A DNA stretch of 64,000 nucleotides. Source: Candidatus Latescibacterota bacterium (GTDB taxonomy: Bacteria > Krumholzibacteriota > Krumholzibacteriia > WVZY01). Of this stretch, positions 1 to 64,000 are shown in pieces. Where the stretch lies: the NCBI GenBank assembly GCA_963791045.1, contig CAWBQK010000010.1:47839-111838 (forward strand), written 5' to 3'. Position 1 is the first letter of the stretch; each line of letters starts with the position of its first letter. Under the pieces are notes generated by a model. That model did not search any database and was not told where the DNA came from. It worked only from the letters and a program-made list of their open reading frames with translations. Position numbers and translations under genes: made by a program.

Positions 1-147
1 CTGGTCGAAATACCGGAAAATCACTCCGTCCTCGACGATTTCAGGGCCCGCACCAATGCCCCCACCTTTCGAGCCGCCGAAGCAACCGGCGAGCGCAAAA
101 GACAGGAATACAACGCCAAACACCAATCTCGTATGTTTAATACTCAT
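1..147 (-). CDS. CBM48/glycogen-binding-domain lipoprotein (5' part only, runs off the window)
   Basis: Manual translation from ATG at 147: MSIKHTRLVFGVVFLSFALAGCFGGSKGGGIGAGPEIVEDGVIFRYFDQ. Lipobox LAGC; 'AGPEIVEDGVIFRY' parallels the neighbour's 'AGPAVKEGEIVFRF'. Not in the ORF track. Confidence 0.7.
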   Translation of the reverse strand, partial: MSIKHTRLVFGVVFLSFALAGCFGGSKGGGIGAGPEIVEDGVIFRYFDQ

Positions 148-154
148 AAGTAGT

Positions 155-595
155 TTACCGGATTTCCAGCCGGTCGCTGTCGGAGTACAAAATGACCTGC
201 GAACACGTGCCTGTCGGGCCACCGGATACCTCTTCAGGCACCCCCGGATCAAGATGCCACGTGTTTTCGTCCACCCAAAACAAATATTTGTACCGCCCTG
301 CCGGCAACGCAACGGATATTTCCCAGATACCGTCGCTATCCTCATCCTTCATCAAACCGATATTGGCCTCCCCGGCGCTGCCGTCTCCTCTCGCCCAGTT
401 ATTCTCGGGCCAGTTACCGGCGAGCTGAACCCTTCGCGCCGACGGAGAGTAGAACCGGAATACGATTTCACCCTCCTTGACGGCGGGTCCCGCGCTCAGA
501 CTTCGGGGGGCGATATATCCGCAACCGGCCATCGTGCAGATCAGCACGGCGGCGATGATCAAACCTGTTATTGCCCGTATACGGAGCATCATCAT
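155..595 (-). CDS. Lipoprotein with CBM48/AMPK-beta-type glycogen-binding domain
   Basis: Lipobox MAGC; E-set/CBM48 pattern FRF..P.ARRVQLAGNW..NNW...GIWEISVALPAGRYKYLFWVD..WHLDP. Confidence 0.8.
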   Translation of the reverse strand: MMMLRIRAITGLIIAAVLICTMAGCGYIAPRSLSAGPAVKEGEIVFRFYSPSARRVQLAGNWPENNWARGDGSAGEANIGLMKDEDSDGIWEISVALPAGRYKYLFWVDENTWHLDPGVPEEVSGGPTGTCSQVILYSDSDRLEIR

Positions 596-605
596 TCGGA
601 TTGTC

Positions 606-2639
606 CTAGAAGAACACGATCACTTCAAGTTTTAACACCCTGTTGTCCTGAAGGGATTCCTCCTGGCGGTGAATTCCCTCGCCCAGAACCGCCGCGTCGG
701 CACGTCCCACCCCCACAGGAATCGCCTGACGAAGATGTTCAAGACGGCCGATATCGGAATACTCGTTGATCACCGGATCGAGTACCACGGGATCGAACCC
801 AAACCCCACACTTGCTTCCACCCAGTCCCTCCGGTACCCGGCTTCAAGGTAGAGCGAATAAAATGTTTTGTTGAGCGACCACGAGTCTTTGTCGTAAACG
901 GCAATTCGCGAGTCGAGCTGACCGTAGATATATTTGTAGATCCGATGATCCACCACCGCCCGGAGATCCGCGTATTCGACACCACCAAAAAATTCCCGCA
1001 TCACCAGTGCGCCGCTCGCAAATACGGAGGTCCGCGCCGCGTCGGGAATTCGCGACAACCGCGACAACACGCGCTCGTTCCATACAAACGCGCCCCCAAA
1101 CTGGGTGCTTCGCGGGTTATCGAACACGACCATATTCTCCACGGTCAATTTGTCGCGGTAGTCGAGCCAGAAGTTTCTCGCGGGCGTGAAGAAGTGGAAA
1201 TCATCGGGCGTGGCGCCGTAGTCCTGATCGAGATATCCAAGTCTCGCTGTTGCTTTCCATTCGTCCGCGCCATACTCGAGGTCAACGCCCGTCGTTTGAA
1301 TCGTTGCATCCGCGGGCTCGTACAAACCCGCTTTAAATTCGAAACGGCTCCACGAGTAATACGCGCGCGCCGTCCACCGCGATTTTTCGTATTCGAGCGC
1401 TCCATGCCAGCGCTTGCTCGTCTGCATTGGAATCTTCTTGTCCGACGGGTCGGTATTTTGACCGACCGAAATGTCACTACCCGAAACGGAAACCGGGTAT
1501 GTCGACACCGCGTCGGTCCGGACATCGGCCGTCGCCCTTCCCAGCCCAGCAACGGCGGCGAGATGCGACAAAAACCTCCAACGGAGCCACACTACGTCGG
1601 CGCCCCAGAATTCACGCGTTGTGTATGCCGTCGCCACGCCACCCGAATCGCCTTGTTCAACCGAGGCCAGTGTCCCCGGTTGAAATCCCTGGTTACCGCG
1701 TTTGACATATCCGAGCTTGAAACTCCCCAGGTCGGCAAATACTTCGAACCCCCACGTATCCATCCCGCCAAATGTATTTTCGTAACCGTACACCGGCTTA
1801 TCGCTCTCGCCCGCCAACTCTGTCGAATCGACGGCAACGGGCGGACCGGGACGCGTGCCGATCTTGTCGGTGTAGAGCGCGCTGAATTCGACGTTCAACG
1901 GGAGCGGCAGCACCGCGGCGACACCGTGGCGTTCGTATCCGGCGTTGTAATCGAACACGCCGACTTTTCCAAAAAGGTTAAACGGGTCGGACGATGTCCA
2001 GGTGGTGTCGTTTTCGAACCCCCTCACAACCTTGTCGTCAAAATGGAGGTCGATGAACCCGCGATCGAAATCGACCTGCGCTTTCAATGGCGAGAGACTC
2101 CACGAATCGTTCAACGTCTTGAAGTCGACGCTCGCGTCAATCCGCTTGCTCGAATGTTTAAATATAAAATCGATCCGCTGGTCGGAACTGGTAGCACCGT
2201 CATCGAGCAAAAACGCCCCCGCATACCGAAGGTGCGGTTGAAGCACCGCGACGACTTCTTTCTCTACCTCCTCGGTCGACCCGAACGCAAGCATCCCACC
2301 CCGCTCTTCGAGAACCAGCACGGATCCCTTGGCCGCGTCCACCGGCGGGTTGTCGGGATCCACGACCCACTCCCCATCGACCACAAACTTGTAACGGTAG
2401 GTTCCCGCGAGAAGAAACAGATACACCGAGTACTTTCCGTCGACCACTTCCATTTTTTCCAGCGTGGGGTTCCAATTGTTGAAATCCCCAACAAGGAAGA
2501 CGTTCTTCGCTTGGGGCGCATCGAGCGTGAAAATAACTTCATCATCGACAATACGAACCGCCGCTCCGGACGTGCCGGCAATCATAACCGCCGCGAGCAC
2601 GCAGACGATGAGGCATATGCAACCGGGCCGCTTTCTCAA
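606..2639 (-). CDS. Secreted protein: N-terminal CBM48 fused to a probable outer-membrane beta-barrel
   Basis: Signal peptide; VFLVGDFNNWN...GTYRYKFVVDGEWVVDPDNP; amphipathic strands; C-terminal LEVIVFF. Confidence 0.7.
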   Translation of the reverse strand: MRKRPGCICLIVCVLAAVMIAGTSGAAVRIVDDEVIFTLDAPQAKNVFLVGDFNNWNPTLEKMEVVDGKYSVYLFLLAGTYRYKFVVDGEWVVDPDNPPVDAAKGSVLVLEERGGMLAFGSTEEVEKEVVAVLQPHLRYAGAFLLDDGATSSDQRIDFIFKHSSKRIDASVDFKTLNDSWSLSPLKAQVDFDRGFIDLHFDDKVVRGFENDTTWTSSDPFNLFGKVGVFDYNAGYERHGVAAVLPLPLNVEFSALYTDKIGTRPGPPVAVDSTELAGESDKPVYGYENTFGGMDTWGFEVFADLGSFKLGYVKRGNQGFQPGTLASVEQGDSGGVATAYTTREFWGADVVWLRWRFLSHLAAVAGLGRATADVRTDAVSTYPVSVSGSDISVGQNTDPSDKKIPMQTSKRWHGALEYEKSRWTARAYYSWSRFEFKAGLYEPADATIQTTGVDLEYGADEWKATARLGYLDQDYGATPDDFHFFTPARNFWLDYRDKLTVENMVVFDNPRSTQFGGAFVWNERVLSRLSRIPDAARTSVFASGALVMREFFGGVEYADLRAVVDHRIYKYIYGQLDSRIAVYDKDSWSLNKTFYSLYLEAGYRRDWVEASVGFGFDPVVLDPVINEYSDIGRLEHLRQAIPVGVGRADAAVLGEGIHRQEESLQDNRVLKLEVIVFF

Positions 2640-4129
2640 AAATCACCCCGGAGTGTAATAACCCACTGCGAAGACCCCGAACGGAGCACGCCAAGATCCC
2701 GGTCCTCGAGAACGAACGGATCATCCCCGAAGTACGAGCGTCCATACCCGACGTACGCAAATATGCGGTTGCTTGGCCGGTACTCGAGACGGAAGAACGT
2801 CGCCTGAGAGACTGTAAAATCCCGACTGAGAAGAAACCGCCAGTGCAGTCCCCAATCCGGCGTAATGACCATCTTGCCGTCCCACGCAAACAACCGTTCG
2901 GAATAAACCGTGTCGAGATCCTTCCACATGATATGGGCGCCGGTATGAAGTTTCTTAATCCGGTAACGCACGGCGCCGTGAACGTAGTTCTTTTTGGTTT
3001 CGATGGGCTGTTCATCGATCCGCCCCACACCCCCCCTGAGGAAACATTCCATCCCGTTCTTCAGAGCCGTCCATGCGCCCGCTTCGACAAAATCTCTCTC
3101 TTCGTTTTCGAGCACGCTGCGGGCGCTCTTGTGATAGAGAAGGCGTCCGCTGACACTCACATCGGTGGCGAGAAAATATGCCGCCGCCGTTTGCCCGACC
3201 TGCGACCCTCCCGGCATACCCAGGTCGCTCACAAACTCTTCGCCAACGGCCTCATACTTCCAAACGACACCCAGTCGCCCGGCATCGGTTACGGGTATCG
3301 ATCTCAACCTGACTTCGGCAAACGCCGCGCCGCCGCGCGGGAGAACCTGGCTGAAGTTGGTGCCGTCGTACGCGCCCCAATCGAACGATCCACCGGGGAG
3401 AAAGAACCCCGAATCCTCGTATCCGGATTGTTGATATGACACCGAGACAAACGCGAGTTTCCACGCCGAACTCAGCTCCGTCTTGATCAACGCGTGGTTA
3501 AGCGGACCATGAACACCGGGGTCATCCATAAGATACGACGCAGAGAACGATGCGAGTCTGTGCGAGTAGAGAGCCTTCAGATAAGAGGCGCTCCGCGCGT
3601 CGCCCGGATCGTCTCCAAAAAGAGAGTACAAACCGGTGATGTCGAAACCGGACCGGGTCTTTATATCGACACGCGCACCGCGGTTGTCTCCCGATTCTCC
3701 CGCCCGGTCATCGTCGATAAGGGGCGTTGTAAAATCGCAAACAAAGAATCGCCGCTCGTTGGCGAAGAGGCGGATTCCGTAGTCCCACGTCTCGAGCTTC
3801 TGGCTCCACAGATAGTCGCCCTGTTCAAATCGAAATCGTTTTTGGGTGTCGTTGTCGCCCACAAATCCCCAGTAACCTGCCCCCTTGAGATACAGGCTGC
3901 CGTAACGGGTTTCGAGCGCCTTGAGATCGAGCATCAAACGAGTCCGGTCGATCGCCGCCTGGGTGGTGGCGTTCCACGGATACGGGTTCGACTGTTCATC
4001 GAGTAACAGCTGATACTCGAACCGGCCGCCGAACTCAACATTTCCTAAACGCGCGGCCTCCTGCGCGCGGACGGCCGGCGGCGCGAGCGCGACGAGGAGA
4101 ACCAGTATGGAGATACCCCTCCTTACCAC
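2636..4129 (-). CDS. Putative outer-membrane beta-barrel protein
   Basis: Signal peptide (..AVRA); aromatic alternating strands; C-terminal WVITLRGDF; overlaps both neighbours. Confidence 0.6.
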   Translation of the reverse strand: MVRRGISILVLLVALAPPAVRAQEAARLGNVEFGGRFEYQLLLDEQSNPYPWNATTQAAIDRTRLMLDLKALETRYGSLYLKGAGYWGFVGDNDTQKRFRFEQGDYLWSQKLETWDYGIRLFANERRFFVCDFTTPLIDDDRAGESGDNRGARVDIKTRSGFDITGLYSLFGDDPGDARSASYLKALYSHRLASFSASYLMDDPGVHGPLNHALIKTELSSAWKLAFVSVSYQQSGYEDSGFFLPGGSFDWGAYDGTNFSQVLPRGGAAFAEVRLRSIPVTDAGRLGVVWKYEAVGEEFVSDLGMPGGSQVGQTAAAYFLATDVSVSGRLLYHKSARSVLENEERDFVEAGAWTALKNGMECFLRGGVGRIDEQPIETKKNYVHGAVRYRIKKLHTGAHIMWKDLDTVYSERLFAWDGKMVITPDWGLHWRFLLSRDFTVSQATFFRLEYRPSNRIFAYVGYGRSYFGDDPFVLEDRDLGVLRSGSSQWVITLRGDF

Positions 4130-5031
4130 TCGCCCACCCCCTCTTCATCCAATTCCGGAAGCGATATCCCCACCGAAAAAAGATAGCTCAGCCCGAGCAT
4201 GTCGTGCGATACGACACCGGCGTCGATTACAACGTTGGACACCTTGAGACCGATTCCGCCGGTGACGCTACCTTCGCGAAGACCGGACCGCAATCGCAGG
4301 AGCTTCCCCGCCTTGACTTCGATACCCAAGAGGTCACGCCACTTGCCGTCCTGTCCACGCTCGCGTTCATACACCATCGATACACGCCGGTCCCAATGAT
4401 ACGCGACGCCGATCGCGTGGACCATTTCGAGACTCGTCGGGCCGGCCCACGAGCCGCCTTCACGTCCGTTGAGGGCGAAATCAAACTCGGGCTCACCGAT
4501 GTTGCGAACCGTGTACCCGAAACCGATGACGGGAAAGGGCCGCAGGAGAACGGACAACACTCCGGAGACGGCGGTTTTCGAATCGGCTACACCGGGGTAC
4601 GCGACATGGGTGACATCGATTGCGCCGCCAACCGAGAGCGAGGCGTCCTGCGACGTCCGTATCAGATCGCGGCCGTAGGCCAGCGAAAAAAGGTCTTCGG
4701 AAGTTACTTCGGAGAGAGAGAATCGATGCCACGACAAACCAAACGCGCCGATTTTTGTCGGTATCACGCCGGCGAGAAAATACTCGTTCAGGTCGGTCAA
4801 TCCGTATGGCTGGGAAATTGTCGAGAGAACGCTCGCCGTCGGGATTTGCGTCAACCCCGCAGGGTTGTAGATGACGGCGCTCGCATCGTCCGCCACGCTG
4901 ACAAACGCGCCGCCCATTGAGAACGCGCGGGAGGAAACATAGAGACGCTCGAAGTGGGCATCGGCCGTCACCGGCACGAGCACAGCCGCAAGGATAATCA
5001 GAAGAATGGTTGATCGCCGCCGAATTATCAA
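4123..5031 (-). CDS. PorV-like/UPF0164 outer-membrane barrel protein
   Basis: SSRAFSMGGAFVSVADDASAVIYNPAGL motif; likely TTG start at 5031 (the ORF track extends to 5157). Confidence 0.7.
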   Translation of the reverse strand: MIIRRRSTILLIILAAVLVPVTADAHFERLYVSSRAFSMGGAFVSVADDASAVIYNPAGLTQIPTASVLSTISQPYGLTDLNEYFLAGVIPTKIGAFGLSWHRFSLSEVTSEDLFSLAYGRDLIRTSQDASLSVGGAIDVTHVAYPGVADSKTAVSGVLSVLLRPFPVIGFGYTVRNIGEPEFDFALNGREGGSWAGPTSLEMVHAIGVAYHWDRRVSMVYERERGQDGKWRDLLGIEVKAGKLLRLRSGLREGSVTGGIGLKVSNVVIDAGVVSHDMLGLSYLFSVGISLPELDEEGVGEW

Positions 5032-5044
5032 CGTGTCACTCCGT

Positions 5045-6196
5045 TTACCGAATGACCGCAAACGATGCCCTGGCCGTATTCTTGATCGAACCGCTTCCCG
5101 CTCCCCCGGAGACCGCGATGATATAGACACCGCCGCCGACCGTGTCGCCGCGATCATCTTTGAAATCCCACTCGATCCCGAACTCGCCTTGCGAAAAATC
5201 GACAGGTTGATCGTCGATCAAATTGCGGACGGCATACCCCGCCGATGAAAACACCTTTGCCGTCACATAGACCGGCTCCGTGTAATCATCCGTATCGAGC
5301 ACCACCGGAAATGTCGCCGGGACACCGTCCGACGGCGACAGGAGTTTCTTCTCCAGCTGAATTCTTAGCGAGAACACCTGTCTCACCGTCGTGTCCTGCG
5401 CATCCGCTGATACGGCGTACGTCGCCTCGACCCTCGGCGAGATTCCCATATCGAGGATTCCATCCGAATCCGAATCGAGCGGAATTCTTACATGATTGTC
5501 GGTGATTGCAACGCGTGTCGAATCGTTCTCGAGGACAATAGAAGGATCGGGTGCGGCGTCACCCGCCCCGGTGCTTTCGCCGCCCGTAATGACGGCGAGA
5601 ACGCCGAGGACCGGCTGCCCGGGCGGAACACGAACCCCCTCGGGCGCACGTTCATAATCGCCAAGCTGGTCCCACGGTATCGCCACCTCGAGTGCGCCGC
5701 CGTTCACCCCATCCTGGACATACATCGACTGGTACTTCCCGTCCTCGATCAGATTGAATGGGCTGACACAATCGACATAACCCACAACCGGCTCAGGAGA
5801 CGTCCGGCTTACGCGCAGCAGGAGATTCGGGGACATTCCGCCAAATTCGATATTCCTCCGAAAATACTCCTGGGTGGCGAGATTCTCGACGCCGCCACAG
5901 GACACGTCGAGAAACAACATCAAAGTGCTCGTCATGGTAACGGCGGGTACAGCCACGTATATATTGTAATTATCCCATGTTACGGCAATCGCTTCGACCT
6001 CGTTATCGCGTCCCCAACGGGAATCTCCTGGGCGTTCGCGAAACGCCGTCGCCGAGTCGAGCACCCACTCGTCATCCTCAAAGTCGACGGGGCTGCCATC
6101 GATGATTATGCGGGAACGGAGGTCGGGGGCGGTCGCTCCATAAACCGCCCCTGTGTGGAGGAGCAAGGCCACAGACAGAAGAATAGCACGAATCAT
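5045..6196 (-). CDS. Secreted protein with DOMON/CBM9-like N-terminal domain and FlgD-Ig-like C-terminal domain
   Basis: Signal peptide; IIIDG..DF, AVTWDNYNIYVAV..LFLD, LEVAIPWDQLG; DSDSDG; C-terminal VFSSAGYAVRNL..EWDFKDDRGDTVGGGVYII. Confidence 0.6.
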   Translation of the reverse strand: MIRAILLSVALLLHTGAVYGATAPDLRSRIIIDGSPVDFEDDEWVLDSATAFRERPGDSRWGRDNEVEAIAVTWDNYNIYVAVPAVTMTSTLMLFLDVSCGGVENLATQEYFRRNIEFGGMSPNLLLRVSRTSPEPVVGYVDCVSPFNLIEDGKYQSMYVQDGVNGGALEVAIPWDQLGDYERAPEGVRVPPGQPVLGVLAVITGGESTGAGDAAPDPSIVLENDSTRVAITDNHVRIPLDSDSDGILDMGISPRVEATYAVSADAQDTTVRQVFSLRIQLEKKLLSPSDGVPATFPVVLDTDDYTEPVYVTAKVFSSAGYAVRNLIDDQPVDFSQGEFGIEWDFKDDRGDTVGGGVYIIAVSGGAGSGSIKNTARASFAVIR

Positions 6197-6687
6197 TTTG
6201 GCGAGTCCCTCTCCTCATCCAGGCGCGTGAGACCTTCGAGCATCAGATGGTCGAGAGGGATATCGATCCGGATTTCCTGAGACACCGGTGTCTTGCCGGT
6301 AAGAAACGTAAACGAGCCTTCCTGCCAGCGGACGACTTCAAAAATCACATCTTTGATCTGTTCGATCACTGCGCGTCGAAGATCGATTTCGTTTATGTGC
6401 CCATCTTCGATCAGGACAGCTCCTATCCGCTTTCTCTTTTTGCCGCGCTTCAAAAGCACCGCGTCAAGAAGCTCCTGATTAATGATTCCCGCCCTTATGA
6501 GATACTCGCCAATCTTCACCGGCCTGTTCTTTATCCCGGCAAAGGTAACGTTTCCATCTTCAAAGAATATGCTCGCCGAATTTTCGCTCCCCTTGAGCTT
6601 CAATTCACCCGTCGCCACGGCAAGGTTGAGCATCTGCATCACCGCAATCGGCTGGAATACCGCGAGATTTCCCTTAAGATCCGGCAT
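6193..6687 (-). CDS. DUF4388 (PATAN-like) domain protein
   Basis: LKGNL..F....VMQML....TGEL..IFFEDG; KIGEYL; W.EGSFTF; HLMLEG.TRLDE. Confidence 0.75.
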   Translation of the reverse strand: MPDLKGNLAVFQPIAVMQMLNLAVATGELKLKGSENSASIFFEDGNVTFAGIKNRPVKIGEYLIRAGIINQELLDAVLLKRGKKRKRIGAVLIEDGHINEIDLRRAVIEQIKDVIFEVVRWQEGSFTFLTGKTPVSQEIRIDIPLDHLMLEGLTRLDEERDSPK

Positions 6688-7471
6688 CTTGCGTACCTTT
6701 CTTGATGTGTCTCACCCCGATGATCAGTTGGGAGACGATCACCGACCCAAATATAACCCCGAGAAACGGATACAACACCCCGCCAAACCGGGCACGCCAC
6801 TCCATATCCGTTTGTGAAAGTACAATGATCAGTATACCAGCGACGGCCTGGAGTACACCAACTATTTTGCCCACCGGCGTCGCCTTGAATTTCAACGGCC
6901 CAGCAACAATCCGCGCAACCACCGCGCCGGCCAAAAGAGTCACGTATCTCGCAAGCAGGACTATCAGCACCCACGCTGGGATGAAGCCTCTGACAAAGAA
7001 AGCAGCAAAAAGCCCGGCGGTCGTAACAATGTCAGCCGCGGGATCCATGACGACGCCAAACTCGGTTTCCCGGTGCGTCCGCCGCGCGACAATCCCGTCG
7101 GCGATGTCCGTCAAACCCGACAACACATACAATGCGAGCGCGCCCATCATTCGATCGTGGATGACGAGCATGACAATCGGCACGGCGAGGAGAAAACGGG
7201 AGAAGGTGAGCTTGTTTGCCCAACCGAGGACGGGTTGTCCACCGCCGGAGCAGTCGCACAGAAGCCCGATGTTGAACAGGACAAACGCGAGGAAAACCAC
7301 ACCGCCCACAGTGGAAAAGATCGCGATTGTTGCAAAGAGTCCGGGGCCGGACGACAAACAGGCGACCGCCAGAATGGCGAGGACCACGATGTGGCACAAC
7401 ATAAAAAACCGGACGATCTCGTAAACGAGCGTCCGGTTTTTGTCGATTTCAATGATCGAGCCCACTGTCAC
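6674..7471 (-). CDS. CDP-alcohol phosphatidyltransferase family protein
   Basis: WANKLTFSR; DIADGIVARR...EFGVVMDPAAD signature; several TM helices. Confidence 0.85.
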   Translation of the reverse strand: MTVGSIIEIDKNRTLVYEIVRFFMLCHIVVLAILAVACLSSGPGLFATIAIFSTVGGVVFLAFVLFNIGLLCDCSGGGQPVLGWANKLTFSRFLLAVPIVMLVIHDRMMGALALYVLSGLTDIADGIVARRTHRETEFGVVMDPAADIVTTAGLFAAFFVRGFIPAWVLIVLLARYVTLLAGAVVARIVAGPLKFKATPVGKIVGVLQAVAGILIIVLSQTDMEWRARFGGVLYPFLGVIFGSVIVSQLIIGVRHIKKGTQDAGS

Positions 7472-10119
7472 TTCTTCAGCGACGCCTGTGCCGCCGCCAG
7501 CCGGGCCACGGGCACCCTGTACGGCGAGCAGCTCACATACTGCAGTCCGACATCGTCAAAGAACTCGATAGAGGCGGGATCTCCGCCGTGCTCGCCGCAC
7601 ACACCAAGCTTGATGTCTGGTTTGGTCTTCTGCCCGCGCTCAACGGCAAGGCGGACGAGTCCACCGACACCTTTTACATCGAGAGAATCGAAAGGATCCC
7701 CGGGAAGCACACTCTTCTCCACATAATCCTTGAGAAACTTGCCCGAATCATCACGGCTGAACCCAAACGTCATCTGGGTCAGATCATTGGTTCCAAAACT
7801 GAAGAAATCGGCTACCTCGGCAATCTCGTCGGCCACGACGGCAGCCCTGGGCACTTCGATCATCGTACCGATGAGATACGGTATATCCATGCCTTCCCTT
7901 TCGAGAACGGCGTCGCCGACCCGGGCTATCATCTCGCGGAGCAGCGCGAGTTCGGCTTTGGTTCCCACCAGTGGGACCATAATCTCCGGCTGAACGTCCA
8001 CGCCCTCGCGTTTTGCCAGGACGGCCGCTTCGAGTATCGCCTCGGCCTGGGTTTCATAGATCTCGGGATAGGTAATTCCGAGACGGCATCCCCGGTGCCC
8101 AAGCATCGGATTGAACTCGTGCAAATTCTCAATCGCCGCCTCGATCTCTTCCACCGAACGCCCGATCACTTTCGCCGTGCTGGCAATCTCGGCGGCCTCT
8201 TTGGGTAGGAACTCATGGAGCGGCGGATCGAGAAGACGGATCGTCACGGGCTTGCCGTTCATCGCCCTGAACACGCCAAGGAAATCATCGCGCTGCATCG
8301 GCTGAATCTTCTTGAGCGCGGCAATGCGCTCGTCTTGATTCGACGCCATGATCATTTCCCGTACCACGGGAATCCGGTCTTCGGCGAAAAACATATGTTC
8401 GGTTCTTGCGAGCCCGATTCCCTCGGCGCCGAACTCGACAGCGATTCGGGCGTCTTCGGGCGTATCGGCGTTCGCGCGGACCTTCATACGACGGTGTTCG
8501 TCCGCCCATCCCATGAACTTATGATAGTAGTCGTCGAGAACAGGATCGACGGTGGGCAAGACACCCTCGAACACACTACCCGTGGTGCCGTCGACCGTAA
8601 CTTCGGTACCGGCTTGATAGGTCTTACCATCAACCGTGAATGTTCTCTTATCGTAGTCAACGGAGAGTTTCGAGCAACCGGCGACACAGCACTTGCCCAT
8701 CCCGCGGGCAACAACCGCCGCGTGCGAGGTCATCCCGCCGCGCGCGGTGACGATCGCCTCCGCCGCCTTCATTCCCTCGACATCTTCCGGGGACGTTTCG
8801 AGCCGCATCAACACAACCTTGTCGCCCGCCGCGACCCGACTCAGCGCCTCTTCGACCGAGAAGACCACGTGCCCGCAAGCGGCCCCCGGAGACGCGGGAA
8901 GCCCCTTCGCAATCGGCTCCGCTTTGATAGAAGGGTCGATCATCGGGTGGAGGAGCGTTTCGACCTGGTTTGCATCGACACGGAGTATCGCTTCCTTTTG
9001 GTTAATGAGCCCCTCATCAACCATGTCAATCGCAATGCGGATGGCCGCGCGCCCCGTCCTCTTGCCGTTTCGGGTTTGGAGCATCCATAGCTTACCCTTT
9101 TGGATCGTAAACTCGATATCCTGCATGTCGCGGTAATGCAACTCGAGATTTTTGTAAATCGATTCGAGTTCGCCATAGATCGACGGCATCGTTGCCTCGA
9201 GACTCTTCGCGGATAATTCGCTCGACCCGTCCTTATTTATTGGCAGCGGTGTCCGGATGCCCGCAACAACGTCTTCACCCTGCGCGTTCGCCAGATATTC
9301 GCCAAAAAACCGCTGCTCGCCCGTCGCCGGGTCACGTGTAAACGCGACACCGGTCGCACAGTCATCACCCATATTTCCAAACACCATCGCCTGAACGTTC
9401 ACGGCGGTGCCCCAGTGGTGGGGAATGGCGTTCATCCCTCTGTATTTGACGGCACGGTTTCCATTCCACGATTTGAACACCGCGGTGATGGCGCCCCACA
9501 GCTGTTCCATCGGCTCTTCCGGAAACGGAATGCCTTTTTCTCGTTTGACTATTTGCTTGTAAGTTTCGATAAGACTCTTGAGGTCATCGACGGACAATTC
9601 GTTGTCAAGATTGGCCCCAACTTCTTCCTTCTTCGCGTGGATGGCCTTTTCGAAAAGTTCATGCTCGACATCCATCACCACATTTCCATACATGTGGATG
9701 AACCGACGATAGCTGTCGAACGCAAACCTGGGATTTTCCGTGCGATCGATAAGCGCCTGGACCGTTGTATCGTTCAACCCGAGGTTGAGAACGGTGTCCA
9801 TCATTCCGGGCATCGACGTTCTCGCGCCCGAACGTACGGACATGAGGAGCGGGTTATCGCCGTCTCCGAATTTCGAACCCATTACCTTTTCAACCTTGGA
9901 GATATTTTCCTCGACTTCTCCGGTGAGAACGTCCGGATAATTTCCATTGTTATTCATAAAAAGAGTGCACACTTCGGTAGAAATCGTAAAACCAGGGGGG
10001 ACCGGTATTTCGAGGTTGGTCATCTCGGCCAGGTTGGCGCCTTTGCCGCCCAGGAGATTTCGCATGGTCGCGTTCCCCTCAGCCTTGCCTTCGCCGAAGA
10101 AATAGACGTGCTTCGACAT
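7468..10119 (-). CDS. ppdK: Pyruvate, phosphate dikinase
   Basis: LLGGKGANLAEM, SVRSGARTSMPGMMDT, GGMTSHAAVVAR, EFNPMLGHRGCR, GVCGEHGGDP; 883 aa. Confidence 0.98.
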   Translation of the reverse strand: MSKHVYFFGEGKAEGNATMRNLLGGKGANLAEMTNLEIPVPPGFTISTEVCTLFMNNNGNYPDVLTGEVEENISKVEKVMGSKFGDGDNPLLMSVRSGARTSMPGMMDTVLNLGLNDTTVQALIDRTENPRFAFDSYRRFIHMYGNVVMDVEHELFEKAIHAKKEEVGANLDNELSVDDLKSLIETYKQIVKREKGIPFPEEPMEQLWGAITAVFKSWNGNRAVKYRGMNAIPHHWGTAVNVQAMVFGNMGDDCATGVAFTRDPATGEQRFFGEYLANAQGEDVVAGIRTPLPINKDGSSELSAKSLEATMPSIYGELESIYKNLELHYRDMQDIEFTIQKGKLWMLQTRNGKRTGRAAIRIAIDMVDEGLINQKEAILRVDANQVETLLHPMIDPSIKAEPIAKGLPASPGAACGHVVFSVEEALSRVAAGDKVVLMRLETSPEDVEGMKAAEAIVTARGGMTSHAAVVARGMGKCCVAGCSKLSVDYDKRTFTVDGKTYQAGTEVTVDGTTGSVFEGVLPTVDPVLDDYYHKFMGWADEHRRMKVRANADTPEDARIAVEFGAEGIGLARTEHMFFAEDRIPVVREMIMASNQDERIAALKKIQPMQRDDFLGVFRAMNGKPVTIRLLDPPLHEFLPKEAAEIASTAKVIGRSVEEIEAAIENLHEFNPMLGHRGCRLGITYPEIYETQAEAILEAAVLAKREGVDVQPEIMVPLVGTKAELALLREMIARVGDAVLEREGMDIPYLIGTMIEVPRAAVVADEIAEVADFFSFGTNDLTQMTFGFSRDDSGKFLKDYVEKSVLPGDPFDSLDVKGVGGLVRLAVERGQKTKPDIKLGVCGEHGGDPASIEFFDDVGLQYVSCSPYRVPVARLAAAQASLKK

Positions 10120-10183
10120 CTGTCACTCGCTTTCGGTTGGAATGATTTTTCTGGGATAATAAATCCGGACCTGATGGCCAGCG

Positions 10184-12013
10184 TCAACGGCGGATCAAAA
10201 CCAGCTTTTTGCTCACCGAGGATCCACCAACGGATAATCTATAGTAATAAACACTCGAGGAAACCGCAATACCCCGATCGTCTAACCCGTCCCATTCCAC
10301 GACATGCTCACCCGCTGATTTTGCCCCTTCGAAGAGCCTTCTCACCAACCGCCCCTTGACATCGTAAATAGACAGAGCCACTTGCCGCGTCTCCAGTCTG
10401 TCCGGAGCGGCCGCCGGCGCGGACACCCCCTGGGCCATTGCCGAGCCCACCAACCGGAATCGAATGGCGGCCTGGCCTGAAACGGATGGGATGAAAGGAT
10501 TTGGCACACTCTGCATCAGGACGGCGGCCGGGGATATCGCCGGCGGGGCGACGGACACACCGGTGGCGCCATAGAGCGCCGCCTGGTGGGCGTCGATGAC
10601 CCCCCAACCATACTCGTTGTCCGGGCTCGAAGAATGATCGCCAGACGAACGTAGCGCATCGCGAAGGTCGATCGGGCTCCAATCGAGGTTCATCTGGAGA
10701 CAAAGCGCCGCGGCCCCGGCGACCAGAGGCGTGGCAAGGCTGGTGCCGCTCGCATAATAATACGAGGTCGACCCGGTTGCCGCCGCGGCATATACCGATA
10801 CGCCCTGCGCGCAGACATCCGGTTTGATGCGACCGTCAAAAGTGGGCCCCCGCGAACTTGAAGACCAGATAAGACCATTGGAATCTACGGCCCCCACGGC
10901 GACCACACTGTCACCATCGGCCGGTGCAATGAGCCCGGGCCACGGGAGAGGTCCTTCATTCCCCGCCGCCGTAATGACGAGTAATCCGCGTGCGGCGGCG
11001 ATGTCCGCCGCGATGGTGGTAACCGCCGTATTGCCGTCCATATCCTCGTATGTGTACCAGTCATAATATCCAAGAGACGTGCTGACAATCACCGCGCCGA
11101 TACTGTCGGCCCATTCAAGACCTCGAACGTAGTCATCCTCTTCCTGTTGGATTTCTACGTCCACCTGTTCGGTCTTGCCGATCGCGTAAGTCGCCCCCCA
11201 CGCGGGACCCACAAGAGTTCCTGGAGCGTATCCGCCCATGGCGGAAAGTGTCGCCGTCCCGTGGTTATGCTGCCACGAGGGATCGCCCGCTTCGTTCTCG
11301 GTGACGGGATCGTTGTTTACAAAATCCCATTCGGCGATCACATCGAGATGGGCGAGTGACTCGTGCCGTCTGTTGAACCCTGTGTCGAGAATTGCGACCA
11401 GGATCCCCTGCCCGTAGAGTCCGGCATCGTGAAGAGATATCACATTGATTAAATCCAATTGCCCAAAACTTGGCCCATAGGTCAACGCTGCGGGCGACAT
11501 ATCCGAACCGGGACGTACCGGAGCCGTGGGAGATGATGTTTCAATTATGGATATATTCTCGGGGCGCTTGCGATGGGCCGTCTGAACCCGGTCGATCCTG
11601 CGAACAAATTCAAATCCCTGTATAACCCGGATGTCCCCGGCCGTCGCGTAGGCGCTGACCGCGTTGAGATATTTCGACCGGTGCTTCACACGGCAGCCGG
11701 CTTCAACGATCTGACGGACATACGCTTCCCGCACGGGCAGGTCGTGGATGTCGGCCAGCGGGCCGTCCGAACGGTTCACACGACGCTGGTACGCACGCTC
11801 TTCGAACGTAATCCCCGCAACCATCGACTCGAGATCGCTCTTGTCTGCTTCACCATGGTCCGCGAAATACACCCAGATTTTGATCTCATCCTGGGACGGA
11901 GACGCAAGGTAGTCCTGTACGGCCGACGAGGTTTTGTCGAGTGTTTGTGCGCCGAGAGGAACCGCGATGCAAAAAAAGAACAGGATGAAGAGCGGAGCGA
12001 TTTTCATTGTCAT
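10184..12013 (-). CDS. Secreted S8 (subtilisin-like) serine protease with FlgD-Ig/T9SS-like CTD
   Basis: Triad motifs ILDTGF, HGTATLS, SGTSLATP; AAGNEG; C-terminal PNPF...IYDVKGRLVR...WDGLDDRG..VSSSVYYY...KKLVLIR. Confidence 0.92.
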   Translation of the reverse strand: MTMKIAPLFILFFFCIAVPLGAQTLDKTSSAVQDYLASPSQDEIKIWVYFADHGEADKSDLESMVAGITFEERAYQRRVNRSDGPLADIHDLPVREAYVRQIVEAGCRVKHRSKYLNAVSAYATAGDIRVIQGFEFVRRIDRVQTAHRKRPENISIIETSSPTAPVRPGSDMSPAALTYGPSFGQLDLINVISLHDAGLYGQGILVAILDTGFNRRHESLAHLDVIAEWDFVNNDPVTENEAGDPSWQHNHGTATLSAMGGYAPGTLVGPAWGATYAIGKTEQVDVEIQQEEDDYVRGLEWADSIGAVIVSTSLGYYDWYTYEDMDGNTAVTTIAADIAAARGLLVITAAGNEGPLPWPGLIAPADGDSVVAVGAVDSNGLIWSSSSRGPTFDGRIKPDVCAQGVSVYAAAATGSTSYYYASGTSLATPLVAGAAALCLQMNLDWSPIDLRDALRSSGDHSSSPDNEYGWGVIDAHQAALYGATGVSVAPPAISPAAVLMQSVPNPFIPSVSGQAAIRFRLVGSAMAQGVSAPAAAPDRLETRQVALSIYDVKGRLVRRLFEGAKSAGEHVVEWDGLDDRGIAVSSSVYYYRLSVGGSSVSKKLVLIRR

Positions 12014-12093
12014 CAGATCCTTTGGTGGACTGCGGCCACGTGTTGCCGGTTCGCCTCACACCCAAAGCGAACCGGATAAGCTGTTGTTACTAA

Positions 12094-12122
12094 ATAATAT
12101 CACATTAGGGCCCGCATGTCAA
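12094..12122 (-). promoter_or_regulatory. Sigma70-type promoter for the S8 protease
   Basis: TTGACA-17nt-TATTAT with extended -10 TG on the minus strand. Confidence 0.65.
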
Positions 12123-12210
12123 ATAATCGAGCGGTGTCGGGCGAAAAGAGGTTGGGTTTTCGGCGTGGGGGGGGGTGCACAGGAGTGGAATCCGGACCAG
12201 GCCGAAGGAA

Positions 12211-14544
12211 TCAGTCTACCCGCGGGAGTTTCCACTCCTCGAACAAAATAACTTCAAGGGCTTCTTGGACTTGTGAGGGCTTGAAAAATACCGGCTCGAA
12301 TCCCCACACGACACTTCTCGCCGCAACACCTCCGGCCCCACCCGGCAAGCGATCACCATAAGTCGAGGTCCAGAATCCAACGGGCGCGCCGTAAATAACG
12401 GACGCTGCGTCAAGACACCCATGACCGTACATCGGTTGAAAACAATCCCTCTGAGGCTGTGTTTCGGCGACCCTGCTGCAGATATCCTGGAAATACGGCG
12501 GGTTGTAAATATCGTTTACCAGTCCCCTTCTGTCCTCGGAAAACTCCTTCGTAGCGGCCGCCACTTCCGGTCGCAATTCCAGGGTTGGGAACCGCAACGA
12601 ATCTGCCGGAATCGCGAAGCGAAGACCATTCGTGCGGGACAGATGATCTCTTGTGAGAATGACCGAGCACGAGTGTTGCGGAAACTGGCGAATGAGTTTT
12701 TTGTTCGTGATCGAACTGATATCGATGACATTCAAACAACATTCGTTATAAGCAAACGACAGCTCGCCGACACCTTCCTCGCCAATCGAAGAATCCTCAT
12801 AGGATCCATCCTGATCGCCCGTGAGCTCGTACCGGAATATTACCGGATAACCGGGGGTTTTCGTCCCGCCGGCGAAAACCATCGGGTTGATGACCGCCGT
12901 CATCGGTTGTTCACCGCAGAGCAGCAAATGACCGCCCGCCGCCAAATACAGCGCTAGAATGTTGGGCTGCACTTTACCGGTGACCACACCACCAAGGCTG
13001 GGGTCGCTGGGAATGAAGTGTATCAGATCGGGGAGAACCGAGATCCCCGCCTGGATATTGTAACCGCTGTACGCGTCCCAGATCATCGACTTGTAGTCGG
13101 CCACCGCCTGGATGGGCAGATCGTTATCCACCTCGATCATATCGACCGCGGGATCGAAATCCTTTACGTTTGCGAGAACATCGCGCCAGAACTGGTCGTG
13201 CTCCGCGTCACTGGGGACACCGCCGTTGGTCGCGGCAAACCCCGGACTACCGCCCTCGTCATAATCATCGACCACCAGCAGGTTCTTCTGGAACGTAAAC
13301 GGGACGATGTTCACACGGATTCCGGCTCTGGACGTGAAACCCGAGTTGTCTATGACCTCGACGTGAAACGTATGGGAATCGAACTCGAACCTGCGCGACG
13401 GCGTCTCGGCCGTGTTTCTGTTCGAGAAAAACGGTGTGTAATCGATGTCCCACTGGGTTCGGTCGTTGAGATCCTGTATGTCCCACCCGTACCTGTAACC
13501 CGACACCACGCCACCATAACTGGACGCATCGGCTGAAAAGCGGAAGCTCATCGGCACTTTTGCCGGCAAATCGATAATAGTCGTCGGTGTGTTCGGGCTC
13601 GATGTAATAATCGTTCCCATATACTTATTGAATACTGTCAGCACGGGCCCGGTCAGTCTCTGCGAGACCAGGATGCGGCGGACGTTTCTCGCCTCGTCAA
13701 AAACAGGACTGACGGCGCCTGCCTCATCCATAACCTGCAGAGCGAAAACATAAGGACCAAATTCAAGAGGACGAGTCGTCCACGTCTTGCCGGAGTCGCC
13801 AACCGCCCTGTAATACCGCCAATCCGACCACTCGGGAGCATCGAGGTTTGACCTGATATATTCGATCGTGTTGCCCCAGCTCTCGCCAAAATCCCGGGTG
13901 CTGATCATGATCCAACGCACCGAGTCGGGTTCCTGCACCTGGCGCTCGTTCGACACGTAGTCCTTCCCAACCCATCTAAACGATGAGATGGGCGGCACCT
14001 GGGCGGGGTTGGAACCCACTCGCCTGGGAACGAGAATATCCACGACGGGCGAAAGCGTCCGGGCGGTGAACGATCGGTAGGCCGGTCTTGCGGACGCCAA
14101 TCCCATGTCGTCAATGGAGCGGATGAAAAAAGTGTGCGAGCGCACAAAATCAACCGGCTCGAGATTGTTCGGATCGGTGGAAGAGCTATCGGCGAGCTCA
14201 TCGGCAGTAAAAGTGAATGTGGAATCGTTCGAATACACGCGATGCCACTTGTCAACCCCGACCGTGTCGGCCGGATCGAATACACCGTTCCCGTTATCCG
14301 TAATGCAGTATTCGAAATAGGCGACATCACCATCCGGATCCCAACCACCCCAGAAAAGATGAAGCGTGTATTCCGACACGGTTCCCTCTGGCGGCGCCGA
14401 AGACAACCAAACGTCGGGTGCCTGGTTCGCCTTCTGCGTTCCGACGAGATCCTCGTTGGCGCAACCGATGGCAATAGCCACAACTGCGACACAAACCATC
14501 AACGCAAACACTGTGTTTATTTTTATGTTCTCAATCGCAATCAT
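12211..14544 (-). CDS. Uncharacterised lipoprotein (paralogue A), tandem Ig/FN3-like modules and Cys-rich C-terminal half
   Basis: Lipobox AIGC; long near-identical blocks shared with 16010-18330. Confidence 0.8.
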   Translation of the reverse strand: MIAIENIKINTVFALMVCVAVVAIAIGCANEDLVGTQKANQAPDVWLSSAPPEGTVSEYTLHLFWGGWDPDGDVAYFEYCITDNGNGVFDPADTVGVDKWHRVYSNDSTFTFTADELADSSSTDPNNLEPVDFVRSHTFFIRSIDDMGLASARPAYRSFTARTLSPVVDILVPRRVGSNPAQVPPISSFRWVGKDYVSNERQVQEPDSVRWIMISTRDFGESWGNTIEYIRSNLDAPEWSDWRYYRAVGDSGKTWTTRPLEFGPYVFALQVMDEAGAVSPVFDEARNVRRILVSQRLTGPVLTVFNKYMGTIITSSPNTPTTIIDLPAKVPMSFRFSADASSYGGVVSGYRYGWDIQDLNDRTQWDIDYTPFFSNRNTAETPSRRFEFDSHTFHVEVIDNSGFTSRAGIRVNIVPFTFQKNLLVVDDYDEGGSPGFAATNGGVPSDAEHDQFWRDVLANVKDFDPAVDMIEVDNDLPIQAVADYKSMIWDAYSGYNIQAGISVLPDLIHFIPSDPSLGGVVTGKVQPNILALYLAAGGHLLLCGEQPMTAVINPMVFAGGTKTPGYPVIFRYELTGDQDGSYEDSSIGEEGVGELSFAYNECCLNVIDISSITNKKLIRQFPQHSCSVILTRDHLSRTNGLRFAIPADSLRFPTLELRPEVAAATKEFSEDRRGLVNDIYNPPYFQDICSRVAETQPQRDCFQPMYGHGCLDAASVIYGAPVGFWTSTYGDRLPGGAGGVAARSVVWGFEPVFFKPSQVQEALEVILFEEWKLPRVD

Positions 14545-14652
14545 AGTGGATCACCAAAAACGCGCAAGGCTCTCTGTTATCCGCGAGATTTCGGAATTTG
14601 TCTGGTGGGGACAGTCCTCAGTTTTCATAGCGCGGCGTGCGCGCCACGGCAC

Positions 14653-15987
14653 TCATCGGATAATAATCAATCGACCATACACCCAGTTGCCGCTCACTGA
14701 TTCCAGTCTGAATATGTAGACCCCCGACGCCACTTCGTCACCCGCCAGGTTCCTCGTGTCCCACTCAATGGTCCCGGGTCCATCGGTCTGGGAAAACTCC
14801 CACACCAGATCTCCCGCGGGGGTATATACCTTGAGCTGACACTCATCGGGGGTATTGACAAAGCGAACCTTGTTATCGGGATAGTTATGGTAATTTTCAG
14901 TCGTGTATTGCGATGATCCCGAACGGTACGGATTTGGAACCGCGTAGACTTCCGGCAGATCGCGCTGCGGATCCACCTTCGTCGTGACCGTCACTATCTC
15001 CAACGGACACGGATAAGGCGTGCCTTCGGTAACGGGACAGTGGTCAAATTTACTTAAACCCTGAGTCGTCGACCTGACATTGTAACCGCGATCGAAGGTT
15101 GTAACAATGTATTGATATGTAAACCCGTTGAAGGCGTTTCTGTCCACCCACCACAGCTCGTTGGGACCGAGCCGCCCGTTCGGGTGAATTTCCCGGATAT
15201 CAATTGTCTCGCCAACGCCGGGAATTCCACCTGGATAGTCAAAGTAACCCCTCGTTCTCAACGCTGGGATGATATCCGCATAATAAAGCGAATCAAACGC
15301 TGCGCCGCGGAACGCTTCTTCTTTTGACGTTTCTCCGATATTAATGAAGTCGTCACCATTGTCACTGATACCCCGAAACACGTGGTTGCCCTCAAAATCC
15401 TCGACACCCAGGATAAAGATACCGTTACTGTCCACGAGCCCTTCGGTAAATGAAATCGTAAATCCAAGATCGAGCGTGGAACCGTCGTTCGTATTTCTTA
15501 AAATACATTCGATGGGCGCCCCGGCCGTATAGGCGGCGCCAATATCCACTGTATTCGTCAAAAATTCGAACCCAATAATATCATAACGAATCCGGATATC
15601 CGGCCGTTCCAGTCCGCTGATGCCCACGCGGCCGCTGTTCTGGACGGTAAACCTGATGGTCCTGTCCACCGATCCGGAATACACACCACCGGAAACGGGT
15701 GTGGACAGGCTGTCCTGCGGGTGGGGGGAATTCTTTGCGCGCCATCCCGTGGTATCCGGAGTGTGAATCAGAGTGCCGATGTCATCCGGGATGTCCTCCC
15801 AGAAAACATGGTTGGCAAACGAGCTCCGGTCGTCATTCATCTTGGTGATGACATAAACATTCGCTGGCGCAACGAGTTGAAGGGTATCCGCCGCCGCCTG
15901 CGCGTGAGATTTCGCCGGCACGAGGCACAGGCAAAACGCCAGAAATAAATATACGACCCCAATAGCCCTCAGGCTCTTCATCATCAC
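14653..15987 (-). CDS. Secreted protein with T9SS-like CTD
   Basis: Signal peptide; VYAVPNPY...KVRFVN.P....KVYTPAGDLV...WDTRNLAGDEVASGVYIF...GRLIIIR. Confidence 0.8.
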   Translation of the reverse strand: MMMKSLRAIGVVYLFLAFCLCLVPAKSHAQAAADTLQLVAPANVYVITKMNDDRSSFANHVFWEDIPDDIGTLIHTPDTTGWRAKNSPHPQDSLSTPVSGGVYSGSVDRTIRFTVQNSGRVGISGLERPDIRIRYDIIGFEFLTNTVDIGAAYTAGAPIECILRNTNDGSTLDLGFTISFTEGLVDSNGIFILGVEDFEGNHVFRGISDNGDDFINIGETSKEEAFRGAAFDSLYYADIIPALRTRGYFDYPGGIPGVGETIDIREIHPNGRLGPNELWWVDRNAFNGFTYQYIVTTFDRGYNVRSTTQGLSKFDHCPVTEGTPYPCPLEIVTVTTKVDPQRDLPEVYAVPNPYRSGSSQYTTENYHNYPDNKVRFVNTPDECQLKVYTPAGDLVWEFSQTDGPGTIEWDTRNLAGDEVASGVYIFRLESVSGNWVYGRLIIIR

Positions 15988-16009
15988 AGCTATTGTCCTC
16001 CTGTTGCGC

Positions 16010-18330
16010 TTAATTACGCGGCAATTGCCACTCGTCGAACAGAATAATATCCATTGCCTGCTTCACTTGAGACGGAGTGAAATATACAGGATGGAACCCG
16101 AATACGGCGCTCCGCGCCGCGACACCGCCCGCATCCGGGACGCGTTCTTCGAAAACAGTTGTCCAGAAAGCGACCGGCGCGTCATAAATTGACTCGAATT
16201 GAGATCATTCAGACATCCGTTCGAATAAATCGGCATGAAACAATCCCGCAGCGGGATGTTTTCCGTGAAGTCCTGGCATGTACCCGTCGCGTCGCCGCCT
16301 TTGGGCACGTTATTGAAATAAGGCGGATTGTATATGTCACAGTTGATTCCACTACGGTCGGGAGAGTACCATTTGCCCGGCGCGGCAACTTCCGGACGCA
16401 AGTCCAATGTCGGAAATTCGTAGTCCACATCAACGGGCATGGCCATCCGCAGACCGTCGGTCCTCTGATTCTGCGTCCTCATGGTCGTCACCGGGCACCC
16501 CTGGATACCCGGACGACGGATAGACAGATTGGTACGAATATACCCGATATCGAGAACGTTTAAACAACATTCTTGATAGGCAAACGAGTCCTCACCGACA
16601 CCACGCGTCCCGATGTTAGAATCCTCGTACCGTCCATCCTGATCCCCCTGCAATTCGTACCGGAAAATAATCGGGAACGACGGGGTGGCCGGCGCGAACG
16701 ACGTACGGTTAATCGCCGCCGTCATTATCTGATTTCCGCACAACAGAACGTGACCGCCGGCGGCCATAAACAGTGAAACGATGTTCGGCGTCGTTTTCCC
16801 TCCGCCCGAAGGGATATCGGGATCAACAAACCTAAGGACATCATTGATAAGAGATGGCGTCGTCGAGTTGTGCGCGGCCGTGGCCACCCAAATCAACGAC
16901 TTGTAATCAGCGAGCGCGTTGATCGGAAGTTCGTCTCCTACCTCCATCACGTCGACCGCCGGATCGAACTGATCGACGTCGGCCAACATATCGTTCCAGA
17001 ACGCGTCGTGTTCTACATCGCTGGGCAAACCACCCAAAGTCACGCCAAACCCGGCGCTGTTTTCTTCCCAGTCGTCCACGAGGAGCACGTTTTTTTGCAT
17101 CGTAAACGGCACGACGTTCACCCTCACGCCAAGCCGCGACGAATAACCTGAATTGTCGATCACTTCGACATGGAAGGTGTGGGAGTCGAACTCGAAGGTT
17201 CTCGCCGGGCTCTCGGCAGAGTTGTTGTCCGTCACGAACGGTGTAAAATCGATATCCCACTGTGACGGATCATTGAGGTCCTGGATATCCCAGCCGTACC
17301 GGTATCCGGAAACCACTCCGCCATAGCTCCTCGCATTCGCCCTGAATCGAAACGACATGGGAACCCTGGCCGGGAGATCGATGATGGTAAGCGGTGCATT
17401 CGGGCTCGATGTCACCATCGTCCCGATAAATTTGTTAAACACAGTGAGAACCGGGCCGGTTGAGCGCTGAGACACGAGAAGCCGCCTGACATTCCGCGAC
17501 TCGTCAAACACCGGGCTCACCGCCCCCGCTTCGTCCTTGACCTGAATACCAAACACATACGGGCCGAAATCGAGCGCAGGTGTCGTCCAGAATTTCCCCG
17601 AATCTCCCGGCGCCGAGTAAGACTTCCATGGATACCATTCCTCGGCGTCCGGAGTGTTCCGTATGTATTCGATCGCCGCTCCCCAGCTCTCGCCAAACGG
17701 CTCGGTGCTAACAAGAATCCACCTCACCGAATCCGGATCCTGGGTCTCGCGAATATTGCTGACGTAATCTCTCGCGACCCACTGAAAGGTTGAAATCGGC
17801 GGCACCTGGGCCGGCGTACTGCCCGATGTGGTAGGAACGAGGATATCGATCACCGGGGACAGCGTCCTCGCGGTAAAAGATCGATACGCCGGTTTGGCCG
17901 ACGCCTTCCCCTCATTATCGACCGCGCGGATAAAGAACGTGTGGGAACGGATAAAATCGATGGGCTCAAGATTGAGAGGATCCACTTCATTGGAATCGGC
18001 CAATTCGTCCGCGGTGAAGGTAAACGACGAGTCGTTTCTCACCACCGCGTGCCACTTGTCGGCGCCGGTTGTATCCGCCGGATTGAAGATGCCGTTCACG
18101 TTATCCGCGACCGAGTACTCGTAATAGGAGATCTCGCCGTCGGGATCCCAGCCTCCCCAGTACAGGTGGAGCGTATAATTGCTCTGAGTCCCCTCGGGCG
18201 GCGCGCTGGACAACCACACCGACGGAGGCTGATTTGCCTTGCCGGGGCCCTCCAGCTGATCCGAGGCACAACCGATTAGCGACGCGCCTAGAAGGAGCAC
18301 AAAGACGACGTACAACATATTCCTGATCAT
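16010..18330 (-). CDS. Uncharacterised lipoprotein (paralogue B), one frameshift near 16190
   Basis: ATG at 18330, lipobox LIGC. After ~16190 a shifted frame reads IYDAPVAFWTTVFEERVPDAGGVAARSAVFGFHPVYFTPSQVKQAMDIILFDEWQLPRN*, matching the C-terminus of paralogue A; TAA at 16012-16010. Confidence 0.8.
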
Positions 18331-18395
18331 GATGTCTTTCCTCGCTTGGTTATGCAAACCCGGGGTCGGGGTGGGGATCGCAAACCCAGAATCCG

Positions 18396-20273
18396 CTATC
18401 TCGTCACCTTTAAATAGAACCGCAATGTTTTGTGTTCGGTCCATCGGCCCAACTGTGAGGCCTGGTACGAATTCAGCTTCTCCTTTTCCCCGGCAACGAA
18501 CATATACTGTTCGAACTCTTCCCGTCCGATATCTCGTCCGTAAATATCGAATTCATACTCTTTATTCCAGAACGCCGGCTGATTCGCCCATATGTTGGCC
18601 CCGCCCGGATCGGCGGCAAGGTCGTACCTGTAAATAACCTCATAGCGATCGGCGAGCACATTCGGGCTCGGTCCCTCAACCCAGGCCTTGGAACGGCCAA
18701 ACTTCTGATTCACGCCGTCCAATGTCCGTGTGAAGAGGTAATACCAGTTCACCACACCGAAGTTCACGTTCTCCTTGGGATGATCGTGACCGGTCGCATT
18801 GATATCGAAATAATAGATCTTTTTGGCGTTCACCTTGCCGGTGCTGAAATCAATCTCCACGGTATCCGTGTTCGACGGATTCCACCAGTCCCAGACAAAG
18901 GTGTCCGCAGCCGTCGGCGCGACGACTCCATCGTAATTCATCAGATACGAATCGTCGAGTGTCGGATTGAAGTTTCCGACAATTTCGATTTCGGATTTTG
19001 GCAGACCGAACTCCGGTCCGGGGTTGGTCTCGAACATGTTGCCGTCGGCTTTGCCGTACTCATCCACCGACCGCGCCCGAATCACATATTCGACACTGCC
19101 CATATTCATTGTCGTGGAATCGGGTGTCCCATCGGGGTTGTTGTCTTCCGGCGTATCGGGAAGCCAGCGGCTCCTGGAGCTGGCGCCGGGTATCCGCGCG
19201 GAGTCACGCTCGTACTGGAGCTGATAGCCGATACACTTATTGACATCATCGACACAGAGAGTGCTGTCCCGCCTGTCATCCCATCCCCTGTAGTCCAGTC
19301 TCAGCCAGCTTTTATAGGGAACGGTGTCCGGAGGACTTCCCGCATCGATATCGATAAACTCGCGGATCTCCTGGCTCGCGACAAAGTACGTATTCTCCAG
19401 CTGGTTGATCTCCGTATCCGGCTGGTAGTTGACCACGAGTTGAACCACACCGTCGGTAAAACTTTTTACATCGGCACGGGACTCGGCGCTCGACTCATCT
19501 TTGCACTGTGTCACGAACCTGAAAACACCGCTCGGCACCGCATCATCGCCAACATTCGGGAAGTACCGAATCGTATCGGCGAGATCATCACTCCAGAGAT
19601 CTTGTCCATCGACATTAACTGTCGCCGTCAGCGGGTAATACTTGTATGCGAGGATCAACCCGTTCGACGTTATCCCGCGATAGGACAACGAAAACGGTCT
19701 GAACATCCCAACCGTGTCGAGCACGGCGGGATCGTACGCACTCGTCAACGGCGGCGCGCCGGGATCATACGGATCAATATTTGTAATGGTCGTCGCGAAG
19801 ACAACCCTCGGCAGTTCCCCTACCGTCGCGACAAACTCCACTGCCGCCGGAGTGGAATCGATTACACCGTTGTCATCAATCGCGGCAATATGAAACGCCT
19901 GCCGGTTCTTCCTCAACCCAACACCCGCCACATTCTTGAAAGCCTCAAAGGCTATAACCGTATCCGTTCTCGAAGTAATTCTTCCGGCTCGGTAATCGAC
20001 CACTCGTTCGGCGGGACTCCATCTGAGATCGAGGTTCGCCTCGAGCGTGTCGGTGATGGTCCAGATGTACTGAGTGGCGGTGCCATCCATGTCAATCCCC
20101 CGCCAGTACAGGTGTACATTCCAATCATACTCCGTCGAATCGGGTGGCGCGTACCACAACTCCGTATCGGGAGAGCGGTTGGCGTCAACGAGCGACGGCT
20201 GGTTTCGCCGGCAGGAGAAAAGTATGACCGATAGGCACACTAATATCAGGAAAAAGGCCACTCTAAGCTTCAT
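18396..20273 (-). CDS. Uncharacterised lipoprotein (distant paralogue C)
   Basis: Lipobox LFSC; NRSPDTELWYAPP...HLYWRGIDMDG and FHIAAIDDNG match the N-terminal module of paralogues A and B. Confidence 0.75.
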   Translation of the reverse strand: MKLRVAFFLILVCLSVILFSCRRNQPSLVDANRSPDTELWYAPPDSTEYDWNVHLYWRGIDMDGTATQYIWTITDTLEANLDLRWSPAERVVDYRAGRITSRTDTVIAFEAFKNVAGVGLRKNRQAFHIAAIDDNGVIDSTPAAVEFVATVGELPRVVFATTITNIDPYDPGAPPLTSAYDPAVLDTVGMFRPFSLSYRGITSNGLILAYKYYPLTATVNVDGQDLWSDDLADTIRYFPNVGDDAVPSGVFRFVTQCKDESSAESRADVKSFTDGVVQLVVNYQPDTEINQLENTYFVASQEIREFIDIDAGSPPDTVPYKSWLRLDYRGWDDRRDSTLCVDDVNKCIGYQLQYERDSARIPGASSRSRWLPDTPEDNNPDGTPDSTTMNMGSVEYVIRARSVDEYGKADGNMFETNPGPEFGLPKSEIEIVGNFNPTLDDSYLMNYDGVVAPTAADTFVWDWWNPSNTDTVEIDFSTGKVNAKKIYYFDINATGHDHPKENVNFGVVNWYYLFTRTLDGVNQKFGRSKAWVEGPSPNVLADRYEVIYRYDLAADPGGANIWANQPAFWNKEYEFDIYGRDIGREEFEQYMFVAGEKEKLNSYQASQLGRWTEHKTLRFYLKVTR

Positions 20274-20336
20274 GAAGCGAGTTCTCCTTTTAAGTGCTCT
20301 GTGGGGTTTGGTGGGGACTGATTACGAAGCGTTAGA

Positions 20337-20366
20337 AATATAAAGGATTTACCCGGATGGTGTCAA
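20337..20366 (-). promoter_or_regulatory. Sigma70-type promoter for the lipoprotein cluster
   Basis: TTGACA-18nt-TATATT. Confidence 0.55.
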
Positions 20367-20420
20367 TAGAAAAACTTGGCCGAGCGAGGCTCTAAAGCAT
20401 GATAAAAAAAAAGGATACAT

Positions 20421-20457
20421 AAAACCAGGGCCGGCGCATGGCACCGGCCCTGATTTT
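20421..20457 (-). terminator. Intrinsic terminator after the 20480-23704 gene
   Basis: CAGGGCCGGTGC-cat-GCGCCGGCCCTG hairpin followed by GTTTT and a T-rich tract on the minus strand. Confidence 0.75.
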
Positions 20458-20479
20458 CAAACCACGATTCGGAGACTTC

Positions 20480-23400
20480 CTACTTCAGAAGAACCATCTT
20501 CTTCGTCTGTGTGAAGTTCTTCGTCATCAGTTTGTAGAAATACACACCACTCGAGACAGGCTGGCCCTGGTCGTTCATACCGTTCCAGTCTTTGGTGAAA
20601 CCGGCTTCGGCCGGGGCGACTGCATCTCGTCGACGAGGTCCGTACCAGCTGTCCGGCAACGTTGTAAACCTTGAGCGACACATGACCACGCTCTTTAATG
20701 GTGTACTTGATCGTCGTTGTCGGGTTGAACGGGTTCGGATACGCATTGTCGAGTTTGTTCTCGAACGCGATCGGATCGATGCCGATTGGATCCGTCGAAC
20801 GATGTTCTGGAAGAAAATAATGATGTCATGCATATGCGTCACGCGATCAGGGGCGCCACCGCAGGATCCGTCGTCGCGGATAAAGTTGAGCCAAACCCGC
20901 TGAGCACGCACACGCGCGTTGGTGCCTGCAGGGTTCACCGTCGGCCTGGGCCATCACAGCGCCATTCGGGCCGTCCTGGGCACCGTAGGAGCTATCGCAT
21001 GAAACAGGCCGGGCCACCCGGTGGCGCATGACATCAAAGTCATTGATAACCGCACAGCCACCATAGGCGAACATGGTCGGCAGGACCGATCGGCGTACCC
21101 GTGTTCTGGTAAACCAGAGGCGAAACCGGCAGGTTCGTCACCGGACCAGCGTGGTTGCCAGTCGTCAGGACGTACGACATGTACGTACCCTTGAAGGCTA
21201 CCGCATCCGGATGCGCCAGGGTGGCCCACTCTTCGGCAAGGTCGTCACCGGCAAAGTAGATACCCGGGTTGTTCGGATGGAAGTCCATGAAGAACTTCAA
21301 CGCGGTCCAGTCAAGCGACTTGTCGGGGCCACTACCACCGTTGGGCGGGCTTCCGTCGCAGACGAGGCCGGCAGCTCAGGTCACTCGAGTTCCAGAGAAT
21401 CTTCTGATACCGCTCGACGAGCACTGATACCTTTGATAGCTCTTCACTCGGGAGGCCAGACTGTTCCCCACCTGTGAGGACGGTCCGATCACGTCGAAAC
21501 GATCGACGAGGTCGAGGATCCCCATGGAGTCAAACGCCCAGTCGAAGTACAGCTGAGCAGGGCCGCCACGATCGTCGGCATCATCCACGAAGAGGATGTC
21601 ACTGTCGGAGACTTCCGCATCCGGCAGAACCGACCACTCACACGCCGCGTTGTATCGCGGTGGCGAGGCTGGTGGTCGGGTCGGCGGCACCCTGGCCTTC
21701 CATCGTGTAGAGCGGATGGCCATTGTCAAGATAGCTCCACTGACCCAGTGCGTTCACGGCCCCGAGGAAGTAACGGATCACATGACCCGGCACGAAGGCA
21801 CCGGTGTTGCCCGCAATTTCTTCGTATGTTATAGTGAGGACCGGTGGCGCCGAAGCTACATCCATGAGGTCGGCACAGTAGCGATCGCTCACCGGCCGCC
21901 ACCCGAGGATGTAAAGATCGCGTCACACCGGAAGTGATTCCAGCCAGCAGGCAGTCCAGCGGGAGCGGAGGCGTTGCCAGCCGAACCACAATACGGATGA
22001 CGCTTGGTGGCGCTAACGTCGCCAACATAGCGCATGAAGTCCGGGGACTCCATCGCCGCACCGGCTTCCACCCATGTCGTTGCCATAGCGATCGACCACT
22101 TTAGCGAACACATAAACCGCGGGCCCACGGCAAACTGGGGTATCAACACCCAGTCCGCCCGGATCGGTTACTTCAAAAGCAATCGAGTCACCAGGAAGGA
22201 TCGCCGGGTTGGCCGCCGGCAGCACGTCCTGTGCCATGTCGCAACGGGCAAATCCAGTGATGGTCACTCGCCATCTTCGGGGAAGTTGTCATGGAACAGA
22301 TCAATATGACGAACATTCCACTGCGGTCCCAATGTGAATCAACACGAACAAGTCTGACCTGGTCGATCACCGGTGCATGGCTGTGACAGGCGCCTGTCCC
22401 ATACACACCGCACCAGAAGGTACACATGTCCACGGCACCGATCGATGCCTGAACATCAGTCGCGGTACCCGGAACAAGACTTCCAACTTCCCACGCCGTG
22501 CGGATCCAGTCCTTCTGCCCACCGTAGTAGACAAAGTTGAAGTTATCCCACGTCGTCGGGCAACCCGCTGCGTCCTGCGTACGAATGCTCCAGATGTAGA
22601 ACTGGAGGTTATCGAGCGGCAGGTCACGGTAGGTAAGAAGCGACAGACGATACTGGCTACCAGCTCCGGCGTTCGCCACAAATGGCGACCAGATCTCGTT
22701 GTTCATGTACAGCCCACTGGCATCCGGGCCATACGGCATCGCGCCCTGTGTCGGCCAGCCGCCACAGGCGTAATTTGTAACCGAGAGGAACGTCAAAAAA
22801 CGCCCACATGGTCGACAACGGCCGCAGACAGGGATCTTCCTGAACGACAGTCGCCGCGGAAACCAGATGTCCATAGAGGCCGTAACGGCGTGGCCGGCTC
22901 GGACTGCCAGAAACCATCCTGGGAATTCAACAGCGTAACAGGCTTCCCCTTCAAAGTCCTCGTAAATGTCGGGCCGGCGCCATAGGTTGTCGTGATGTCG
23001 TCAACTTTGAACGCGCCTTCTGTCGTCGGCCAAAGGCCGTCTTCATTACTCCAGGCTCCATCCGACTGGAAGTGGAAGCGGAGCTGCTGTTGGTTCGATC
23101 CTGTGAACGATGTGGGTCTCTGACAGGTCCACCGGTGCCATCATAGAAGCCTACACCACCGTTGACCGGAAGCGAGACCCACTCCGTCGACTATGTCCCA
23201 GTAATCCACATAGGTGAAGTCATAACCCGGCTCGGAATCCCAGATACACGTATACGTGATCGAGGGCATGAGAACCGGTTGATCAGCTGCGCCCAGTTAT
23301 TACCATAGCCTGGCAGCGTCCCCCAACCGCAGTACGGTACCGCGGAGGTACGCCCAGCTCGCCACACCACATCGACTGGGACCGTTGACAGCGCTATGCC

Positions 23401-23704
23401 GCTACATCCCGGACCATCAACATGGAAGTAAGCCGATCTGGGCGGTCATATCGGTTGCGGTCCAACCCTGAAATCAGGTGCGCCGACGCCGCTGTCAAAC
23501 TGCCACCAACCCAACACGGTGGTTCCGGCAGCGGCGGCCTGGAACATTGATCCACCGATTTCCGAAGGGTTCGAAACCGCTTGCGGAAGCTCGGTGAAAT
23601 TATAATCAGCATATTTACCCTGCGTGTCCTTCGCGAACGAAGCCGCCGAAAGGAGGCTAACCGCGAAAACGGTACACAAAAGTTACTAGAAACGCTTTCC
23701 TCAT
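20480..23704 (-). pseudogene. Large secreted FlgD-Ig/CTD protein (~1070 codons) broken by many frameshifts (pseudogene or sequence error)
   Basis: ATG 23704 with signal peptide MRKAFLVT/CTVFAVSLLSAASFA; collinear fragments in alternating frames; C-terminal LKVYNVAGQLVRT / WNGMNDQGQPVSSGVYFYKL...TKKMVLLK*. Confidence 0.8.
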
Positions 23705-24055
23705 CGTATCATTCCCCCATCGTTGCTGAGAAGGATTTGAATACGCGAAAACCAAAGCCAATTTATAACTTCCTCAGGCTGCAGGAAGTAAGCTGGACAA
23801 GAGGCAAAGTGCTACGAACGCTTCCTGAATAGTGTTCGTCAACACGTCCTGAAACTACGGGGTCACCTCCTCGTCTCGGCGTCTCAGGATAAGCCCAGTG
23901 GTAACCGTCGGGTTTACACTAACTTTGTCGAGTAAAAGGCACACACCAACGGTGGTCGGCTAGTTGTGCACGCAATTGAGCATGCGGATCCAACTATCAG
24001 GAGGATTTGCGGCCGGTGCCGCAAACCATAACCCTTTGCCCCTAGGCCAGCGCAA

Positions 24056-24085
24056 ATTGTACCATAGAAATGGGGTAAATGTCAA
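24056..24085 (-). promoter_or_regulatory. Near-consensus sigma70 promoter ~350 nt upstream of the 23704 start
   Basis: TTGACA-18nt-TACAAT with extended -10 TG. Confidence 0.7.
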
Positions 24086-24115
24086 GGTGTGAAAACGGTT
24101 CCCGGCGGTCTATAG

Positions 24116-26289
24116 TTACTTGGAAGGGCTGGTCATTTCTTCAACAATGAAGGAAAAATCTGCATATCTCGAAAACAAGATAAAAACCGCCGCCAGAAAC
24201 GCGTGCCGGCTTTCCCGCAGCCGTTTGTCGTCGCAGTTGACGAGGACCTTGTCGAAATAGGCATCGATCGTCGGTCCCAACTCGGATAACACCGCTAAAA
24301 CAGAGGAGATATCATCCGCGGCGTCGAATTTGGCCATCCGCGGGACCACACGTCGGATTTCCTCGAAAAGGGCGGTCTCGGCGTCCTCCTCGAAGCGGTC
24401 TGCGTCGATCACGGCGCCGCCGGGGAGCGAACCGCCGCCCACCCAGGCGTTCTCGAGCGCGTCCCATTTGACGCCATAGGCCTTCATATCCTTGCCCAAA
24501 ATGTTCCCCACCCGCTTTGCGCCGGTTATCAATAGCTCGAAGGCTTTGTCGCCGCGGAGCTTCTGGACGGCCCTGGCCCTGTCGAGCGCGATTCCCGGGG
24601 TCGACCACGCAACGGCGCCCACGGCGCCCACCACATCATAGGCAATCCCGTTGTCCTTGAGGAACGTCTCCGTCCGAACCCGGAAAAAGTCGATCAGCTG
24701 GGCGAGAACTTCGTCGCGGGCCTTGTCCTTACCAAGCCCCAATTCCTCGTAGGCCTCGAGCGATTTCTCGACAAGCGGATAGATCGACACCGACGGCATG
24801 TTTCTCAAAATTCGGACCAGACCCGTCGCCTGGCGCCTGAGCGCGTAGGGGTCCTGGGAACCCGAGGGAATCAACCCCGCCAGGAAACACCCGGCGATAG
24901 TATCGACACGGTCGGAAATACTCAGTATCGCACCGAGACGCGTTTTGGGAAGGTCATCCCCGGGCGTCCGCGGCATATACTGCTCGCTGATCGCGGTCAC
25001 GACATCGTTGTCCTGCCCCGCTTCCCTCGCGTAATGGCTTCCGATGAGGCCTTCGAGCTGAGTGAATTCCTTGCCGTCCTTCACCATCTCGCTCGCAATA
25101 TCGGCCTTGGCGAAACGCGACGCACGGCGAATCTGATCCTCGGCTACACGCTTGTCAGGCGGCGCCATATCGTTTATCGCGCGTCCAAGCGCCGTCACCC
25201 GTTCGGCCTTGTCGGACAATGTGCCCAACCCCTCGATAAACACGATCGACGAAAGTTTTTTCGAAAGCCCGTCGATCCCCGTCTTGAGATCCTCCTGCCA
25301 GTAGAAGAGAGCGTCTTCGAGCCGTGCCCGCAGCACCTTTTCGTTGCCCTCGCGGACGAGCGAGGGCGAGCCCGCCTTACGCTCGGTGAACGTGAGGAAT
25401 TTCGGAACGAGCTTATTGGAGCCCGATCTGAATGCGAGGTAACGCTGGTGCGCTTTCATCGCCGTCGTCACCACTTCGGGCGGAAGCTTGAGGTACGCCT
25501 TATCGAAATCACCAACAAGCGGGTCAGGCGATTCGAGCATAAAGGTAAGTTCGTCGAGGAGCGAAGCGTCTTCGATGATCTCCATACCGAGCGTCTTCGC
25601 CGTCTTCGCCGCAAGCGCCTGGATCTTGTCGCGCCGCTCGGCATGATCGACAATAAGACCGGCGCCGGCGAGCGCGGCAAAGTAATCGTCGGGACCGTTA
25701 ACTTTGTACTTGTCGTTTCCCAGCCAGGGGATAAACCGCGTCACACTGCCCGTCTTTACGCCGGCGATCTCGAAACGGATCACTTTGCCGCCGTAGAGAC
25801 AAACCATCCAGCGAATCGGGCGCGCGAACCGCGTCCCCGACGCTTCCCACTTCATGAGTTTCGGGAAACGCAACCCCGTGATCAACCGGGGAGGAGTTCC
25901 TTGAGTATCCCCGCGGTCTTTTCTGATTTCAACTTCCTTGTAAACCCGACATATTCGCCGCGGTCGGTCTGAATGCGCTCCAGCTTGTCGACGGCCACTC
26001 CCTGCGAGCGGGAGAAACCGAGCGCCGTTTTTGTAGGCTCGCCGTTCTCATCGTACGCCTTGGATGTGGGCGGCCCGGTGACGAGTTCGGTCGAGCTTGT
26101 CTGCGATCCGGCAAGCCCGCGGACTACGAGAACGAGACGCCGCGGAGCGCCGGTGACATAGATGCTCTCGAACGGAAGCCGCAGTTCGTCAAGCTTCGCC
26201 CCGGTGTCTTTTCCAAGTTGTTCAAACGCCTGGCGGATCGACGCCGGCGGAAGGTTTTCACAACCGATTTCCAGAAGCAGGTCTTTCAT
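24116..26289 (-). CDS. glyS: Glycine--tRNA ligase beta subunit (split by a 1-nt frameshift at ~25885)
   Basis: [18 protein letters not shown] then FPKLMKW...[31 protein letters not shown]; follows glyQ. Confidence 0.93.
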
Positions 26290-27194
26290 GCGTTGTCGGC
26301 TCCTCGAAGCAATGGGAATCCCAGCGCTTCTCGCTTTTCGATGTAGTTGATAGCTATTTTTCTGGCAAGCCCGCGGATGCGCCCTATGTAACCGGTTCTC
26401 TCCGTAACGCTGATCGCTCCGCGCGCATCGAGCACGTTGAAGATGTGCGATAGTTTTATCACGTAGTCGTACGCGGGAAGAACCAGGCCCGCATCGAGCA
26501 TTGCCGCCGCCTCTTTCTCGTAGTCCTGGTACAAGCGGAAATAGAGCTCGGTGTTCGCCGCTTCGAAATGGAACGCCGAAAACTCCTGTTCCGCCTGGAG
26601 GTTGATTTCACCCCAGCTCACACCGTGGCCCCACTCGATATCCATCACCGAGTCGACCTTCTGCAGGTAGAGACAGATGCGGAGTAGACCGTAGGTGATC
26701 TCCGCCGAAATCGGGTCGAGTTCGAGCGAACCGGCCTGCTGAAAATAAGTGAATTGCGTGATCTCCATCCCGTCGAGCCACACTTCCCAGCCGAGGCCGG
26801 ACGCGCCGAGTGTCGGCGCTTCCCAGTCGTCCTCGACGAGACGAATGTCGTGTTGTTTGGAATCGATCCCGATGTGTTCGAGGCTCTTGATGTACAAATC
26901 AATGATGTCCGCGGGAGGCGGTTTGAGAATTACCTGGTACTGCAAGAACTGTTGAACGCGGTTCGGATTGTCTCCGTAGCGGCCGTCCTTGGGCCGCTTC
27001 GACGGCTCGACGTACGCGGTTCGCCACGGTTCCGGCCCGAGCACGCGCAAAAACGTCTGCGGGTTGAGCGTGCCGGCGCCCACCTCGGAGTTGTAGGGCT
27101 GGAGCGTCACGCACCCTTGCTTCATCCAGAATTCCTGGAGCTTGTGGATAATCTCCTGATAAGTCGGTACTTTTTTGGTTTTTTTTGAAGCCAA
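26286..27194 (-). CDS. glyQ: Glycine--tRNA ligase alpha subunit
   Basis: [56 protein letters not shown]; start uncertain (TTG 27194). Confidence 0.97.
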
Positions 27195-27261
27195 CGGAAG
27201 CGCCACTCCTTTTAGATGTCGGACGGTCGGCTCTTGCAACCGCCGTTCGTCCCTTTTCCTT

Positions 27262-28002
27262 TTATTCTCTTGGAATCAGCTTGAGCGATTCGGGCAGGCG
27301 ATAATTATTTACGTGGAAAGTATACGTCCAATGGATGACGGCGCCCAAGCCTTTTCTTGTGTCGGGCGACACGATCGAACCCGCGGCCGCGGCGAGCGGG
27401 TCGTCGTCGAGCGATTCGACGAGTGAAATCAACTCCCCCGTAAGTTTGATCCGCTGCGGCTCCGGCTGCGTGTGGGCGGGGCAGGCGCAAAGACCTTCAT
27501 CGGGATGGTAGAACCCGCCGTCGAGCTTTGCCCCGCAAGCGGCGCAACCGCCAAAATCCGGTGACGCGCCGAGCACGGTGAGGAGCTTCCACTCGAAGGC
27601 GAGAAAAAAGAAAACCGGGTCGATGACGTCGGAGGTTTCCAGGTACTCGAAGACAAGATCGACGATACGGGATTCGGGGCTCTCCCAAAAACACACCCGG
27701 TCGAGAAGTTCGAGAACTGCGAGCGCCGTCGCCATGCGCGAGAGCGATTCGCGGCCCGACTCGAGAAGCGACCGCACGTTGACCTCTTTTAGAAAATAGA
27801 GGGTCCGGCCTTCCCTTCGGTAGTAGACCACTTCGAGGCGTCCGCCCGTTTCGAGCGCCCCTCTGAAGGGGCTCTTCGGCCCCATCGCCCCTTTGGCGAG
27901 AAGCCGGACCTTGCCCGACTCGCGGCCGAGAAACGTGACGAAACGGCTCGTTTCACCCGAGCGTGTGGTCTTGAGAACGACACCTTCGTCTTTTTGCAGC
28001 AT
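27262..28002 (-). CDS. recO: DNA repair protein RecO
   Basis: EGVVLK....GETSR..TFL.RESGKV..LAKGA; CAACG...C zinc motif; recO-glyQS synteny. Confidence 0.9.
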
Positions 28003-28011
28003 GTGATTCTG

Positions 28012-29367
28012 TTAAGCGCCGAGGAACGCCACGTAGAAGGTGGCAAACGTCATGTAAATGATAAGACCGATGATGTCCGAGGTCACCGTTATGAACGGGC
28101 CGGTGGCGATCGCAGGGTCGATCTTCACCCGGTTCATGACCAGGGGGATGAACGCCCCGAGAAAAGCGGAGACGACCGTGACGGAGAGAAGGGTACAGAC
28201 AAGAAGAATTCCAAGACTCACGTCCCGCTGCCAGAAGAAAACGATTCCAAAAAGAAGAACGCCCAGAACGGCGCCATTAAGGACCGTCACCTGCATCTCG
28301 CGAAACACACGGCGCCAGATGGACGCGGTTGAGACCTGTCCGAGCGCGATCTCGCGAACGACGACCACCGCCGCCTGGATGCCAGTACTCCCCGCGGTAC
28401 CGATGACAAGAGGAATGAAGAACGCCAGCGTGACCAGCGTCTCCAGCGACACGGCGTAGTGACTCATGATGACGGCATTCAACACCTGGCCGAGCATCGC
28501 GATGGCAAGCCACGGGAGCCGCGCCCTCGAAATCTTGAGCGGCGACGTTTCGCCGATTTCTTCCTCGACCGTACCGACGATCCTGGCGATATCCTCCGAT
28601 GCCTCTTCTTCGACAACGTCGAGAATGTCGTCCGCCGTGATCCGGCCGACGAGCTTGCCCTCAGCGTCAACCACGGGGAGCGTGAACTCGTCGTACTTTC
28701 CAAAGAGGCTCGCGACCTCTTCCTGGTCCATTTCGACGGGGACGCTTATCACATGGTCGTCCATGATATCAGCCACGCGGGTGGCGTCATCGTGGAGGAG
28801 GAGATCGAGTACCGGCACGCTCCCGACGAGCCGGCCATCCGGCTCAACGACATACACGCTCTGGATATTCTCGATTTCATCGGCCAGCTGACGCACGAGC
28901 GCAATGGCGTCGCGCACCGTCGCGCCCACGCCCACCGCGATCTTCTCGATTTCCATGATACCACCCGCGGTATCCTCTTCGAATGTGAGAAGCTCGTGAA
29001 TCATCTCGCGGTCTTCGACCGGGAGCAACGCGTCGACCTGTTTTGATTTTTCGGGCGGGAGGTTGGCGATGATATCCGCGGCATCGTCCGACGGCATCTC
29101 TCCGAGCAGAGACACCACTTCCGAATCGGTGAGCAATTCAAGAAGCGCCTGACCCGAGTGCTCGTCGATTGCGGTCAGGACCTCAGCCGCCGTCTCGGTG
29201 CCCAGCGCCTTGAGCACGCGCGCCTGCACCTCTTTGTCGAGCCCCTCGAGAATATCTGCGATATCCGCGGGGTGGTGCGGCTCGAGCAACTCGGCAAGCG
29301 CGATCATATCGCCGCGCTCAACGAGATCGCGGACCTGTTCGGTGGTTTCTTCGTGGATGTCGCTCAT
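28012..29367 (-). CDS. mgtE: Magnesium transporter MgtE
   Basis: HPADIAD, EDTAGGIM, CBS pair, ARLPWL, DPAIATGPFITVTSD. Confidence 0.95.
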   Translation of the reverse strand: MSDIHEETTEQVRDLVERGDMIALAELLEPHHPADIADILEGLDKEVQARVLKALGTETAAEVLTAIDEHSGQALLELLTDSEVVSLLGEMPSDDAADIIANLPPEKSKQVDALLPVEDREMIHELLTFEEDTAGGIMEIEKIAVGVGATVRDAIALVRQLADEIENIQSVYVVEPDGRLVGSVPVLDLLLHDDATRVADIMDDHVISVPVEMDQEEVASLFGKYDEFTLPVVDAEGKLVGRITADDILDVVEEEASEDIARIVGTVEEEIGETSPLKISRARLPWLAIAMLGQVLNAVIMSHYAVSLETLVTLAFFIPLVIGTAGSTGIQAAVVVVREIALGQVSTASIWRRVFREMQVTVLNGAVLGVLLFGIVFFWQRDVSLGILLVCTLLSVTVVSAFLGAFIPLVMNRVKIDPAIATGPFITVTSDIIGLIIYMTFATFYVAFLGA

Positions 29368-29423
29368 AACACAGGATCGTAGAAGACGGGCGGGGATTAT
29401 ACAAGCGGTTTTGAGCGGGCCGG

Positions 29424-30035
29424 TCAACTTCCCGGCGGCGATTCACCCGTAAGGAGCGGCGGGGCGAAAGCGCCCCCCGAAATCACGATTTTCATCGCCT
29501 CTTCGACATTGATCGGGAGCGGAAAGGTCTCGCGAATCGGAATCATCAGCATGAACCCCGACGTAGGGTTGGGCGTGGTGGGGATAAACACGTTTATCAG
29601 CTCCTGCCCGACCTTCTCGCTCACGGGGCCGACCTTCTCGTTGGTGACAAACGCGATCGCGAATGAATCGTGGTGCGGGTACCTTATCAAAACAACACGC
29701 TGAAACGCCGTCTTCTTGTCGGCGAGAAACACCTCGCTGAGTTCCTTGGAGGCCGAGTAGATGCGCCGGATGATGGGGAGCCTGCGGAGCATTCTTTCTC
29801 CCACGGCAATCACACGGCGCCCGATGAGATTGCTGGCGAGAAAACCGGTGATAAGGATAAGAAGGAGCACAACCACGAAACCGATCCCCGGAACGTCGAT
29901 CAGCGGGAATTTCCTCTGGAACGGTTCGATGATGTTGTCGATGGTGATAAAGATCTTGTAGACCAGCCAGCCGGTCACCACGGTGGGGGCCAGTACGAGC
30001 AGTCCCGTCAAAAAGTAGCGTCTCAACACCTTCAC
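29424..30035 (-). CDS. DUF502 family membrane protein
   Basis: YFLTGLLV..P...T; VFIPTTPNPTSGF; EEAMKIVISGG. Confidence 0.9.
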   Translation of the reverse strand: MKVLRRYFLTGLLVLAPTVVTGWLVYKIFITIDNIIEPFQRKFPLIDVPGIGFVVVLLLILITGFLASNLIGRRVIAVGERMLRRLPIIRRIYSASKELSEVFLADKKTAFQRVVLIRYPHHDSFAIAFVTNEKVGPVSEKVGQELINVFIPTTPNPTSGFMLMIPIRETFPLPINVEEAMKIVISGGAFAPPLLTGESPPGS

Positions 30036-30060
30036 TGTTGTGCTCCAGCGTCGGGGATTA

Positions 30061-31326
30061 TCAAGTGTTCGAATCCGGATTCCGCCGGAACGAACTTAAC
30101 CCTTTGATCCGAACCTTGTCTATCCTTTGTCTCACAACCGATTCGATCCGAAACTCGAGTCCGCGCGTCTCGAAAACCTCACCGACACGCGGAACCCTCC
30201 CGATGGCTTCGTAGAGAAAACCGCCGAGCGTATCCGCGTCTCCCTCTTCCAAATCTATGCCGGCCGTCTCGTCGAGTTCATCGAGACGAATTCTCCCGCT
30301 GGACACGATTATATCCTCATCAACCACGAGGACGAGCGCCTCTTCGGAGTCGAATTCGTCTTGTATGTCGCCAACGAGTTCTTCGAGAACATCCTCGAGC
30401 GTCACCATTCCCGCCGTCCCTCCGTATTCGTCGACGGCGATGGCAATGTGGATCCGTTTCTTTCTGAACTCGGCGAGGAGGTCGTCGATCATTTTCGATT
30501 CGGGGACGAAGAACACCTCCCGCATGATATCGGAGAGCAAAAACTCCTCGTCATCGACAATTCTTTTGAGAACGTCCTTGGTGTGCACCACACCCACCAT
30601 CCGGTCGATACTATCGTCGTATACCGGTATCCTCGAGTGACCGGCGTCGACGAGAAGGTTGAGCACTTCTTCGGGATTGGTGTGAACGTTTACCGCCACC
30701 ATGTCGATCCGCGGCACCATTACTTCCCTCACCTTGGTGTCGCCGAAGTCGAACACACTCGACACGAGCTGCTGTTCGTCGATTTCTTCGTCATTGTCTT
30801 TGTAGCCGTAGAGCTCGATCCTGCGTTTGAGCGGAAGGATGGGAAAAGACATCCCGTCGAGAAGACCGGGCGCCGTCCGCTTCAAAAGCGCCACGCCGGC
30901 AAAAACCACCGGTTTCAAGATGTAGATTACCGGATAGGTAATATACTTGGTTCGCTCGATAAATCCGTCCGGGTCGCGAAGCGAGATAAGTTTCGCGGCG
31001 AGAAGCGGCACGAAAAGCGAGAGAAAAACGACAAGAAAAAGGCCGGGGGCGAACAGGTTTCCCTCGAGGAGATATACCGACGCCAACCGGCATGCGAAGA
31101 ATACCAGAAGCGTTAGCGCCAGGATACGGCCAAGCCCGAGCGAGAGATAGTGATTTACCGGTTGACCGAGGAGATGATCGATAAACCGCGGCTTGTCACC
31201 GTTCTCTTCGCCGTTCTTTTCGGTATAGCGCCAGGAGAGGATTTCTACGGCGGAGTAGGTCCCGGAGAGAATCCCGAAGACCAGACCCGAAAGTGCAAGG
31301 AGTACCAACTCGATTTCTGAACCCAT
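30061..31326 (-). CDS. Hemolysin/CorC family protein (CNNM-CBS-CorC)
   Basis: VREVMVPRIDM, GHSRIPVY, VDEYGGTAGMVTLEDVLEELVGDIQDEFD, DTLGG. Confidence 0.9.
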   Translation of the reverse strand: MGSEIELVLLALSGLVFGILSGTYSAVEILSWRYTEKNGEENGDKPRFIDHLLGQPVNHYLSLGLGRILALTLLVFFACRLASVYLLEGNLFAPGLFLVVFLSLFVPLLAAKLISLRDPDGFIERTKYITYPVIYILKPVVFAGVALLKRTAPGLLDGMSFPILPLKRRIELYGYKDNDEEIDEQQLVSSVFDFGDTKVREVMVPRIDMVAVNVHTNPEEVLNLLVDAGHSRIPVYDDSIDRMVGVVHTKDVLKRIVDDEEFLLSDIMREVFFVPESKMIDDLLAEFRKKRIHIAIAVDEYGGTAGMVTLEDVLEELVGDIQDEFDSEEALVLVVDEDIIVSSGRIRLDELDETAGIDLEEGDADTLGGFLYEAIGRVPRVGEVFETRGLEFRIESVVRQRIDKVRIKGLSSFRRNPDSNT

Positions 31327-31356
31327 CTATAAGTGGAACAACCCGAGGGCACGGGG

Positions 31357-31851
31357 TCAAAAAAGTTCCTCCACCTCCGCGGGGCTGAGATATTCAAGCA
31401 ACAGACGTTTTTCCTCCGCTTCCATCCTGTCGAAATCCGCTCCCGTTACGTGAACGTATCCGAGAACGTGGAGGAAACCATGCACGCCGATCCGGAGAAA
31501 CAAGTGTTCCGGAGCGATACCCTTTTCACGCGCTTGTGTCTGAATGGTTTCGAACGAAATATATACTTCCCCAATTATCCGTTCCAGGTCTTCCGGTGAT
31601 TCCCCGTCGTCGAGGTCGTCGATATACGAGAATGAAATCACATCGGTGGCCCGGTCTGTGTCGCGGTAATCGCGGTTGAGTTCGCGGATAAACGTGTCGT
31701 CGACGATGGTCACCTCGACCACCGCGTCCTCCGGTTGGAGAGAGGCGGCGCTCATGCCTAGCCGATCGGCGATCCGCCCATCGAGCCAGTCGATCTTAGC
31801 CGTGTTGCACCGGTCATGCCGGTTTAACGAGAGCTTCACTCTCTTTGCCAT
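31357..31851 (-). CDS. ybeY: rRNA maturation endoribonuclease YbeY
   Basis: LNRDYR..DRATDVISF; HGFLHVLGYVH; likely start 31851. Confidence 0.92.
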   Translation of the reverse strand: MAKRVKLSLNRHDRCNTAKIDWLDGRIADRLGMSAASLQPEDAVVEVTIVDDTFIRELNRDYRDTDRATDVISFSYIDDLDDGESPEDLERIIGEVYISFETIQTQAREKGIAPEHLFLRIGVHGFLHVLGYVHVTGADFDRMEAEEKRLLLEYLSPAEVEELF

Positions 31852-34078
31852 CCCCCTTCTCCTGCCCGGGGTAGGCGACACGCTTGTGGTAAATACCGGT
31901 GAGAATGGCGATGAACTTATCCTTGGTCTTCGCGACATCGTTGAGCGTCAGCCCACTGTCATCGAGCTGACCCTCCTGCGCCCGTGCATCGACGAGCTTG
32001 ACGACCATGTTGCGAATGCTGGTTGGGGTCGGATCCTTTAGCGAGCGGCACGCCGGTTCGACGGTGTCCGCAAGCATGAGAATCGCCGCTTCCTTGCTCG
32101 CCGGTTTCGGCCCCGGATACCGGAAGTCATCCTTGTTGACACTCGAATGCGAATCGGTGTCGAGGGCTTTCTGGAAGAAATACGCCATCACGGTGGTTCC
32201 GTGGTGCTGCTTTATCGCATCCAACACCAGCTCGGGAAGTTTTTCCTCGCGGGCGAGTTCGACCCCGTCCTTGACGTGCGAAAGCAGAATCGTCCGGCTC
32301 ATCTGCGGCGTGATCTTTTCGTGTTTGTTGAATCCGGACTCCTGGTTTTCCGCGTAGTACTCGGGTTTGAAAATCTTTCCAATGTCGTGATAATACGCCA
32401 TGACACGCGCCTTGAGCGGATCGGCGTCGATGTCCGACGCAATAGAATCAACGAGATTACCAAGCAGCATCGCGTGATGATACGTGCCCGGCGCCTCCAT
32501 GTTGAGACGCTTGAGAACGGGCTTGTTGAGATCGGTCAGTTCAAGAAGCGCGAAACGGGTCGTCACGTTAAAAATAGCTTCAAAAATCGGAAGGAGGAAC
32601 ATCGCGGCCAGGCTGCAGAACAACGCGTTGCCGAACGCCCAGAGAATCGTCATGTAGAAATCGGAAAACTTCAATAGCTGGCCGAGCTGCGTGCCGACGA
32701 TGCCGACCAGGTAAGCCGCCGAGACAGCGATAAAAATCGTATAGAAATGGCTCCGCGATCGCATCTGCATAAGTCCCATCACCGCGGCGGTACCGGCGAG
32801 AAGAGACGAGAAGACCACGTTTGACCCAGTGTTTGTGACAAGGGGGAGCAGCACGCAGGCAAAAACCGTCGTGGCAAGACCCAGCTTGAAATCGAACAGT
32901 GACGTGATCATCACCGACACCAGCGCGACGGGGATGAGATAAGGATTGAGCCCGAGCCTGATGACGGCGGCGGTAAAAACAAGAAACAACATAAAAACGG
33001 TGACCAGCGCGGCCATCTTTGCGAGATCAAAATAGAGCCGGGAACGGAAAGCGAATATGTATCCTCCAACGAGCAGACCGAAAAGAAACAGGCGGATCAC
33101 CTCGCCCACATAGAGACCCACAATAAGAAGCGGCGAGGTTTCGCCCTTGAGTCCGCGTCGCGTGTCTTCGAGCGCGGCGAGCATCTTTTCCTGCTCGTCG
33201 GATACCTTGTCGTGTTTTGAAATTATCCTCTGGTTCTTCGATATCTTTACGGTCTTCTCCACCTCGGCGATGGCGAACTCCCTGCGCGCCTGGGTTTCAC
33301 TCGTGTCGAGAATGAGGTTTGGCCTGAGGTGAACCTTGGCGATTTCGGCAAACGCCTGGGCGCGGTCTCTTTTCTTTTCGAAACGCCGCAGCGACTCCTC
33401 GCGTGTGAGACGATCGATGCCGCCCTGTTCGATAACGTTGTCGACCGACAACCGCCGCTCCTCGGCGCCGTCTATGACGGCAATTTCGGTGTACGCGCGC
33501 GCCCGAAGCGGGCCGGCGTTATCGATCATTCCGCGGGAGAACACCCGTTTCTGGTACTCGAGCGTTTCGGTGCGGATCGAGGCCAGACGGACCGGGTCGA
33601 ACAGCTCGCTCACGAGGCTTGTGGATACGTACGGCACCTGCGCCTCAACCATACGGATACGGGTGTCATCGGTAAGCGTGTCCATTCTCGAAATCGTTCC
33701 GAGGCTGTCGAAGAGCTCGGTGAGATCCTCCGTGAGTCCGGATTCGATAGACCGGTCGCGAACGTAAACCGGCGGGACTTTCAGAAGAGCGCCGGCCTTG
33801 CGAACATCGAGTTCGGCGCCGGACAGGGGCACTTCGAAGTCGAACGGCGCAATGATCGTCCTGTCGGCGATTTCACCCCGTTTGAGCGTGACGTCGCGCG
33901 CGGACTTCGTCGGCGGAAAAAGAGCAACGGTCGCGGCGACAAAAAGGGCGAGCAGACCGATACGCGGGAGAATTCCCCGGTACATCTCCTGTCTGAACCT
34001 CAGACGAAAACGTCTCGAAAACTTCTCGGCACGTCCGTTCCGGGTTCTGCCCCGGCGGCGCCAGTAAAACGGTCTCAT
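31814..34078 (-). CDS. 7TM-HDIG phosphohydrolase (PgpH-like)
   Basis: Extracellular domain plus TM bundle; EAPGTYHH, YYHDIGK, QHHGT, FRYPGPKP, MLADTVE; phoH-HD-ybeY synteny. Confidence 0.88.
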   Translation of the reverse strand: MRPFYWRRRGRTRNGRAEKFSRRFRLRFRQEMYRGILPRIGLLALFVAATVALFPPTKSARDVTLKRGEIADRTIIAPFDFEVPLSGAELDVRKAGALLKVPPVYVRDRSIESGLTEDLTELFDSLGTISRMDTLTDDTRIRMVEAQVPYVSTSLVSELFDPVRLASIRTETLEYQKRVFSRGMIDNAGPLRARAYTEIAVIDGAEERRLSVDNVIEQGGIDRLTREESLRRFEKKRDRAQAFAEIAKVHLRPNLILDTSETQARREFAIAEVEKTVKISKNQRIISKHDKVSDEQEKMLAALEDTRRGLKGETSPLLIVGLYVGEVIRLFLFGLLVGGYIFAFRSRLYFDLAKMAALVTVFMLFLVFTAAVIRLGLNPYLIPVALVSVMITSLFDFKLGLATTVFACVLLPLVTNTGSNVVFSSLLAGTAAVMGLMQMRSRSHFYTIFIAVSAAYLVGIVGTQLGQLLKFSDFYMTILWAFGNALFCSLAAMFLLPIFEAIFNVTTRFALLELTDLNKPVLKRLNMEAPGTYHHAMLLGNLVDSIASDIDADPLKARVMAYYHDIGKIFKPEYYAENQESGFNKHEKITPQMSRTILLSHVKDGVELAREEKLPELVLDAIKQHHGTTVMAYFFQKALDTDSHSSVNKDDFRYPGPKPASKEAAILMLADTVEPACRSLKDPTPTSIRNMVVKLVDARAQEGQLDDSGLTLNDVAKTKDKFIAILTGIYHKRVAYPGQEKGDGKESEALVKPA

Positions 34079-35049
34079 GCGTTTTGGTTCCCCGTGTTAT
34101 CGCCGTTGTTGGCAAAGGCATCAATGATCTTTTGCACCAGCCGATGCCGCACAACATCTTCGGTCGTCATGTAAATAAATTCGATCCCCTCGACGCCGGA
34201 GAGAATCCGTTCGGCTTCGACGAGCCCCGATCGCGTAGGCGGGTCGAGATCGATCTGCGTGACGTCGCCGTTTATGATCGCTTTCGCCCTCTTCCCGAGA
34301 CGGGTCAAAAACATTTTCATTTGCATCCGCGTCGTATTCTGAGCCTCGTCAAGAATGACGTAGGCATTGTTGAGCGTGCGCCCCCTCATGTACGCCAGCG
34401 GGGCGATTTCTATAGTGCCGTTTTCCTGGTACTTCTGGGTCTTGTCCGGGCCGATCATGTCGAACAGCGCGTCGATGACGGGCCGCATGTAGGGATCGAG
34501 CTTCGCCTGAAAGTCGCCCGGCAGAAACCCCAGGCTCTCCCCCGCCTCGACCACCGGTCTGACCAGAAAAATCCGGTCTATCTCTTTGCGCTTGAGCGCC
34601 GCGACGGCGCTCGCCACGGCGAGGTACGTCTTGCCCGTCCCAGCCGGTCCGATCGAGAAAACGATGTCGTGTTTGCGAATCGCCTCCGCGTAGGCCTTCT
34701 GGTTTAAGGTTCGCGGCTTGATCGCCTGCCCGTTCCTCGTGACCACCACGGTGTCGCGATCGAGTTCGTCGTACCGCGAAACCTCCGCCGCGATATCCGC
34801 TTTGAGAAGCCGGCGGAAATCCCGTTCGGAAACCACCCGGCCCTTCTTCGCGATTTCGATCACGTGCCCAAAGAATTCGGTAAGCGACCGGATATCGTCT
34901 TCGCTTCCCCGGAGGATGATCTCGTCACCACGAACAACCACCACTCCCGGAAATCTCTTTTCGAGTATACCCAGATGGCTTTCTCTTTGTCCAAATAGCT
35001 TCAGAGGGTCTACCCCGGAAAAGGAAAGAACCCTCTTCTTGGTTTTCAA
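34075..35049 (-). CDS. phoH: PhoH family ATPase
   Basis: [48 protein letters not shown] start after GGAGGTG. Confidence 0.93.
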
Positions 35050-35424
35050 TCCGCGAACACCTCCGATGACGCTGCCACCCGCGAACCCCGGCAAACACGC
35101 CAATTACCCTTTAGAACTAAAGGGATTCCAAAGAATCCCCATAATACAAAACTCCTGGAATAACGCGCAAGGCGCCTCTTCCAAGAGCCGGTTTTTTACT
35201 CTTTTTTTTATTCGACCATGGTCCTCTCCCCTAAGGCCCATACAAATAATAGGCCAAATCGTGACACGGCGCAATCCCCACGCCCAACAACACTCTTAAC
35301 CTGTTTTTTTATAAATAGATAGAGCCCACCTGTGGAATTTCACCCAGACGGTTTTGACGGTCCGGCGCCGGTTGGGAAGACAAAACGGAGAGCAAAACCG
35401 GCAAAATTCCGCCGTTTTGCGCCG

Positions 35425-35976
35425 TCAGTCGGTTGGCCAGTCACGCGGGATGACAAGGACGGTATCCGGGAACACGTAGAACGGATCGTCGACCTTATCC
35501 TGATTTGCCTCAAAGATTTTCCACCACTTCTCGACATCGTTGTAGACCTCGGGGAAGCTGGCGATCAGCGACATGCTCTCGCCGTCCTTGACGGTCCATG
35601 TCGAAGGCAACGCTTTGACCTCCGAGATCAGATCGTTGAGGGTCCGGATTTCCGCTTCGAGCCTGAGTACTTCGCGCTCGACCGGATCGATGGCGAGCCG
35701 GGTCGCGTCGATCGCTTCCCGGGTATCCTTGAGTTCTTGTGTTTTAGCTTCGAACTCCTGTTGCGTTCTCGTGAGTTCAATACCGATCTCTTCACAGTAC
35801 TGATTTTTCTTTTTGTCTGACAATTCGGCGATCTCGTCCTCGCCATAGTATTCCCCGGCGGAAACGTCGACCTCCCTCTTCTTCGTGCCGCTACATCCGC
35901 CCGACACAAACGCCAGCGGCGCCACGAGAGCCGCGACAATCACAAAGGCCAGAAATGTTTTCATAATATTTGTCAT
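35425..35976 (-). CDS. Lipoprotein with coiled coil and C-terminal LysM domain
   Basis: SGGC lipobox-like; heptad region; WTVKDGESMSLIA...WWKIFEAN.DKVDDP..VFP...LVIP. Confidence 0.8.
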   Translation of the reverse strand: MTNIMKTFLAFVIVAALVAPLAFVSGGCSGTKKREVDVSAGEYYGEDEIAELSDKKKNQYCEEIGIELTRTQQEFEAKTQELKDTREAIDATRLAIDPVEREVLRLEAEIRTLNDLISEVKALPSTWTVKDGESMSLIASFPEVYNDVEKWWKIFEANQDKVDDPFYVFPDTVLVIPRDWPTD

Positions 35977-35990
35977 GTGTTGTCCACCCA

Positions 35991-36350
35991 TCAGGAACCC
36001 GCCGTCGTTTCAGTCGTTTCTTCTTCAACCGGCTTTACGGTTACGCCGCTGGCCTTCTTCAGCCGTTCGAGTTCGGCCTGGAGCACGGGAACCTGCGTGC
36101 TCTTGTTGTCGCGCTGCGCTTCCCAGTCGGCAAGCTCGGCTTCCACCGTCGCAAGCCGTTCATTGGCCTTGGCGAGCTGCGCATCGAGGTCCCGGATATC
36201 CGACTTCAATTCCTCAATATCGATGGGCGTGACGGTGCAAACTTTTGGTGCCGCACATCCCAAAATAGCAACGAGGGAGCAGAGCGCCACGAAAAGCACC
36301 ACACGTTGAAAGATATTGTGTCTCACCCGCGTCATCTCCTTTACCATCAA
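35991..36350 (-). CDS. Small coiled-coil lipoprotein
   Basis: Lipobox ILGC; heptads IEELKSDIRDLDAQLAKANERLATVEAEL; start uncertain. Confidence 0.65.
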   Translation of the reverse strand: MMVKEMTRVRHNIFQRVVLFVALCSLVAILGCAAPKVCTVTPIDIEELKSDIRDLDAQLAKANERLATVEAELADWEAQRDNKSTQVPVLQAELERLKKASGVTVKPVEEETTETTAGS

Positions 36351-36463
36351 TTTCGTGGGGTTTGAAATCGTGGGGGAAAAGTCGTTGGTAGGGTAACAAC
36401 CCTATGTGGCGTCTGTCAAGGCGATTCTGGCATCGAGCGCCACCCACCGTCCCACAATTCCAC

Positions 36464-38248
36464 TCACTTCTTTTTCTTCGTCTGAATATGCAGATCGTCC
36501 AGCTGCTCAGGATCGACCGGCGACGGGGCCTCGTCCATAAGGGACGTGGCCTTCTGGGTCTTGGGAAACGCTATTACGTCCCGGATCGAGTCGCACCCGG
36601 CCAGGATCATGATGATCCGGTCGAGCCCCGGCGCGATACCGCCGTGGGGCGGCGCACCGAATTCGAGCGCGTGGAGAAGGAAACCAAACCGCTTGTCGGC
36701 CTCCTCCCGGGATACGCCTCCGACGGCGAGAATCCGCTCCTGGAGCTCCCTGTTGTGAACCCTGATACTCCCCGATGCCAGCTCGACGCCGTTGCAAACG
36801 AGATCGTATAGGTGCGCGCGCACCTTGAGCGGTTCCGTTTCGAGAAGCGGGATATCTTCTTCCCTCGGCATCGAGAAAAAGTGGTGCGACGGCGTCAGCG
36901 CGTTCCGGTCCTCATCCCATTCGAAAAGCGGAAAATCATTGATCCACGCAAACGCAAATTTACGCTCGTCGGGGAGCGACAACATCTTGCCGATCTCGAC
37001 CCGCAGTCTCCCGAGAATCGCCGACGCCTTGCCGTGCTTTCCAACGATGCCCAGGAAGAGTCCGCCGTCTTCGAGGTGTGTTTTTGAAATCAACTCCGCG
37101 GCCCCGTCCCCAAGAATCTTGGCCAGCGGCCCCTTCAAGGCGCCGCCCGCATTCTTGAGATGTATGAGCCCGCCGGCGCCCATCGCCTTTGCCGTTTCTT
37201 CAAATTTTTCGATGGCGCTTTTTTTGATTTCCCCGCCACCGGGAACCACAAAACCCCGCACGGTCTCGCCGCGCGCGATCGCCTCTTCGATAAACCGGAT
37301 CCCCGATCCCTCGAAAACCGAATCGAGCGTTTGGAGTTCGAGGCCAAAGCGCATATCGGGTTTGTCCGACCCAAACCGTTCGATCGCTTCCCGGTACGGG
37401 ATAATCGGGAACGGCGTCTCGAGTTTTATCCCCCGGCCCGCGTCAAATATTTCCGTCATCAGCGATTCGAGAAGAACAAACACATCCTCCTCGCGCACGA
37501 AGCTCATTTCGATATCGATCTGTGTGTGTTCGGGCTGCCGGTCAGCGCGCAGGTCCTCGTCGCGCATGCAGCGGGCAAGCTGAAAATACTTATCGAACCC
37601 GGCGACCATGAGAATTTGTTTGTAGAGCTGTGGACTCTGCGGGAGCGCGTAAAAGCTGCCCGGATGGAGCCGGCTCGGGACGAGGTAGTCCCTCGCGCCC
37701 TCGGGCGTGCAGCGGACCAGCATCGGTGTCTCTATTTCAAGAAATCCACGCCCGGCGAGAAAGTTGCGCACGGCGAGGATCACGCGGTGACGGAGTTCAA
37801 TAATTTCCTGCATTGGCCGCCGCCGCAGGTCGAGGTACCTGTACTTGAGCCTGAGATCCTCGTTGGCCTTCACCTCGTCGACGATCGTAAACGGCGGCAC
37901 CTCCGACGCATTCAGGAGCACGAATTCGTCCACGGCAACCTCGAAGGCGCCCGTTTCCATATCGGTGCGGACCATTTCGTCGGGGCGGCGCTGGACGGTA
38001 CCGCGGCAGGCGATGACGTCCTCCATGTTTAGATTTTTCGAGAAATCATCGAGGTCCCCGCGGTTGGGGTCGACGAGAAGCTGAACAAAACCATAGCGGT
38101 CCCTGAGGTCGATAAAGCGCAGACCGCCGAGGTTGCGGACGCGGCCGACCCAACCCATAAGGCGCACCTCTGTTCCAATATCCTGTTCACCGATCTCGTT
38201 GCACTTGTGCGACCGCGAAAACGGCACAACAAATCTTTGCTCGCTCAT
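36464..38248 (-). CDS. aspS: Aspartate--tRNA ligase
   Basis: FIDLRDRYG, RLKYRYLDLRR, TPEGARDYLVPSR, YALPQSPQ, GAPPHGG, IRDVIAFPK. Confidence 0.98.
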   Translation of the reverse strand: MSEQRFVVPFSRSHKCNEIGEQDIGTEVRLMGWVGRVRNLGGLRFIDLRDRYGFVQLLVDPNRGDLDDFSKNLNMEDVIACRGTVQRRPDEMVRTDMETGAFEVAVDEFVLLNASEVPPFTIVDEVKANEDLRLKYRYLDLRRRPMQEIIELRHRVILAVRNFLAGRGFLEIETPMLVRCTPEGARDYLVPSRLHPGSFYALPQSPQLYKQILMVAGFDKYFQLARCMRDEDLRADRQPEHTQIDIEMSFVREEDVFVLLESLMTEIFDAGRGIKLETPFPIIPYREAIERFGSDKPDMRFGLELQTLDSVFEGSGIRFIEEAIARGETVRGFVVPGGGEIKKSAIEKFEETAKAMGAGGLIHLKNAGGALKGPLAKILGDGAAELISKTHLEDGGLFLGIVGKHGKASAILGRLRVEIGKMLSLPDERKFAFAWINDFPLFEWDEDRNALTPSHHFFSMPREEDIPLLETEPLKVRAHLYDLVCNGVELASGSIRVHNRELQERILAVGGVSREEADKRFGFLLHALEFGAPPHGGIAPGLDRIIMILAGCDSIRDVIAFPKTQKATSLMDEAPSPVDPEQLDDLHIQTKKKK

Positions 38249-39516
38249 TCGTCACTCACTTTGTCATTGTTCGATTGTTCTTCGGCAAACTCGAGGAGGT
38301 TTTCGTCTTCGATCTCGAATTGTTCGCGCTTTTCCATATCCTTCCACTTGACCCGGCCGGGGAAATCGCTCTCAACGATTACCGCAACCCGCGCGCCGTG
38401 TTTTTCGGCGTTCTTGAGTTGTTTCTTCAACACCCTCATCGTCGCATCGACCTCGACCGACCCGAAGGCCCTGAGCACGCGGGCGGTGGTTATCGCACGT
38501 TCCGCCGCCGCCTCGTCAACGCATATTACGTAGAAATCAACATCGCGGCGTGCGTGGGCCAGGGCGGCGCTGTCCTTCGGAAGCACGCTTATGATCCTTT
38601 CGATCCCCGCGCTAAAGCCCACCGCCGGGGTCGGCGGACCGCCGCACTGTTCCACGAGATTGTCGTAACGCCCACCGCCGCACAACGCGTTCTGCGAGCC
38701 AAGCGACCCGTGGAGGATTTCGTATGTCGTTCTCGTATAATAGTCGAGTCCGCGCACAAGCATGGGATCGACGTCGTACACCCGTTCGATCGCGTCGAGG
38801 TGCGACTTCACTTTATCAAAGTGCGCGGCGCACGCAGGACAGAGATGCTCAGATATCGGCGGGAGTTCGCTTTTTATTTCCTCGCATTTTTTGCAGTCGA
38901 ACACGCGCATCGGATTGCGCTCGGCCCGGTCGGTACAGTCGTCGCACAAACGTCCGGCAAGACCTTTGAGCGCGCCGGAGAGGATTTCGGTGTAGGGGCC
39001 CCGGCACTCCGAGCATCCCACCGAGTTGAGCTTGACGATCAGTTCTTCGAACCCGAGCGCCTCGAGCGCCGTCATCACGACATCGATTGTTTCCACATCG
39101 AGGATCGGGTCCATTCCGCCGACGACTTCGAGCCCGACCTGGTGAAACTGGCGGTAACGTCCCGCCTGCGGTCTGTCGTAACGGAACATCGGACCCGTGT
39201 AGCTGAGCCTAGACACGCCGCCGAGCCTGTGCATTCCGTTCTCGAGGTAGGCGCGGATGACGGCGGCGGTGTTTTCCGGACGAAGAGTGAGGCTACGCCC
39301 CCCTCGGTCTTTGAACGTGTACATCTCCTTCGAAACGATATCAGTGGCCTCTCCTACCGAGCGAAGAAAAACATCGGTGAATTCGAAGATCGGCGTGCGA
39401 ACCGGTTCGTAACCAAACCTCTCAAACGTCGCTTCGAAAACAGCTTCAACGTAGCGCCACACATAAATATCGGGAGGCAATATGTCCTGTGTGCCTCTCG
39501 GACGCGAATATTTCAT
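38245..39516 (-). CDS. hisS: Histidine--tRNA ligase
   Basis: PRGTQD, KEMYTFKD, LRPENTA, RPQAGRYRQFHQ, LVRGLDYY, GGGRYD; ATG at 39516. Confidence 0.98.
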   Translation of the reverse strand: MKYSRPRGTQDILPPDIYVWRYVEAVFEATFERFGYEPVRTPIFEFTDVFLRSVGEATDIVSKEMYTFKDRGGRSLTLRPENTAAVIRAYLENGMHRLGGVSRLSYTGPMFRYDRPQAGRYRQFHQVGLEVVGGMDPILDVETIDVVMTALEALGFEELIVKLNSVGCSECRGPYTEILSGALKGLAGRLCDDCTDRAERNPMRVFDCKKCEEIKSELPPISEHLCPACAAHFDKVKSHLDAIERVYDVDPMLVRGLDYYTRTTYEILHGSLGSQNALCGGGRYDNLVEQCGGPPTPAVGFSAGIERIISVLPKDSAALAHARRDVDFYVICVDEAAAERAITTARVLRAFGSVEVDATMRVLKKQLKNAEKHGARVAVIVESDFPGRVKWKDMEKREQFEIEDENLLEFAEEQSNNDKVSDE

Positions 39517-39518
39517 TC

Positions 39519-39935
39519 TTATTTCCCTTCTCCCGGGATGCCCCGTGAGGTTTCCAGCCGGGATTTCCGTTTGTCCCCAAGACCGGTAAAAACAAATATG
39601 CCGATTCCGACGGCAACGCCTAGCGCATCGGCGCACCAGTCGTAAACGCTCATCATCCGCCCTGGAATAAAACTCTGATAAATTTCGTCTAGCCCGGCGA
39701 CACTGACGCCGACGGCAAAAAGAAAAACAAACGTCGCGAAACGCGAACGGCTCACCGTCCACCCGATCCCTCTGAAAAGAAGAACCCCGAGCACGCCGTA
39801 CTCGATGAAGTGAGCGATCTTATCCTTGTTAGCGAAGCTGGGTCCCGGAGCCGTCAACGAAGGAATGGATGACAAAGCGAGAATCAGGAGCACGTAGAAA
39901 AGCACCGGCAGCATGCGACGTTGAATTTGGAACAT
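39519..39935 (-). CDS. VanZ family membrane protein
   Basis: DKIAHFIEYGVLG; DEIYQSFIPGR..S..DWCAD..G. Confidence 0.85.
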   Translation of the reverse strand: MFQIQRRMLPVLFYVLLILALSSIPSLTAPGPSFANKDKIAHFIEYGVLGVLLFRGIGWTVSRSRFATFVFLFAVGVSVAGLDEIYQSFIPGRMMSVYDWCADALGVAVGIGIFVFTGLGDKRKSRLETSRGIPGEGK

Positions 39936-40018
39936 GATCCGACACTCTGACCTTCCTATTTCTCGACGGGATTCTCGATGCCGGAATGCCGGCCATAGAG
40001 AGCGGGATTGTCGCGAGA

Positions 40019-40489
40019 CTACCGATCTCCAAACCGCTTAAAAACCCCCAGCACGTCTTCGACCTCTGTCGCACTCCGAAGTTCCTGGCGAAACTCCTCG
40101 TGGTTGAGAAGCCTCGATATCTTGGCAAGAACCTTGATGTGATCCCGCCGGCTGGCTTTTGGCCCAAGTATTATAAAAAACAAATCCACGGAGTCACCAT
40201 CGAGCGCGTCGAAGTCCACACTCTCGCGCGTGCGGAAAAATCCTGCGACGAGTCGCTCGACACCATCGGTGTAGGCATGCGGGATGGCAACCCCGTTGCC
40301 AATGCCCGTACTCATTACATTTTCACGTTCGATGACATCGTGGAGGGCGTTATCGAAATCCTTTATCAAATCCTTTGAATCAAGCGATTTGAGAATCTGC
40401 TCGAGCAGAACTTCCTTCCCGGCCGGTTCGATGTCCAGGACGATGCTGTCTTCCTTGAAGAGATCTGAGAGCTTCAACGTTAACCTCAA
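40019..40489 (-). CDS. PTS IIA component (fructose/Ntr type)
   Basis: ERENVMSTGIGNGVAIPHA; VDFDALDG..V.LFF; HIKVLAKISRLL. Confidence 0.9.
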   Translation of the reverse strand: MRLTLKLSDLFKEDSIVLDIEPAGKEVLLEQILKSLDSKDLIKDFDNALHDVIERENVMSTGIGNGVAIPHAYTDGVERLVAGFFRTRESVDFDALDGDSVDLFFIILGPKASRRDHIKVLAKISRLLNHEEFRQELRSATEVEDVLGVFKRFGDR

Positions 40490-40557
40490 TTAGATCGGTC
40501 GGGTGTTTCGGTCGGACACACAATAAAACTACAAAATATTTTTTATGCGGCGAACTG

Positions 40558-41502
40558 TCAAGGTCTTATAGTGCTTTCGGCCCGGATCGCCGCATCAAAC
40601 CGGTCGAATAGCGCCGCCGTACGCTCGATCCTCGAGGGAGTAACAGGTTCGAGCCGGCGAATACCATGGGACCTGAGCAGGTCGACGGTGTCGTCCCTCC
40701 TCGCCGCCAGTTCAGTCTCCTGAAGCAGCGCGGCCACGGCGCCGAGCTTCCGCGTATAGTAACTCGAATCCGAGCCTCGGGCGCCGATCACGATGTCGGG
40801 CAACGCGTCCTCCGAATGGATCACACGGATATCGCTCGCTTCGAGGATACCCCTGTCGATCAGGGCGGCCAGTTCGCTCAGCTTGCACGCCCCCCACGGG
40901 TACTTGCCGTGGAGGACCGAATAGATCACCGGGGTGCCGTCATCCCGGGTCCCCACAAACCGATAATCCTCTTCGCCCAGCCCGGCGCCCAGCCGTTCGA
41001 GGTGGTCCGCCTGCAGCCAGAACCCGTTGACCGATCGGGGATCAGCGAACGCGACGTCTTGCGCCCGCGCACCGGACGGCTCCATCCCTTCACCGGCCGG
41101 CCCCGCGATCAATATCGCCTTGTCGCGTTGCCTGTCTGTGATTCCGATTTCAAAGAGCGGGGTGATTGGAAGAACGTTCGCGTGGCGAAAATATTCGTCC
41201 ATGGGCATCACGAACAGATCGAAGTCGGCGGGCCATTCGCCGGCGCACTCGACCAGGACCGCGGGGCGTCTCGATTCCCTGCTGACAAGCGCCCTCAGCG
41301 GCTCGAACCGGTTTGCCGATTCGCCGGGGTGAAGCCCGGCCGGGACGCAAATCCTGATGATGTCCCTTCGGGACCCCAGGTCGCCGTTGAAGAACGCGCT
41401 CACGGCGATCAGGATGACGGCGATCGTCACAAAAAGGGTCAGCCATCGTCCCATATACGATGAGAGCATGCTGACGTCTATGATCCTGGTTTTGTTTTTC
41501 AT
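40558..41502 (-). CDS. PhnD/phosphonate-type periplasmic-binding-fold protein with N-terminal membrane anchor
   Basis: VAFADPRSVNGFW (similar to AF.DP.STSG); VIYSVLHGK; no ABC genes adjacent. Confidence 0.55.
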   Translation of the reverse strand: MKNKTRIIDVSMLSSYMGRWLTLFVTIAVILIAVSAFFNGDLGSRRDIIRICVPAGLHPGESANRFEPLRALVSRESRRPAVLVECAGEWPADFDLFVMPMDEYFRHANVLPITPLFEIGITDRQRDKAILIAGPAGEGMEPSGARAQDVAFADPRSVNGFWLQADHLERLGAGLGEEDYRFVGTRDDGTPVIYSVLHGKYPWGACKLSELAALIDRGILEASDIRVIHSEDALPDIVIGARGSDSSYYTRKLGAVAALLQETELAARRDDTVDLLRSHGIRRLEPVTPSRIERTAALFDRFDAAIRAESTIRP

Positions 41503-41554
41503 GGCGTGGCGGCCGCGGTCCGTTTCGAGAGCGGCCGCTGCCTTCTGATTACAT

Positions 41555-42505
41555 CTACCGCGGTTCCGTCGCCCGGCTGATAAACACACGCAGGCTGTCG
41601 ATATCGAGCGCGTATTTCTCGACACCATTGGGAACGATTACTTCGGGAGCGAGCATGTATTGCCCGGTCGGTTTACCGCTGAGATCCACCAGCACCGATA
41701 CATCCCGCGACGACAACGTGTCGAGAAGAGCGCTCGGGCCCTCGAGTGTGAGCGACACCGTGTTCGGGAAAACCTCGGTTGTGAAGTCCTCGTGATCGAC
41801 AAGAATCGTCGGCGGAATATGGGCGAGCACGCGGCGTCTTCGTTCGCTCACATAAACGGCAACCAGGACCCTGGAAGGTTCACAGCTAAAAAGGTCCGGG
41901 TTAAAGTCGAGATCGACATCCCGTTCGATCGACTCTCGAATCTTCCCGAGGTCGATCGGTTTGGTAAGAACCTTGTCGAGCGGCTCGACGGCGCTCTGCG
42001 CGCCCCTCACCATCACCCAACCAGGCACCGATTCGGGGACGGAACTCAAAAGCTGTTCTCCGGGTAAATTACCCGCGAGCGAGACGCCGACCCGGACCCG
42101 TTTGGCCACCACGAGTTCGAGAGTCACGTCGATAAGCAGGGGCGCATTGATCCGCACGTTTCGCGGTTCGACACCCGGCGGCAGAAGAACGTCCGACACG
42201 GACAAGCGCTGGCTGAACCTGCCCGGCGCCGCCCGGTTCATGTTCACCGCCACGCGAATCCGCTTGAATCCCATGAGAAGCAGATCCCGGCGCGTACCGG
42301 TTATTTCAAGCTCCGCTTCTTCGGGAACCCTGCCGGTGACCGTCAACGAATCGGGAACATTGACAAACATAAGCGGGACCTGGAACGTTCTCTCGTCTTC
42401 ACGCTGACCGATCGCGTTGAACCAGATCGCCACCGCGACGAGAAGCGCGAGGAGTTTCACGCCGACGTTTCCTATAATTCCGTGTGCGAATTTAGCGCCC
42501 GTCAT
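41555..42505 (-). CDS. YbbR/CdaR-like protein
   Basis: N.GVKLLALLVAVAIW anchor followed by repeated P..V.V.G modules. Confidence 0.75.
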   Translation of the reverse strand: MTGAKFAHGIIGNVGVKLLALLVAVAIWFNAIGQREDERTFQVPLMFVNVPDSLTVTGRVPEEAELEITGTRRDLLLMGFKRIRVAVNMNRAAPGRFSQRLSVSDVLLPPGVEPRNVRINAPLLIDVTLELVVAKRVRVGVSLAGNLPGEQLLSSVPESVPGWVMVRGAQSAVEPLDKVLTKPIDLGKIRESIERDVDLDFNPDLFSCEPSRVLVAVYVSERRRRVLAHIPPTILVDHEDFTTEVFPNTVSLTLEGPSALLDTLSSRDVSVLVDLSGKPTGQYMLAPEVIVPNGVEKYALDIDSLRVFISRATEPR

Positions 42506-43886
42506 GTCGTTCCCGGATCACGAGTTCCTGCCCCACACGAATGACGTCTTTGTTCCCGAGTCTGTTGGACTCGCGAATCGACGCCACGCTTGTACTGTAC
42601 TGTTTTGAAATCCCCCACAACGTATCGCCCCGTCTTACCTTGTGCACGAAAAGGCGGCCCGTCTCGTCGGGCGGCGGGGGGTATTTCCGGAGATATGAGA
42701 TTATGCCGGCTGCTATGGCGTCGGCCGCGGCTTGCCTGCCCTTTGCATTTTTGAAGATCGACGCATCCTTGGAGTTGGAAAGAAAACCCGCCTCAACCAG
42801 GACCGAAGGGATGTCCACCGACTTGAGCACGGCGAACGATTTTTGTTTGACGCTGCGGACGGGGGGAAGATCCTTCCTGTCCATCGCTTTTAAGATTTCT
42901 TCCCCGAGAAGAAGGCTTCGCTGCATCATCGCCTGCTGGTTGACGTCGACGAGCATATGCATGATGTCGTCGCTCTCCGGTGCGTCCAGACCAAGTTCTC
43001 TTGCCGCGTTCTTTCTGTTGGACAAAAACTTTTTCGCGGTCGCCTCGGCCCCCGCCGGAGATATCAAAAACAACTCAACCCCTCTGGCGCTCCGCCGGGG
43101 CGCCGAATTGAGATGGATGCTCACGAAAATATCGGCGTTTCGCTTCTTCGCGATACGCGTCCGCTCGACCAGATTGAGAAAAACGTCACTGTCGCGCGTC
43201 ATAACCGCTTTGAAACCATCTTTTTCGTTTATCTTACGGGCCACCCGCCGCGATATATCCAACACGACGTCCTTTTCCCGCAGCTTATACTTGCCGGTGG
43301 TTCCCGGATCCTTCCCCCCGTGACCGGGATCAATGGCGACTATGATCTGCTGTTTCGCCTCCGGGGGACGCATGCGCGCCGGAGGAGGAGAAGAAGCCGT
43401 CGTCGTTTTTGCTTTGGTATTTGCCGGCACCTTCGGCTTGGTCGACGCCGTTTTGTTTGCCGGTTGACCGGGGCCGTTTTTTACATCGACGACAATCCGG
43501 TTGGGCATCCCGTCGACGGGAACGAGATACAGATCGTTCCATTCCGCCGCGTGCCTCAGGTCGAGAACAACCTGCGTTCCCCAGGACAGCCTGTTGATAC
43601 GCACACGCCGGACAACTCCGTCGTTTATGTCGGCGCGCTTGGCGTCTCGGGAGAGTCTGACACCGGTGAGATTGATGGCGATCCGGTCCGGATTCGCGAA
43701 TTTTCGAATCTTATAGTCCGCCCGCCCGGAGAGATCGAGGACAATCCTCGTCCGATCGGGGGCGACTGTGTACCTTATTTTTGAAAGCGAGGGAGAAGGG
43801 CTCGATGTTGAATGGGTGTTCGTCGCCCATGCGCCAAGGAGAAGCACCAGTGTAACAACCGTTGATATACGTCTGATGATCAACAT
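42492..43886 (-). CDS. N-acetylmuramoyl-L-alanine amidase (AMIN + Amidase_3 + LysM)
   Basis: RTRIVLDL; IDPGHGGKDPG, EKDVVL, FVSIHLN, VLVEAGF; HKVRRGDTLWGIS. Confidence 0.92.
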   Translation of the reverse strand: MLIIRRISTVVTLVLLLGAWATNTHSTSSPSPSLSKIRYTVAPDRTRIVLDLSGRADYKIRKFANPDRIAINLTGVRLSRDAKRADINDGVVRRVRINRLSWGTQVVLDLRHAAEWNDLYLVPVDGMPNRIVVDVKNGPGQPANKTASTKPKVPANTKAKTTTASSPPPARMRPPEAKQQIIVAIDPGHGGKDPGTTGKYKLREKDVVLDISRRVARKINEKDGFKAVMTRDSDVFLNLVERTRIAKKRNADIFVSIHLNSAPRRSARGVELFLISPAGAEATAKKFLSNRKNAARELGLDAPESDDIMHMLVDVNQQAMMQRSLLLGEEILKAMDRKDLPPVRSVKQKSFAVLKSVDIPSVLVEAGFLSNSKDASIFKNAKGRQAAADAIAAGIISYLRKYPPPPDETGRLFVHKVRRGDTLWGISKQYSTSVASIRESNRLGNKDVIRVGQELVIRERHDGR

Positions 43887-44036
43887 CTGCGTCGACGGTT
43901 TCCTTTGGGCGCGAAAAGCGCAACTCATGGATGGAACGGCCGGGCCGAGTTCCACCGGGTTTTGCAGGAGACATTTCTGATGCGTATCAAAAATAGAACA
44001 GGGGGAAAGTAAATGGCAAGAGAATATTCAGTCCCT

Positions 44037-44966
44037 CTAATCCACAACTTCGCGGTTGGAAAGCACATAGGCCAGGGGATTCTTTTTCTTCCCATCCTTC
44101 GTCACTTCGTAATGAAGGTGAGTGGCCGTCGACCGGCCCGATGACCCGACCCGTGCAATCACATCTCCGCGTTTTACTCTTTTACCCTTCTTGACAAGGA
44201 GTTTAGAGCAATGGGCATATCGGGTGGCGAAACCGTGCCCGTGTGAGATTTCAACGGTCCAACCAAACTGGTACCATTTGCCGGCAAAGGTCACGACCCC
44301 ATCAGCGGTAGCGAGAATGGGAGTGCCCAGGCGCGCCGAGTAATCTACCCCGTGATGCCACGAGGTTCTCCCTGTGAAGGGATCCATCCGACGGCCGAAC
44401 CGGCTCGAAACATAACCCGAAGGAAGTGGTCGAATTGACGGTGTTGCGTTGAGCTGTGCCTGTCGTTCCGCGAGCGTCTCGATGATCGTTTCGTAACTTT
44501 CCCTCTGCAGTCTGGCCTGGCGGGTAAGTTTGTCGATATCTTCACCCAGAATGTTGACCCTCCCGCGCGTCCCCTCATCCAGGAGCGAGAGAGACTCGAT
44601 GGCGCCATAATCGGGACCACCGACACCGACCTCGGCAACGTCACCGTCCAGATCGTCCAGGTTGGCGAGAATACGGGCCTTTTTCTGAAAATCGAAATTC
44701 TGCTGAACCTGACGTTCCAGCAGCTCGACCCGTTGGGCGTAATCGTCCAGCTGTCCCCGGAGAACATCGTTTTCTTCCGCGGCTTGCGTCAGCCGATCGG
44801 CGGTCAACGCGCTCGTCGACAAATTGATTACGAATACGGTCGCAGCGGCCACGGACAGGGCCACAAACGCCAAAATCCCGAAAACGAGAAGTTTCGGGAC
44901 GCGGACGGTCTTCAGCCCGCCGTCCTTCTTGGGGACGTACATGAATGTGAAATATTTGTTCTTCAT
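44037..44966 (-). CDS. M23 family metallopeptidase
   Basis: TM plus coiled coil; HHGVD, TRYAHC, GSSGRSTATHLHYEV. Confidence 0.92.
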   Translation of the reverse strand: MKNKYFTFMYVPKKDGGLKTVRVPKLLVFGILAFVALSVAAATVFVINLSTSALTADRLTQAAEENDVLRGQLDDYAQRVELLERQVQQNFDFQKKARILANLDDLDGDVAEVGVGGPDYGAIESLSLLDEGTRGRVNILGEDIDKLTRQARLQRESYETIIETLAERQAQLNATPSIRPLPSGYVSSRFGRRMDPFTGRTSWHHGVDYSARLGTPILATADGVVTFAGKWYQFGWTVEISHGHGFATRYAHCSKLLVKKGKRVKRGDVIARVGSSGRSTATHLHYEVTKDGKKKNPLAYVLSNREVVD

Positions 44967-45197
44967 CTCAATCGATCGCTTGGCAAATAACAGGCCGTCA
45001 AATCTTCGGGTAGGCTAATGAATGCCCCCCCGCATGTCAAGCGCATTCTCCCAAACCTGATGAAGGGCTGCAACTTCCATACCACGGGGACACTCGATGG
45101 GGCCTCGTTTAAATACAGAAGGTTACCCGGTGCGTCAAATTATAGCACCGGGCAACCTTCCGGTATTTGGCGATATCGAGGCCAAAAGAGCAATCGG

Positions 45198-46079
45198 CTA
45201 GCCCTCGATATAACCTTTGAGGAACTTGGACCGCGACGAGTGGCGAAGCCGAACTATCGCTTTTTCCTTGATCTGGCGGATACGTTCTCTCGTGAGTGAG
45301 AGCTTCTTGCCGATTTCTTCGAGGGTAAACGGTTCCTCTCCGTTGAGTCCGAAATACAGTGAGAGGATCAGCTTTTCCCGATCCGAGAGCGTATCGAGCG
45401 CTTTCTCCATATCGTCGCTCAGCGCACGTTCGTAGGTTTGTTCGTCGGGACTCTGAGCGTTGTCATCCTGGAGATAATCGACGAGCGCGCTGTCATCCTG
45501 ATCGTTCGAATAAGGATCATCGAGGGACACATGCGTATTGGCGATGTGCATGGTGTCCTGAACCTCGGTTTCCGAAATCTTTAATTTTTTGGCAATCTCC
45601 GCAGCGCTCGGAGCCCGTCCCAGTTCCTGGTCGAGCTGGCGCGATGCCTTCCCGATCCGGTACAAGGTTCCCGCTCTGTTGAGGGGAAGCCGGACGATCC
45701 GGGAATGCTCAGCCAGCGACTGGAGCATCGCCTGACGGATCCACCAGACAGCGTACGAAATAAACTTGTACCCACGTTCCTCATCGAAACGGTGCGCGGC
45801 CTTGATAAGACCGAGATTACCGTCGTTGATGAGGTCCTCGAGGGCCAGACCCTGATTCGCGTACTGTTTCGCGATCGAGACAACGAACCTGAGGTTCGCT
45901 TTGACGAGCCCATCGAGCGCGTCTTTGTCTCCCTTTTTGATCCGGCGCGCGAGTTCTTGCTCTTCTTCACGCTTGAGCAGGGGTGTCTTATTGATCTCGT
46001 GGAGGTAGACGTCGAGACTGCGGTTGCCGCCTGTGCTCTCGTTCTTCGCTCCCCGTCTTTTGGCTGGATCTGGCCTCAT
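45198..46079 (-). CDS. RNA polymerase sigma70 factor, RpoD/SigA family (no region 1.1)
   Basis: LDVYLHEI, ANLRFVVSIAK, FISYAVWWIRQ, TLEEIG..LTRERIRQIKEKA. Confidence 0.95.
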   Translation of the reverse strand: MRPDPAKRRGAKNESTGGNRSLDVYLHEINKTPLLKREEEQELARRIKKGDKDALDGLVKANLRFVVSIAKQYANQGLALEDLINDGNLGLIKAAHRFDEERGYKFISYAVWWIRQAMLQSLAEHSRIVRLPLNRAGTLYRIGKASRQLDQELGRAPSAAEIAKKLKISETEVQDTMHIANTHVSLDDPYSNDQDDSALVDYLQDDNAQSPDEQTYERALSDDMEKALDTLSDREKLILSLYFGLNGEEPFTLEEIGKKLSLTRERIRQIKEKAIVRLRHSSRSKFLKGYIEG

Positions 46080-46134
46080 GGCTTTTTGTCCTTGGTTAGA
46101 TGTCCGGTCCGACTTCGCAACACATCTATTATCA

Positions 46135-47616
46135 CTACTTGTTGGGAATCACCGGTACATACTGTGACGTTCGTTCTCTTTTGATCAGGAAAGCAATTGG
46201 TTCCGTCCGGTCTTTCAACTTCTCGGAGATATCGACGTAGTCTTTCAAGTTCTCCACCTTCCGAGAATAAACTTCCGTTATCACATCGCCTTCCTGAATC
46301 CCCGCACGACCCGCCGGACTTCCCTCCTCAACCCCGATAACCTTGACGCCGTTTTCTTCGTTGCTTCCGACGTCGTCCACGCTCAGTCCGAGCCAGCTTT
46401 CCTGCCGCTGCGGAGCCGCGGCCAGCACATTGTCCCTTGGTCTCTCTGTCAGTATGATGCTCAATTCTTCGCGTTCGCCGTCACGGACAACGACGACCGG
46501 GACACTGGTGCCTACTTCTGTGTTACCGACCATTAGTCGGAACCTGTCGTCATCCCTTACAGAATTTTTGTTGTATTCCACAATAACGTCATTTTTCTTA
46601 AGCCCCGCCTTCTCGGCCGGCGTATCCGGGAGTACCTCGGTCACGAGGATTCCCGCTTCGACATCAAGATTGAGCCCCTGTGCGAGGGTCTTGTTGAGCT
46701 CCTGGAGACGGATGCCCATAAACCCATATTGCACATGGCCGTTCGCGATCAGCTGCCGGCTGATGTTCTTGGCCATATCGATGGGAATCGCGAACCCGAT
46801 CCCCTGTCCGGATGCGTTGATCGCCGTGTTGATCCCGATCGCCTCACCCTTGAGATTGACCAGCGGGCCGCCGCTGTTTCCGAAGTTGATCGACGCGTCG
46901 GTCTGGATGAAATCCTGATACAGGTTGGCATTGCCGCCCATAATATACAGGTCCGTCCGGCCCTTAGCGCTTATAACACCGACAGTTACCGATCCGGACA
47001 GCTGCCCGAACGGTGTCCCGATCGCCATAACCCAGTCTCCGACACGCATTTCGCTGGAGTCGCCAAGCGGTATAACCGGCAATTCCCCGTCGGCGTCGAT
47101 CTGGATAACTGCGATATCCGTAAAGGCATCGAATCCAACAACTTCGGCCTTGTATTCGATTTCATCCGGAGCATAACCCAGAACGACTGTGATCTCATCG
47201 GCATCGCGGATGACATGATAGTTGGTCAGGATCCGCCCTTCGTCATCGATGATGAATCCCGAACCGCCGCCGGGTACCCGGCGAGGGTGATCTTCGGGAA
47301 GGTTTTCGCGGAAGAAATCAAACGGTCCGAATCCCTCGCGCTGCTCGTCCCCGCTGATCTCGCGCTCGGTCTTTATGTAAACGACACCCGGTGTCACAAC
47401 CTCGGCCACATCCGCAAATGTGGAGTGAAACTGCCCCGGAGCGGGTAACGCCGAACGCTGGACAGTAGCCTCGGCCTGGACAGACGCCGGATCCATATCA
47501 GTCGTCAGTATCAGACTCGCCATAAACCCAGCGAGAAACACGGCCGTGCCCAACAAAAACACCCTGAGCGAGCGGCGCAACGACGTCATTAGCGGTCTCA
47601 CGACAAACCTTTCCAT
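46135..47616 (-). CDS. HtrA/DegP (Do) serine endoprotease with two PDZ domains
   Basis: GSGFII, LTNYHV, TDIAV, IQTDASINFGNSGGPL. Confidence 0.95.
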   Translation of the reverse strand: MERFVVRPLMTSLRRSLRVFLLGTAVFLAGFMASLILTTDMDPASVQAEATVQRSALPAPGQFHSTFADVAEVVTPGVVYIKTEREISGDEQREGFGPFDFFRENLPEDHPRRVPGGGSGFIIDDEGRILTNYHVIRDADEITVVLGYAPDEIEYKAEVVGFDAFTDIAVIQIDADGELPVIPLGDSSEMRVGDWVMAIGTPFGQLSGSVTVGVISAKGRTDLYIMGGNANLYQDFIQTDASINFGNSGGPLVNLKGEAIGINTAINASGQGIGFAIPIDMAKNISRQLIANGHVQYGFMGIRLQELNKTLAQGLNLDVEAGILVTEVLPDTPAEKAGLKKNDVIVEYNKNSVRDDDRFRLMVGNTEVGTSVPVVVVRDGEREELSIILTERPRDNVLAAAPQRQESWLGLSVDDVGSNEENGVKVIGVEEGSPAGRAGIQEGDVITEVYSRKVENLKDYVDISEKLKDRTEPIAFLIKRERTSQYVPVIPNK

Positions 47617-47746
47617 ATTTTGGAACTTCCTTAGACGTATACAAACGAATAGGTTGGGGGAGCCGTGGGGGGCGAAACTATTCGTTTCATCCCGGATTCA
47701 GAGGTCTGTCCTGCAGATTTCGGAGCTAAGTGAACCTTCCATAAGA

Positions 47747-47775
47747 ATTTTAGCCCAGATTCCGAAACCTGTCAA
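47747..47775 (-). promoter_or_regulatory. Sigma70-type promoter for the HtrA gene
   Basis: TTGACA-17nt-TAAAAT; a second TTGACA-17-TATCCT lies near 47860-47888. Confidence 0.6.
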
Positions 47776-48097
47776 GCTCCCGTAACTAATTTACTATGCT
47801 TAGGTTATTTCTATGCGGGGCGAGATGAGCTGTTCACGCAAGAAGGATTTAGCAAAACAGGATACCAATTGCGCAATACCGTGTCAAGTCCGATCTATCT
47901 CAATCGCCCCAATTTCTTTACCCACTTGTTATACGATATGCCCCTCCCAGGGTTCCGGAAATTGCGTCTTGCAGCCAGAAATAGAATTGGTACAATGGGA
48001 TGCAGTATTTCTACAGGCTGGGGCAGCGTTTATTCAATCCAATCTGAACCCCACCCGGCAGGGGTCTGGCGAGGGCGGCCACACCGTCGAGACAACG

Positions 48098-48862
48098 ATG
48101 ACAGAAACGTATAAAAAGATAGCGGCCAGCGAAGTGTTTTTTGTCGCTGACAGCCACTTCAGGGACCGGGCGCTGCCCGGGGAAGCCGAGCGCAGGGACC
48201 GTTTCGCGCGGCTCCTCGAAACGGTCCCCTCGGACGGGGCCGTATTCCTGTTGGGCGACATATTTGATTTCTACTTCGAGTACAAGTCGGTCGTGTCCAA
48301 GCGGTACTTCGACATCTACCACGCGCTCTACGAGTGCTCGTCGAGGGGCGTCGAAGTGCACTTTCTCGGTGGGAACCACGACTACTGGTTCAACAATTTC
48401 CTCGAGGACGAGATTGGCGTGGCTTCGCACGGCGAACACCTGTTCGTCGAGTGCCAGGGACGCCGGATCTGGTGCACGCACGGAGATCTCTTCATGCCGG
48501 GTGACGAAAACTACACTACCGTCCGGTCGATCCTCCGGAATCGGTATGTCATCGCCGCGGCGAAGATAATTCACCCCGATCTGATGGACGCCATCGCCAA
48601 GAAGGTCTCATACGGGAGTAAAGCGAGGGACAGGGGATCTGTCGAAGACATGGCCAACCAGCTCGCCGCCAGGCCAACCCAGCAATTCTTCTCGCGCGGT
48701 AACGACGTGTTCGCCATGGGGCACGTCCACTACCCGCTCCACCAACAGAAAAACGGCAACGATTTTCTGATCGTCGGCGACTGGATCACAAAATTTACCT
48801 ATGGATTGATGAAGGACGGCCGGATCTCGCTGGAGACCCTCAGTTCCGGAGAGACAGACTGA
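48098..48862 (+). CDS. lpxH: UDP-2,3-diacylglucosamine diphosphatase (LpxH-like)
   Basis: ADSH, LGDIFD, GNHD, HGD, MGHVH, VGDW. Confidence 0.82.
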   Translation: MTETYKKIAASEVFFVADSHFRDRALPGEAERRDRFARLLETVPSDGAVFLLGDIFDFYFEYKSVVSKRYFDIYHALYECSSRGVEVHFLGGNHDYWFNNFLEDEIGVASHGEHLFVECQGRRIWCTHGDLFMPGDENYTTVRSILRNRYVIAAAKIIHPDLMDAIAKKVSYGSKARDRGSVEDMANQLAARPTQQFFSRGNDVFAMGHVHYPLHQQKNGNDFLIVGDWITKFTYGLMKDGRISLETLSSGETD

Positions 48863-49754
48863 TCCGGTGGCTGTCGCCGAGGTCGTTGCTCCCCAGTAGC
48901 ATCCCATAGTCAAAATCGAACTTCCGGTACCGCACACCCAGGCCGAACGTCGCGCCCTGGGAATCGTATCCCCCCTTGAAACCCGCACGAAGGAACAACA
49001 GACGCGAGTAACCATACTCGGCGCCAATGTGCTGTTTGGAGTTGCCGTCATTGGGAAAGATGACATCGAGCGTGAGAAGAATGTCCCCTTTCAGGGTCTC
49101 GACGTGGCGGTCATAGCTACCGCCGATCTTGAACATGCGCGGCAGCGCGAACTCTTCTTCAACGAACTTCATCGGCGACCCGAGATTCGCGAGCACCGCG
49201 GCAAACTTGACACCCTCGATCCGGCTCACATGATAAACACCAAGGTCGAAACCCAATCCACTCGCGGACGAGTTATCGATTTTCTGGTATATCGGTTTTA
49301 CCGCGACGCCAGCAGAGAGGTTCGGGAGAAAATAGCGCGAATAGGCCAGTGCAAACGACACGTCGTATGCGCCAAACGTCCCCAACGGCACTTCCGACGG
49401 CGTATCCTCGTACCGGTCCATGTCGTCCATGTAAAGTCCGGTAAAACTGATACCAAACGTGCCGTAGTCGGTCTCATGCGTAACGGCGAGCTGCTCAAGA
49501 CGGACGGACTGGAAATACTCGTTATGAGTAAACATCATGTTGGTTCCGAGAACGGGACTCATCGCGGCGGGATTCCAGTATACCGACGACGCGTCTTTTG
49601 CGACCGCAGAGAACGCCTCACCCATACCGGCCGCACGGCCGCCCATACCGAGACGGAGGAACAGCGCTCCCGAATCGCCGGGATCACCCGCTAGAAGACT
49701 CGTCGGCATGACGAGAACAAGAAGCAATAACACGAGGTGAAGGGTTTTTCGCAT
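48840..49754 (-). CDS. PorV/PorQ (UPF0164) family outer-membrane protein
   Basis: FLRLGMGGRAAGMGEAFSAVAKDASSVYWNPA; C-terminal LGDSHRISL; AAGGAGA RBS. Confidence 0.85.
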   Translation of the reverse strand: MRKTLHLVLLLLVLVMPTSLLAGDPGDSGALFLRLGMGGRAAGMGEAFSAVAKDASSVYWNPAAMSPVLGTNMMFTHNEYFQSVRLEQLAVTHETDYGTFGISFTGLYMDDMDRYEDTPSEVPLGTFGAYDVSFALAYSRYFLPNLSAGVAVKPIYQKIDNSSASGLGFDLGVYHVSRIEGVKFAAVLANLGSPMKFVEEEFALPRMFKIGGSYDRHVETLKGDILLTLDVIFPNDGNSKQHIGAEYGYSRLLFLRAGFKGGYDSQGATFGLGVRYRKFDFDYGMLLGSNDLGDSHRISLSLRN

Positions 49755-49767
49755 GGTCCGTCTCCTT

Positions 49768-52700
49768 TTAGCGGAGTATAGCAAAATTCTTGACGAAAGA
49801 CTCGGATCCGCCGCCCGATTCGACGACCATCCTCAGCATATAAACGCCGCTTTTTAATTGTGTCACATCTATCGCCTCGTCGAACGGTGTATTTGACGCA
49901 TCAGCCGGATTGCCCGTCTTGGACAGATCGGTGACCCGTTCGCCTTCGAGGTTATAGATTTCGACCCGAACCGTCGATGTCTTGTTGAGAACGATTCGCG
50001 CATGAACCTCGCCGTCTCTAACCGGGTTTGGATAAATCTTGAACGACCCCGATTCCACGACCCCGGCCGCCGAAGCGGGTGGTGAATTGTCGGCCAGTCG
50101 TCCCTGCCGGGCGAGCCCATGCTGGTATGAAAGCCAATCCCAGTCTCCGCCCATAATCGACCCGGGGAGAGACTGGATGGACAGCGACATCATCGGAACC
50201 GTGAGAACCGAATCGTACACACCATCAATTGTGACGATCGGGTGCACCAGGCCGAGACTCACGAGGCTCATTTCATCGGTTCCCGCCAGGTCGGCGATCA
50301 TCGGCGTCGCGACAATGCCGTCGGGGGCTTTTCGCGGGGAACCCGCGACACGCGCGCCGTTCGGAGCAAAGCCATGGATGGCGCCGTCGCCCCACGGATA
50401 GAGAATTTCTACCCCGTCATTTCCATCGATATTCGCGACCATCGGGCTCGCGAGGATCGCGTCGAAGTAGAGCTCGGGAAAATCGCCGAGTTGAGTTTGA
50501 CGAAGCGGCTGTGGCCAATTGGTGCGCAACCGCGCGTTGTGCTCGAAGATATAAAAGTTGTCATCGTCCAAGAGGACGATTTCGATAGTCCCATTATTGT
50601 CTACGTCGCCGAGCGCGGGCGCCGAAGGGCTCCCCGAGTTGAGTGCGACAAGTTCGATAAGACCATCCGTCGATTCGCCCTCAGCCGGAACCCGGCCGTG
50701 CCGATTGAAAACGGCGAGTCTGCCGTCGAGCAACGTAAATACCGCTTCGTCAAAACCGTTGTGGTCGAGATCGCCCGTCACGACCGGCGAAGCCGCGGGG
50801 AAATCAACGGGCAGCGGCAACTCCGAAGCCCAGGTCACGGAAACCGGCGTCAACGGCGCCGCCTCTCTCCGAAATTTCACCGGAAAATACGAGAACCCAT
50901 AAAAGCCGCTTGTGGTATCGGACCAGACGAACGCAACGCCTTCCGTGTCTTCGCCGGCGTGTCCCAATGCGCCGTAACCGGGCGGCGACGAGGTCTGGGC
51001 CCTGATGCTTCCACCCCAGACGATCGAGAACGAAGCCCCGATCAGCTGGTTCCTGACACCCGCGCCATTTACAAAACTCACGCGAAGCGAGTCGGAAACA
51101 TGTTCGATAATGACTATCTCGAGGACCGAGTCGTCGTTGACGTCGATAAGCATCGGCGGGGCGGCCAGCGGCAGACCGGCGAAAAGCACGCCGTCTGTTT
51201 GCGCGTCACCGTCTCCGTCAAAAACCTCCGACCCATCCCGCTTCCACGCAAAGACGCGTCCCTGGGGATCGGCGCCGATAAGATCCACGCCCCCATCGCC
51301 GTCTATATCCCCAAAGGCCGGTGGTCCAATCCACATGGCATCGGGCGCGGGTATATAGGGATCGATCGTTTCAGGGTTGCCGTCTCCGTCGACGAATTCT
51401 CCGCCGTCACCATTGAAAGCGTAGACCCCGGCCAGATCGGCAAAGACCACGATCTCAAGACCGGCCGCGCCGTCAAGATCGATCGCCGAAGGCGGCTGAT
51501 AATCGCCCGTCGCGATCCACCGGGTTCGTTTGTCTTCGAAGGGAGCGGCGAATGATATGGAACAGGTCATAATCGGACCCGTCTCGGAAATGTCGGTTAC
51601 CGTGATCCCGGTAACGGCCCCGGCGTTCGAGAAACTCCCCGGACTGGTGTCGGGACCAAAGGTTGTATTATTTCCCACACGGTATGTGTCGAAATGGCTG
51701 CCGAACGAGAACGGATCCTGGAGACCGTCGAGGTCCTGGACGCCGTCGGCTTCTTCGAGATCGACGCCTTTTCGCGACACAAAATCATTTGGCAAATAGC
51801 CGGTTTGTATCATTTGACGAATGACGTTTTCATCGACGTGCCACACATACATCCCCGTCCCCGTGTGGATAAACGGCACGACGGCGTTGTAGATGTCCCG
51901 CTCTTCCTGGAGTACGAACGGATCTGTCAAAACCGTCAAAAAGAAATCAAACTCGGCACCATCGAGCGAGTCGGTGTTGTCGGGGAAAAAGTTTGAATCG
52001 AGATCGGAGAAAGTAAACAAGCTGTCGAAGTTCTCGTCGTGCACGCGGTTGGTAACGAGATAATATTCGCTCTCCGTAATGGGAATCTTTATACACGCCG
52101 TGTCCCCGTCGACGGGCGCATTGAGATCCCTGAGCTGATAGTTCCCCTCTTCCTCCACGACGAGCGGATCCACCCACCCGGCAAGGATACGGTTGAACAC
52201 GCTGGGAAATGCCGGAACAAACCCCGGCATGATCCGCAGATCGGGTGTCACAGGACCGTTGAAAAGACCCGACGACATCACATCGAAGTTGCCGAGGCCA
52301 CGCGAATCAGCAGCCCCCGCCGGCTCGCTGTCAAACAGCGGCAGAAGTCCGAGACGGCTGGAAACCTCGAACACCCACACACCGAGAGATCCGATGGTGA
52401 AACCGTCCTGGCTCGAACTCTCAGGTACAAGCATAAAGTTGTCTACCATGAACGGCTCACCGTTCAAGGAGTCATTGGTTGCCAGACCGTACACGGTGCT
52501 GTCGGGGAACGCGAAATTAATATCCGTCCGCGAGTAAAAACTCGACCAGAGTTGTTCCCGCGAGTCGTCGAGGACGTCGGTTTCCTGCCCGGCGCCCGCG
52601 TGGATCAGCATCACCGTCTCGTACAGAGCAAAGTTGATATCCGCATCGGCGGAATCGATCACCGACTGCATCAACTCGATAGCACGGTAATCCTGGAGAT

Positions 52701-53163
52701 CATCGTCACCGTAATAATTCATCTCCTGGGGGAGGTTGTAGATCTTATTCGTAACCTCCCACCGCACGGCGAAGTTTTTTCTCGATGCCCCGTTGAAGTA
52801 CTGGTGTACGTGTGCGAGTTCGTTGGCAAACCATGTTGAATCACGGAGCTCTTCCCGGATGCTCCCCTCCTGGCCTCCCATAAGACTGTCGGCAAACTGT
52901 ACCTGTATCCCGATGAGAACCAGTGTGTCCTGGACGACCGCCGTCCCGGCGAGATACCGGTTGAGAAGCTCACGCTGGTAATCGTTGAGGCGGCCCTCAT
53001 TGGCCGCGGTTCCCGGCGCCCGGACCGGTCCAGAGGTCGCCGTTTTCCCCGTTCTGTCACGGGGCGCGAACCTCGGAACGACCGATTCGGAAAAAGACTC
53101 GCCGACTCCAACGAGCAAAAAGACAAAACAAATAATCGGGAGAATAAAGCTGTTGGGTTTCAC
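49768..53163 (-). CDS. Secreted M6 (InhA)-like protein lacking HExxH, with FG-GAP repeats and T9SS-like CTD
   Basis: IHAGAGQE, DVMSSG, AGWVDP, EYYLVTNR, GMYVWHVDE, DLEEADG; DLDG/GDIDGDG/GDVDNNG repeats; YPNPV...IYNLEGE...LKSGVY; GTG start at 53163. Confidence 0.82.
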   Translation of the reverse strand: MKPNSFILPIICFVFLLVGVGESFSESVVPRFAPRDRTGKTATSGPVRAPGTAANEGRLNDYQRELLNRYLAGTAVVQDTLVLIGIQVQFADSLMGGQEGSIREELRDSTWFANELAHVHQYFNGASRKNFAVRWEVTNKIYNLPQEMNYYGDDDLQDYRAIELMQSVIDSADADINFALYETVMLIHAGAGQETDVLDDSREQLWSSFYSRTDINFAFPDSTVYGLATNDSLNGEPFMVDNFMLVPESSSQDGFTIGSLGVWVFEVSSRLGLLPLFDSEPAGAADSRGLGNFDVMSSGLFNGPVTPDLRIMPGFVPAFPSVFNRILAGWVDPLVVEEEGNYQLRDLNAPVDGDTACIKIPITESEYYLVTNRVHDENFDSLFTFSDLDSNFFPDNTDSLDGAEFDFFLTVLTDPFVLQEERDIYNAVVPFIHTGTGMYVWHVDENVIRQMIQTGYLPNDFVSRKGVDLEEADGVQDLDGLQDPFSFGSHFDTYRVGNNTTFGPDTSPGSFSNAGAVTGITVTDISETGPIMTCSISFAAPFEDKRTRWIATGDYQPPSAIDLDGAAGLEIVVFADLAGVYAFNGDGGEFVDGDGNPETIDPYIPAPDAMWIGPPAFGDIDGDGGVDLIGADPQGRVFAWKRDGSEVFDGDGDAQTDGVLFAGLPLAAPPMLIDVNDDSVLEIVIIEHVSDSLRVSFVNGAGVRNQLIGASFSIVWGGSIRAQTSSPPGYGALGHAGEDTEGVAFVWSDTTSGFYGFSYFPVKFRREAAPLTPVSVTWASELPLPVDFPAASPVVTGDLDHNGFDEAVFTLLDGRLAVFNRHGRVPAEGESTDGLIELVALNSGSPSAPALGDVDNNGTIEIVLLDDDNFYIFEHNARLRTNWPQPLRQTQLGDFPELYFDAILASPMVANIDGNDGVEILYPWGDGAIHGFAPNGARVAGSPRKAPDGIVATPMIADLAGTDEMSLVSLGLVHPIVTIDGVYDSVLTVPMMSLSIQSLPGSIMGGDWDWLSYQHGLARQGRLADNSPPASAAGVVESGSFKIYPNPVRDGEVHARIVLNKTSTVRVEIYNLEGERVTDLSKTGNPADASNTPFDEAIDVTQLKSGVYMLRMVVESGGGSESFVKNFAILR

Positions 53164-53224
53164 TGGGATTTCTTTCTGGTCAATAGGTCGCGCGATCGCG
53201 CGCGATAGCGTAAAGGGAAGAGAT

Positions 53225-53253
53225 AATCTAACATATACCCCCTTTTGGGGCAA
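53225..53253 (-). promoter_or_regulatory. Possible sigma70 promoter for the M6-like/PorV pair
   Basis: TTGCCC-17nt-TAGATT with TG. Confidence 0.4.
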
Positions 53254-53256
53254 CGG

Positions 53257-53322
53257 AAAAGGGGAACCGGTCTCAGTAAGCGCCGCCCCTGATCGGCAAT
53301 TACTTCAACTCGATTCCCCTTT
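53257..53322 (-). terminator. Long hairpin terminator after the DUF4384-like gene
   Basis: AAAGGGGAATCG...AGTAA..GCCG-loop-CGGC..TTACT...CGGTTCCCC followed by TTTT. Confidence 0.6.
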
Positions 53323-53428
53323 AACATGGTCGGCCTCACAAACCAGCCTGCTTGTGTCGCTCCTCACTTTTGAGCGATTCTTGCTACCAGCCAACCAAAC
53401 CCGTCAGCAACGATGGGGTTGAACCCTT

Positions 53429-54688
53429 CTAAGACTTCGTACGCTTTTTGATCGTCGTCTTTTTGACGGTCGTTCTTTCGTTCCGCACGACGTCTTGACT
53501 TGCGCTTTTACGCGCAGGTTTTTTCTCAACTTTGGTTCTGTTCGACTTCGCCGATTCGCGCTTTGTGTTCGATTTCTTCACGACTTCTTTTGATTCGAGC
53601 TGCCGGCGGATCTTCGCCGAGTTCTCTTTGCTCTTTATAAAGTCGTCGCGAGAGGATCGAACCACGCGGTTTTTCCGCACGGTGTCCGATTGATTTACGG
53701 GCCTGACCGTCGTCGAACGGCGAACGACCCGCTGCGTTTTCTCAATTGTTGGAGCGGTTGTTATCCGCTTTTTCCCTTCGATAGGCCGTACGCGACGCTC
53801 GGCGCCCGCGCCCTCCCGGAACTTCCGGTTATCGGGATGCGACGGCTTGCGGCGCTCATCGGCCCTGGGATCCCGCACCCGGACATCATTTATGTCCTTC
53901 CCACCGGTGCGGTTGATTCGCGTGTATTCCGCATATTCGTTCCGGACCTCAACGGTCGGTCGAAGCACTCTGTACGGGTCCCGTGTGTGAACCCGATAGT
54001 GCCTGTGCGCGGCACAGTGGCCGCCACAGTGCTGGTGCCATCCGACACAGAGATAGCTCGGATAGCGGACATATTCCCTGACATAGAATCTCGCGTAGCT
54101 CACGGCCACATGGCCGCGGCGGCATCCGTGAGGAAGGATCGAGAGATAGAATAGTTTCGAGGCAACAAAAGGGTCACCGTAAACCTGGAAACCGATCCTC
54201 GGCCCAAACACTCCCACGCCATACGATGCATAACTGAACGGGACCGGGCTCGAAACGGCGTACGCAAACGCAACGCCTCGACCAAAATACCCGTCGTTGA
54301 AACCGTAATCGCGAAGGTCGAACCTGTACACCCTGCCGCCGACGAGAAATGCGTTGTCGCGCGGAGAGAGCGGATGAATCACGTGCAGGAAGCCCTCGGT
54401 GTCAATTACGTAAACGGTCGTGTAACAACTTCTCGACGCGCGGACATTGAGGACCACGTCGTCTGAGCTCGCGTACACATCGTATGCATATCCGGTGCCG
54501 TTATCGTAATCGTCATAATAGGTGTTGTTCCCATACCCCTCGTCCAGCCACACCCTCACATCGACCGGCGCCGAAGAGTAGACCAATTCTACTCTGAGAC
54601 CCGCGTTCGAGTTGGCAATCCATGCGGTGGAGAGCACCAGGGTTGCGGCGAAAACCAGAAACATCATCTTGATAGCTGTTGATCTCAT
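53429..54688 (-). CDS. Exported DUF4384-like protein with His/Cys patch and long basic tail
   Basis: Signal peptide; VDVRVWLD, VRASRSCY..VYVIDTEG.LHVIHP, YAVSSPVPF; Arg/Lys-rich C-terminus. Confidence 0.65.
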   Translation of the reverse strand: MRSTAIKMMFLVFAATLVLSTAWIANSNAGLRVELVYSSAPVDVRVWLDEGYGNNTYYDDYDNGTGYAYDVYASSDDVVLNVRASRSCYTTVYVIDTEGFLHVIHPLSPRDNAFLVGGRVYRFDLRDYGFNDGYFGRGVAFAYAVSSPVPFSYASYGVGVFGPRIGFQVYGDPFVASKLFYLSILPHGCRRGHVAVSYARFYVREYVRYPSYLCVGWHQHCGGHCAAHRHYRVHTRDPYRVLRPTVEVRNEYAEYTRINRTGGKDINDVRVRDPRADERRKPSHPDNRKFREGAGAERRVRPIEGKKRITTAPTIEKTQRVVRRSTTVRPVNQSDTVRKNRVVRSSRDDFIKSKENSAKIRRQLESKEVVKKSNTKRESAKSNRTKVEKKPARKSASQDVVRNERTTVKKTTIKKRTKS

Positions 54689-55554
54689 CGCGCACCTCCT
54701 TGCTCAGGGGTTAGCTCCGGGTTACCAGGACTCTCCTGGTACGCCCAATCCAGTACAACCAGGTCTAGACTGGCCGACTGGCAGTACACTTTCGCGTAGT
54801 AGTAGTAATCATCGCTTTTGTTGAGCATTTGAACTACGTAGCTGTGTCCCGGAATCATCTCAACCCGCTTGGAGGGAGACCAACCTTCCTCGATATCGGG
54901 GGCCCAATCAACGAAATCCAACTCGATGTATCCATAATCCTGAACGTCTACTCCGTCCCCTATCGAATTTCCCTTTCCAAACAGCGTAGGAATGCCGCTT
55001 GGGGAGCCGAAGTAGACGTCCGTCGTCGGATTATCCCAGGTCTGAACGGTGTATTTCGAGAAGTCGTAACCGCTCGGACCTGCGCTCTGCCCCAAATAGT
55101 CACGTAAGACAAGACCCGTACCCGCCGGACGCGGTGTATCAAAAATCACTTCGCTGGGTTCGCTTACCTGCCCAGCTCTGTTATATGCGCGAAGTTTGTA
55201 AAAATAGGTGAAACCATTATCAACATCAGTATCGACAAAGTAGGTTCGGTGCAAAGGAACCGACACCATGTATTCGAAATCACCGTCATATGCGTCGCTC
55301 CAGAAAATGTCGTAACCCTCGAGGTCCGTTTCTGTGTTGGCGTTCCAGTTGATCTCGATCCACTGATCCCCAGTAATACTATAGACGCCAGCTGGTGCGG
55401 CAGGCGGAGTGGCTACGATGACCGGGTCATCACAGTCGTCGCAGCACCCCGCAAGAAGTAAAATCGAAAGGATGGCGGCTGCCGCCAGCAGCTGTCTTGT
55501 AGCAACGATGAGGAATCGTTCAGTCGGGTAACTTATTCTCAGCAACGTTTTCAT
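54685..55554 (-). CDS. Lipoprotein with fibronectin type III domain
   Basis: Lipobox LAGC; PPAAPAGVYSITGD..IEINW.AN.E.DLEGY...NGFTYFYKLRAYN.AG..SEPS. Confidence 0.8.
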   Translation of the reverse strand: MKTLLRISYPTERFLIVATRQLLAAAAILSILLLAGCCDDCDDPVIVATPPAAPAGVYSITGDQWIEINWNANTETDLEGYDIFWSDAYDGDFEYMVSVPLHRTYFVDTDVDNGFTYFYKLRAYNRAGQVSEPSEVIFDTPRPAGTGLVLRDYLGQSAGPSGYDFSKYTVQTWDNPTTDVYFGSPSGIPTLFGKGNSIGDGVDVQDYGYIELDFVDWAPDIEEGWSPSKRVEMIPGHSYVVQMLNKSDDYYYYAKVYCQSASLDLVVLDWAYQESPGNPELTPEQGGAR

Positions 55555-55570
55555 TACAGCCTTCTCTAGC

Positions 55571-55585
55571 GCAAGCTACGTGCCA
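55571..55585 (-). promoter_or_regulatory. Sigma54 (-24/-12) promoter of the FN3-DUF4384 operon
   Basis: TGGCACGTAGCTTGC, an exact TGGCACG-N4-TTGC consensus. Confidence 0.8.
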
Positions 55586-55717
55586 CGAGTGAACAGAGGC
55601 CGCCCACAGCGGACAAATAGGCCATATATAATTGTTTTATAGAGTATTACGCTATTTTAGCGCTTGAGGATAATGCCCCAATTGAGCGCTTTTGACACTC
55701 GAAAGCACCTAAAAACC

Positions 55718-55755
55718 GTGTCTATCCATTGACACGTGTCCTGATTTTGGGACAC
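55718..55755. promoter_or_regulatory. Tandem palindromes, candidate enhancer (UAS) for a sigma54 activator
   Basis: GTGTC-N8-GACAC directly followed by GTGTC-N10-GACAC, ~135-170 bp upstream of the -24 element. Confidence 0.55.
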
Positions 55756-55860
55756 AGCACAAAGACGCTTTGATATGGGGATTTCAGGGTTTGAAAGGGT
55801 GGATACGGGCGTTTGACAGGGAGATTAAACGAGTGAGGATCGGCGAAACTGCGGGCATAG

Positions 55861-56132
55861 AAAAAAGCTGACGGTCACGACTCCAGGAGTTAATGTTCGA
55901 GACCCCACCTCTCGAAATTAACGGACTCCGCATAGCTGGCAGCTGTGCCTCTGGAGAAACCGTGACCGTCAGCTCTCAATGCAACCTGACGGTCGCAAAA
56001 CTTGTCGAGAAAAGCCTCTGAAAACTCTTCTCTGGCTCCGAAATCTAAGGACTTGGATTCTTGGGGAACGAGTCCCCAAGAATCCTTTCCCCCACCAGTT
56101 GGAAGTTCCTTACGCACGGGATGACTTCCGTA
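55861..56132 (-). ncRNA. Candidate sigma54-dependent structured RNA (~270 nt)
   Basis: Starts at the predicted +1 of a sigma54 promoter; 13-bp and 14-bp perfect stems plus smaller hairpins; ends in a stem followed by a U-run. Confidence 0.55.
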
Positions 56133-56143
56133 CATTTACTAGG

Positions 56144-56158
56144 GCAAGCCATGTGCCA
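56144..56158 (-). promoter_or_regulatory. Second sigma54 (-24/-12) promoter
   Basis: TGGCACATGGCTTGC (GG-N10-GC). Confidence 0.75.
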
Positions 56159-56203
56159 AGAATCGGCCAATCCGGGCAAAATGCAATTTTATATCTTCTT
56201 ATT

Positions 56204-56216
56204 TATCAACATGTTA
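56204..56216 (+). promoter_or_regulatory. IHF-binding site
   Basis: TATCAACATGTTA matches WATCAANNNNTTR, with an adjacent AT tract, ~50 bp upstream of the sigma54 site. Confidence 0.6.
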
Positions 56217-56401
56217 CACAGGTAGGCGCCGTCCTACAGCGTGTAAGAATCGTCTCTTATTAAAAACATTTCTACACGTCGGTGACGGACGCACCTGAAG
56301 CGCCTATAGAGAAAAGACTTAACAGCAGTTAATAATGGTTATAAAAACTTTTAATAGGGGCGACTATCGAAGCCTTTAATTGGACGCACGCTATCGTAGC
56401 C

Positions 56402-59400
56402 TTAGTAGACGCGGATGTTATACCGCTTGATCTTGGAGAGAAGACTGGGGTAGCTGACGCCCAGCTCAATCGAGGTTTGAGACTTGTTCCACTTGTTTCG
56501 CTTGAGCGCCGCGAGGATCTCACGCTTCTCGAGCTCTTCGATCTGATCGCGAAGCGATGCCCCGTTCGAACTCGAACCGTTGCCGCGCGAGGCATGAACG
56601 ATTTCGCTGGGAAGATGGGCAAGACCCAACACCTCGCCATCATCAGCAAGGATCACGGCCCGTTTGACCACTTTCTCGAGCTCGCGGACATTACCCGGCC
56701 AGTGGTACGACTGCAGGAGTTCCATTCCATCATCCGTCACATCCGTGACAATCTTGTTCATCTCTCTCGAGTATTTCCTCAGATAATGGAAGAACAGGAG
56801 CGCGATGTCTTCCTTGCGGTTCCGAAGTGGCGGAACGCGCAGCGGAAAATCGTTGATGCGGTAGAAAAAGTCCTCGAGGAAACGGCCCTCGTGACACTGC
56901 GTCATAAGATTGACCTTGGACGCGCAGATTACCCGGACATCCACCGGATGGAGATCATTTGACCCAACCTTCCTGATCTTGGTCGAATCGAGGAACTGAA
57001 GAAGCTTGCCCTGCATCGAGAGCGTGGTTTTGCCGATCTCATCAAGGAATATGGTCCCGCCATCCGCGCGCGCCAGCAGACCCTCTTTGTCATGAACGGC
57101 TCCCGTAAACGCTCCCCTGACGTGCCCGAAAAGCTCGGACTCGAGCAGCGACTCGGGCATCGCCGCACAGTTGACATGGACGAATTGCTTGTCGCGACGG
57201 TCGCTGAGCAGATGGACCGCGTACGCGATCAACCCCTTACCCGTCCCTGTCTCACCCTGGAGCAAGACTGTCGCGTTCGAATGCGCCACCCGCTCGGACA
57301 GGTTGAGAAGCTTGATCATGTCGTTGTTCTCGGTGAGAATACTCTCGAAACCGCTCGCCGTGGGCTTTACCTTTGGCTCCCGCCGCTTCTCATTCCTGAT
57401 CAACTCGAATATGGAAAGAGAAATCAGTCGCGCGTATGCTCCCAGGAAATGCAGCGCTTCTTGTCCTATCGGCGTGTGTTCTTCCTCGCGGTCCTGATGG
57501 ACAAAAATCACGCCCAGGGTTTCGTCTTCAAAACCAAGCCCCTGGAAAACGAGTGTTCCCCTATCGGCCCGAAGTTTCTTGCGAACGTCCTGCAACTCGG
57601 GTTCATGCCCCAGCTCGGCGATCTTGAGTCCGTGTCCGTTCATCGCTGTCGAACCGGTATCGCTTTTTCTGTACCAGCCGAGCAGCGCCCTTGCGTCACG
57701 CCGTTCGAGATCCTGCACGGCAACGAGGTCGAAACCCTCACCCGTTGACCCGGGAATGGCAACAAACCCGCTCTGAGCATTGAGTTTGCCAATTATCAGT
57801 TTGAGCGATGCCCTGAAGCCCCGTTACGAGCTTCTCACGAGATCGCGACGCGCTCTGGATATCCCCAAACATGGGGATTTGTTCGAGAACACGCCGTGTG
57901 TCACGAGCCATCTTACCCTCGACTCTGCCCCGCATCGCCCGGAGAACATGGAGGAACTTGCCGCTGCGCTCGTCCTCGGCCAGACGAGTCGCCTCATAAA
58001 GGGCGAGAAGCGCATCATCGAGATTCCCAAGACGATCCTCGACGGTGGCGAGCAACAGCTGCGAAAGGATCTGGTCTCCCGGCTCCTCCATCTTGTGGAA
58101 CCCGACGACCGTTTCGGTCAAAACCCGTTTGGCTTTGAGCGACGATTCCTGATCGTCTTTTTTGAGATAGATCCGGCCAAGCCTTTGCTGCGAGAGGTAC
58201 TGTTCGTAGGGATTGCCATATTTACTAAAAAGCTCGACGCTCTTATCGAGACTCTCGATCGCTGCGTCGACATCCCCCGCCCGCAACGCGCAGAGGCCGC
58301 GAGTGCGGTGGAAGTAGCCAACCTCGTAAAACTCGCCACAGTTGTTGGCGATTTCAAGCCCCTCGCTGATCATCTTCTTCGCACGACGGGTGTCGTTGAG
58401 CAGATAATGAACATCGGCAACCCGGCGCATGATCTCCGCCGAAATATCGCCTTCCGGAGCGAGCTGTTTGGCTTTTTTGAGTGCGTTATTCAGGTTGGCC
58501 AGCGCCTCCTGGAGACGTCCCCGGCCGATCATGAGTTCACCGAGATACTCGTCGGCGAGAATCGACTCACGGCCGTAACCCAGGTCATTGGCCAGCGCCT
58601 GACCCCTCAGGATGAGCTTCTCCGCCTTGCAGAACTCGCCGCACTGGACGTAAGTCCGGCCCTTCATCAGAACGGCCTTCGTAAGCTTGTTCTGATCGCC
58701 AAGACGCTCGGCCATGTTCGACGCATTGGTGAACGCGCTGAGCGCGTCCGTGAAGCGGCGAAGCTTGGCGTATACGACACCGAGGTTGAGTTGAACGCGA
58801 ACGAGATGCTGGGAGAGACCCAACGATTTCGCCAGTTCGAGCGACTTCGACAACGAAGCAAGCGCTCGGTTCCAGCGGCATGCGTTCTTGTGCAGCAATC
58901 CGAGGTTATTATAAACGTATGCTATGCCGATCCGGTCTTCGATCCGGCGGTAGGAAGACAACGAATCCATAAAGAAGTCTTCCGCTTCGCTGGTCAGACC
59001 CAAACGGTGGTAGCAGTTGGCGAGGAGAAGCTGGACATCGGCCACTTCTCGATGCTCGCTCGAGTGCTTGAGCCGGCGATAAGCGCTGAAACCAATCTTC
59101 AACGCATCATCGTAGCTCCCTTGAGAATAAAGGATGTGCGCCTCCCGGTAGTCGACTTTTCCGAGTGACTCGAGAGGGGCGTCGTCGCCAAGGAGGCCTC
59201 TTGCCTGATCGAGAAGCGTCCAGGCCTCCTTGTAATTCCCTTTTTTTCTGTAACAATCGCCGATCCGGAGGTAAATCCGGAAGCGATCGGGGAAGTCTTT
59301 AATATCTTGGGATTCCAGCGATTTGCTGAAGTACTCAATCGCGGTCGAGTAGTTTTCGGTGGAGAAATGCATCTGCCCGATCTCCTCGTTCGGCGAGAAA

Positions 59401-59468
59401 ACCGAGTCAGGTTGCTGCCTCCGCTTATTATGCTGAAGCCCGTCTTTATCGTCCCGTGCGTTAGACAT
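56402..59468 (-). CDS. Sigma54-dependent activator: TPR array + GAF-like + AAA+ + HTH (~1020 aa), one frameshift near 57815
   Basis: TPRs (AYVYNNLGLLH.., VQLNLGVVY..); GETGTGK, ESELFGHVRGAFTGA, FLDEIG, WPGNVREL, C-terminal HTH. Removing one G from 'CAGGG' fuses the two track ORFs (LQASLKLIIGKLNAQSGFVAI..VQDLERR). Confidence 0.88.
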
Positions 59469-59542
59469 ATTCTACTTAGGTTCTGTGTGCTCTCAGCGCG
59501 CCGAAAACAGTATACTTACGATTCCGTTAGTACACGTCGTTA

Positions 59543-59842
59543 TCAGTACAGTCTGAAAGTCAAGATGTACATCCGCCATACGTCTGCGAACCTGGCCCGG
59601 ACGATAAAGTCGGAAACCGAAGTATCTATTGGTTTCTTCTTACCATCCTTCACACCGGCCAGATCATCCGCGTCCCCATCGTCACCACTCCACGCCGGGC
59701 CTGAACCGCCCGTCCTGGGAGTGATAATTTGCATAGTGGGAGAGTCCTGTGACTCAGGGGATTTGGCAAAAGACGCAGTAGCTGGATACACGAGCACCAG
59801 AGCCAAGATGGCTGCTAGAGTGATCAACACTGCCCGTTTCAT
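59543..59842 (-). CDS. Small secreted protein / candidate signalling pro-peptide (99 aa)
   Basis: AAGGAGA RBS; signal peptide MKRAVLITLAAILALVLVYPATASFA; acidic GDDGDADDL core; hydrophobic/basic C-terminus. Confidence 0.75.
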   Translation of the reverse strand: MKRAVLITLAAILALVLVYPATASFAKSPESQDSPTMQIITPRTGGSGPAWSGDDGDADDLAGVKDGKKKPIDTSVSDFIVRARFADVWRMYILTFRLY

Positions 59843-59927
59843 CCGACCATCATCTCCTTCGGGGGCCTTCCGCCCCACATGTGGAAACAGATTACCACAA
59901 TAGGTGATCTGATTAGTATCTAAGAGA

Positions 59928-59956
59928 ATATTAACTAGTATCTTACGTTATGTCAA
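59928..59956 (-). promoter_or_regulatory. Sigma70-type promoter for the peptide/TPR-activator pair
   Basis: TTGACA-17nt-TAATAT. Confidence 0.55.
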
Positions 59957-59959
59957 GCC

Positions 59960-61348
59960 TCAGGCTTCATTTTCCCCGTTCTCATCGTCCTCCCGGCTCG
60001 GCTTGTACGATATTCCGTATTTTTCAAGCTTTTTATACAAATTACTCCGCTGCATTCCGAGTTTTCTGGCCGTCTTGCTCACGTTGTATCCATACGTCCG
60101 GAGTTTCCTCAGGAAGAACTCCTTTTCGACCGATTCCCGGAAATCGTTGTAAGTCTCTTTTTCGAGAAATTGCTCCTCAAGATTCTTCGCCGGCCCGAGA
60201 AGCGGAAGGTCTTCGACGTCTATTATCGGTTTTTGCGTGAGGATTACCAGGCGCTCGATGAGGTTTTCGAGCTCTCTTATATTCCCCGGCCAGTTGTACT
60301 CGAGAAGTTCGGACATTGCTTTCTTCGAAATCTTCTTTGGCCGCTGCCCGAGTTCCAGGCCTGTTTCCTTGAGAAAGTGATCGATGAGAAGCGGCATGTC
60401 CGACGATCGTTTTCTAAGCGGCGGGACAATAATGGGCACGACGTTCAATCTGTAATAGAGATCTTCGCGGAAGGTCCCTTCGAGACTCTCTTTCTGGAGA
60501 TCCTTGTTCGTCGCCGCGATCACCCGCACATCCACCTTTCGCGTCTCCGTCCCTCCCACACGCTCGAACTGCGATTCCTGCAGAACCCGCAGGACCTTGG
60601 CCTGGGCCGAGTGGCTCATGTCGCCGACCTCGTCGAGAAAAAGCGTGCCGCCGTCGGCCAGCTCGAACTTCCCCACCCGTCTCGATACGGCTCCGGTGAA
60701 GGCGCCTTTTTCGTGACCAAAGAGTTCGCTCTCGATAAGCTCTTCCGGGATGGCCGCGCAGTTGACTTCAATGAAAGCCTCTTTCGCGCGTGCGCTCATC
60801 TCATGCACCGATCGTGCGACAAGCTCCTTACCCGTTCCGTTTTCGCCGATTATGAGGATTCGTGCGTTGGTCGGCGCGGCCTTCTCGAGCGTCTCCATGA
60901 TGGCGAGCATTTCCGGATGATCACCAATGATCTTTGTTTTTCGCTGAACCGCTGCCTTTAAGGTGATGTTTTCGGTGATGAGTTTTCTCTGTGCAAGGCC
61001 GTTACGAATAACGAGCATCATCCGGTCTGCGTCGATCGGTTTTTCGATAAAATCAAAAGCGCCGAGACGCGTGGCCTCGACCGCCGTCTGGATGGTTCCA
61101 TGGCCCGAGATGATAACTACGGGGAGTTCGGGTTGCGTTTTGTGCAGGCGGGAAAGAACCTCGAGGCCGTCCATACCCGGCATCTTGATGTCGAGGAGCA
61201 CCAGGTCGACGACCTCGTTCTCCGCTTTCTGAAGCGCGTCGAGACCGTCCTCGGCAAGCAGCACGTCGTACTTCTCGTACTCGAGGAGCCGGCGAAGGGT
61301 CTCGCGGATCCCTTTTTCGTCGTCTGCAACTAAAATTGTTTTGGGCAT
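59960..61348 (-). CDS. NtrC/NtrX-family sigma54 response regulator (REC-AAA+-HTH)
   Basis: ILVADDE, LLDIKMPGMDG, GENGTGKE, HEKGAFTGA, WPGNIREL. Confidence 0.93.
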   Translation of the reverse strand: MPKTILVADDEKGIRETLRRLLEYEKYDVLLAEDGLDALQKAENEVVDLVLLDIKMPGMDGLEVLSRLHKTQPELPVVIISGHGTIQTAVEATRLGAFDFIEKPIDADRMMLVIRNGLAQRKLITENITLKAAVQRKTKIIGDHPEMLAIMETLEKAAPTNARILIIGENGTGKELVARSVHEMSARAKEAFIEVNCAAIPEELIESELFGHEKGAFTGAVSRRVGKFELADGGTLFLDEVGDMSHSAQAKVLRVLQESQFERVGGTETRKVDVRVIAATNKDLQKESLEGTFREDLYYRLNVVPIIVPPLRKRSSDMPLLIDHFLKETGLELGQRPKKISKKAMSELLEYNWPGNIRELENLIERLVILTQKPIIDVEDLPLLGPAKNLEEQFLEKETYNDFRESVEKEFFLRKLRTYGYNVSKTARKLGMQRSNLYKKLEKYGISYKPSREDDENGENEA

Positions 61349-61542
61349 AAGATTGCGGGAATTTTGCGAACAGCTCTTAACTTTTCCTTCTCAATTACAT
61401 ATCATAATAACTGGCTGACTGGCTATCCTAAAATAGAGAATGGGCGCAGCGGCGACGGTGAAGCAACTCGAAAACCCGCCCCGATCCACCCAACCAAAGA
61501 CAACGCTATACTGATCGGACTACGGAACCTCCGGAGAATAGA

Positions 61543-62649
61543 ATGCAAGACCCCTCGCACGAACATGAAGACCCGACACTGGTTGACGGTAAGACCCACC
61601 TTCGTTGCTTAACGCTCGCCGAACTTGCGGGCTATGTCGAAGCGCTCGGCGAACCACGGTACAGAACGGACCAGATCACGTCCTGGGTCTACGAAAAGAT
61701 AGCTACGGATTTCTCGGATATGACAAACCTTCCGCTCACGCTCCGCACCAGGCTCGAGGAAACGGCGATGGTTGGGTCGCTCACCGACGTGTCGGTTCAA
61801 ATATCCAAGGTCGATGGGACGCGAAAATACCTCTTCAAACTCCACGATGGAAATGCCGTCGAAACCGTTCTCATGCCTCACGAGAAGCGAATCACGTTTT
61901 GCGTTTCGAGCCAGATCGGATGTCCGCTCGACTGCGTGTTTTGTCAGACATCGAAGGGCGTGTTTCAAAGAAATCTCACCCCGGGGGAAATCCTCGATCA
62001 GATTTGCTATTTAAAAAAGGACTGTCAGGAAGTGACCGACAAGGTGAACGTCGTTTTTATGGGGATGGGCGAACCGCTTCTCAACTACCGGTCTCTTGTT
62101 CAGACGATCGCCGTCTTGAATGAAGCGCCGGGTTTTGAGCTTGGCAGCAAGCGGGTAACGGTGTCCACATCGGGGCTTCCCCGCCGCATGCGAAACCTCG
62201 CCGACGAGGGACTCAAGTGCTCGCTTGCGTTGTCGCTCAACGCGACGACGGATATCAAGCGGCGCAGTTTGATGCCGGCGGTCTCCAAATACTCCATAAA
62301 GGAAGTCATCGACGCCGCCCGCTACTTTGCCGAAACGACCGGCCGGCGCGTCACGCTCGAATACGTCCTTTTGAAAGGCGAAAACACGTCGCTCGAAGAC
62401 GCCCGCCGCCTGGGAAAGATTTCGCGGCAGGGGCCTTTCAAACTGAACCTCATCCCCTATAACGCCGGACGAGACGGCGGGTTTGAAACCCTCGGAGACG
62501 CCGAGCTCCACGAGTTCATCCAGGAGCTCTTGCCGTATTCGCCGACGGTGACGGTGCGGCGAAGCAAGGGGCCCGATATCTTCGCCGCGTGCGGCCAGCT
62601 ATGGACGGAGAGCCTTGCGCCCATAAAAAAACCTGCAGAAGGAACCTAG
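61543..62649 (+). CDS. rlmN: 23S rRNA m2A2503 / tRNA radical SAM methyltransferase
   Basis: DGTRKYL, CVSSQIGCPLDCVFC, FMGMGEP, VTVSTSG, DIFAACGQL. Confidence 0.95.
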   Translation: MQDPSHEHEDPTLVDGKTHLRCLTLAELAGYVEALGEPRYRTDQITSWVYEKIATDFSDMTNLPLTLRTRLEETAMVGSLTDVSVQISKVDGTRKYLFKLHDGNAVETVLMPHEKRITFCVSSQIGCPLDCVFCQTSKGVFQRNLTPGEILDQICYLKKDCQEVTDKVNVVFMGMGEPLLNYRSLVQTIAVLNEAPGFELGSKRVTVSTSGLPRRMRNLADEGLKCSLALSLNATTDIKRRSLMPAVSKYSIKEVIDAARYFAETTGRRVTLEYVLLKGENTSLEDARRLGKISRQGPFKLNLIPYNAGRDGGFETLGDAELHEFIQELLPYSPTVTVRRSKGPDIFAACGQLWTESLAPIKKPAEGT

Positions 62650-62802
62650 GATTCGCGAGAGGAGGGATCTGTTCGGTTCCTTCCACAGGTTGGGCTGCGT
62701 ATTGCACGCAACTCACGGAGCGCACGAACTAACCACTTCTTGTATCGGCATCGATCTGGAGCGGCCGACACACAAGCGTCCGAAGACGGCCTGCGGAATT
62801 AG

Positions 62803-63873
62803 TTATTTGATCATCAACAGTTTTGTTGTCATTCTGGCGTTTCCTGCGTCAACCACACCGAAGTAGGTCGAGCTCGCCACTTGTCTCCCGTTTCTGTCAC
62901 GACCGTCCCACATCACCCTGACTTCGGGTCCGTTGGGACGCTCACCAAAAAGCTCGCGCACGAGCGCGCCTGACACATCATAGATTCTCATGGTAACCCG
63001 CTCCCCCGTTGAGAGAAATTCATCGCTCAGACGCACACGGAGTTCGGTCTGCGGGTTGAATGGGTTCGGGTAATTGCTAAAGCTCACGATAATCGGCAAA
63101 GTCGCGGGTTCGGTCGTCAACCTGAGGAAGAAAGACTCGAGACCGGCGACACTGACCGGCGAGGCCAGGACGGCGTTTTCAACACGGCCGTCAAAGAAGG
63201 CGTCGGGTCCGCCAAAGAGAACCCGGAAGTCCTCCGCAAAAATTTCATGTGGGCGATAGGCGTGACTCGCTGAACTGGAGTAAATCACCTGGTCGGTTAT
63301 GCCTCGAATCCGTCGATACTCGTCCCACCGGCGGTGTGAAGGATCGGGAAGATACCGGTACTGGAAGACATGTCCCAACTCGTGCGCAATAATATATGCG
63401 GCACCCTCGGGGGAGATCTCCAATACTTGTGGGCTCAAGTAAATCCGCCCGCCGCTCGCGGAACTCGAGAGGATATTCTCCCTCGGGTACGGCAGGACGA
63501 ATACTTCGACGTCGAGTTCCATTTCCGGAAACTCGATGCTCTCGAGGCATCTCGCGATGAGGTTCTCATCAAATGGATGGAAGAGCCCATCGCCCTTGTT
63601 CTGAATTAATGGATCTTTTATGTCGGTGACCAGCGTAAGGTATTCACCGTTATCAAGTTCAAGCGTTCCACGATCTCCGGAGAGAGTCACGCGCGCGGAC
63701 AGGTACTCCGCCGTATACACGCGGGCGTTGATCCCGTTGGCCGGACGGACGTTGAGGATTCCCTCGCCGTCAACCACGGCTTCAGCGGTCGTCGCGAGTG
63801 CCAAACAAGTGAAGAAGGCAAATGCGGCGAGCACCAGGACCGGTCGAAACTTCTTGAGTTCGATTGGTTTCAA
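62803..63873 (-). CDS. Secreted HEXXH (zincin-like) protein with FlgD-Ig/T9SS-like CTD
   Basis: Signal peptide; IAHELGHV and EIFAEDF; NYPNPFNP...IYDVSGALVR...WDGRDRNGRQVASSTYF...KLLMIK. Confidence 0.8.
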   Translation of the reverse strand: MKPIELKKFRPVLVLAAFAFFTCLALATTAEAVVDGEGILNVRPANGINARVYTAEYLSARVTLSGDRGTLELDNGEYLTLVTDIKDPLIQNKGDGLFHPFDENLIARCLESIEFPEMELDVEVFVLPYPRENILSSSASGGRIYLSPQVLEISPEGAAYIIAHELGHVFQYRYLPDPSHRRWDEYRRIRGITDQVIYSSSASHAYRPHEIFAEDFRVLFGGPDAFFDGRVENAVLASPVSVAGLESFFLRLTTEPATLPIIVSFSNYPNPFNPQTELRVRLSDEFLSTGERVTMRIYDVSGALVRELFGERPNGPEVRVMWDGRDRNGRQVASSTYFGVVDAGNARMTTKLLMIK

Positions 63874-64000
63874 GTGACTCTAACTATGTCAGTGGGTAAA
63901 ATGCGAACGATTGAGATTTCTATATAATTAGTTAATTCTGCTAACCTGTACGATCCCTCTGTTTCCTGAATTTGCAACTGGGCGTTCCCCGATTGGGTTC

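Follow-up and report, generated by a model that had tools for sequence, protein, structure and literature searches.

Does the association of a small exported protein with a TPR-containing sigma-54 activator mark a signalling circuit, and, if so, what does such a circuit read and control? The question is raised by a cassette on the minus strand of the window, i.e., the whole 64,000-nucleotide stretch of DNA that was analysed. The source genome belongs to an uncultured sediment bacterium, was assigned to Candidatus Krumholzibacteriia, encodes RpoN (Sigma54_DBD, 220.2 bits, at C15), and carries 43 strict sigma-54 promoter matches against the ∼14 expected by our own arithmetic; its LpxH-like, PorV-like, and T9SS genes predict a diderm lineage. 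In the direction of transcription, the cassette consists of a sigma70-like promoter, the small exported protein, the activator, the sigma-54 promoter P1 with an RNA, and the sigma-54 promoter P2 with an operon, with the order of the genes kept across 25 loci from 7 families. An earlier interpretation (the sequence-only reading) saw here an analogue of RRNPP/arbitrium peptide signalling. The main elements that it noted are real and conserved, and three results are new: the adjacency of the small ORF and the activator gene in 31/31 pairs, a paralogous activator with its own small protein, and a complementarity between the RNA and the activator mRNA. As a whole, the cassette is probably best explained as a sigma-54 regulatory unit specific to Candidatus Krumholzibacteriia, and it may give double-membraned bacteria a new means of sensing a protein signal.

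The 5' part of the cassette and the gene preceding it comprise the following features:
59960..61348, minus strand: NtrC-type response regulator/sigma-54 activator of 462 aa with REC, AAA+, and HTH domains (Pfam Response_reg, 117.5 bits; Sigma54_activat, 245.8 bits; HTH_8)
59928..59956, minus strand: sigma70-like promoter, TTGACA-17-TAATAT, before the small ORF (TTGAC(A/G)-N17-TATATT in 21/21 aligned loci)
59543..59842, minus strand: small exported protein of 99 aa (ATG at 59842, stop at 59543, GGAG ribosome-binding site upstream)

The small protein starts with MKRAV, followed by a hydrophobic core and an AxA-type ASFA/KSP site; it also carries GDADDLAG as an acidic core and has a hydrophobic C-terminal tail rich in Trp. 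The length of 99 aa given by the sequence-only reading holds; the putative Sec-type signal peptide was judged by eye, and its characteristic elements (M-K/R-K/R, hydrophobic core, small-x-small site) are conserved in alignment A3. The ORF was found at 25/25 loci and encodes proteins of 91 to 119 aa (some of them thus longer than 100 aa), with G56, D57, and D59 of the G-D-x-D core nearly invariant in the same alignment. The dN/dS values are 0.19 to 0.48 (10 pairs), and the family comprises 106 representative clusters.

The promoter assigned by the sequence-only reading to the small ORF and the activator together was found at 59956-59928, and the proposed 74-bp distance between the end of the small ORF and the ATG of the TPR ORF (59468) is exact; in the relatives, it is 42 to 89 bp. 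The small ORF lies next to the TPR activator gene in all 31 pairs with coordinates for both, in agreement with the adjacency that the sequence-only reading had proposed to check. The NtrC-type regulator, which has no kinase gene beside it, is encoded directly 5' of the cassette in 24/25 loci; at locus L041, the small ORF still adjoins the TPR activator gene, although the NtrC-type gene is 2.7 kb away. One RNA-library contig covers both the small ORF and the activator gene. The persistent adjacency and the nearly invariant core support the view that the two behave as a linked pair. Moreover, a paralogous TPR activator is accompanied by a small exported protein of its own that carries the related core GDxxG[LI]xGYK, both in the genome of the window and in 5/6 orthologous loci. 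The two genes have been inherited and duplicated together, and their co-duplication is most simply explained if the pair is specific (cognate).

The activator itself is represented in the window by three features:
57738..59468, minus strand: TPR superhelix forming the N-terminal part of the activator (residues 1 to ∼553), followed by a frameshifted tail (Pfam TPR_12, 141.5 bits; TPR_MalT, 74.1 bits)
56402..57823, minus strand: C-terminal part of the activator, with a GAF-like domain, an AAA+ sigma-54 interaction domain with GAFTGA, and HTH_8 (Sigma54_activat, 207.2 bits; AAA_lid_14; HTH_8)
57816..57822, minus strand: 1-nt insertion relative to the relatives, splitting the activator gene

The assignment of this protein to the enhancer-binding proteins stands: it has the AAA+ domain with GAFTGA and the C-terminal Fis-type HTH of the NtrC/NifA class (GETGTGKG, GAFTGA, and DEIG can be read in the translation), and a sigma-54 gene, -24/-12 promoters, and upstream palindromes provide the matching context. 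The GAF-like match is weak (GAF_3, E = 0.0095, below the cut-off), and the activator has no membrane or periplasmic segment. The AF2 model of the TPR domain (pLDDT 86.7) has 13 helix pairs; its best PDB matches in Foldseek are the LGN/Pins TPRs (E ∼1e-10, 19 to 21% identity), and the other matches among the 50 listed are OGT, APC/C, Tom70, and similar proteins, with no RRNPP receptor among these 50. The NNLG/NLG asparagines highlighted by the sequence-only reading are present, and N187 and N228 (NNLG/LNLG) are invariant in 25 sequences; however, they belong to the general TPR consensus and are not specific to peptide receptors.

That reading also assumed one intact activator, which is what the relatives have: 31/38 orthologous matches form a single open frame of 1012 to 1066 aa (∼1020 aa is typical), and orthologs are 998 to 1038 aa long in 23/24 loci and 855 aa in one. 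In the window, the gene falls into two ORFs that differ in frame (57738-59468 and 56402-57718, the latter frame being open from 57823). Taken at face value, this would mean that the TPR activator gene is split or has become a pseudogene and that the circuit is decaying or rewired, and the paralogous activator of the same genome is likewise split near the TPR/GAF-like junction. However, the window also contains a split version of glyS, an essential gene, and there seems to be a break in an LVIVD-repeat gene as well, which, in a genome with 80.9% completeness in only 21 contigs, points to assembly indels. In addition, contigs of a ∼92%-identical relative (3 runs, one study) lack one base at 57816, and the remaining parts of the cassette, including the RNA target site described below, are intact. 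Judging from these comparisons, an assembly error accounts for the +1 frameshift more readily than a real loss does, and a decaying gene is unlikely.

Downstream of the activator gene, the sequence-only reading placed two sigma-54 promoters with UAS-like elements, and both are there. The features around the first one are as follows:
56339..56356, minus strand: AT-rich palindrome TATTAAAAGTTTTTATAA right after the activator stop codon, ∼200 nt 5' of P1 (conserved block in a 20-sequence alignment)
56144..56158, minus strand: sigma-54 promoter P1, TGGCACatggcTTGC, TGGCAC-N5-TTGC (P1-like site in 23/25 related loci)
55859..56134, minus strand: structured sRNA of ∼276 nt, its 5' end inferred from promoter spacing (fold, covariation, terminator)

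The RNA behind P1, predicted to be transcribed from it, comprises a 5' hairpin H1 with the loop CAUCCCGUGCGU, a stretch UGGUGGGGGA, hairpins H2 to H4, and a 3' domain that the terminator stem closes. The fold reaches a minimum free energy of -123.5 kcal/mol, compared to -87.9 for shuffled sequences (z = -7.5), which agrees with the earlier claim of a structured RNA. In our 45-pair structure, 95.2% of cells pair, compared to 33 to 51% when the partners are slid; 15 pairs are changed on both sides, and 0/500 shuffles did as well. Over 58 distinct sequences, 98.2% of cells pair. The RNA model R1 found matches in 8/9 f1 genomes and 14/17 f2 genomes, with a single forward-strand match per hit genome. 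A search of Rfam 15 at E≤1 gave no matches in 53000-60200, and eight further loci had only sub-threshold chance matches. Metatranscriptome contigs span positions 55906-56109 with 0 to 2 mismatches, although these RNA-library contigs come from one study, carry no strand information, and could reflect DNA carry-over. In sum, the RNA is non-coding, structured, terminated, located behind a -24/-12 promoter, and adjoins the activator gene. In two genomes, the paralogous activator gene likewise precedes a sigma-54 promoter of its own, with a non-coding stretch and a terminator behind it, a layout that supports the predicted link between the activator and the downstream RNA.

This stretch could instead encode a small protein (an 81-codon ORF occupies 55890-56135) or serve the lipoprotein operon, which lies 3' of the RNA on the same strand, as a cis-acting leader, and tblastn does find pieces of that ORF in relatives. 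However, the frames of these pieces disagree, the longest ORFs range from 19 to 77 codons in differing frames and positions, and 12/20 sequences have no ORF of at least 40 codons, whereas the helices are backed by covariation. As for a leader, the terminator closes the RNA, P2 with its own enhancer stands before the operon, and at locus L031 ∼2.85 kb separate the RNA terminator from P2. Either alternative to a trans-acting sRNA is therefore highly implausible.

One more feature lies within the activator gene itself, and its complementarity to the RNA had been overlooked by the sequence-only reading:
59451..59461, minus strand: predicted sRNA target in the activator mRNA, ACGCACGGGA, at +8 to +17 (codons 3-6), complementary to the H1 loop

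The loop of the 5' hairpin is an exact complement of codons 3 to 6 of the activator mRNA, loop and target both being evolutionarily frozen, and a perfect 9- to 11-nt complement at +8 to +17 was found in 20/20 genomes; the best matches of the RNA to four other start regions are only 5 to 9 nt long and scattered. Of the 56 invariant columns of residues with at least 4-fold codon degeneracy, only codons 4 (GCA) and 5 (CGG) are the same in every sequence, and none of the 38 two-fold columns is codon-invariant. The target site is absent in loci L040 to L044, and for four of these five, model R1 found no RNA in the genome. The loop-mRNA duplex has a predicted energy of -23.4 kcal/mol, which corresponds to z = -3.4 when 4830 start regions serve as the background. 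With 16 copies of the 10-mer target in the genome compared to ∼10 expected ones, a lone match in a single genome would be weak, and the case for pairing rests on conservation. On these grounds, pairing of the sRNA with the opening codons of the activator mRNA is likely.

The loop complement, together with codons 4 and 5 being frozen at their synonymous sites, predicts a feedback like that of Qrr and LuxO. In Vibrio, the sigma-54 activator LuxO drives the Qrr sRNAs, which repress luxO translation and so close a feedback loop (PMC3730234). The common element is an sRNA driven by a sigma-54 promoter, here with a loop complementary to the first codons of the adjacent activator gene and predicted to pair with them. 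The two systems differ in that there is no sequence or Rfam relationship between the RNAs, in that the present RNA is much longer (∼276 nt, compared to roughly 100 nt for Qrr), and in that the input of the activator is TPR/GAF-like here and a receiver domain in LuxO.

The second promoter and its operon are the last part of the cassette, listed here with context genes that may also belong to the P2 unit:
55718..55754, minus strand: enhancer-like palindromes 5' of P2, TGTCC-N8-GGACA and TGT-N10-ACA (conserved in the alignment)
55571..55585, minus strand: sigma-54 promoter P2, TGGCACgtagcTTGC, 16 nt 5' of the lipoprotein start codon (20/21 loci having the lipoprotein gene)
54685..55554, minus strand: 289-aa lipoprotein that combines a lipobox with an Fn3 domain and a further beta-sandwich (lipobox conserved in orthologs)
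53429..54688, minus strand: secreted protein of 419 aa, its gene overlapping that of the lipoprotein by 4 nt (syntenic in 20/25 loci)
48840..53253, minus strand: context genes for an M6-like T9SS cargo protein (1161 aa) and a PorV/PorQ-family protein (profile matches)

In addition to the palindromes, a TAAC-N17-19-GTTA element is conserved 5' of the promoters, which bears out the UAS-like elements. Of the 43 sigma-54 promoter matches in the genome, P2 is the only one at which its palindrome motif was found; the distal elements of P1 differ from those of P2, and the recognition helices of the cassette activator and its paralogue also differ. Of the terminated two-gene operon proposed earlier, P2, the lipoprotein, and the secreted protein stand, but no intrinsic terminator after the second gene was found by a scan or by eye. 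The lipoprotein model (AF2 pLDDT 81.3) has only tandem Fn3 proteins as PDB matches; the 419-aa protein has a weak DUF4384 match (E = 2.8e-4, below the cut-off), one segment rich in Cys and His, and a basic tail of considerable length. The M6-like cargo protein has a Por_Secre_tail and an M6 domain (T9SSA_dep_M6i, 198.6 bits against a cut-off of 600), and the PorV/PorQ-family protein scores 172.8 bits with PorV_fam. HtrA, murein hydrolases, and parts of T9SS are encoded in the neighbourhood as well. A scan of 50 of the 53 ORFs in the window revealed no transporter or peptide importer, which agrees with the sequence-only reading; at least three full SBP_bac_5 genes are located elsewhere in the genome.

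Against this background, P1 and P2 would be switched on by the TPR activator, alone or together with the neighbouring NtrC-type regulator, and the sRNA would lower translation of the activator mRNA, a negative feedback comparable to that of Qrr on luxO in which the sign of the effect is a prediction. The input would be the small protein, or a fragment of it with the GDADDLAG core, read by the LGN-like TPR groove; this putative role is a tentative proposal with somewhat less than an even chance of being right. Given the canonical Sec signal of the small protein and the lack of a membrane or periplasmic part in the activator, direct contact would need either export, processing, and re-uptake or capture before export.

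RRNPP systems combine a pro-peptide of 10 to 100 aa (21 to 50 aa in validated cases) carrying a Sec signal with a TPR-containing receptor of 250 to 500 aa encoded at -50 to 191 bp (PMC10075063). As in RRNPP/arbitrium (AimR-AimP-aimX), a small exported protein with a putative Sec-type signal is encoded here next to a cytoplasmic TPR regulator, and the size of the small protein, the TPRs, and the adjacency all fall within the RRNPP pattern; receptor length does not, and the 50 fold matches listed show no structural kinship to Rap, NprR, PlcR, PrgX, or AimR. Membership in RRNPP was rejected because the receptor is ∼1020 aa long, has an AAA+ sigma-54 output, and has an LGN-like fold; further differences are the predicted diderm host and the class-wide core. 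What survives of the proposed analogy is the linked pair of a small protein and a TPR regulator, together with the link between the activator and the downstream RNA.

The output of arbitrium is a downstream non-coding RNA (aimX), and the RNA behind P1 would be a parallel to it if the complete earlier model were true, with a pro-peptide exported, cut, released between cells, re-imported, and bound by the TPRs for density sensing. The variant core motif of the paralogous pair, the SBP_bac_5 genes, and the peptide-binding LGN-type fold are consistent with that model, as are four of the five RRNPP signature features (PMC10075063), namely, the 99-aa neighbour, the Sec-type signal (by eye), the TPRs, and the 74-bp adjacency. 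Nevertheless, we regard it as improbable: besides the receptor size, the 50 fold matches without an RRNPP receptor, and the lack of an importer in the window, the core is nearly invariant class-wide with no pherotype diversity within a lineage, and a released peptide would have to cross the outer membrane twice. Another possibility is that the TPRs capture the unexported precursor in the cytoplasm, so that the output would report export capacity or envelope state instead of a returned signal, a logic resembling that of type III secretion chaperones or FlgM. The single promoter for both genes and the RNA-library contig spanning them, the binding of extended peptides by the TPR fold, the envelope proteins among the outputs, and the neighbouring HtrA, murein hydrolase, and T9SS genes would fit; however, such gating is not known for Sec export, and the signal-peptidase site and the tail are conserved, as would be expected of a protein that functions once exported, which makes this version very improbable. 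The different compartments implied by the Sec signal and by the lack of a membrane segment would pose no problem if the small protein never contacted the activator and were a co-transcribed envelope factor, with the TPRs reading some other partner or the AAA+ ring; it might then work together with the lipoprotein or the products of T9SS, or provide the input for some putative kinase of the NtrC-type regulator, which is also conserved beside the small ORF (24/25 loci), and operon partners commonly share a pathway without binding each other. Such an arrangement is somewhat unlikely, given that the adjacency persists at L041, away from the NtrC-type gene, and in the paralogous module, where co-duplication fits a specific pair.

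With the small protein as the candidate input, the cassette could represent an independently arisen analogue of both RRNPP/arbitrium and LuxO-Qrr, in which an exported GD-x-D pro-protein, a TPR-AAA+ activator, a feedback sRNA, and an envelope operon form one circuit and the paralogous pairs serve as separate channels. This comprehensive version is doubtful; if true, it would be a diderm-native peptide or protein signalling module wired to sigma-54. The LGN/Pins (GPSM2) TPRs, to judge from the titles of entries with Inscuteable, NuMA, and Frmpd peptides, form a TPR_12-type superhelix whose inner groove holds extended peptides; these are eukaryotic scaffold proteins, and the likeness is that of a common repeat fold, which does not imply the ligand of the bacterial domain. 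A parallel in gene layout comes from CbrB-CrcZ in Pseudomonas and PxrR-Pxr in Myxococcus, in which the sRNA gene comes right after that of an NtrC-family activator and has a sigma-54 promoter, with the enhancer in the spacer (PMC5113210, PMC5684412); the layout is the same here, with P1 ∼245 nt 3' of the activator stop codon. CrcZ works by sequestering Hfq/Crc (PMC5113210), whereas the RNA described here belongs to a different RNA family and phylum, has a conserved loop complementary to an mRNA, and is accompanied by an extra small exported protein encoded 5' of the activator.

All parts of the cassette lie on the minus strand of the window, in the following arrangement.

Features of the cassette (positions in the window)
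59960-61348, minus: gene for the 462-aa NtrC-type response regulator and activator, the most upstream part
59956-59928, minus: TTGACA-17-TAATAT promoter
59842-59543, minus: 99-aa small ORF, followed after 74 bp by the TPR ORF
59468-57738, minus: TPR ORF
open from 57823, ending at 56402, minus: GAF-like/AAA+/HTH ORF, in a frame differing from that of the TPR ORF
56356-56339, minus: AT-rich palindrome
56158-56144, minus: sigma-54 promoter P1
3' end at 55859, minus: ~276-nt RNA, terminating in a stem and U-tract
55754-55718, minus: two palindromes
55585-55571, minus: sigma-54 promoter P2
55554-54685, minus: gene for a 289-aa lipoprotein
54688-53429, minus: gene for a 419-aa secreted protein, overlapping the lipoprotein gene by 4 nt
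~175 nt beyond the 419-aa gene, minus: genes for an M6-like T9SS cargo protein and a PorV/PorQ-family protein

Among 25 fetched loci from 7 families, the recurrent gene order is RlmN, NtrC-type regulator, small ORF, TPR activator, RNA region, lipoprotein, secreted protein and M6-like protein. This order is kept throughout the taxonomic order and is looser across the class; the compared genomes are kin, and conservation counts are not independent. The TPR protein was present in all 40 relatives searched. The RNA-bearing genomes are titled Candidatus Krumholzibacteriia in their records or carry the older labels Latescibacteria and Latescibacterota. At one locus (L031, genome G017), ~2.85 kb separates the RNA terminator from P2 and the lipoprotein gene, compared with ~0.2-0.5 kb at the other loci; the RNA can therefore be separated from the operon, each being a unit of its own.

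The two sigma-54 promoters with upstream elements that had been proposed in the sequence-only reading proved to be conserved features of the cassette: P1 lies 190-270 nt past the activator stop codon in 23 of 25 loci, and P2 lies ~30 nt upstream of the lipoprotein start in 20 of 21. A TAAC-N17-19-GTTA element is present in both, at approximately -75 to -45. The distal elements of P2 are TGTCC-N8-GGACA and TGT-N10-ACA, at approximately -165 to -125, whereas that of P1 is the AT-rich palindrome directly past the activator stop. P2 is the only one of the genome's 43 strict sigma-54 promoter matches at which the TGTCC palindrome was found. The genome encodes RpoN and has 17 strong Sigma54_activat matches. 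Because the cassette has two activators and two different distal elements, it is possible that each promoter has its own activator; the recognition helices of the TPR activator EBP1 (SYPNLLSKIKRY), its paralog EBP2 (PRTTLLAKMKRL) and the NtrC-type regulator (QRSNLYKKLEKY) do not settle the assignment.

The product of P1 is well supported as a new sRNA family, for which a concrete target is predicted: the first codons of the neighboring activator. The 20 full-length copies (263-328 nt, with the 5' end inferred from promoter spacing) have invariant blocks and a common architecture: helix H1 (GGAAGU/ACUUCC) with the loop CAUCCCGUGCGU, a single-stranded UGGUGGGGGA segment, a 13-bp hairpin (H2), hairpins H3 and H4, and a 3' domain that is closed by the terminator stem and contains H6 and H7, the latter with a GGUGGGG loop. 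The window RNA folds at -123.5 kcal/mol, against -87.9 ± 4.75 for its shuffles. RNAalifold returned 40 pairs, 13 of them with compensatory changes. In a 45-pair structure of our own, 95.2% of the cells pair (33-51% when the partners are slid), and 15 pairs are changed on both sides, a count reached by none of 500 shuffles. Two-sided changes are absent from H1, H6, H7 and the helix flanking H7, the stems of H1 and H7 being invariant, so covariation neither supports nor contradicts these helices.

A model of the 3' domain matched 23 of 151 phylum genomes under the stricter filters, namely 8 of 9 in family f1, 14 of 17 in family f2 and 0 of 124 in the others, with a single forward-strand match in each matched genome. 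An invariant 18-mer of the RNA recovered 92 loci from genome and metagenome collections, of which 67 match the RNA model and the remainder are chance matches in other taxa. In an alignment of 58 distinct sequences, which was fitted to the model, 98.2% of the cells pair and the closing stem covaries at 8 of its 12 pairs. Metatranscriptome contigs from one study cover positions 55906-56109 with 0-2 mismatches; they do not show strand or ends, and stretches lacking such cover were not counted as evidence. No Rfam family was found for the RNA. An 81-codon ORF considered as a gene was rejected; ORFs within the RNA are not conserved. L072, a contig of a metagenome-assembled genome labeled Actinomycetota, also matched the RNA model in full (103.4 bits), which suggests that this contig is mis-binned or mislabeled.

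The H1 loop UCCCGUGCGU exactly complements ACGCACGGGA, positions +8 to +17 of the activator mRNA, and a perfect complement of 9-11 nt occurs at this fixed place in all 20 genomes; for the small ORF and the NtrC-type, lipoprotein and secreted-protein genes, the best matches in the start regions are 5-9 nt long and scattered. Codon usage was compared in 21 activator orthologs (first 550 codons). Among 56 columns with invariant residues that are at least fourfold degenerate, only codons 4 (GCA) and 5 (CGG) are codon invariant, and both fall inside the predicted target site; none of the 38 invariant twofold columns is codon invariant. The target site is missing from the activators of L040-L044, and the RNA model found nothing in the genomes of four of these five loci. 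The RNA-activator duplex has an energy of -23.4 kcal/mol (z = -3.4 against 4830 start regions); the activator was scored separately, as the ribosome-binding-site filter of the screen excluded it. The RNAduplex screen of these 4830 crude start regions gave putative targets of up to -26 kcal/mol. Pairing inside the first five codons blocks initiation, and for this reason the RNA is predicted to repress the activator. Such repression would constitute feedback with EBP1 as the driver of P1, or cross-inhibition with the NtrC-type regulator in that role.

Several minor observations concern other possible RNAs and targets. Three genes of the window's genome (C12:14537(+), C11:215096(-) and C6:177100(-)) have CGCACGGGA near a possible start codon, pair with the RNA loop at -24 to -25 kcal/mol and are possible further targets. 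Six nucleotides of the loop, UCAUCC, are complementary to GGAUGA at the small-ORF start codon in the window (59838-59845, minus strand) and in f1 orthologs; this match occurs in 5 of 20 genomes and is too short to count as evidence. In genomes G009 and G001, a sigma-54 promoter lies ~235 nt past the stop codon of the paralogous activator, after which come 250-266 nt of noncoding sequence, including a C-rich block (GGUAUUCCCCCCCGG), and then a terminator (L090, ~4815-5064; L092, ~4786-5051); this candidate second sRNA is clear in only 2 of 36 genomes searched. Three strict sigma-54 matches in the window's genome, C11:242820(+), C5:71548(-) and C11:401001(+), are followed not by an ORF but by a stem/U-tract terminator 235-345 nt on, and the first of them adjoins another activator gene (C11:244087-244587). 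Sigma-54-driven sRNAs may be frequent in this organism.

An ORF of 91-119 aa starting with M-K/R-K/R lies directly upstream of the activator in all 25 loci. Its alignment shows a signal-peptide-like N terminus (judged by eye) that closes with a small-x-small site; after a variable middle rich in Gly and Asp come the core GDADDLAG(x)K and a Trp-rich hydrophobic tail, WWxYxxxxR. The G-D-x-D core expected from the window alone is borne out, with G56, D57 and D59 each at least 90% conserved. The dN/dS values of 10 pairs are 0.19-0.48. Searched with a profile of the protein, 1.84 billion representatives yielded 106 matches at E ≤ 1e-3 (74 at E ≤ 1e-10), all but one of them 44-136 aa long; the profile, built mostly from f1 and f2, matched 78 of 151 sampled phylum genomes (9/9 in f1, 16/17 in f2 and fewer in remoter families). 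The protein has no Pfam, NCBIfam or Atlas name, and the ESM Atlas search returned hypothetical small-protein clusters only. A GC-rich hairpin lacking a U-tract is often present in the 42-89-nt spacer that separates the small ORF from the activator (L030-L032, L035, L038 and L039), and it may set differing levels of the two proteins.

The proposal that such an ORF consistently precedes the TPR activator also held: the two adjoin in all 31 pairs with both coordinates listed, including a second copy in genome G029, and in L041 the two remain in direct contact even with the NtrC-type gene 2.7 kb away. A second, paralogous module in the window's genome (L089, 7063-10427; C11, ~225.1-228.4 kb) comprises a 105-aa ORF with a signal-like N terminus, the core PGDADGIGGYKG and a hydrophobic tail, 1 nt before EBP2. 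In five of six loci, a 109-133-aa ORF whose core reads GDxxG[LI]xGYKF lies 3-33 nt before the EBP2 ortholog; no small ORF was found before the paralogous activator in the sixth (L097). A cognate pair would predict this kind of co-duplication, in which the core has diverged. The predicted TPR domain of EBP1 (pLDDT 86.7) is most like the LGN/Pins TPRs that were solved with extended peptides. Complex prediction for TPR residues 1-550 with the mature small protein (residues 27-99), both supplied as alignments, returned no answer (score 0.01), which speaks neither for nor against binding.

The single TPR-sigma54 activator of the sequence-only reading is one ORF in most relatives (1012-1066 aa in 31 of 38 orthologous matches, the shorter ones being mostly at contig ends) but two frames in the window, where three-frame translation shows that the TPR frame stops at 57738 and the GAF-like-start frame (LKLIIGKLNAQSGFVAI...) is open from 57823. 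An assembly indel, rather than gene decay, is the probable cause. When the window DNA is aligned with three orthologs, it has one extra base near a GGGG run, and RNA-library contigs of a ~92%-identical relative (3 runs, one study) are one base short at 57816. The AAA+ part has GETGTGKG, GAFTGA and DEIG and is intact. The activator of the C11 module is likewise in two frames (a 502-aa TPR ORF and an overlapping 531-aa AAA+/HTH ORF), its orthologs being single ORFs of 993-1022 aa, and an LVIVD-repeat gene of the same genome is apparently split. The glycyl-tRNA synthetase beta subunit gene glyS (window 24116-26289, minus strand) forms two ORFs of 135 and 589 aa that match profile positions 1-130 and 132-534; the splitting of an essential gene suggests indel errors in the assembly, which is 80.9% complete in 21 contigs. 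None of the sequencing runs searched contained more than 0.15 of the sampled words. The middle domain of EBP1 gave a weak, subthreshold GAF match and no PDB match by phmmer.

Sigma-54 activators read phosphorylation, small molecules or partner proteins. In the literature searched, no description was found of a TPR-input sigma-54 activator tied to its own exported small protein, nor anything on a sigma-54 enhancer-binding protein combining tetratricopeptide and GAF domains. The succession of activator gene, sigma-54 promoter and sRNA is the layout of cbrB-crcZ and pxrR-pxr (PMC5113210, PMC5684412), and the predicted RNA feedback resembles that of Qrr on luxO (PMC3730234). The suggested RRNPP-like pair is sustained in part: by the account of that family in PMC10075063, the cassette shares four of five signature criteria (the Sec signal as judged by eye), with a small exported protein beside a cytoplasmic TPR regulator, but departs from it in receptor size and, among the 50 fold matches listed, in structural kinship. 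Given these departures and the likenesses in layout, the cassette is therefore best described as a combination of known motifs and not as a member of RRNPP. Should the small protein be the input, peptide or protein sensing by cytoplasmic TPR receptors would no longer be confined to Firmicutes and their phages but would reach a diderm candidate phylum; the sRNA family stands independently of that question. Although the organisms are uncultured, the parts form a compact set, namely two promoters, two activators, one RNA and one small protein, that could be rebuilt in E. coli.

The lipobox of the P2 lipoprotein is conserved; the protein also has an Fn3 domain and a second beta-sandwich, and fold searches returned generic Fn3 tandems only. 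The 419-aa protein matches DUF4384 weakly; it carries a signal peptide, judged by eye, and a long basic tail. No terminator was found after its gene, in contrast to the terminated two-gene operon of the sequence-only reading, and the genes for the M6-like T9SS cargo and PorV-like proteins may or may not belong to the same unit. Together these two genes occupy 48840-53253 (minus strand); the M6-like protein is of the metalloprotease type and carries FG-GAP-like repeats as well as a T9SS sorting tail; the paired NCBIfam models T9SSA_dep_M6i and PorVQ2 both matched below the cut-off. Genes for HtrA, a sigma-70-family factor, an M23 peptidase and an AmiC-type amidase lie nearby and therefore give the neighborhood an envelope theme.

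Follow-up and report, generated by a model that had tools for sequence, protein, structure and literature searches.

What is the element that lies between the gene for a sigma-54 activator and a lipoprotein operon in a 64-kb stretch of bacterial DNA (the window, by which we always mean the whole stretch that was analysed)? A first-pass annotation had read it as a sigma-54-driven RNA of about 270 nt with mutually exclusive helices, a novel sRNA or attenuator that would be the direct output of the adjacent activator. This reading leaves it to be decided whether the element is an RNA gene at all, whether such an RNA would act in cis on the operon behind it and, if not, what it would act on. The features on which the answers turn are collected in Table 1.

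Table 1. Features of the RNA locus, in positions of the window
Feature	Position	Strand	Description
TPR protein + sigma-54 activator	57738-59468 + 56402-57718	(-)	presumed activator and predicted target
predicted target site ACGCACGGGA	59452..59461	(-)	+8 to +17 (codons 3-6) of the TPR-activator mRNA
sigma-54 promoter P1	56144..56158	(-)	TGGCAC-N5-TTGC, perfect -24/-12 element
sRNA	55861..56132	(-)	~272 nt, predicted +1 to U-run end; both ends predicted
hairpin P1	56101..56129	(-)	GGAAGU (56129-56124) / ACUUCC (56106-56101), 17-nt apical loop
seed UCCCGUGCGU	56112..56121	(-)	in the hairpin P1 loop; invariant in the 29-sequence alignment
G-rich linker GGUGGGGGA	56088..56096	(-)	first GGUGGGG copy; nearly invariant
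hairpin P2	56055..56085	(-)	perfect 13 bp, 56085-56073 / 56067-56055
variable middle	55980..56033	(-)	hairpins P3 (~56033-56007) and P4 (55997-55980)
3' domain	55861..55974	(-)	closing helix P5 (14 bp, 55974-55961 / 55879-55866) followed by UUUUUU at 55866-55861, terminator-like; P6, P7, P8
P8 inner hairpin	55897..55915	(-)	UCGAGA[GGUGGGG]UCUCGA, second GGUGGGG copy; invariant 29/29
palindrome TGTCC-N8-GGACA	55736-55756		conserved, upstream of promoter P2
sigma-54 promoter P2	55571..55585	(-)	precedes the lipoprotein operon (ORF 54685-55554 + downstream)

Promoter, conservation and presence in RNA libraries

The sRNA gene lies 3' of the sigma-54 activator gene, separated from it by a spacer of 244 nt. 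Its +1 is predicted near 56132 from the position of promoter P1 (56158-56144), in agreement with the first-pass annotation, and hairpin P1 begins about 12 nt past that promoter on the minus strand. The exact motif TGGCAC-N5-TTGC occurs twice in the 64-kb window, where 0.06 matches are expected, and both copies are at the RNA locus and on the same (minus) strand. In its slightly relaxed form, TGGCA[CT]-N5-TTGC, it is found at an unchanged offset in 28 of the 31 extracted orthologous loci as well as in the window. The hexamers are fixed in the alignment, and the promoter spacer varies freely, as do the 10 nt ahead of the RNA. An rpoN gene was found in the window's genome.

The element is a single-copy feature of its own assembly (3.66 Mb, 81% complete), in which the remaining matches are 15-19 nt long and have E > 0.5. 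When 40 relatives were searched by BLAST, family f1, to which the window belongs, yielded it in 11 of 12 genomes, and the sister family f2, with E < 1e-11, in 20 of 23; five further families gave chance-level matches only. We then built a covariance model, R1, from the 3' domain and searched 151 genomes of the class with it. It matched 31 of them, namely 10/12 in f1, 20/23 in f2 and the window's own; these two families form part of one order, and the RNA is accompanied by the same neighbours in the 30 of their 35 relatives that carry it. Every R1-positive genome has one copy. With strict filters, R1 matched none of the 115 genomes of families f3-f9, and under its default filters it overlooked the divergent RNAs of other families that are described below.

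The main alignment consists of the window and 28 loci (29 sequences). Three loci were left out: L020, which is a contig-end fragment, L037, which is a partial match, and L036, which matches the promoter and the first 63 nt only. The conserved block of this alignment extends from the -24 box to the U-run (55861), and about 100 of the roughly 270 nt are invariant across f1 and f2, the activator proteins of which share 57-77% identity.

Could this conservation be that of a small protein gene, or the element a mobile repeat? Both had been raised in the first-pass annotation as ways in which it might fail, and an ATG-initiated 81-aa ORF (55890-56135) is indeed present in the window. However, its ATG is located in the non-conserved spacer, upstream of the predicted +1; its frame meets a stop at codon 8 in 17 of 28 orthologues; the indels in the alignment are not multiples of three; and the ORF has no Pfam match. 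The ORF is not, then, the conserved feature, and a dispersed repeat or MITE is ruled out by the presence of one copy per genome, in the window's own assembly and in the relatives alike. We give this explanation practically no credence.

Nor is the element a familiar RNA. Rfam returned no match for the whole window at the gathering score; for the element region at E <= 10 it returned mir-541 at 16 bits only, which equals chance; and for nine loci of other families at E <= 0.1 it returned nothing. The first-pass annotation had recognised no Rfam family either. As judged from its sequence and that of its orthologues, the element is a conserved non-coding RNA gene; the RNA is a new family, and the kind of circuit to which it would belong is already known.

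We also looked for the RNA in public libraries. When words were sampled from the 1.4 kb that surround the element, six RNA runs contained 7-13% of them. Four metatranscriptome runs, which come from four studies, were aligned to these 1.4 kb as Logan contigs. Near-identical contigs (0-3 differences) of 158, 191, 200 and 227 nt span, in that order, 55952-56109, 55927-56117, 55906-56085 and 55883-56109. They are confined to 55883-56117, inside the predicted transcript, and no contig of the four runs lies over 55582-55863 or 56146-56662. Two more contigs, of 199 and 239 nt, match the conserved ends only and differ in the middle, as would be expected of a relative's RNA. One of the near-identical contigs ends in an Illumina adapter. 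Because such contigs give neither strand nor ends nor level, and because the libraries may carry DNA, these data are supportive of expression and not proof of it; we drew no conclusion on absence or on habitat from the uncovered parts or from the small word shares of other runs.

RNA structure and the proposed switch

The 281-nt stretch that contains the RNA folds with a minimum free energy of -125.4 kcal/mol, compared with -88.5 +/- 4.5 kcal/mol for 200 dinucleotide shuffles (z = -8.15), none of which folds as well. All of the helix coordinates given in the first-pass annotation hold when the window is read on the minus strand. To count compensatory changes, we aligned the two conserved domains with MAFFT and slid the 3' partner by 1-3 columns as a control. 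In hairpin P2, 99.2% of the cells are paired, versus 37-71% with a slid partner, and in the 3' domain the figure is 96.6%, versus 26-42%. Two-sided changes are seen in six of the 12 counted pairs of hairpin P2, in eight of 12 pairs of P5 and in all four pairs of P6, and the observed covariation score was attained by none of 500 shuffles. Covariation on orthologous regions, which had been suggested earlier as a check on the fold, thus bears it out for these helices.

Hairpins P1, P7 and P8 show no variation or one-sided changes only, and are for that reason neither supported nor contradicted by the counts; in hairpin P1, all six pairs, and the loop as well, are invariant in 26 distinct sequences. 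RNAalifold pairs the loop of hairpin P1 (UCCC.UGC) with the linker (GGU.GGGA), which may represent a pseudoknot or a partial masking of the seed. Of the seven pairs of this candidate pseudoknot, four never vary, one shows a one-sided change and none a two-sided change. The region of P3 and P4 is variable in both length and sequence, with hairpins forming in most individual folds. About 85 nt of structure are enclosed by P5, which is unusual for an intrinsic terminator.

The first-pass annotation had gone further and proposed that a second copy of part of P5 allows two folds that exclude each other, as in terminator/antiterminator switches. If so, the RNA might be a cis-acting leader, in which two mutually exclusive helices set the read-through into the operon that lies downstream on the same strand. 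The alternative pairing is real in the window, where GACCGUCAG (55994-55986) and CUGACGGUC (55972-55964, in the 5' strand of P5) can form a duplex of -18.7 kcal/mol (z = -3.4). We therefore compared, in all 29 sequences, the best duplex between the P5 5' strand and the 60 nt upstream of it with those of 300 shuffles. The duplex passed the 5% level of the shuffles in the window alone (1/29) and in none of the 28 orthologues, among which the next best fractions were 0.063 and 0.08. Even in the closest relative, 87% identical, the alternative duplex reaches just -9.4 kcal/mol (fraction 0.38). The so-called second copy, GACCGUCAG, is contained in P4, and in relatives P4 is a hairpin of the GACC-GNNA-GGUC type with a different sequence. 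P5 itself is far stronger in all sequences (-15 to -27 kcal/mol), and no riboswitch of Rfam matches.

The downstream operon also has a conserved sigma-54 promoter of its own, promoter P2, which is present in 27 of the 31 oriented loci and makes read-through unnecessary. Because the competing helix is peculiar to the window, because P4 differs in the relatives and because the operon promoter is conserved, we reject a riboswitch or transcription attenuator and regard a cis-acting leader as very improbable. Of the two options in the first-pass annotation, the sRNA is upheld by the conservation from promoter to U-run and by the lack of an Rfam match, and the attenuator falls with its helix.

The activator and its own mRNA as a predicted target

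What, then, might an RNA in this place act on? Its neighbourhood is constant: the order TPR-activator, RNA, ORF289, ORF419 is conserved, and wherever a locus extends far enough, the activator is found upstream. A search for related loci gave just three activator homologues, all distant (39-43% identity), from Syntrophorhabdus, a Proteobacteria MAG and a Planctomycetota MAG, with no close relative among them, and the atlas neighbours of ORF289 point to Poribacteria, Ignavibacteriota, Gemmatimonadota or WOR-3. Pfam identifies Sigma54_activat, AAA_lid_14 and HTH_8 domains in the activator frame (56402-57718) and TPR repeats in the frame before it (57738-59468), and it finds no receiver domain in the activator, the first 125 residues of which are GAF-like by a language-model lead only (score 0.91). 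The TPR and activator parts share a single open frame, about 1020 aa long, in nearly all relatives; in the window they are in different frames, either because of an indel in the assembly or because the gene is truly split. Behind promoter P2 are ORF289, a lipoprotein with an Fn3-like signature and the lipobox LLAGC, a DUF4384-like protein and a T9SS-sorted homologue of M6-like metalloproteases.

That the RNA is the direct output of the adjacent activator, as the first-pass annotation proposed, we infer from their adjacency. A second sigma-54 activator gene is located at 59960-61348 in the window. When the sequences upstream of promoters P1 and P2 were compared, no single obvious activator-binding motif was found in common; because these motifs differ, the product of 56402-57718 can only be presumed to be the activator of promoter P1. 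Hfq was found in none of 41 genomes, and a search of f1 and f2 for CsrA (36 genomes, including that of the window) found none.

Three conserved single-stranded segments of the RNA were tested against the start regions of six neighbouring genes. There was one strong match. The seed UCCCGUGCGU (56121-56112), in the loop of hairpin P1, is a perfect 10-bp complement of ACGCACGGGA, near the start of the TPR-activator mRNA, with a duplex energy of -20.2 kcal/mol, and cofolding predicts this duplex with a ddG of about -16 kcal/mol. The start regions of ORF289, ORF419, the T9SS protein and the second activator showed no notable pairing with the seeds in the window. We then examined the 5' ends of the orthologous gene in 20 genomes (eight of f1 and 12 of f2). 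The identical 10-mer stands at the identical position in all of them, which, with the window, makes 21 of 21; since the genomes are related, these are not 21 independent events.

The conservation of the site extends to synonymous positions. All 21 sequences have GCA as codon 4 and CGG as codon 5, and 20 of them have GAC as codon 6. The synonymous positions of these three codons are frozen, whereas the neighbouring codons vary: codon 2 is TCC, TCT, TCG or GCC, and codons 7-9 carry both synonymous and non-synonymous changes. A conserved N-terminal peptide, MS(N/D)ARD, accounts for part of the nucleotide conservation. The complementarity would add a reverse arrow, from the RNA to its activator, to the arrow that leads from the activator to the RNA.

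The 10-mer is rare, with only 16 copies on both strands of the 3.66 Mb, one being the sRNA gene and one the target site, and this rarity speaks for the predicted target. The genome-wide scans speak against it. None of the three conserved single-stranded segments has an excess of exact complements in the genome. In a duplex scan of 9574 start windows, belonging to 3023 long ORFs, the matches to the seeds showed no robust enrichment, their numbers falling inside or close to what shuffled seeds give, and about a dozen other start windows score level with that of the TPR gene. Two further sets of candidate targets were set aside. The 5'-UTR candidates for the G-rich linker, in genes for a CDP-alcohol phosphatidyltransferase, a DUF5916/CBM9 protein and an M16 peptidase, share no common theme. 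The candidate GACCCCACC, the complement of the P8 loop, is found only as three variant copies of a dispersed repeat of about 110 nt, with the consensus GACCGCACC.

Other families of the class provide a separate view of a pairing of this kind. They keep the locus, with the TPR-activator, a gap of about 1 kb and a homologue of ORF289. A sigma-54-like promoter lies 210-320 nt past the activator gene and is followed by a shorter RNA, which keeps only the hairpin loop GGUGGGGUC, the long closing helix and the U-run. When one mismatch at most is allowed, 20 of the 30 loci from other families carry GGUGGGGUC at the corresponding position past the activator gene (f3 6/7, f5 6/7, f7 4/4, f8 3/3 and f9 1/1, with 0/4 in each of f4 and f6). 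With its filters off, R1 finds six of ten loci, in each case weakly and where the RNA would be expected, the E values being 4.8e-4 for L082, 2.8e-3 for L076, 0.065 for L081 and 0.34-1.3 for three more. A putative second RNA of about 90 nt, with the loops AUGGCGAGAU and CAUCCCCUCCGGUGC, follows in sister families.

In f5 and f9, the pairing partners are GGUAUCGGUU(G), a 5'-proximal segment of the RNA, and (C/U)AACCGAUGCC, which spans the start codon of the family's own TPR-activator mRNA. In f8, (U/A)UCCGGC-UCGGUUU pairs with AAACCGA-U-GCCGGA(A/U), the U of the AUG being bulged. Duplexes of such short segments at the start codon are found in eight of eight genomes of the three families, with -14 to -25 kcal/mol. 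An ungapped helix test returned the start-codon duplex as the best helix in three of five f5 and f9 genomes (p = 0.005-0.045 each), and in seven genomes of f3, f4, f6 and f7 the same test gave no clear duplex with the activator mRNA (p > 0.05 each). We relied on the ungapped and short-segment tests because RNAduplex, run with 580-nt RNA regions against 62-nt start regions, yielded multi-loop duplexes that could not be interpreted. The seeds differ from family to family and yet complement the same region of the mRNA; they thus form a natural series of compensatory mutations, which supports pairing.

The exact reverse complements of f1 and f2 are also what recognition at the level of DNA would give, if the 10-mer and its reverse complement at the activator start were two sites of one DNA-binding protein. 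The pairs in f5, f8 and f9, however, hold through G.U wobbles and a bulge, which are mismatches at the DNA level; in G068, three of the seven positions of one arm are wobbles. In addition, both sites lie downstream of the promoter or the start codon and not at enhancer distance. The wobbles, together with one U-A to A-U exchange between G048 and G076, argue for pairing between RNAs, and a shared DNA operator seems to us highly unlikely.

A feedback model and its relation to known circuits

These observations lead us to favor, as probably correct, a model in which the element encodes a trans-acting, Hfq-independent sRNA of about 272 nt that is made by sigma-54 RNA polymerase and feeds back on its own activator by pairing with the activator's mRNA. 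Sigma-54 RNA polymerase would start at about 56132, with the TPR-AAA+-HTH enhancer-binding protein of the gene just upstream as its presumed activator, and transcription would stop at the U-run behind the long closing helix P5. The RNA would have two functional parts, a 5' hairpin that presents the seed loop UCCCGUGCGU and a 3' scaffold that comprises the GGUGGGGUC hairpin and the terminator and that may serve stability, a protein partner and termination.

The predicted pairing with +8 to +17 of the activator mRNA falls within the area covered by an initiating ribosome. A block of initiation would be expected from it, in f1 and f2 through the first codons and in f5, f8 and f9 through the start codon itself. 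Translation of the activator would most probably be lowered, giving a homeostatic negative feedback in which the activator induces the sRNA and the sRNA represses the activator. Such feedback would limit or sharpen the response to the activator. Because the activator region also precedes promoter P2, the RNA would tune the response of the lipoprotein/T9SS-cargo operon as well.

A different reading is that the RNA binds or sequesters a protein, in the manner of CsrB, CrcZ or 6S, through its GGUGGGG motifs and invariant stretches, and that the complementarity to the mRNA is secondary or coincidental. About 100 invariant nucleotides in roughly 270, over two families, are more than an sRNA with a seed alone needs; the sole element kept across the class is GGUGGGGUC, for which no target was found. 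However, the GGUGGGG motif has two copies only, and with neither CsrA nor Hfq in the genomes searched there is no known partner at hand, so that the RNA cannot be placed with the CsrB/RsmZ type. This reading also leaves unexplained both the frozen synonymous sites at the activator start and the complementary seeds that are specific to each family. We consider it unlikely as an account of the main function, and it is compatible with the feedback sRNA if the 3' domain is a scaffold for a chaperone.

A broader version of the feedback model, which we put forward tentatively and consider doubtful as yet, is that Hfq-independent riboregulation in the class as a whole is modular. The GGUGGGGUC domain would dock a chaperone or other partner, the 5' seeds would be re-targeted in each family to the start of the TPR-activator mRNA, and in the window's order a C-rich and a G-rich module would have been fused. 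In the fused 270-nt RNA, the G-rich linker could mask the C-rich seed within one molecule.

Sigma-54-dependent sRNAs encoded beside activator genes are familiar from other bacteria, such as CrcZ downstream of cbrB in Pseudomonas and GlmY with GlrR in enterobacteria. These two RNAs sequester proteins (Hfq/Crc and RapZ, respectively) through repeated motifs. The RNA described here resembles them in being encoded next to an activator gene under a sigma-54 promoter, and differs in having a predicted base-pairing target and two repeated motifs only.

The closest functional likeness is to the Qrr1-5 RNAs of quorum sensing in Vibrio. They are about 100 nt long and depend on Hfq, and qrr1 adjoins luxO. 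LuxO and sigma-54 make the Qrr sRNAs, which in turn repress luxO (PMC3262071). The sigma-54 promoter, the enhancer-binding protein and the pairing with the activator's own mRNA, which in our case is predicted, are the points of likeness to that circuit. Our RNA is nevertheless not a member of the Qrr family: Rfam, the Qrr model included, gave no match, and there is no similarity of sequence or structure. It is about 272 nt long, with a multi-branch 3' domain and a seed in a hairpin loop; Hfq was found in 0/41 genomes; and its presumed activator is a TPR fusion that lacks a receiver domain, in an uncultured T9SS-bearing lineage.

In genomic position, the RNA is reminiscent of Pxr of Myxococcus. 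The Pxr gene lies directly downstream of nla19, which encodes a sigma-54-dependent regulator, after a spacer of 262 nt; Pxr has its own predicted sigma-54 promoter and is 108 nt long with three stem-loops, and the regulator is a response regulator (PMC5568312). The two RNAs share the intergenic place past the regulator gene (spacers of 262 and 244 nt), a sigma-54 promoter of their own and a fold of several stem-loops, but they have no sequence similarity, and no feedback on nla19 is described for Pxr in the sections consulted (PMC5568312).

A search of the literature, covering the full text of main articles outside subscription journals, found no such RNA described in T9SS-bearing or Ignavibacteria-like lineages, and a 2025 survey of sigma-54 regulons contains no mention of sRNA, small RNA, non-coding or Ignavibacter (PMC12316311). 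Riboregulation is nearly unexplored in uncultured T9SS-bearing lineages without Hfq, and the locus offers a testable circuit of four parts: a TPR-fused sigma-54 activator, a structured and presumably abundant sRNA, a predicted 10-nt target and a putatively co-regulated surface-protein operon. The class-wide GGUGGGGUC hairpin is a handle on an RNA-binding partner in these bacteria, and the compensatory series of seeds is material for a study of how sRNAs and their targets co-evolve. If the predicted feedback holds, the logic of Qrr and LuxO would here be built from unrelated parts, an example of convergence in circuit design.

Promoters of the sRNA and of the lipoprotein gene

The sRNA promoter (P1) is accompanied at this locus by a second promoter, P2, and both are preceded by conserved sequence, as listed in the table. 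The ATG of the lipoprotein gene falls about 5 nt past the predicted +1 of P2, so a transcript starting there would be nearly leaderless. Orthologues retain the palindrome upstream of P2 as TGTCC-N8-GGACA...TGTC...ACACG.

Upstream of P1, conserved blocks are found in the window at 56159-56401 and in the orthologous spacers, and they are unlike those of P2. A GTAA(C/T)...TTAC pair ahead of P2 resembles the inverted repeat of P1. These sequences may represent a site for a bending protein or a regulator.

Promoter P2 and conserved sequences upstream of the two promoters
Feature	Window coordinates	Position
Second perfect sigma-54 promoter, P2	55571-55585	ahead of lipoprotein gene 54685-55554
Palindrome TGTGTCC-N8-GGACAC	55736-55756	~150 nt upstream of P2
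Conserved block ATACAAAnGTTTTTAATA		about -140, upstream of P1
Inverted repeat TGTAAC-N16-22-GTTAC(A)		about -80 to -40, upstream of P1

Structured elements and RNA-binding proteins

In families f5, f8 and f9 of the class, another conserved structured element, of about 90 nt, lies downstream of the sigma-54 RNA. Seen in loci L076, L078, L082, L083, L085 and others, it occupies the interval between that RNA and the homologue of ORF289, the lipoprotein gene. Its outer helix is CAGGGGUAU.../...AUACCCCUG, its loops are AAUGGCGAGAU and UAUGGACAUCCCCUCCGGUG, and TTGACA/TATAAT-like boxes lie ahead of it. Families f3 and f7 likewise contain the UGGCGAGAU motif. The element has no Rfam match, and a search of the window's genome at up to 3 mismatches did not find it.

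Hfq was found in none of the 41 genomes of the class searched. Five other families were sampled for CsrA and four of them yielded it (f3, f4, f6 and f7), but it was found in 0 of 36 genomes of the window's family (f1) and its sister family in the same order (f2), the window's own genome among them.

The window's genome also carries a dispersed palindromic repeat family of roughly 110 nt, ...GGTGCGGTCTTTCGAAAGGCCCTTTCGCGGGAGCGAGCGAG...GAGCGAGGGCCAGAGAAAGACCGCACCG, with at least 30 copies on many contigs (for example, C6:312185, C11:390392 and C13:329481). The copies are for the most part intergenic, and the repeat is unrelated to the sRNA.

Activator genes and a rearranged locus

The open frame of the activator spans about 1020 aa in nearly all relatives, versus 473 aa in the window's genome. 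Here the TPR ORF (57738-59468) and the sigma-54 activator ORF (56402-57718) are separate and in different frames; the break, at 57719-57740, reflects an indel in the assembly, or else a TPR-activator fusion has genuinely been split.

One locus in a complete genome of the window's family (L036, G012:C1:2292215-2297277) looks like a rearrangement. It retains the TPR-activator gene with its target site, as well as the promoter and the sRNA's initial ~63 nt, seed hairpin included; the remainder of the sRNA is missing, and ORF289 and the next syntenic gene, ORF419, are not downstream.

Directly upstream of the TPR gene in the window, on the same strand, lies a second sigma-54 activator (59960-61348), this one with a receiver domain. 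It could act as an additional regulator of P1 or P2.
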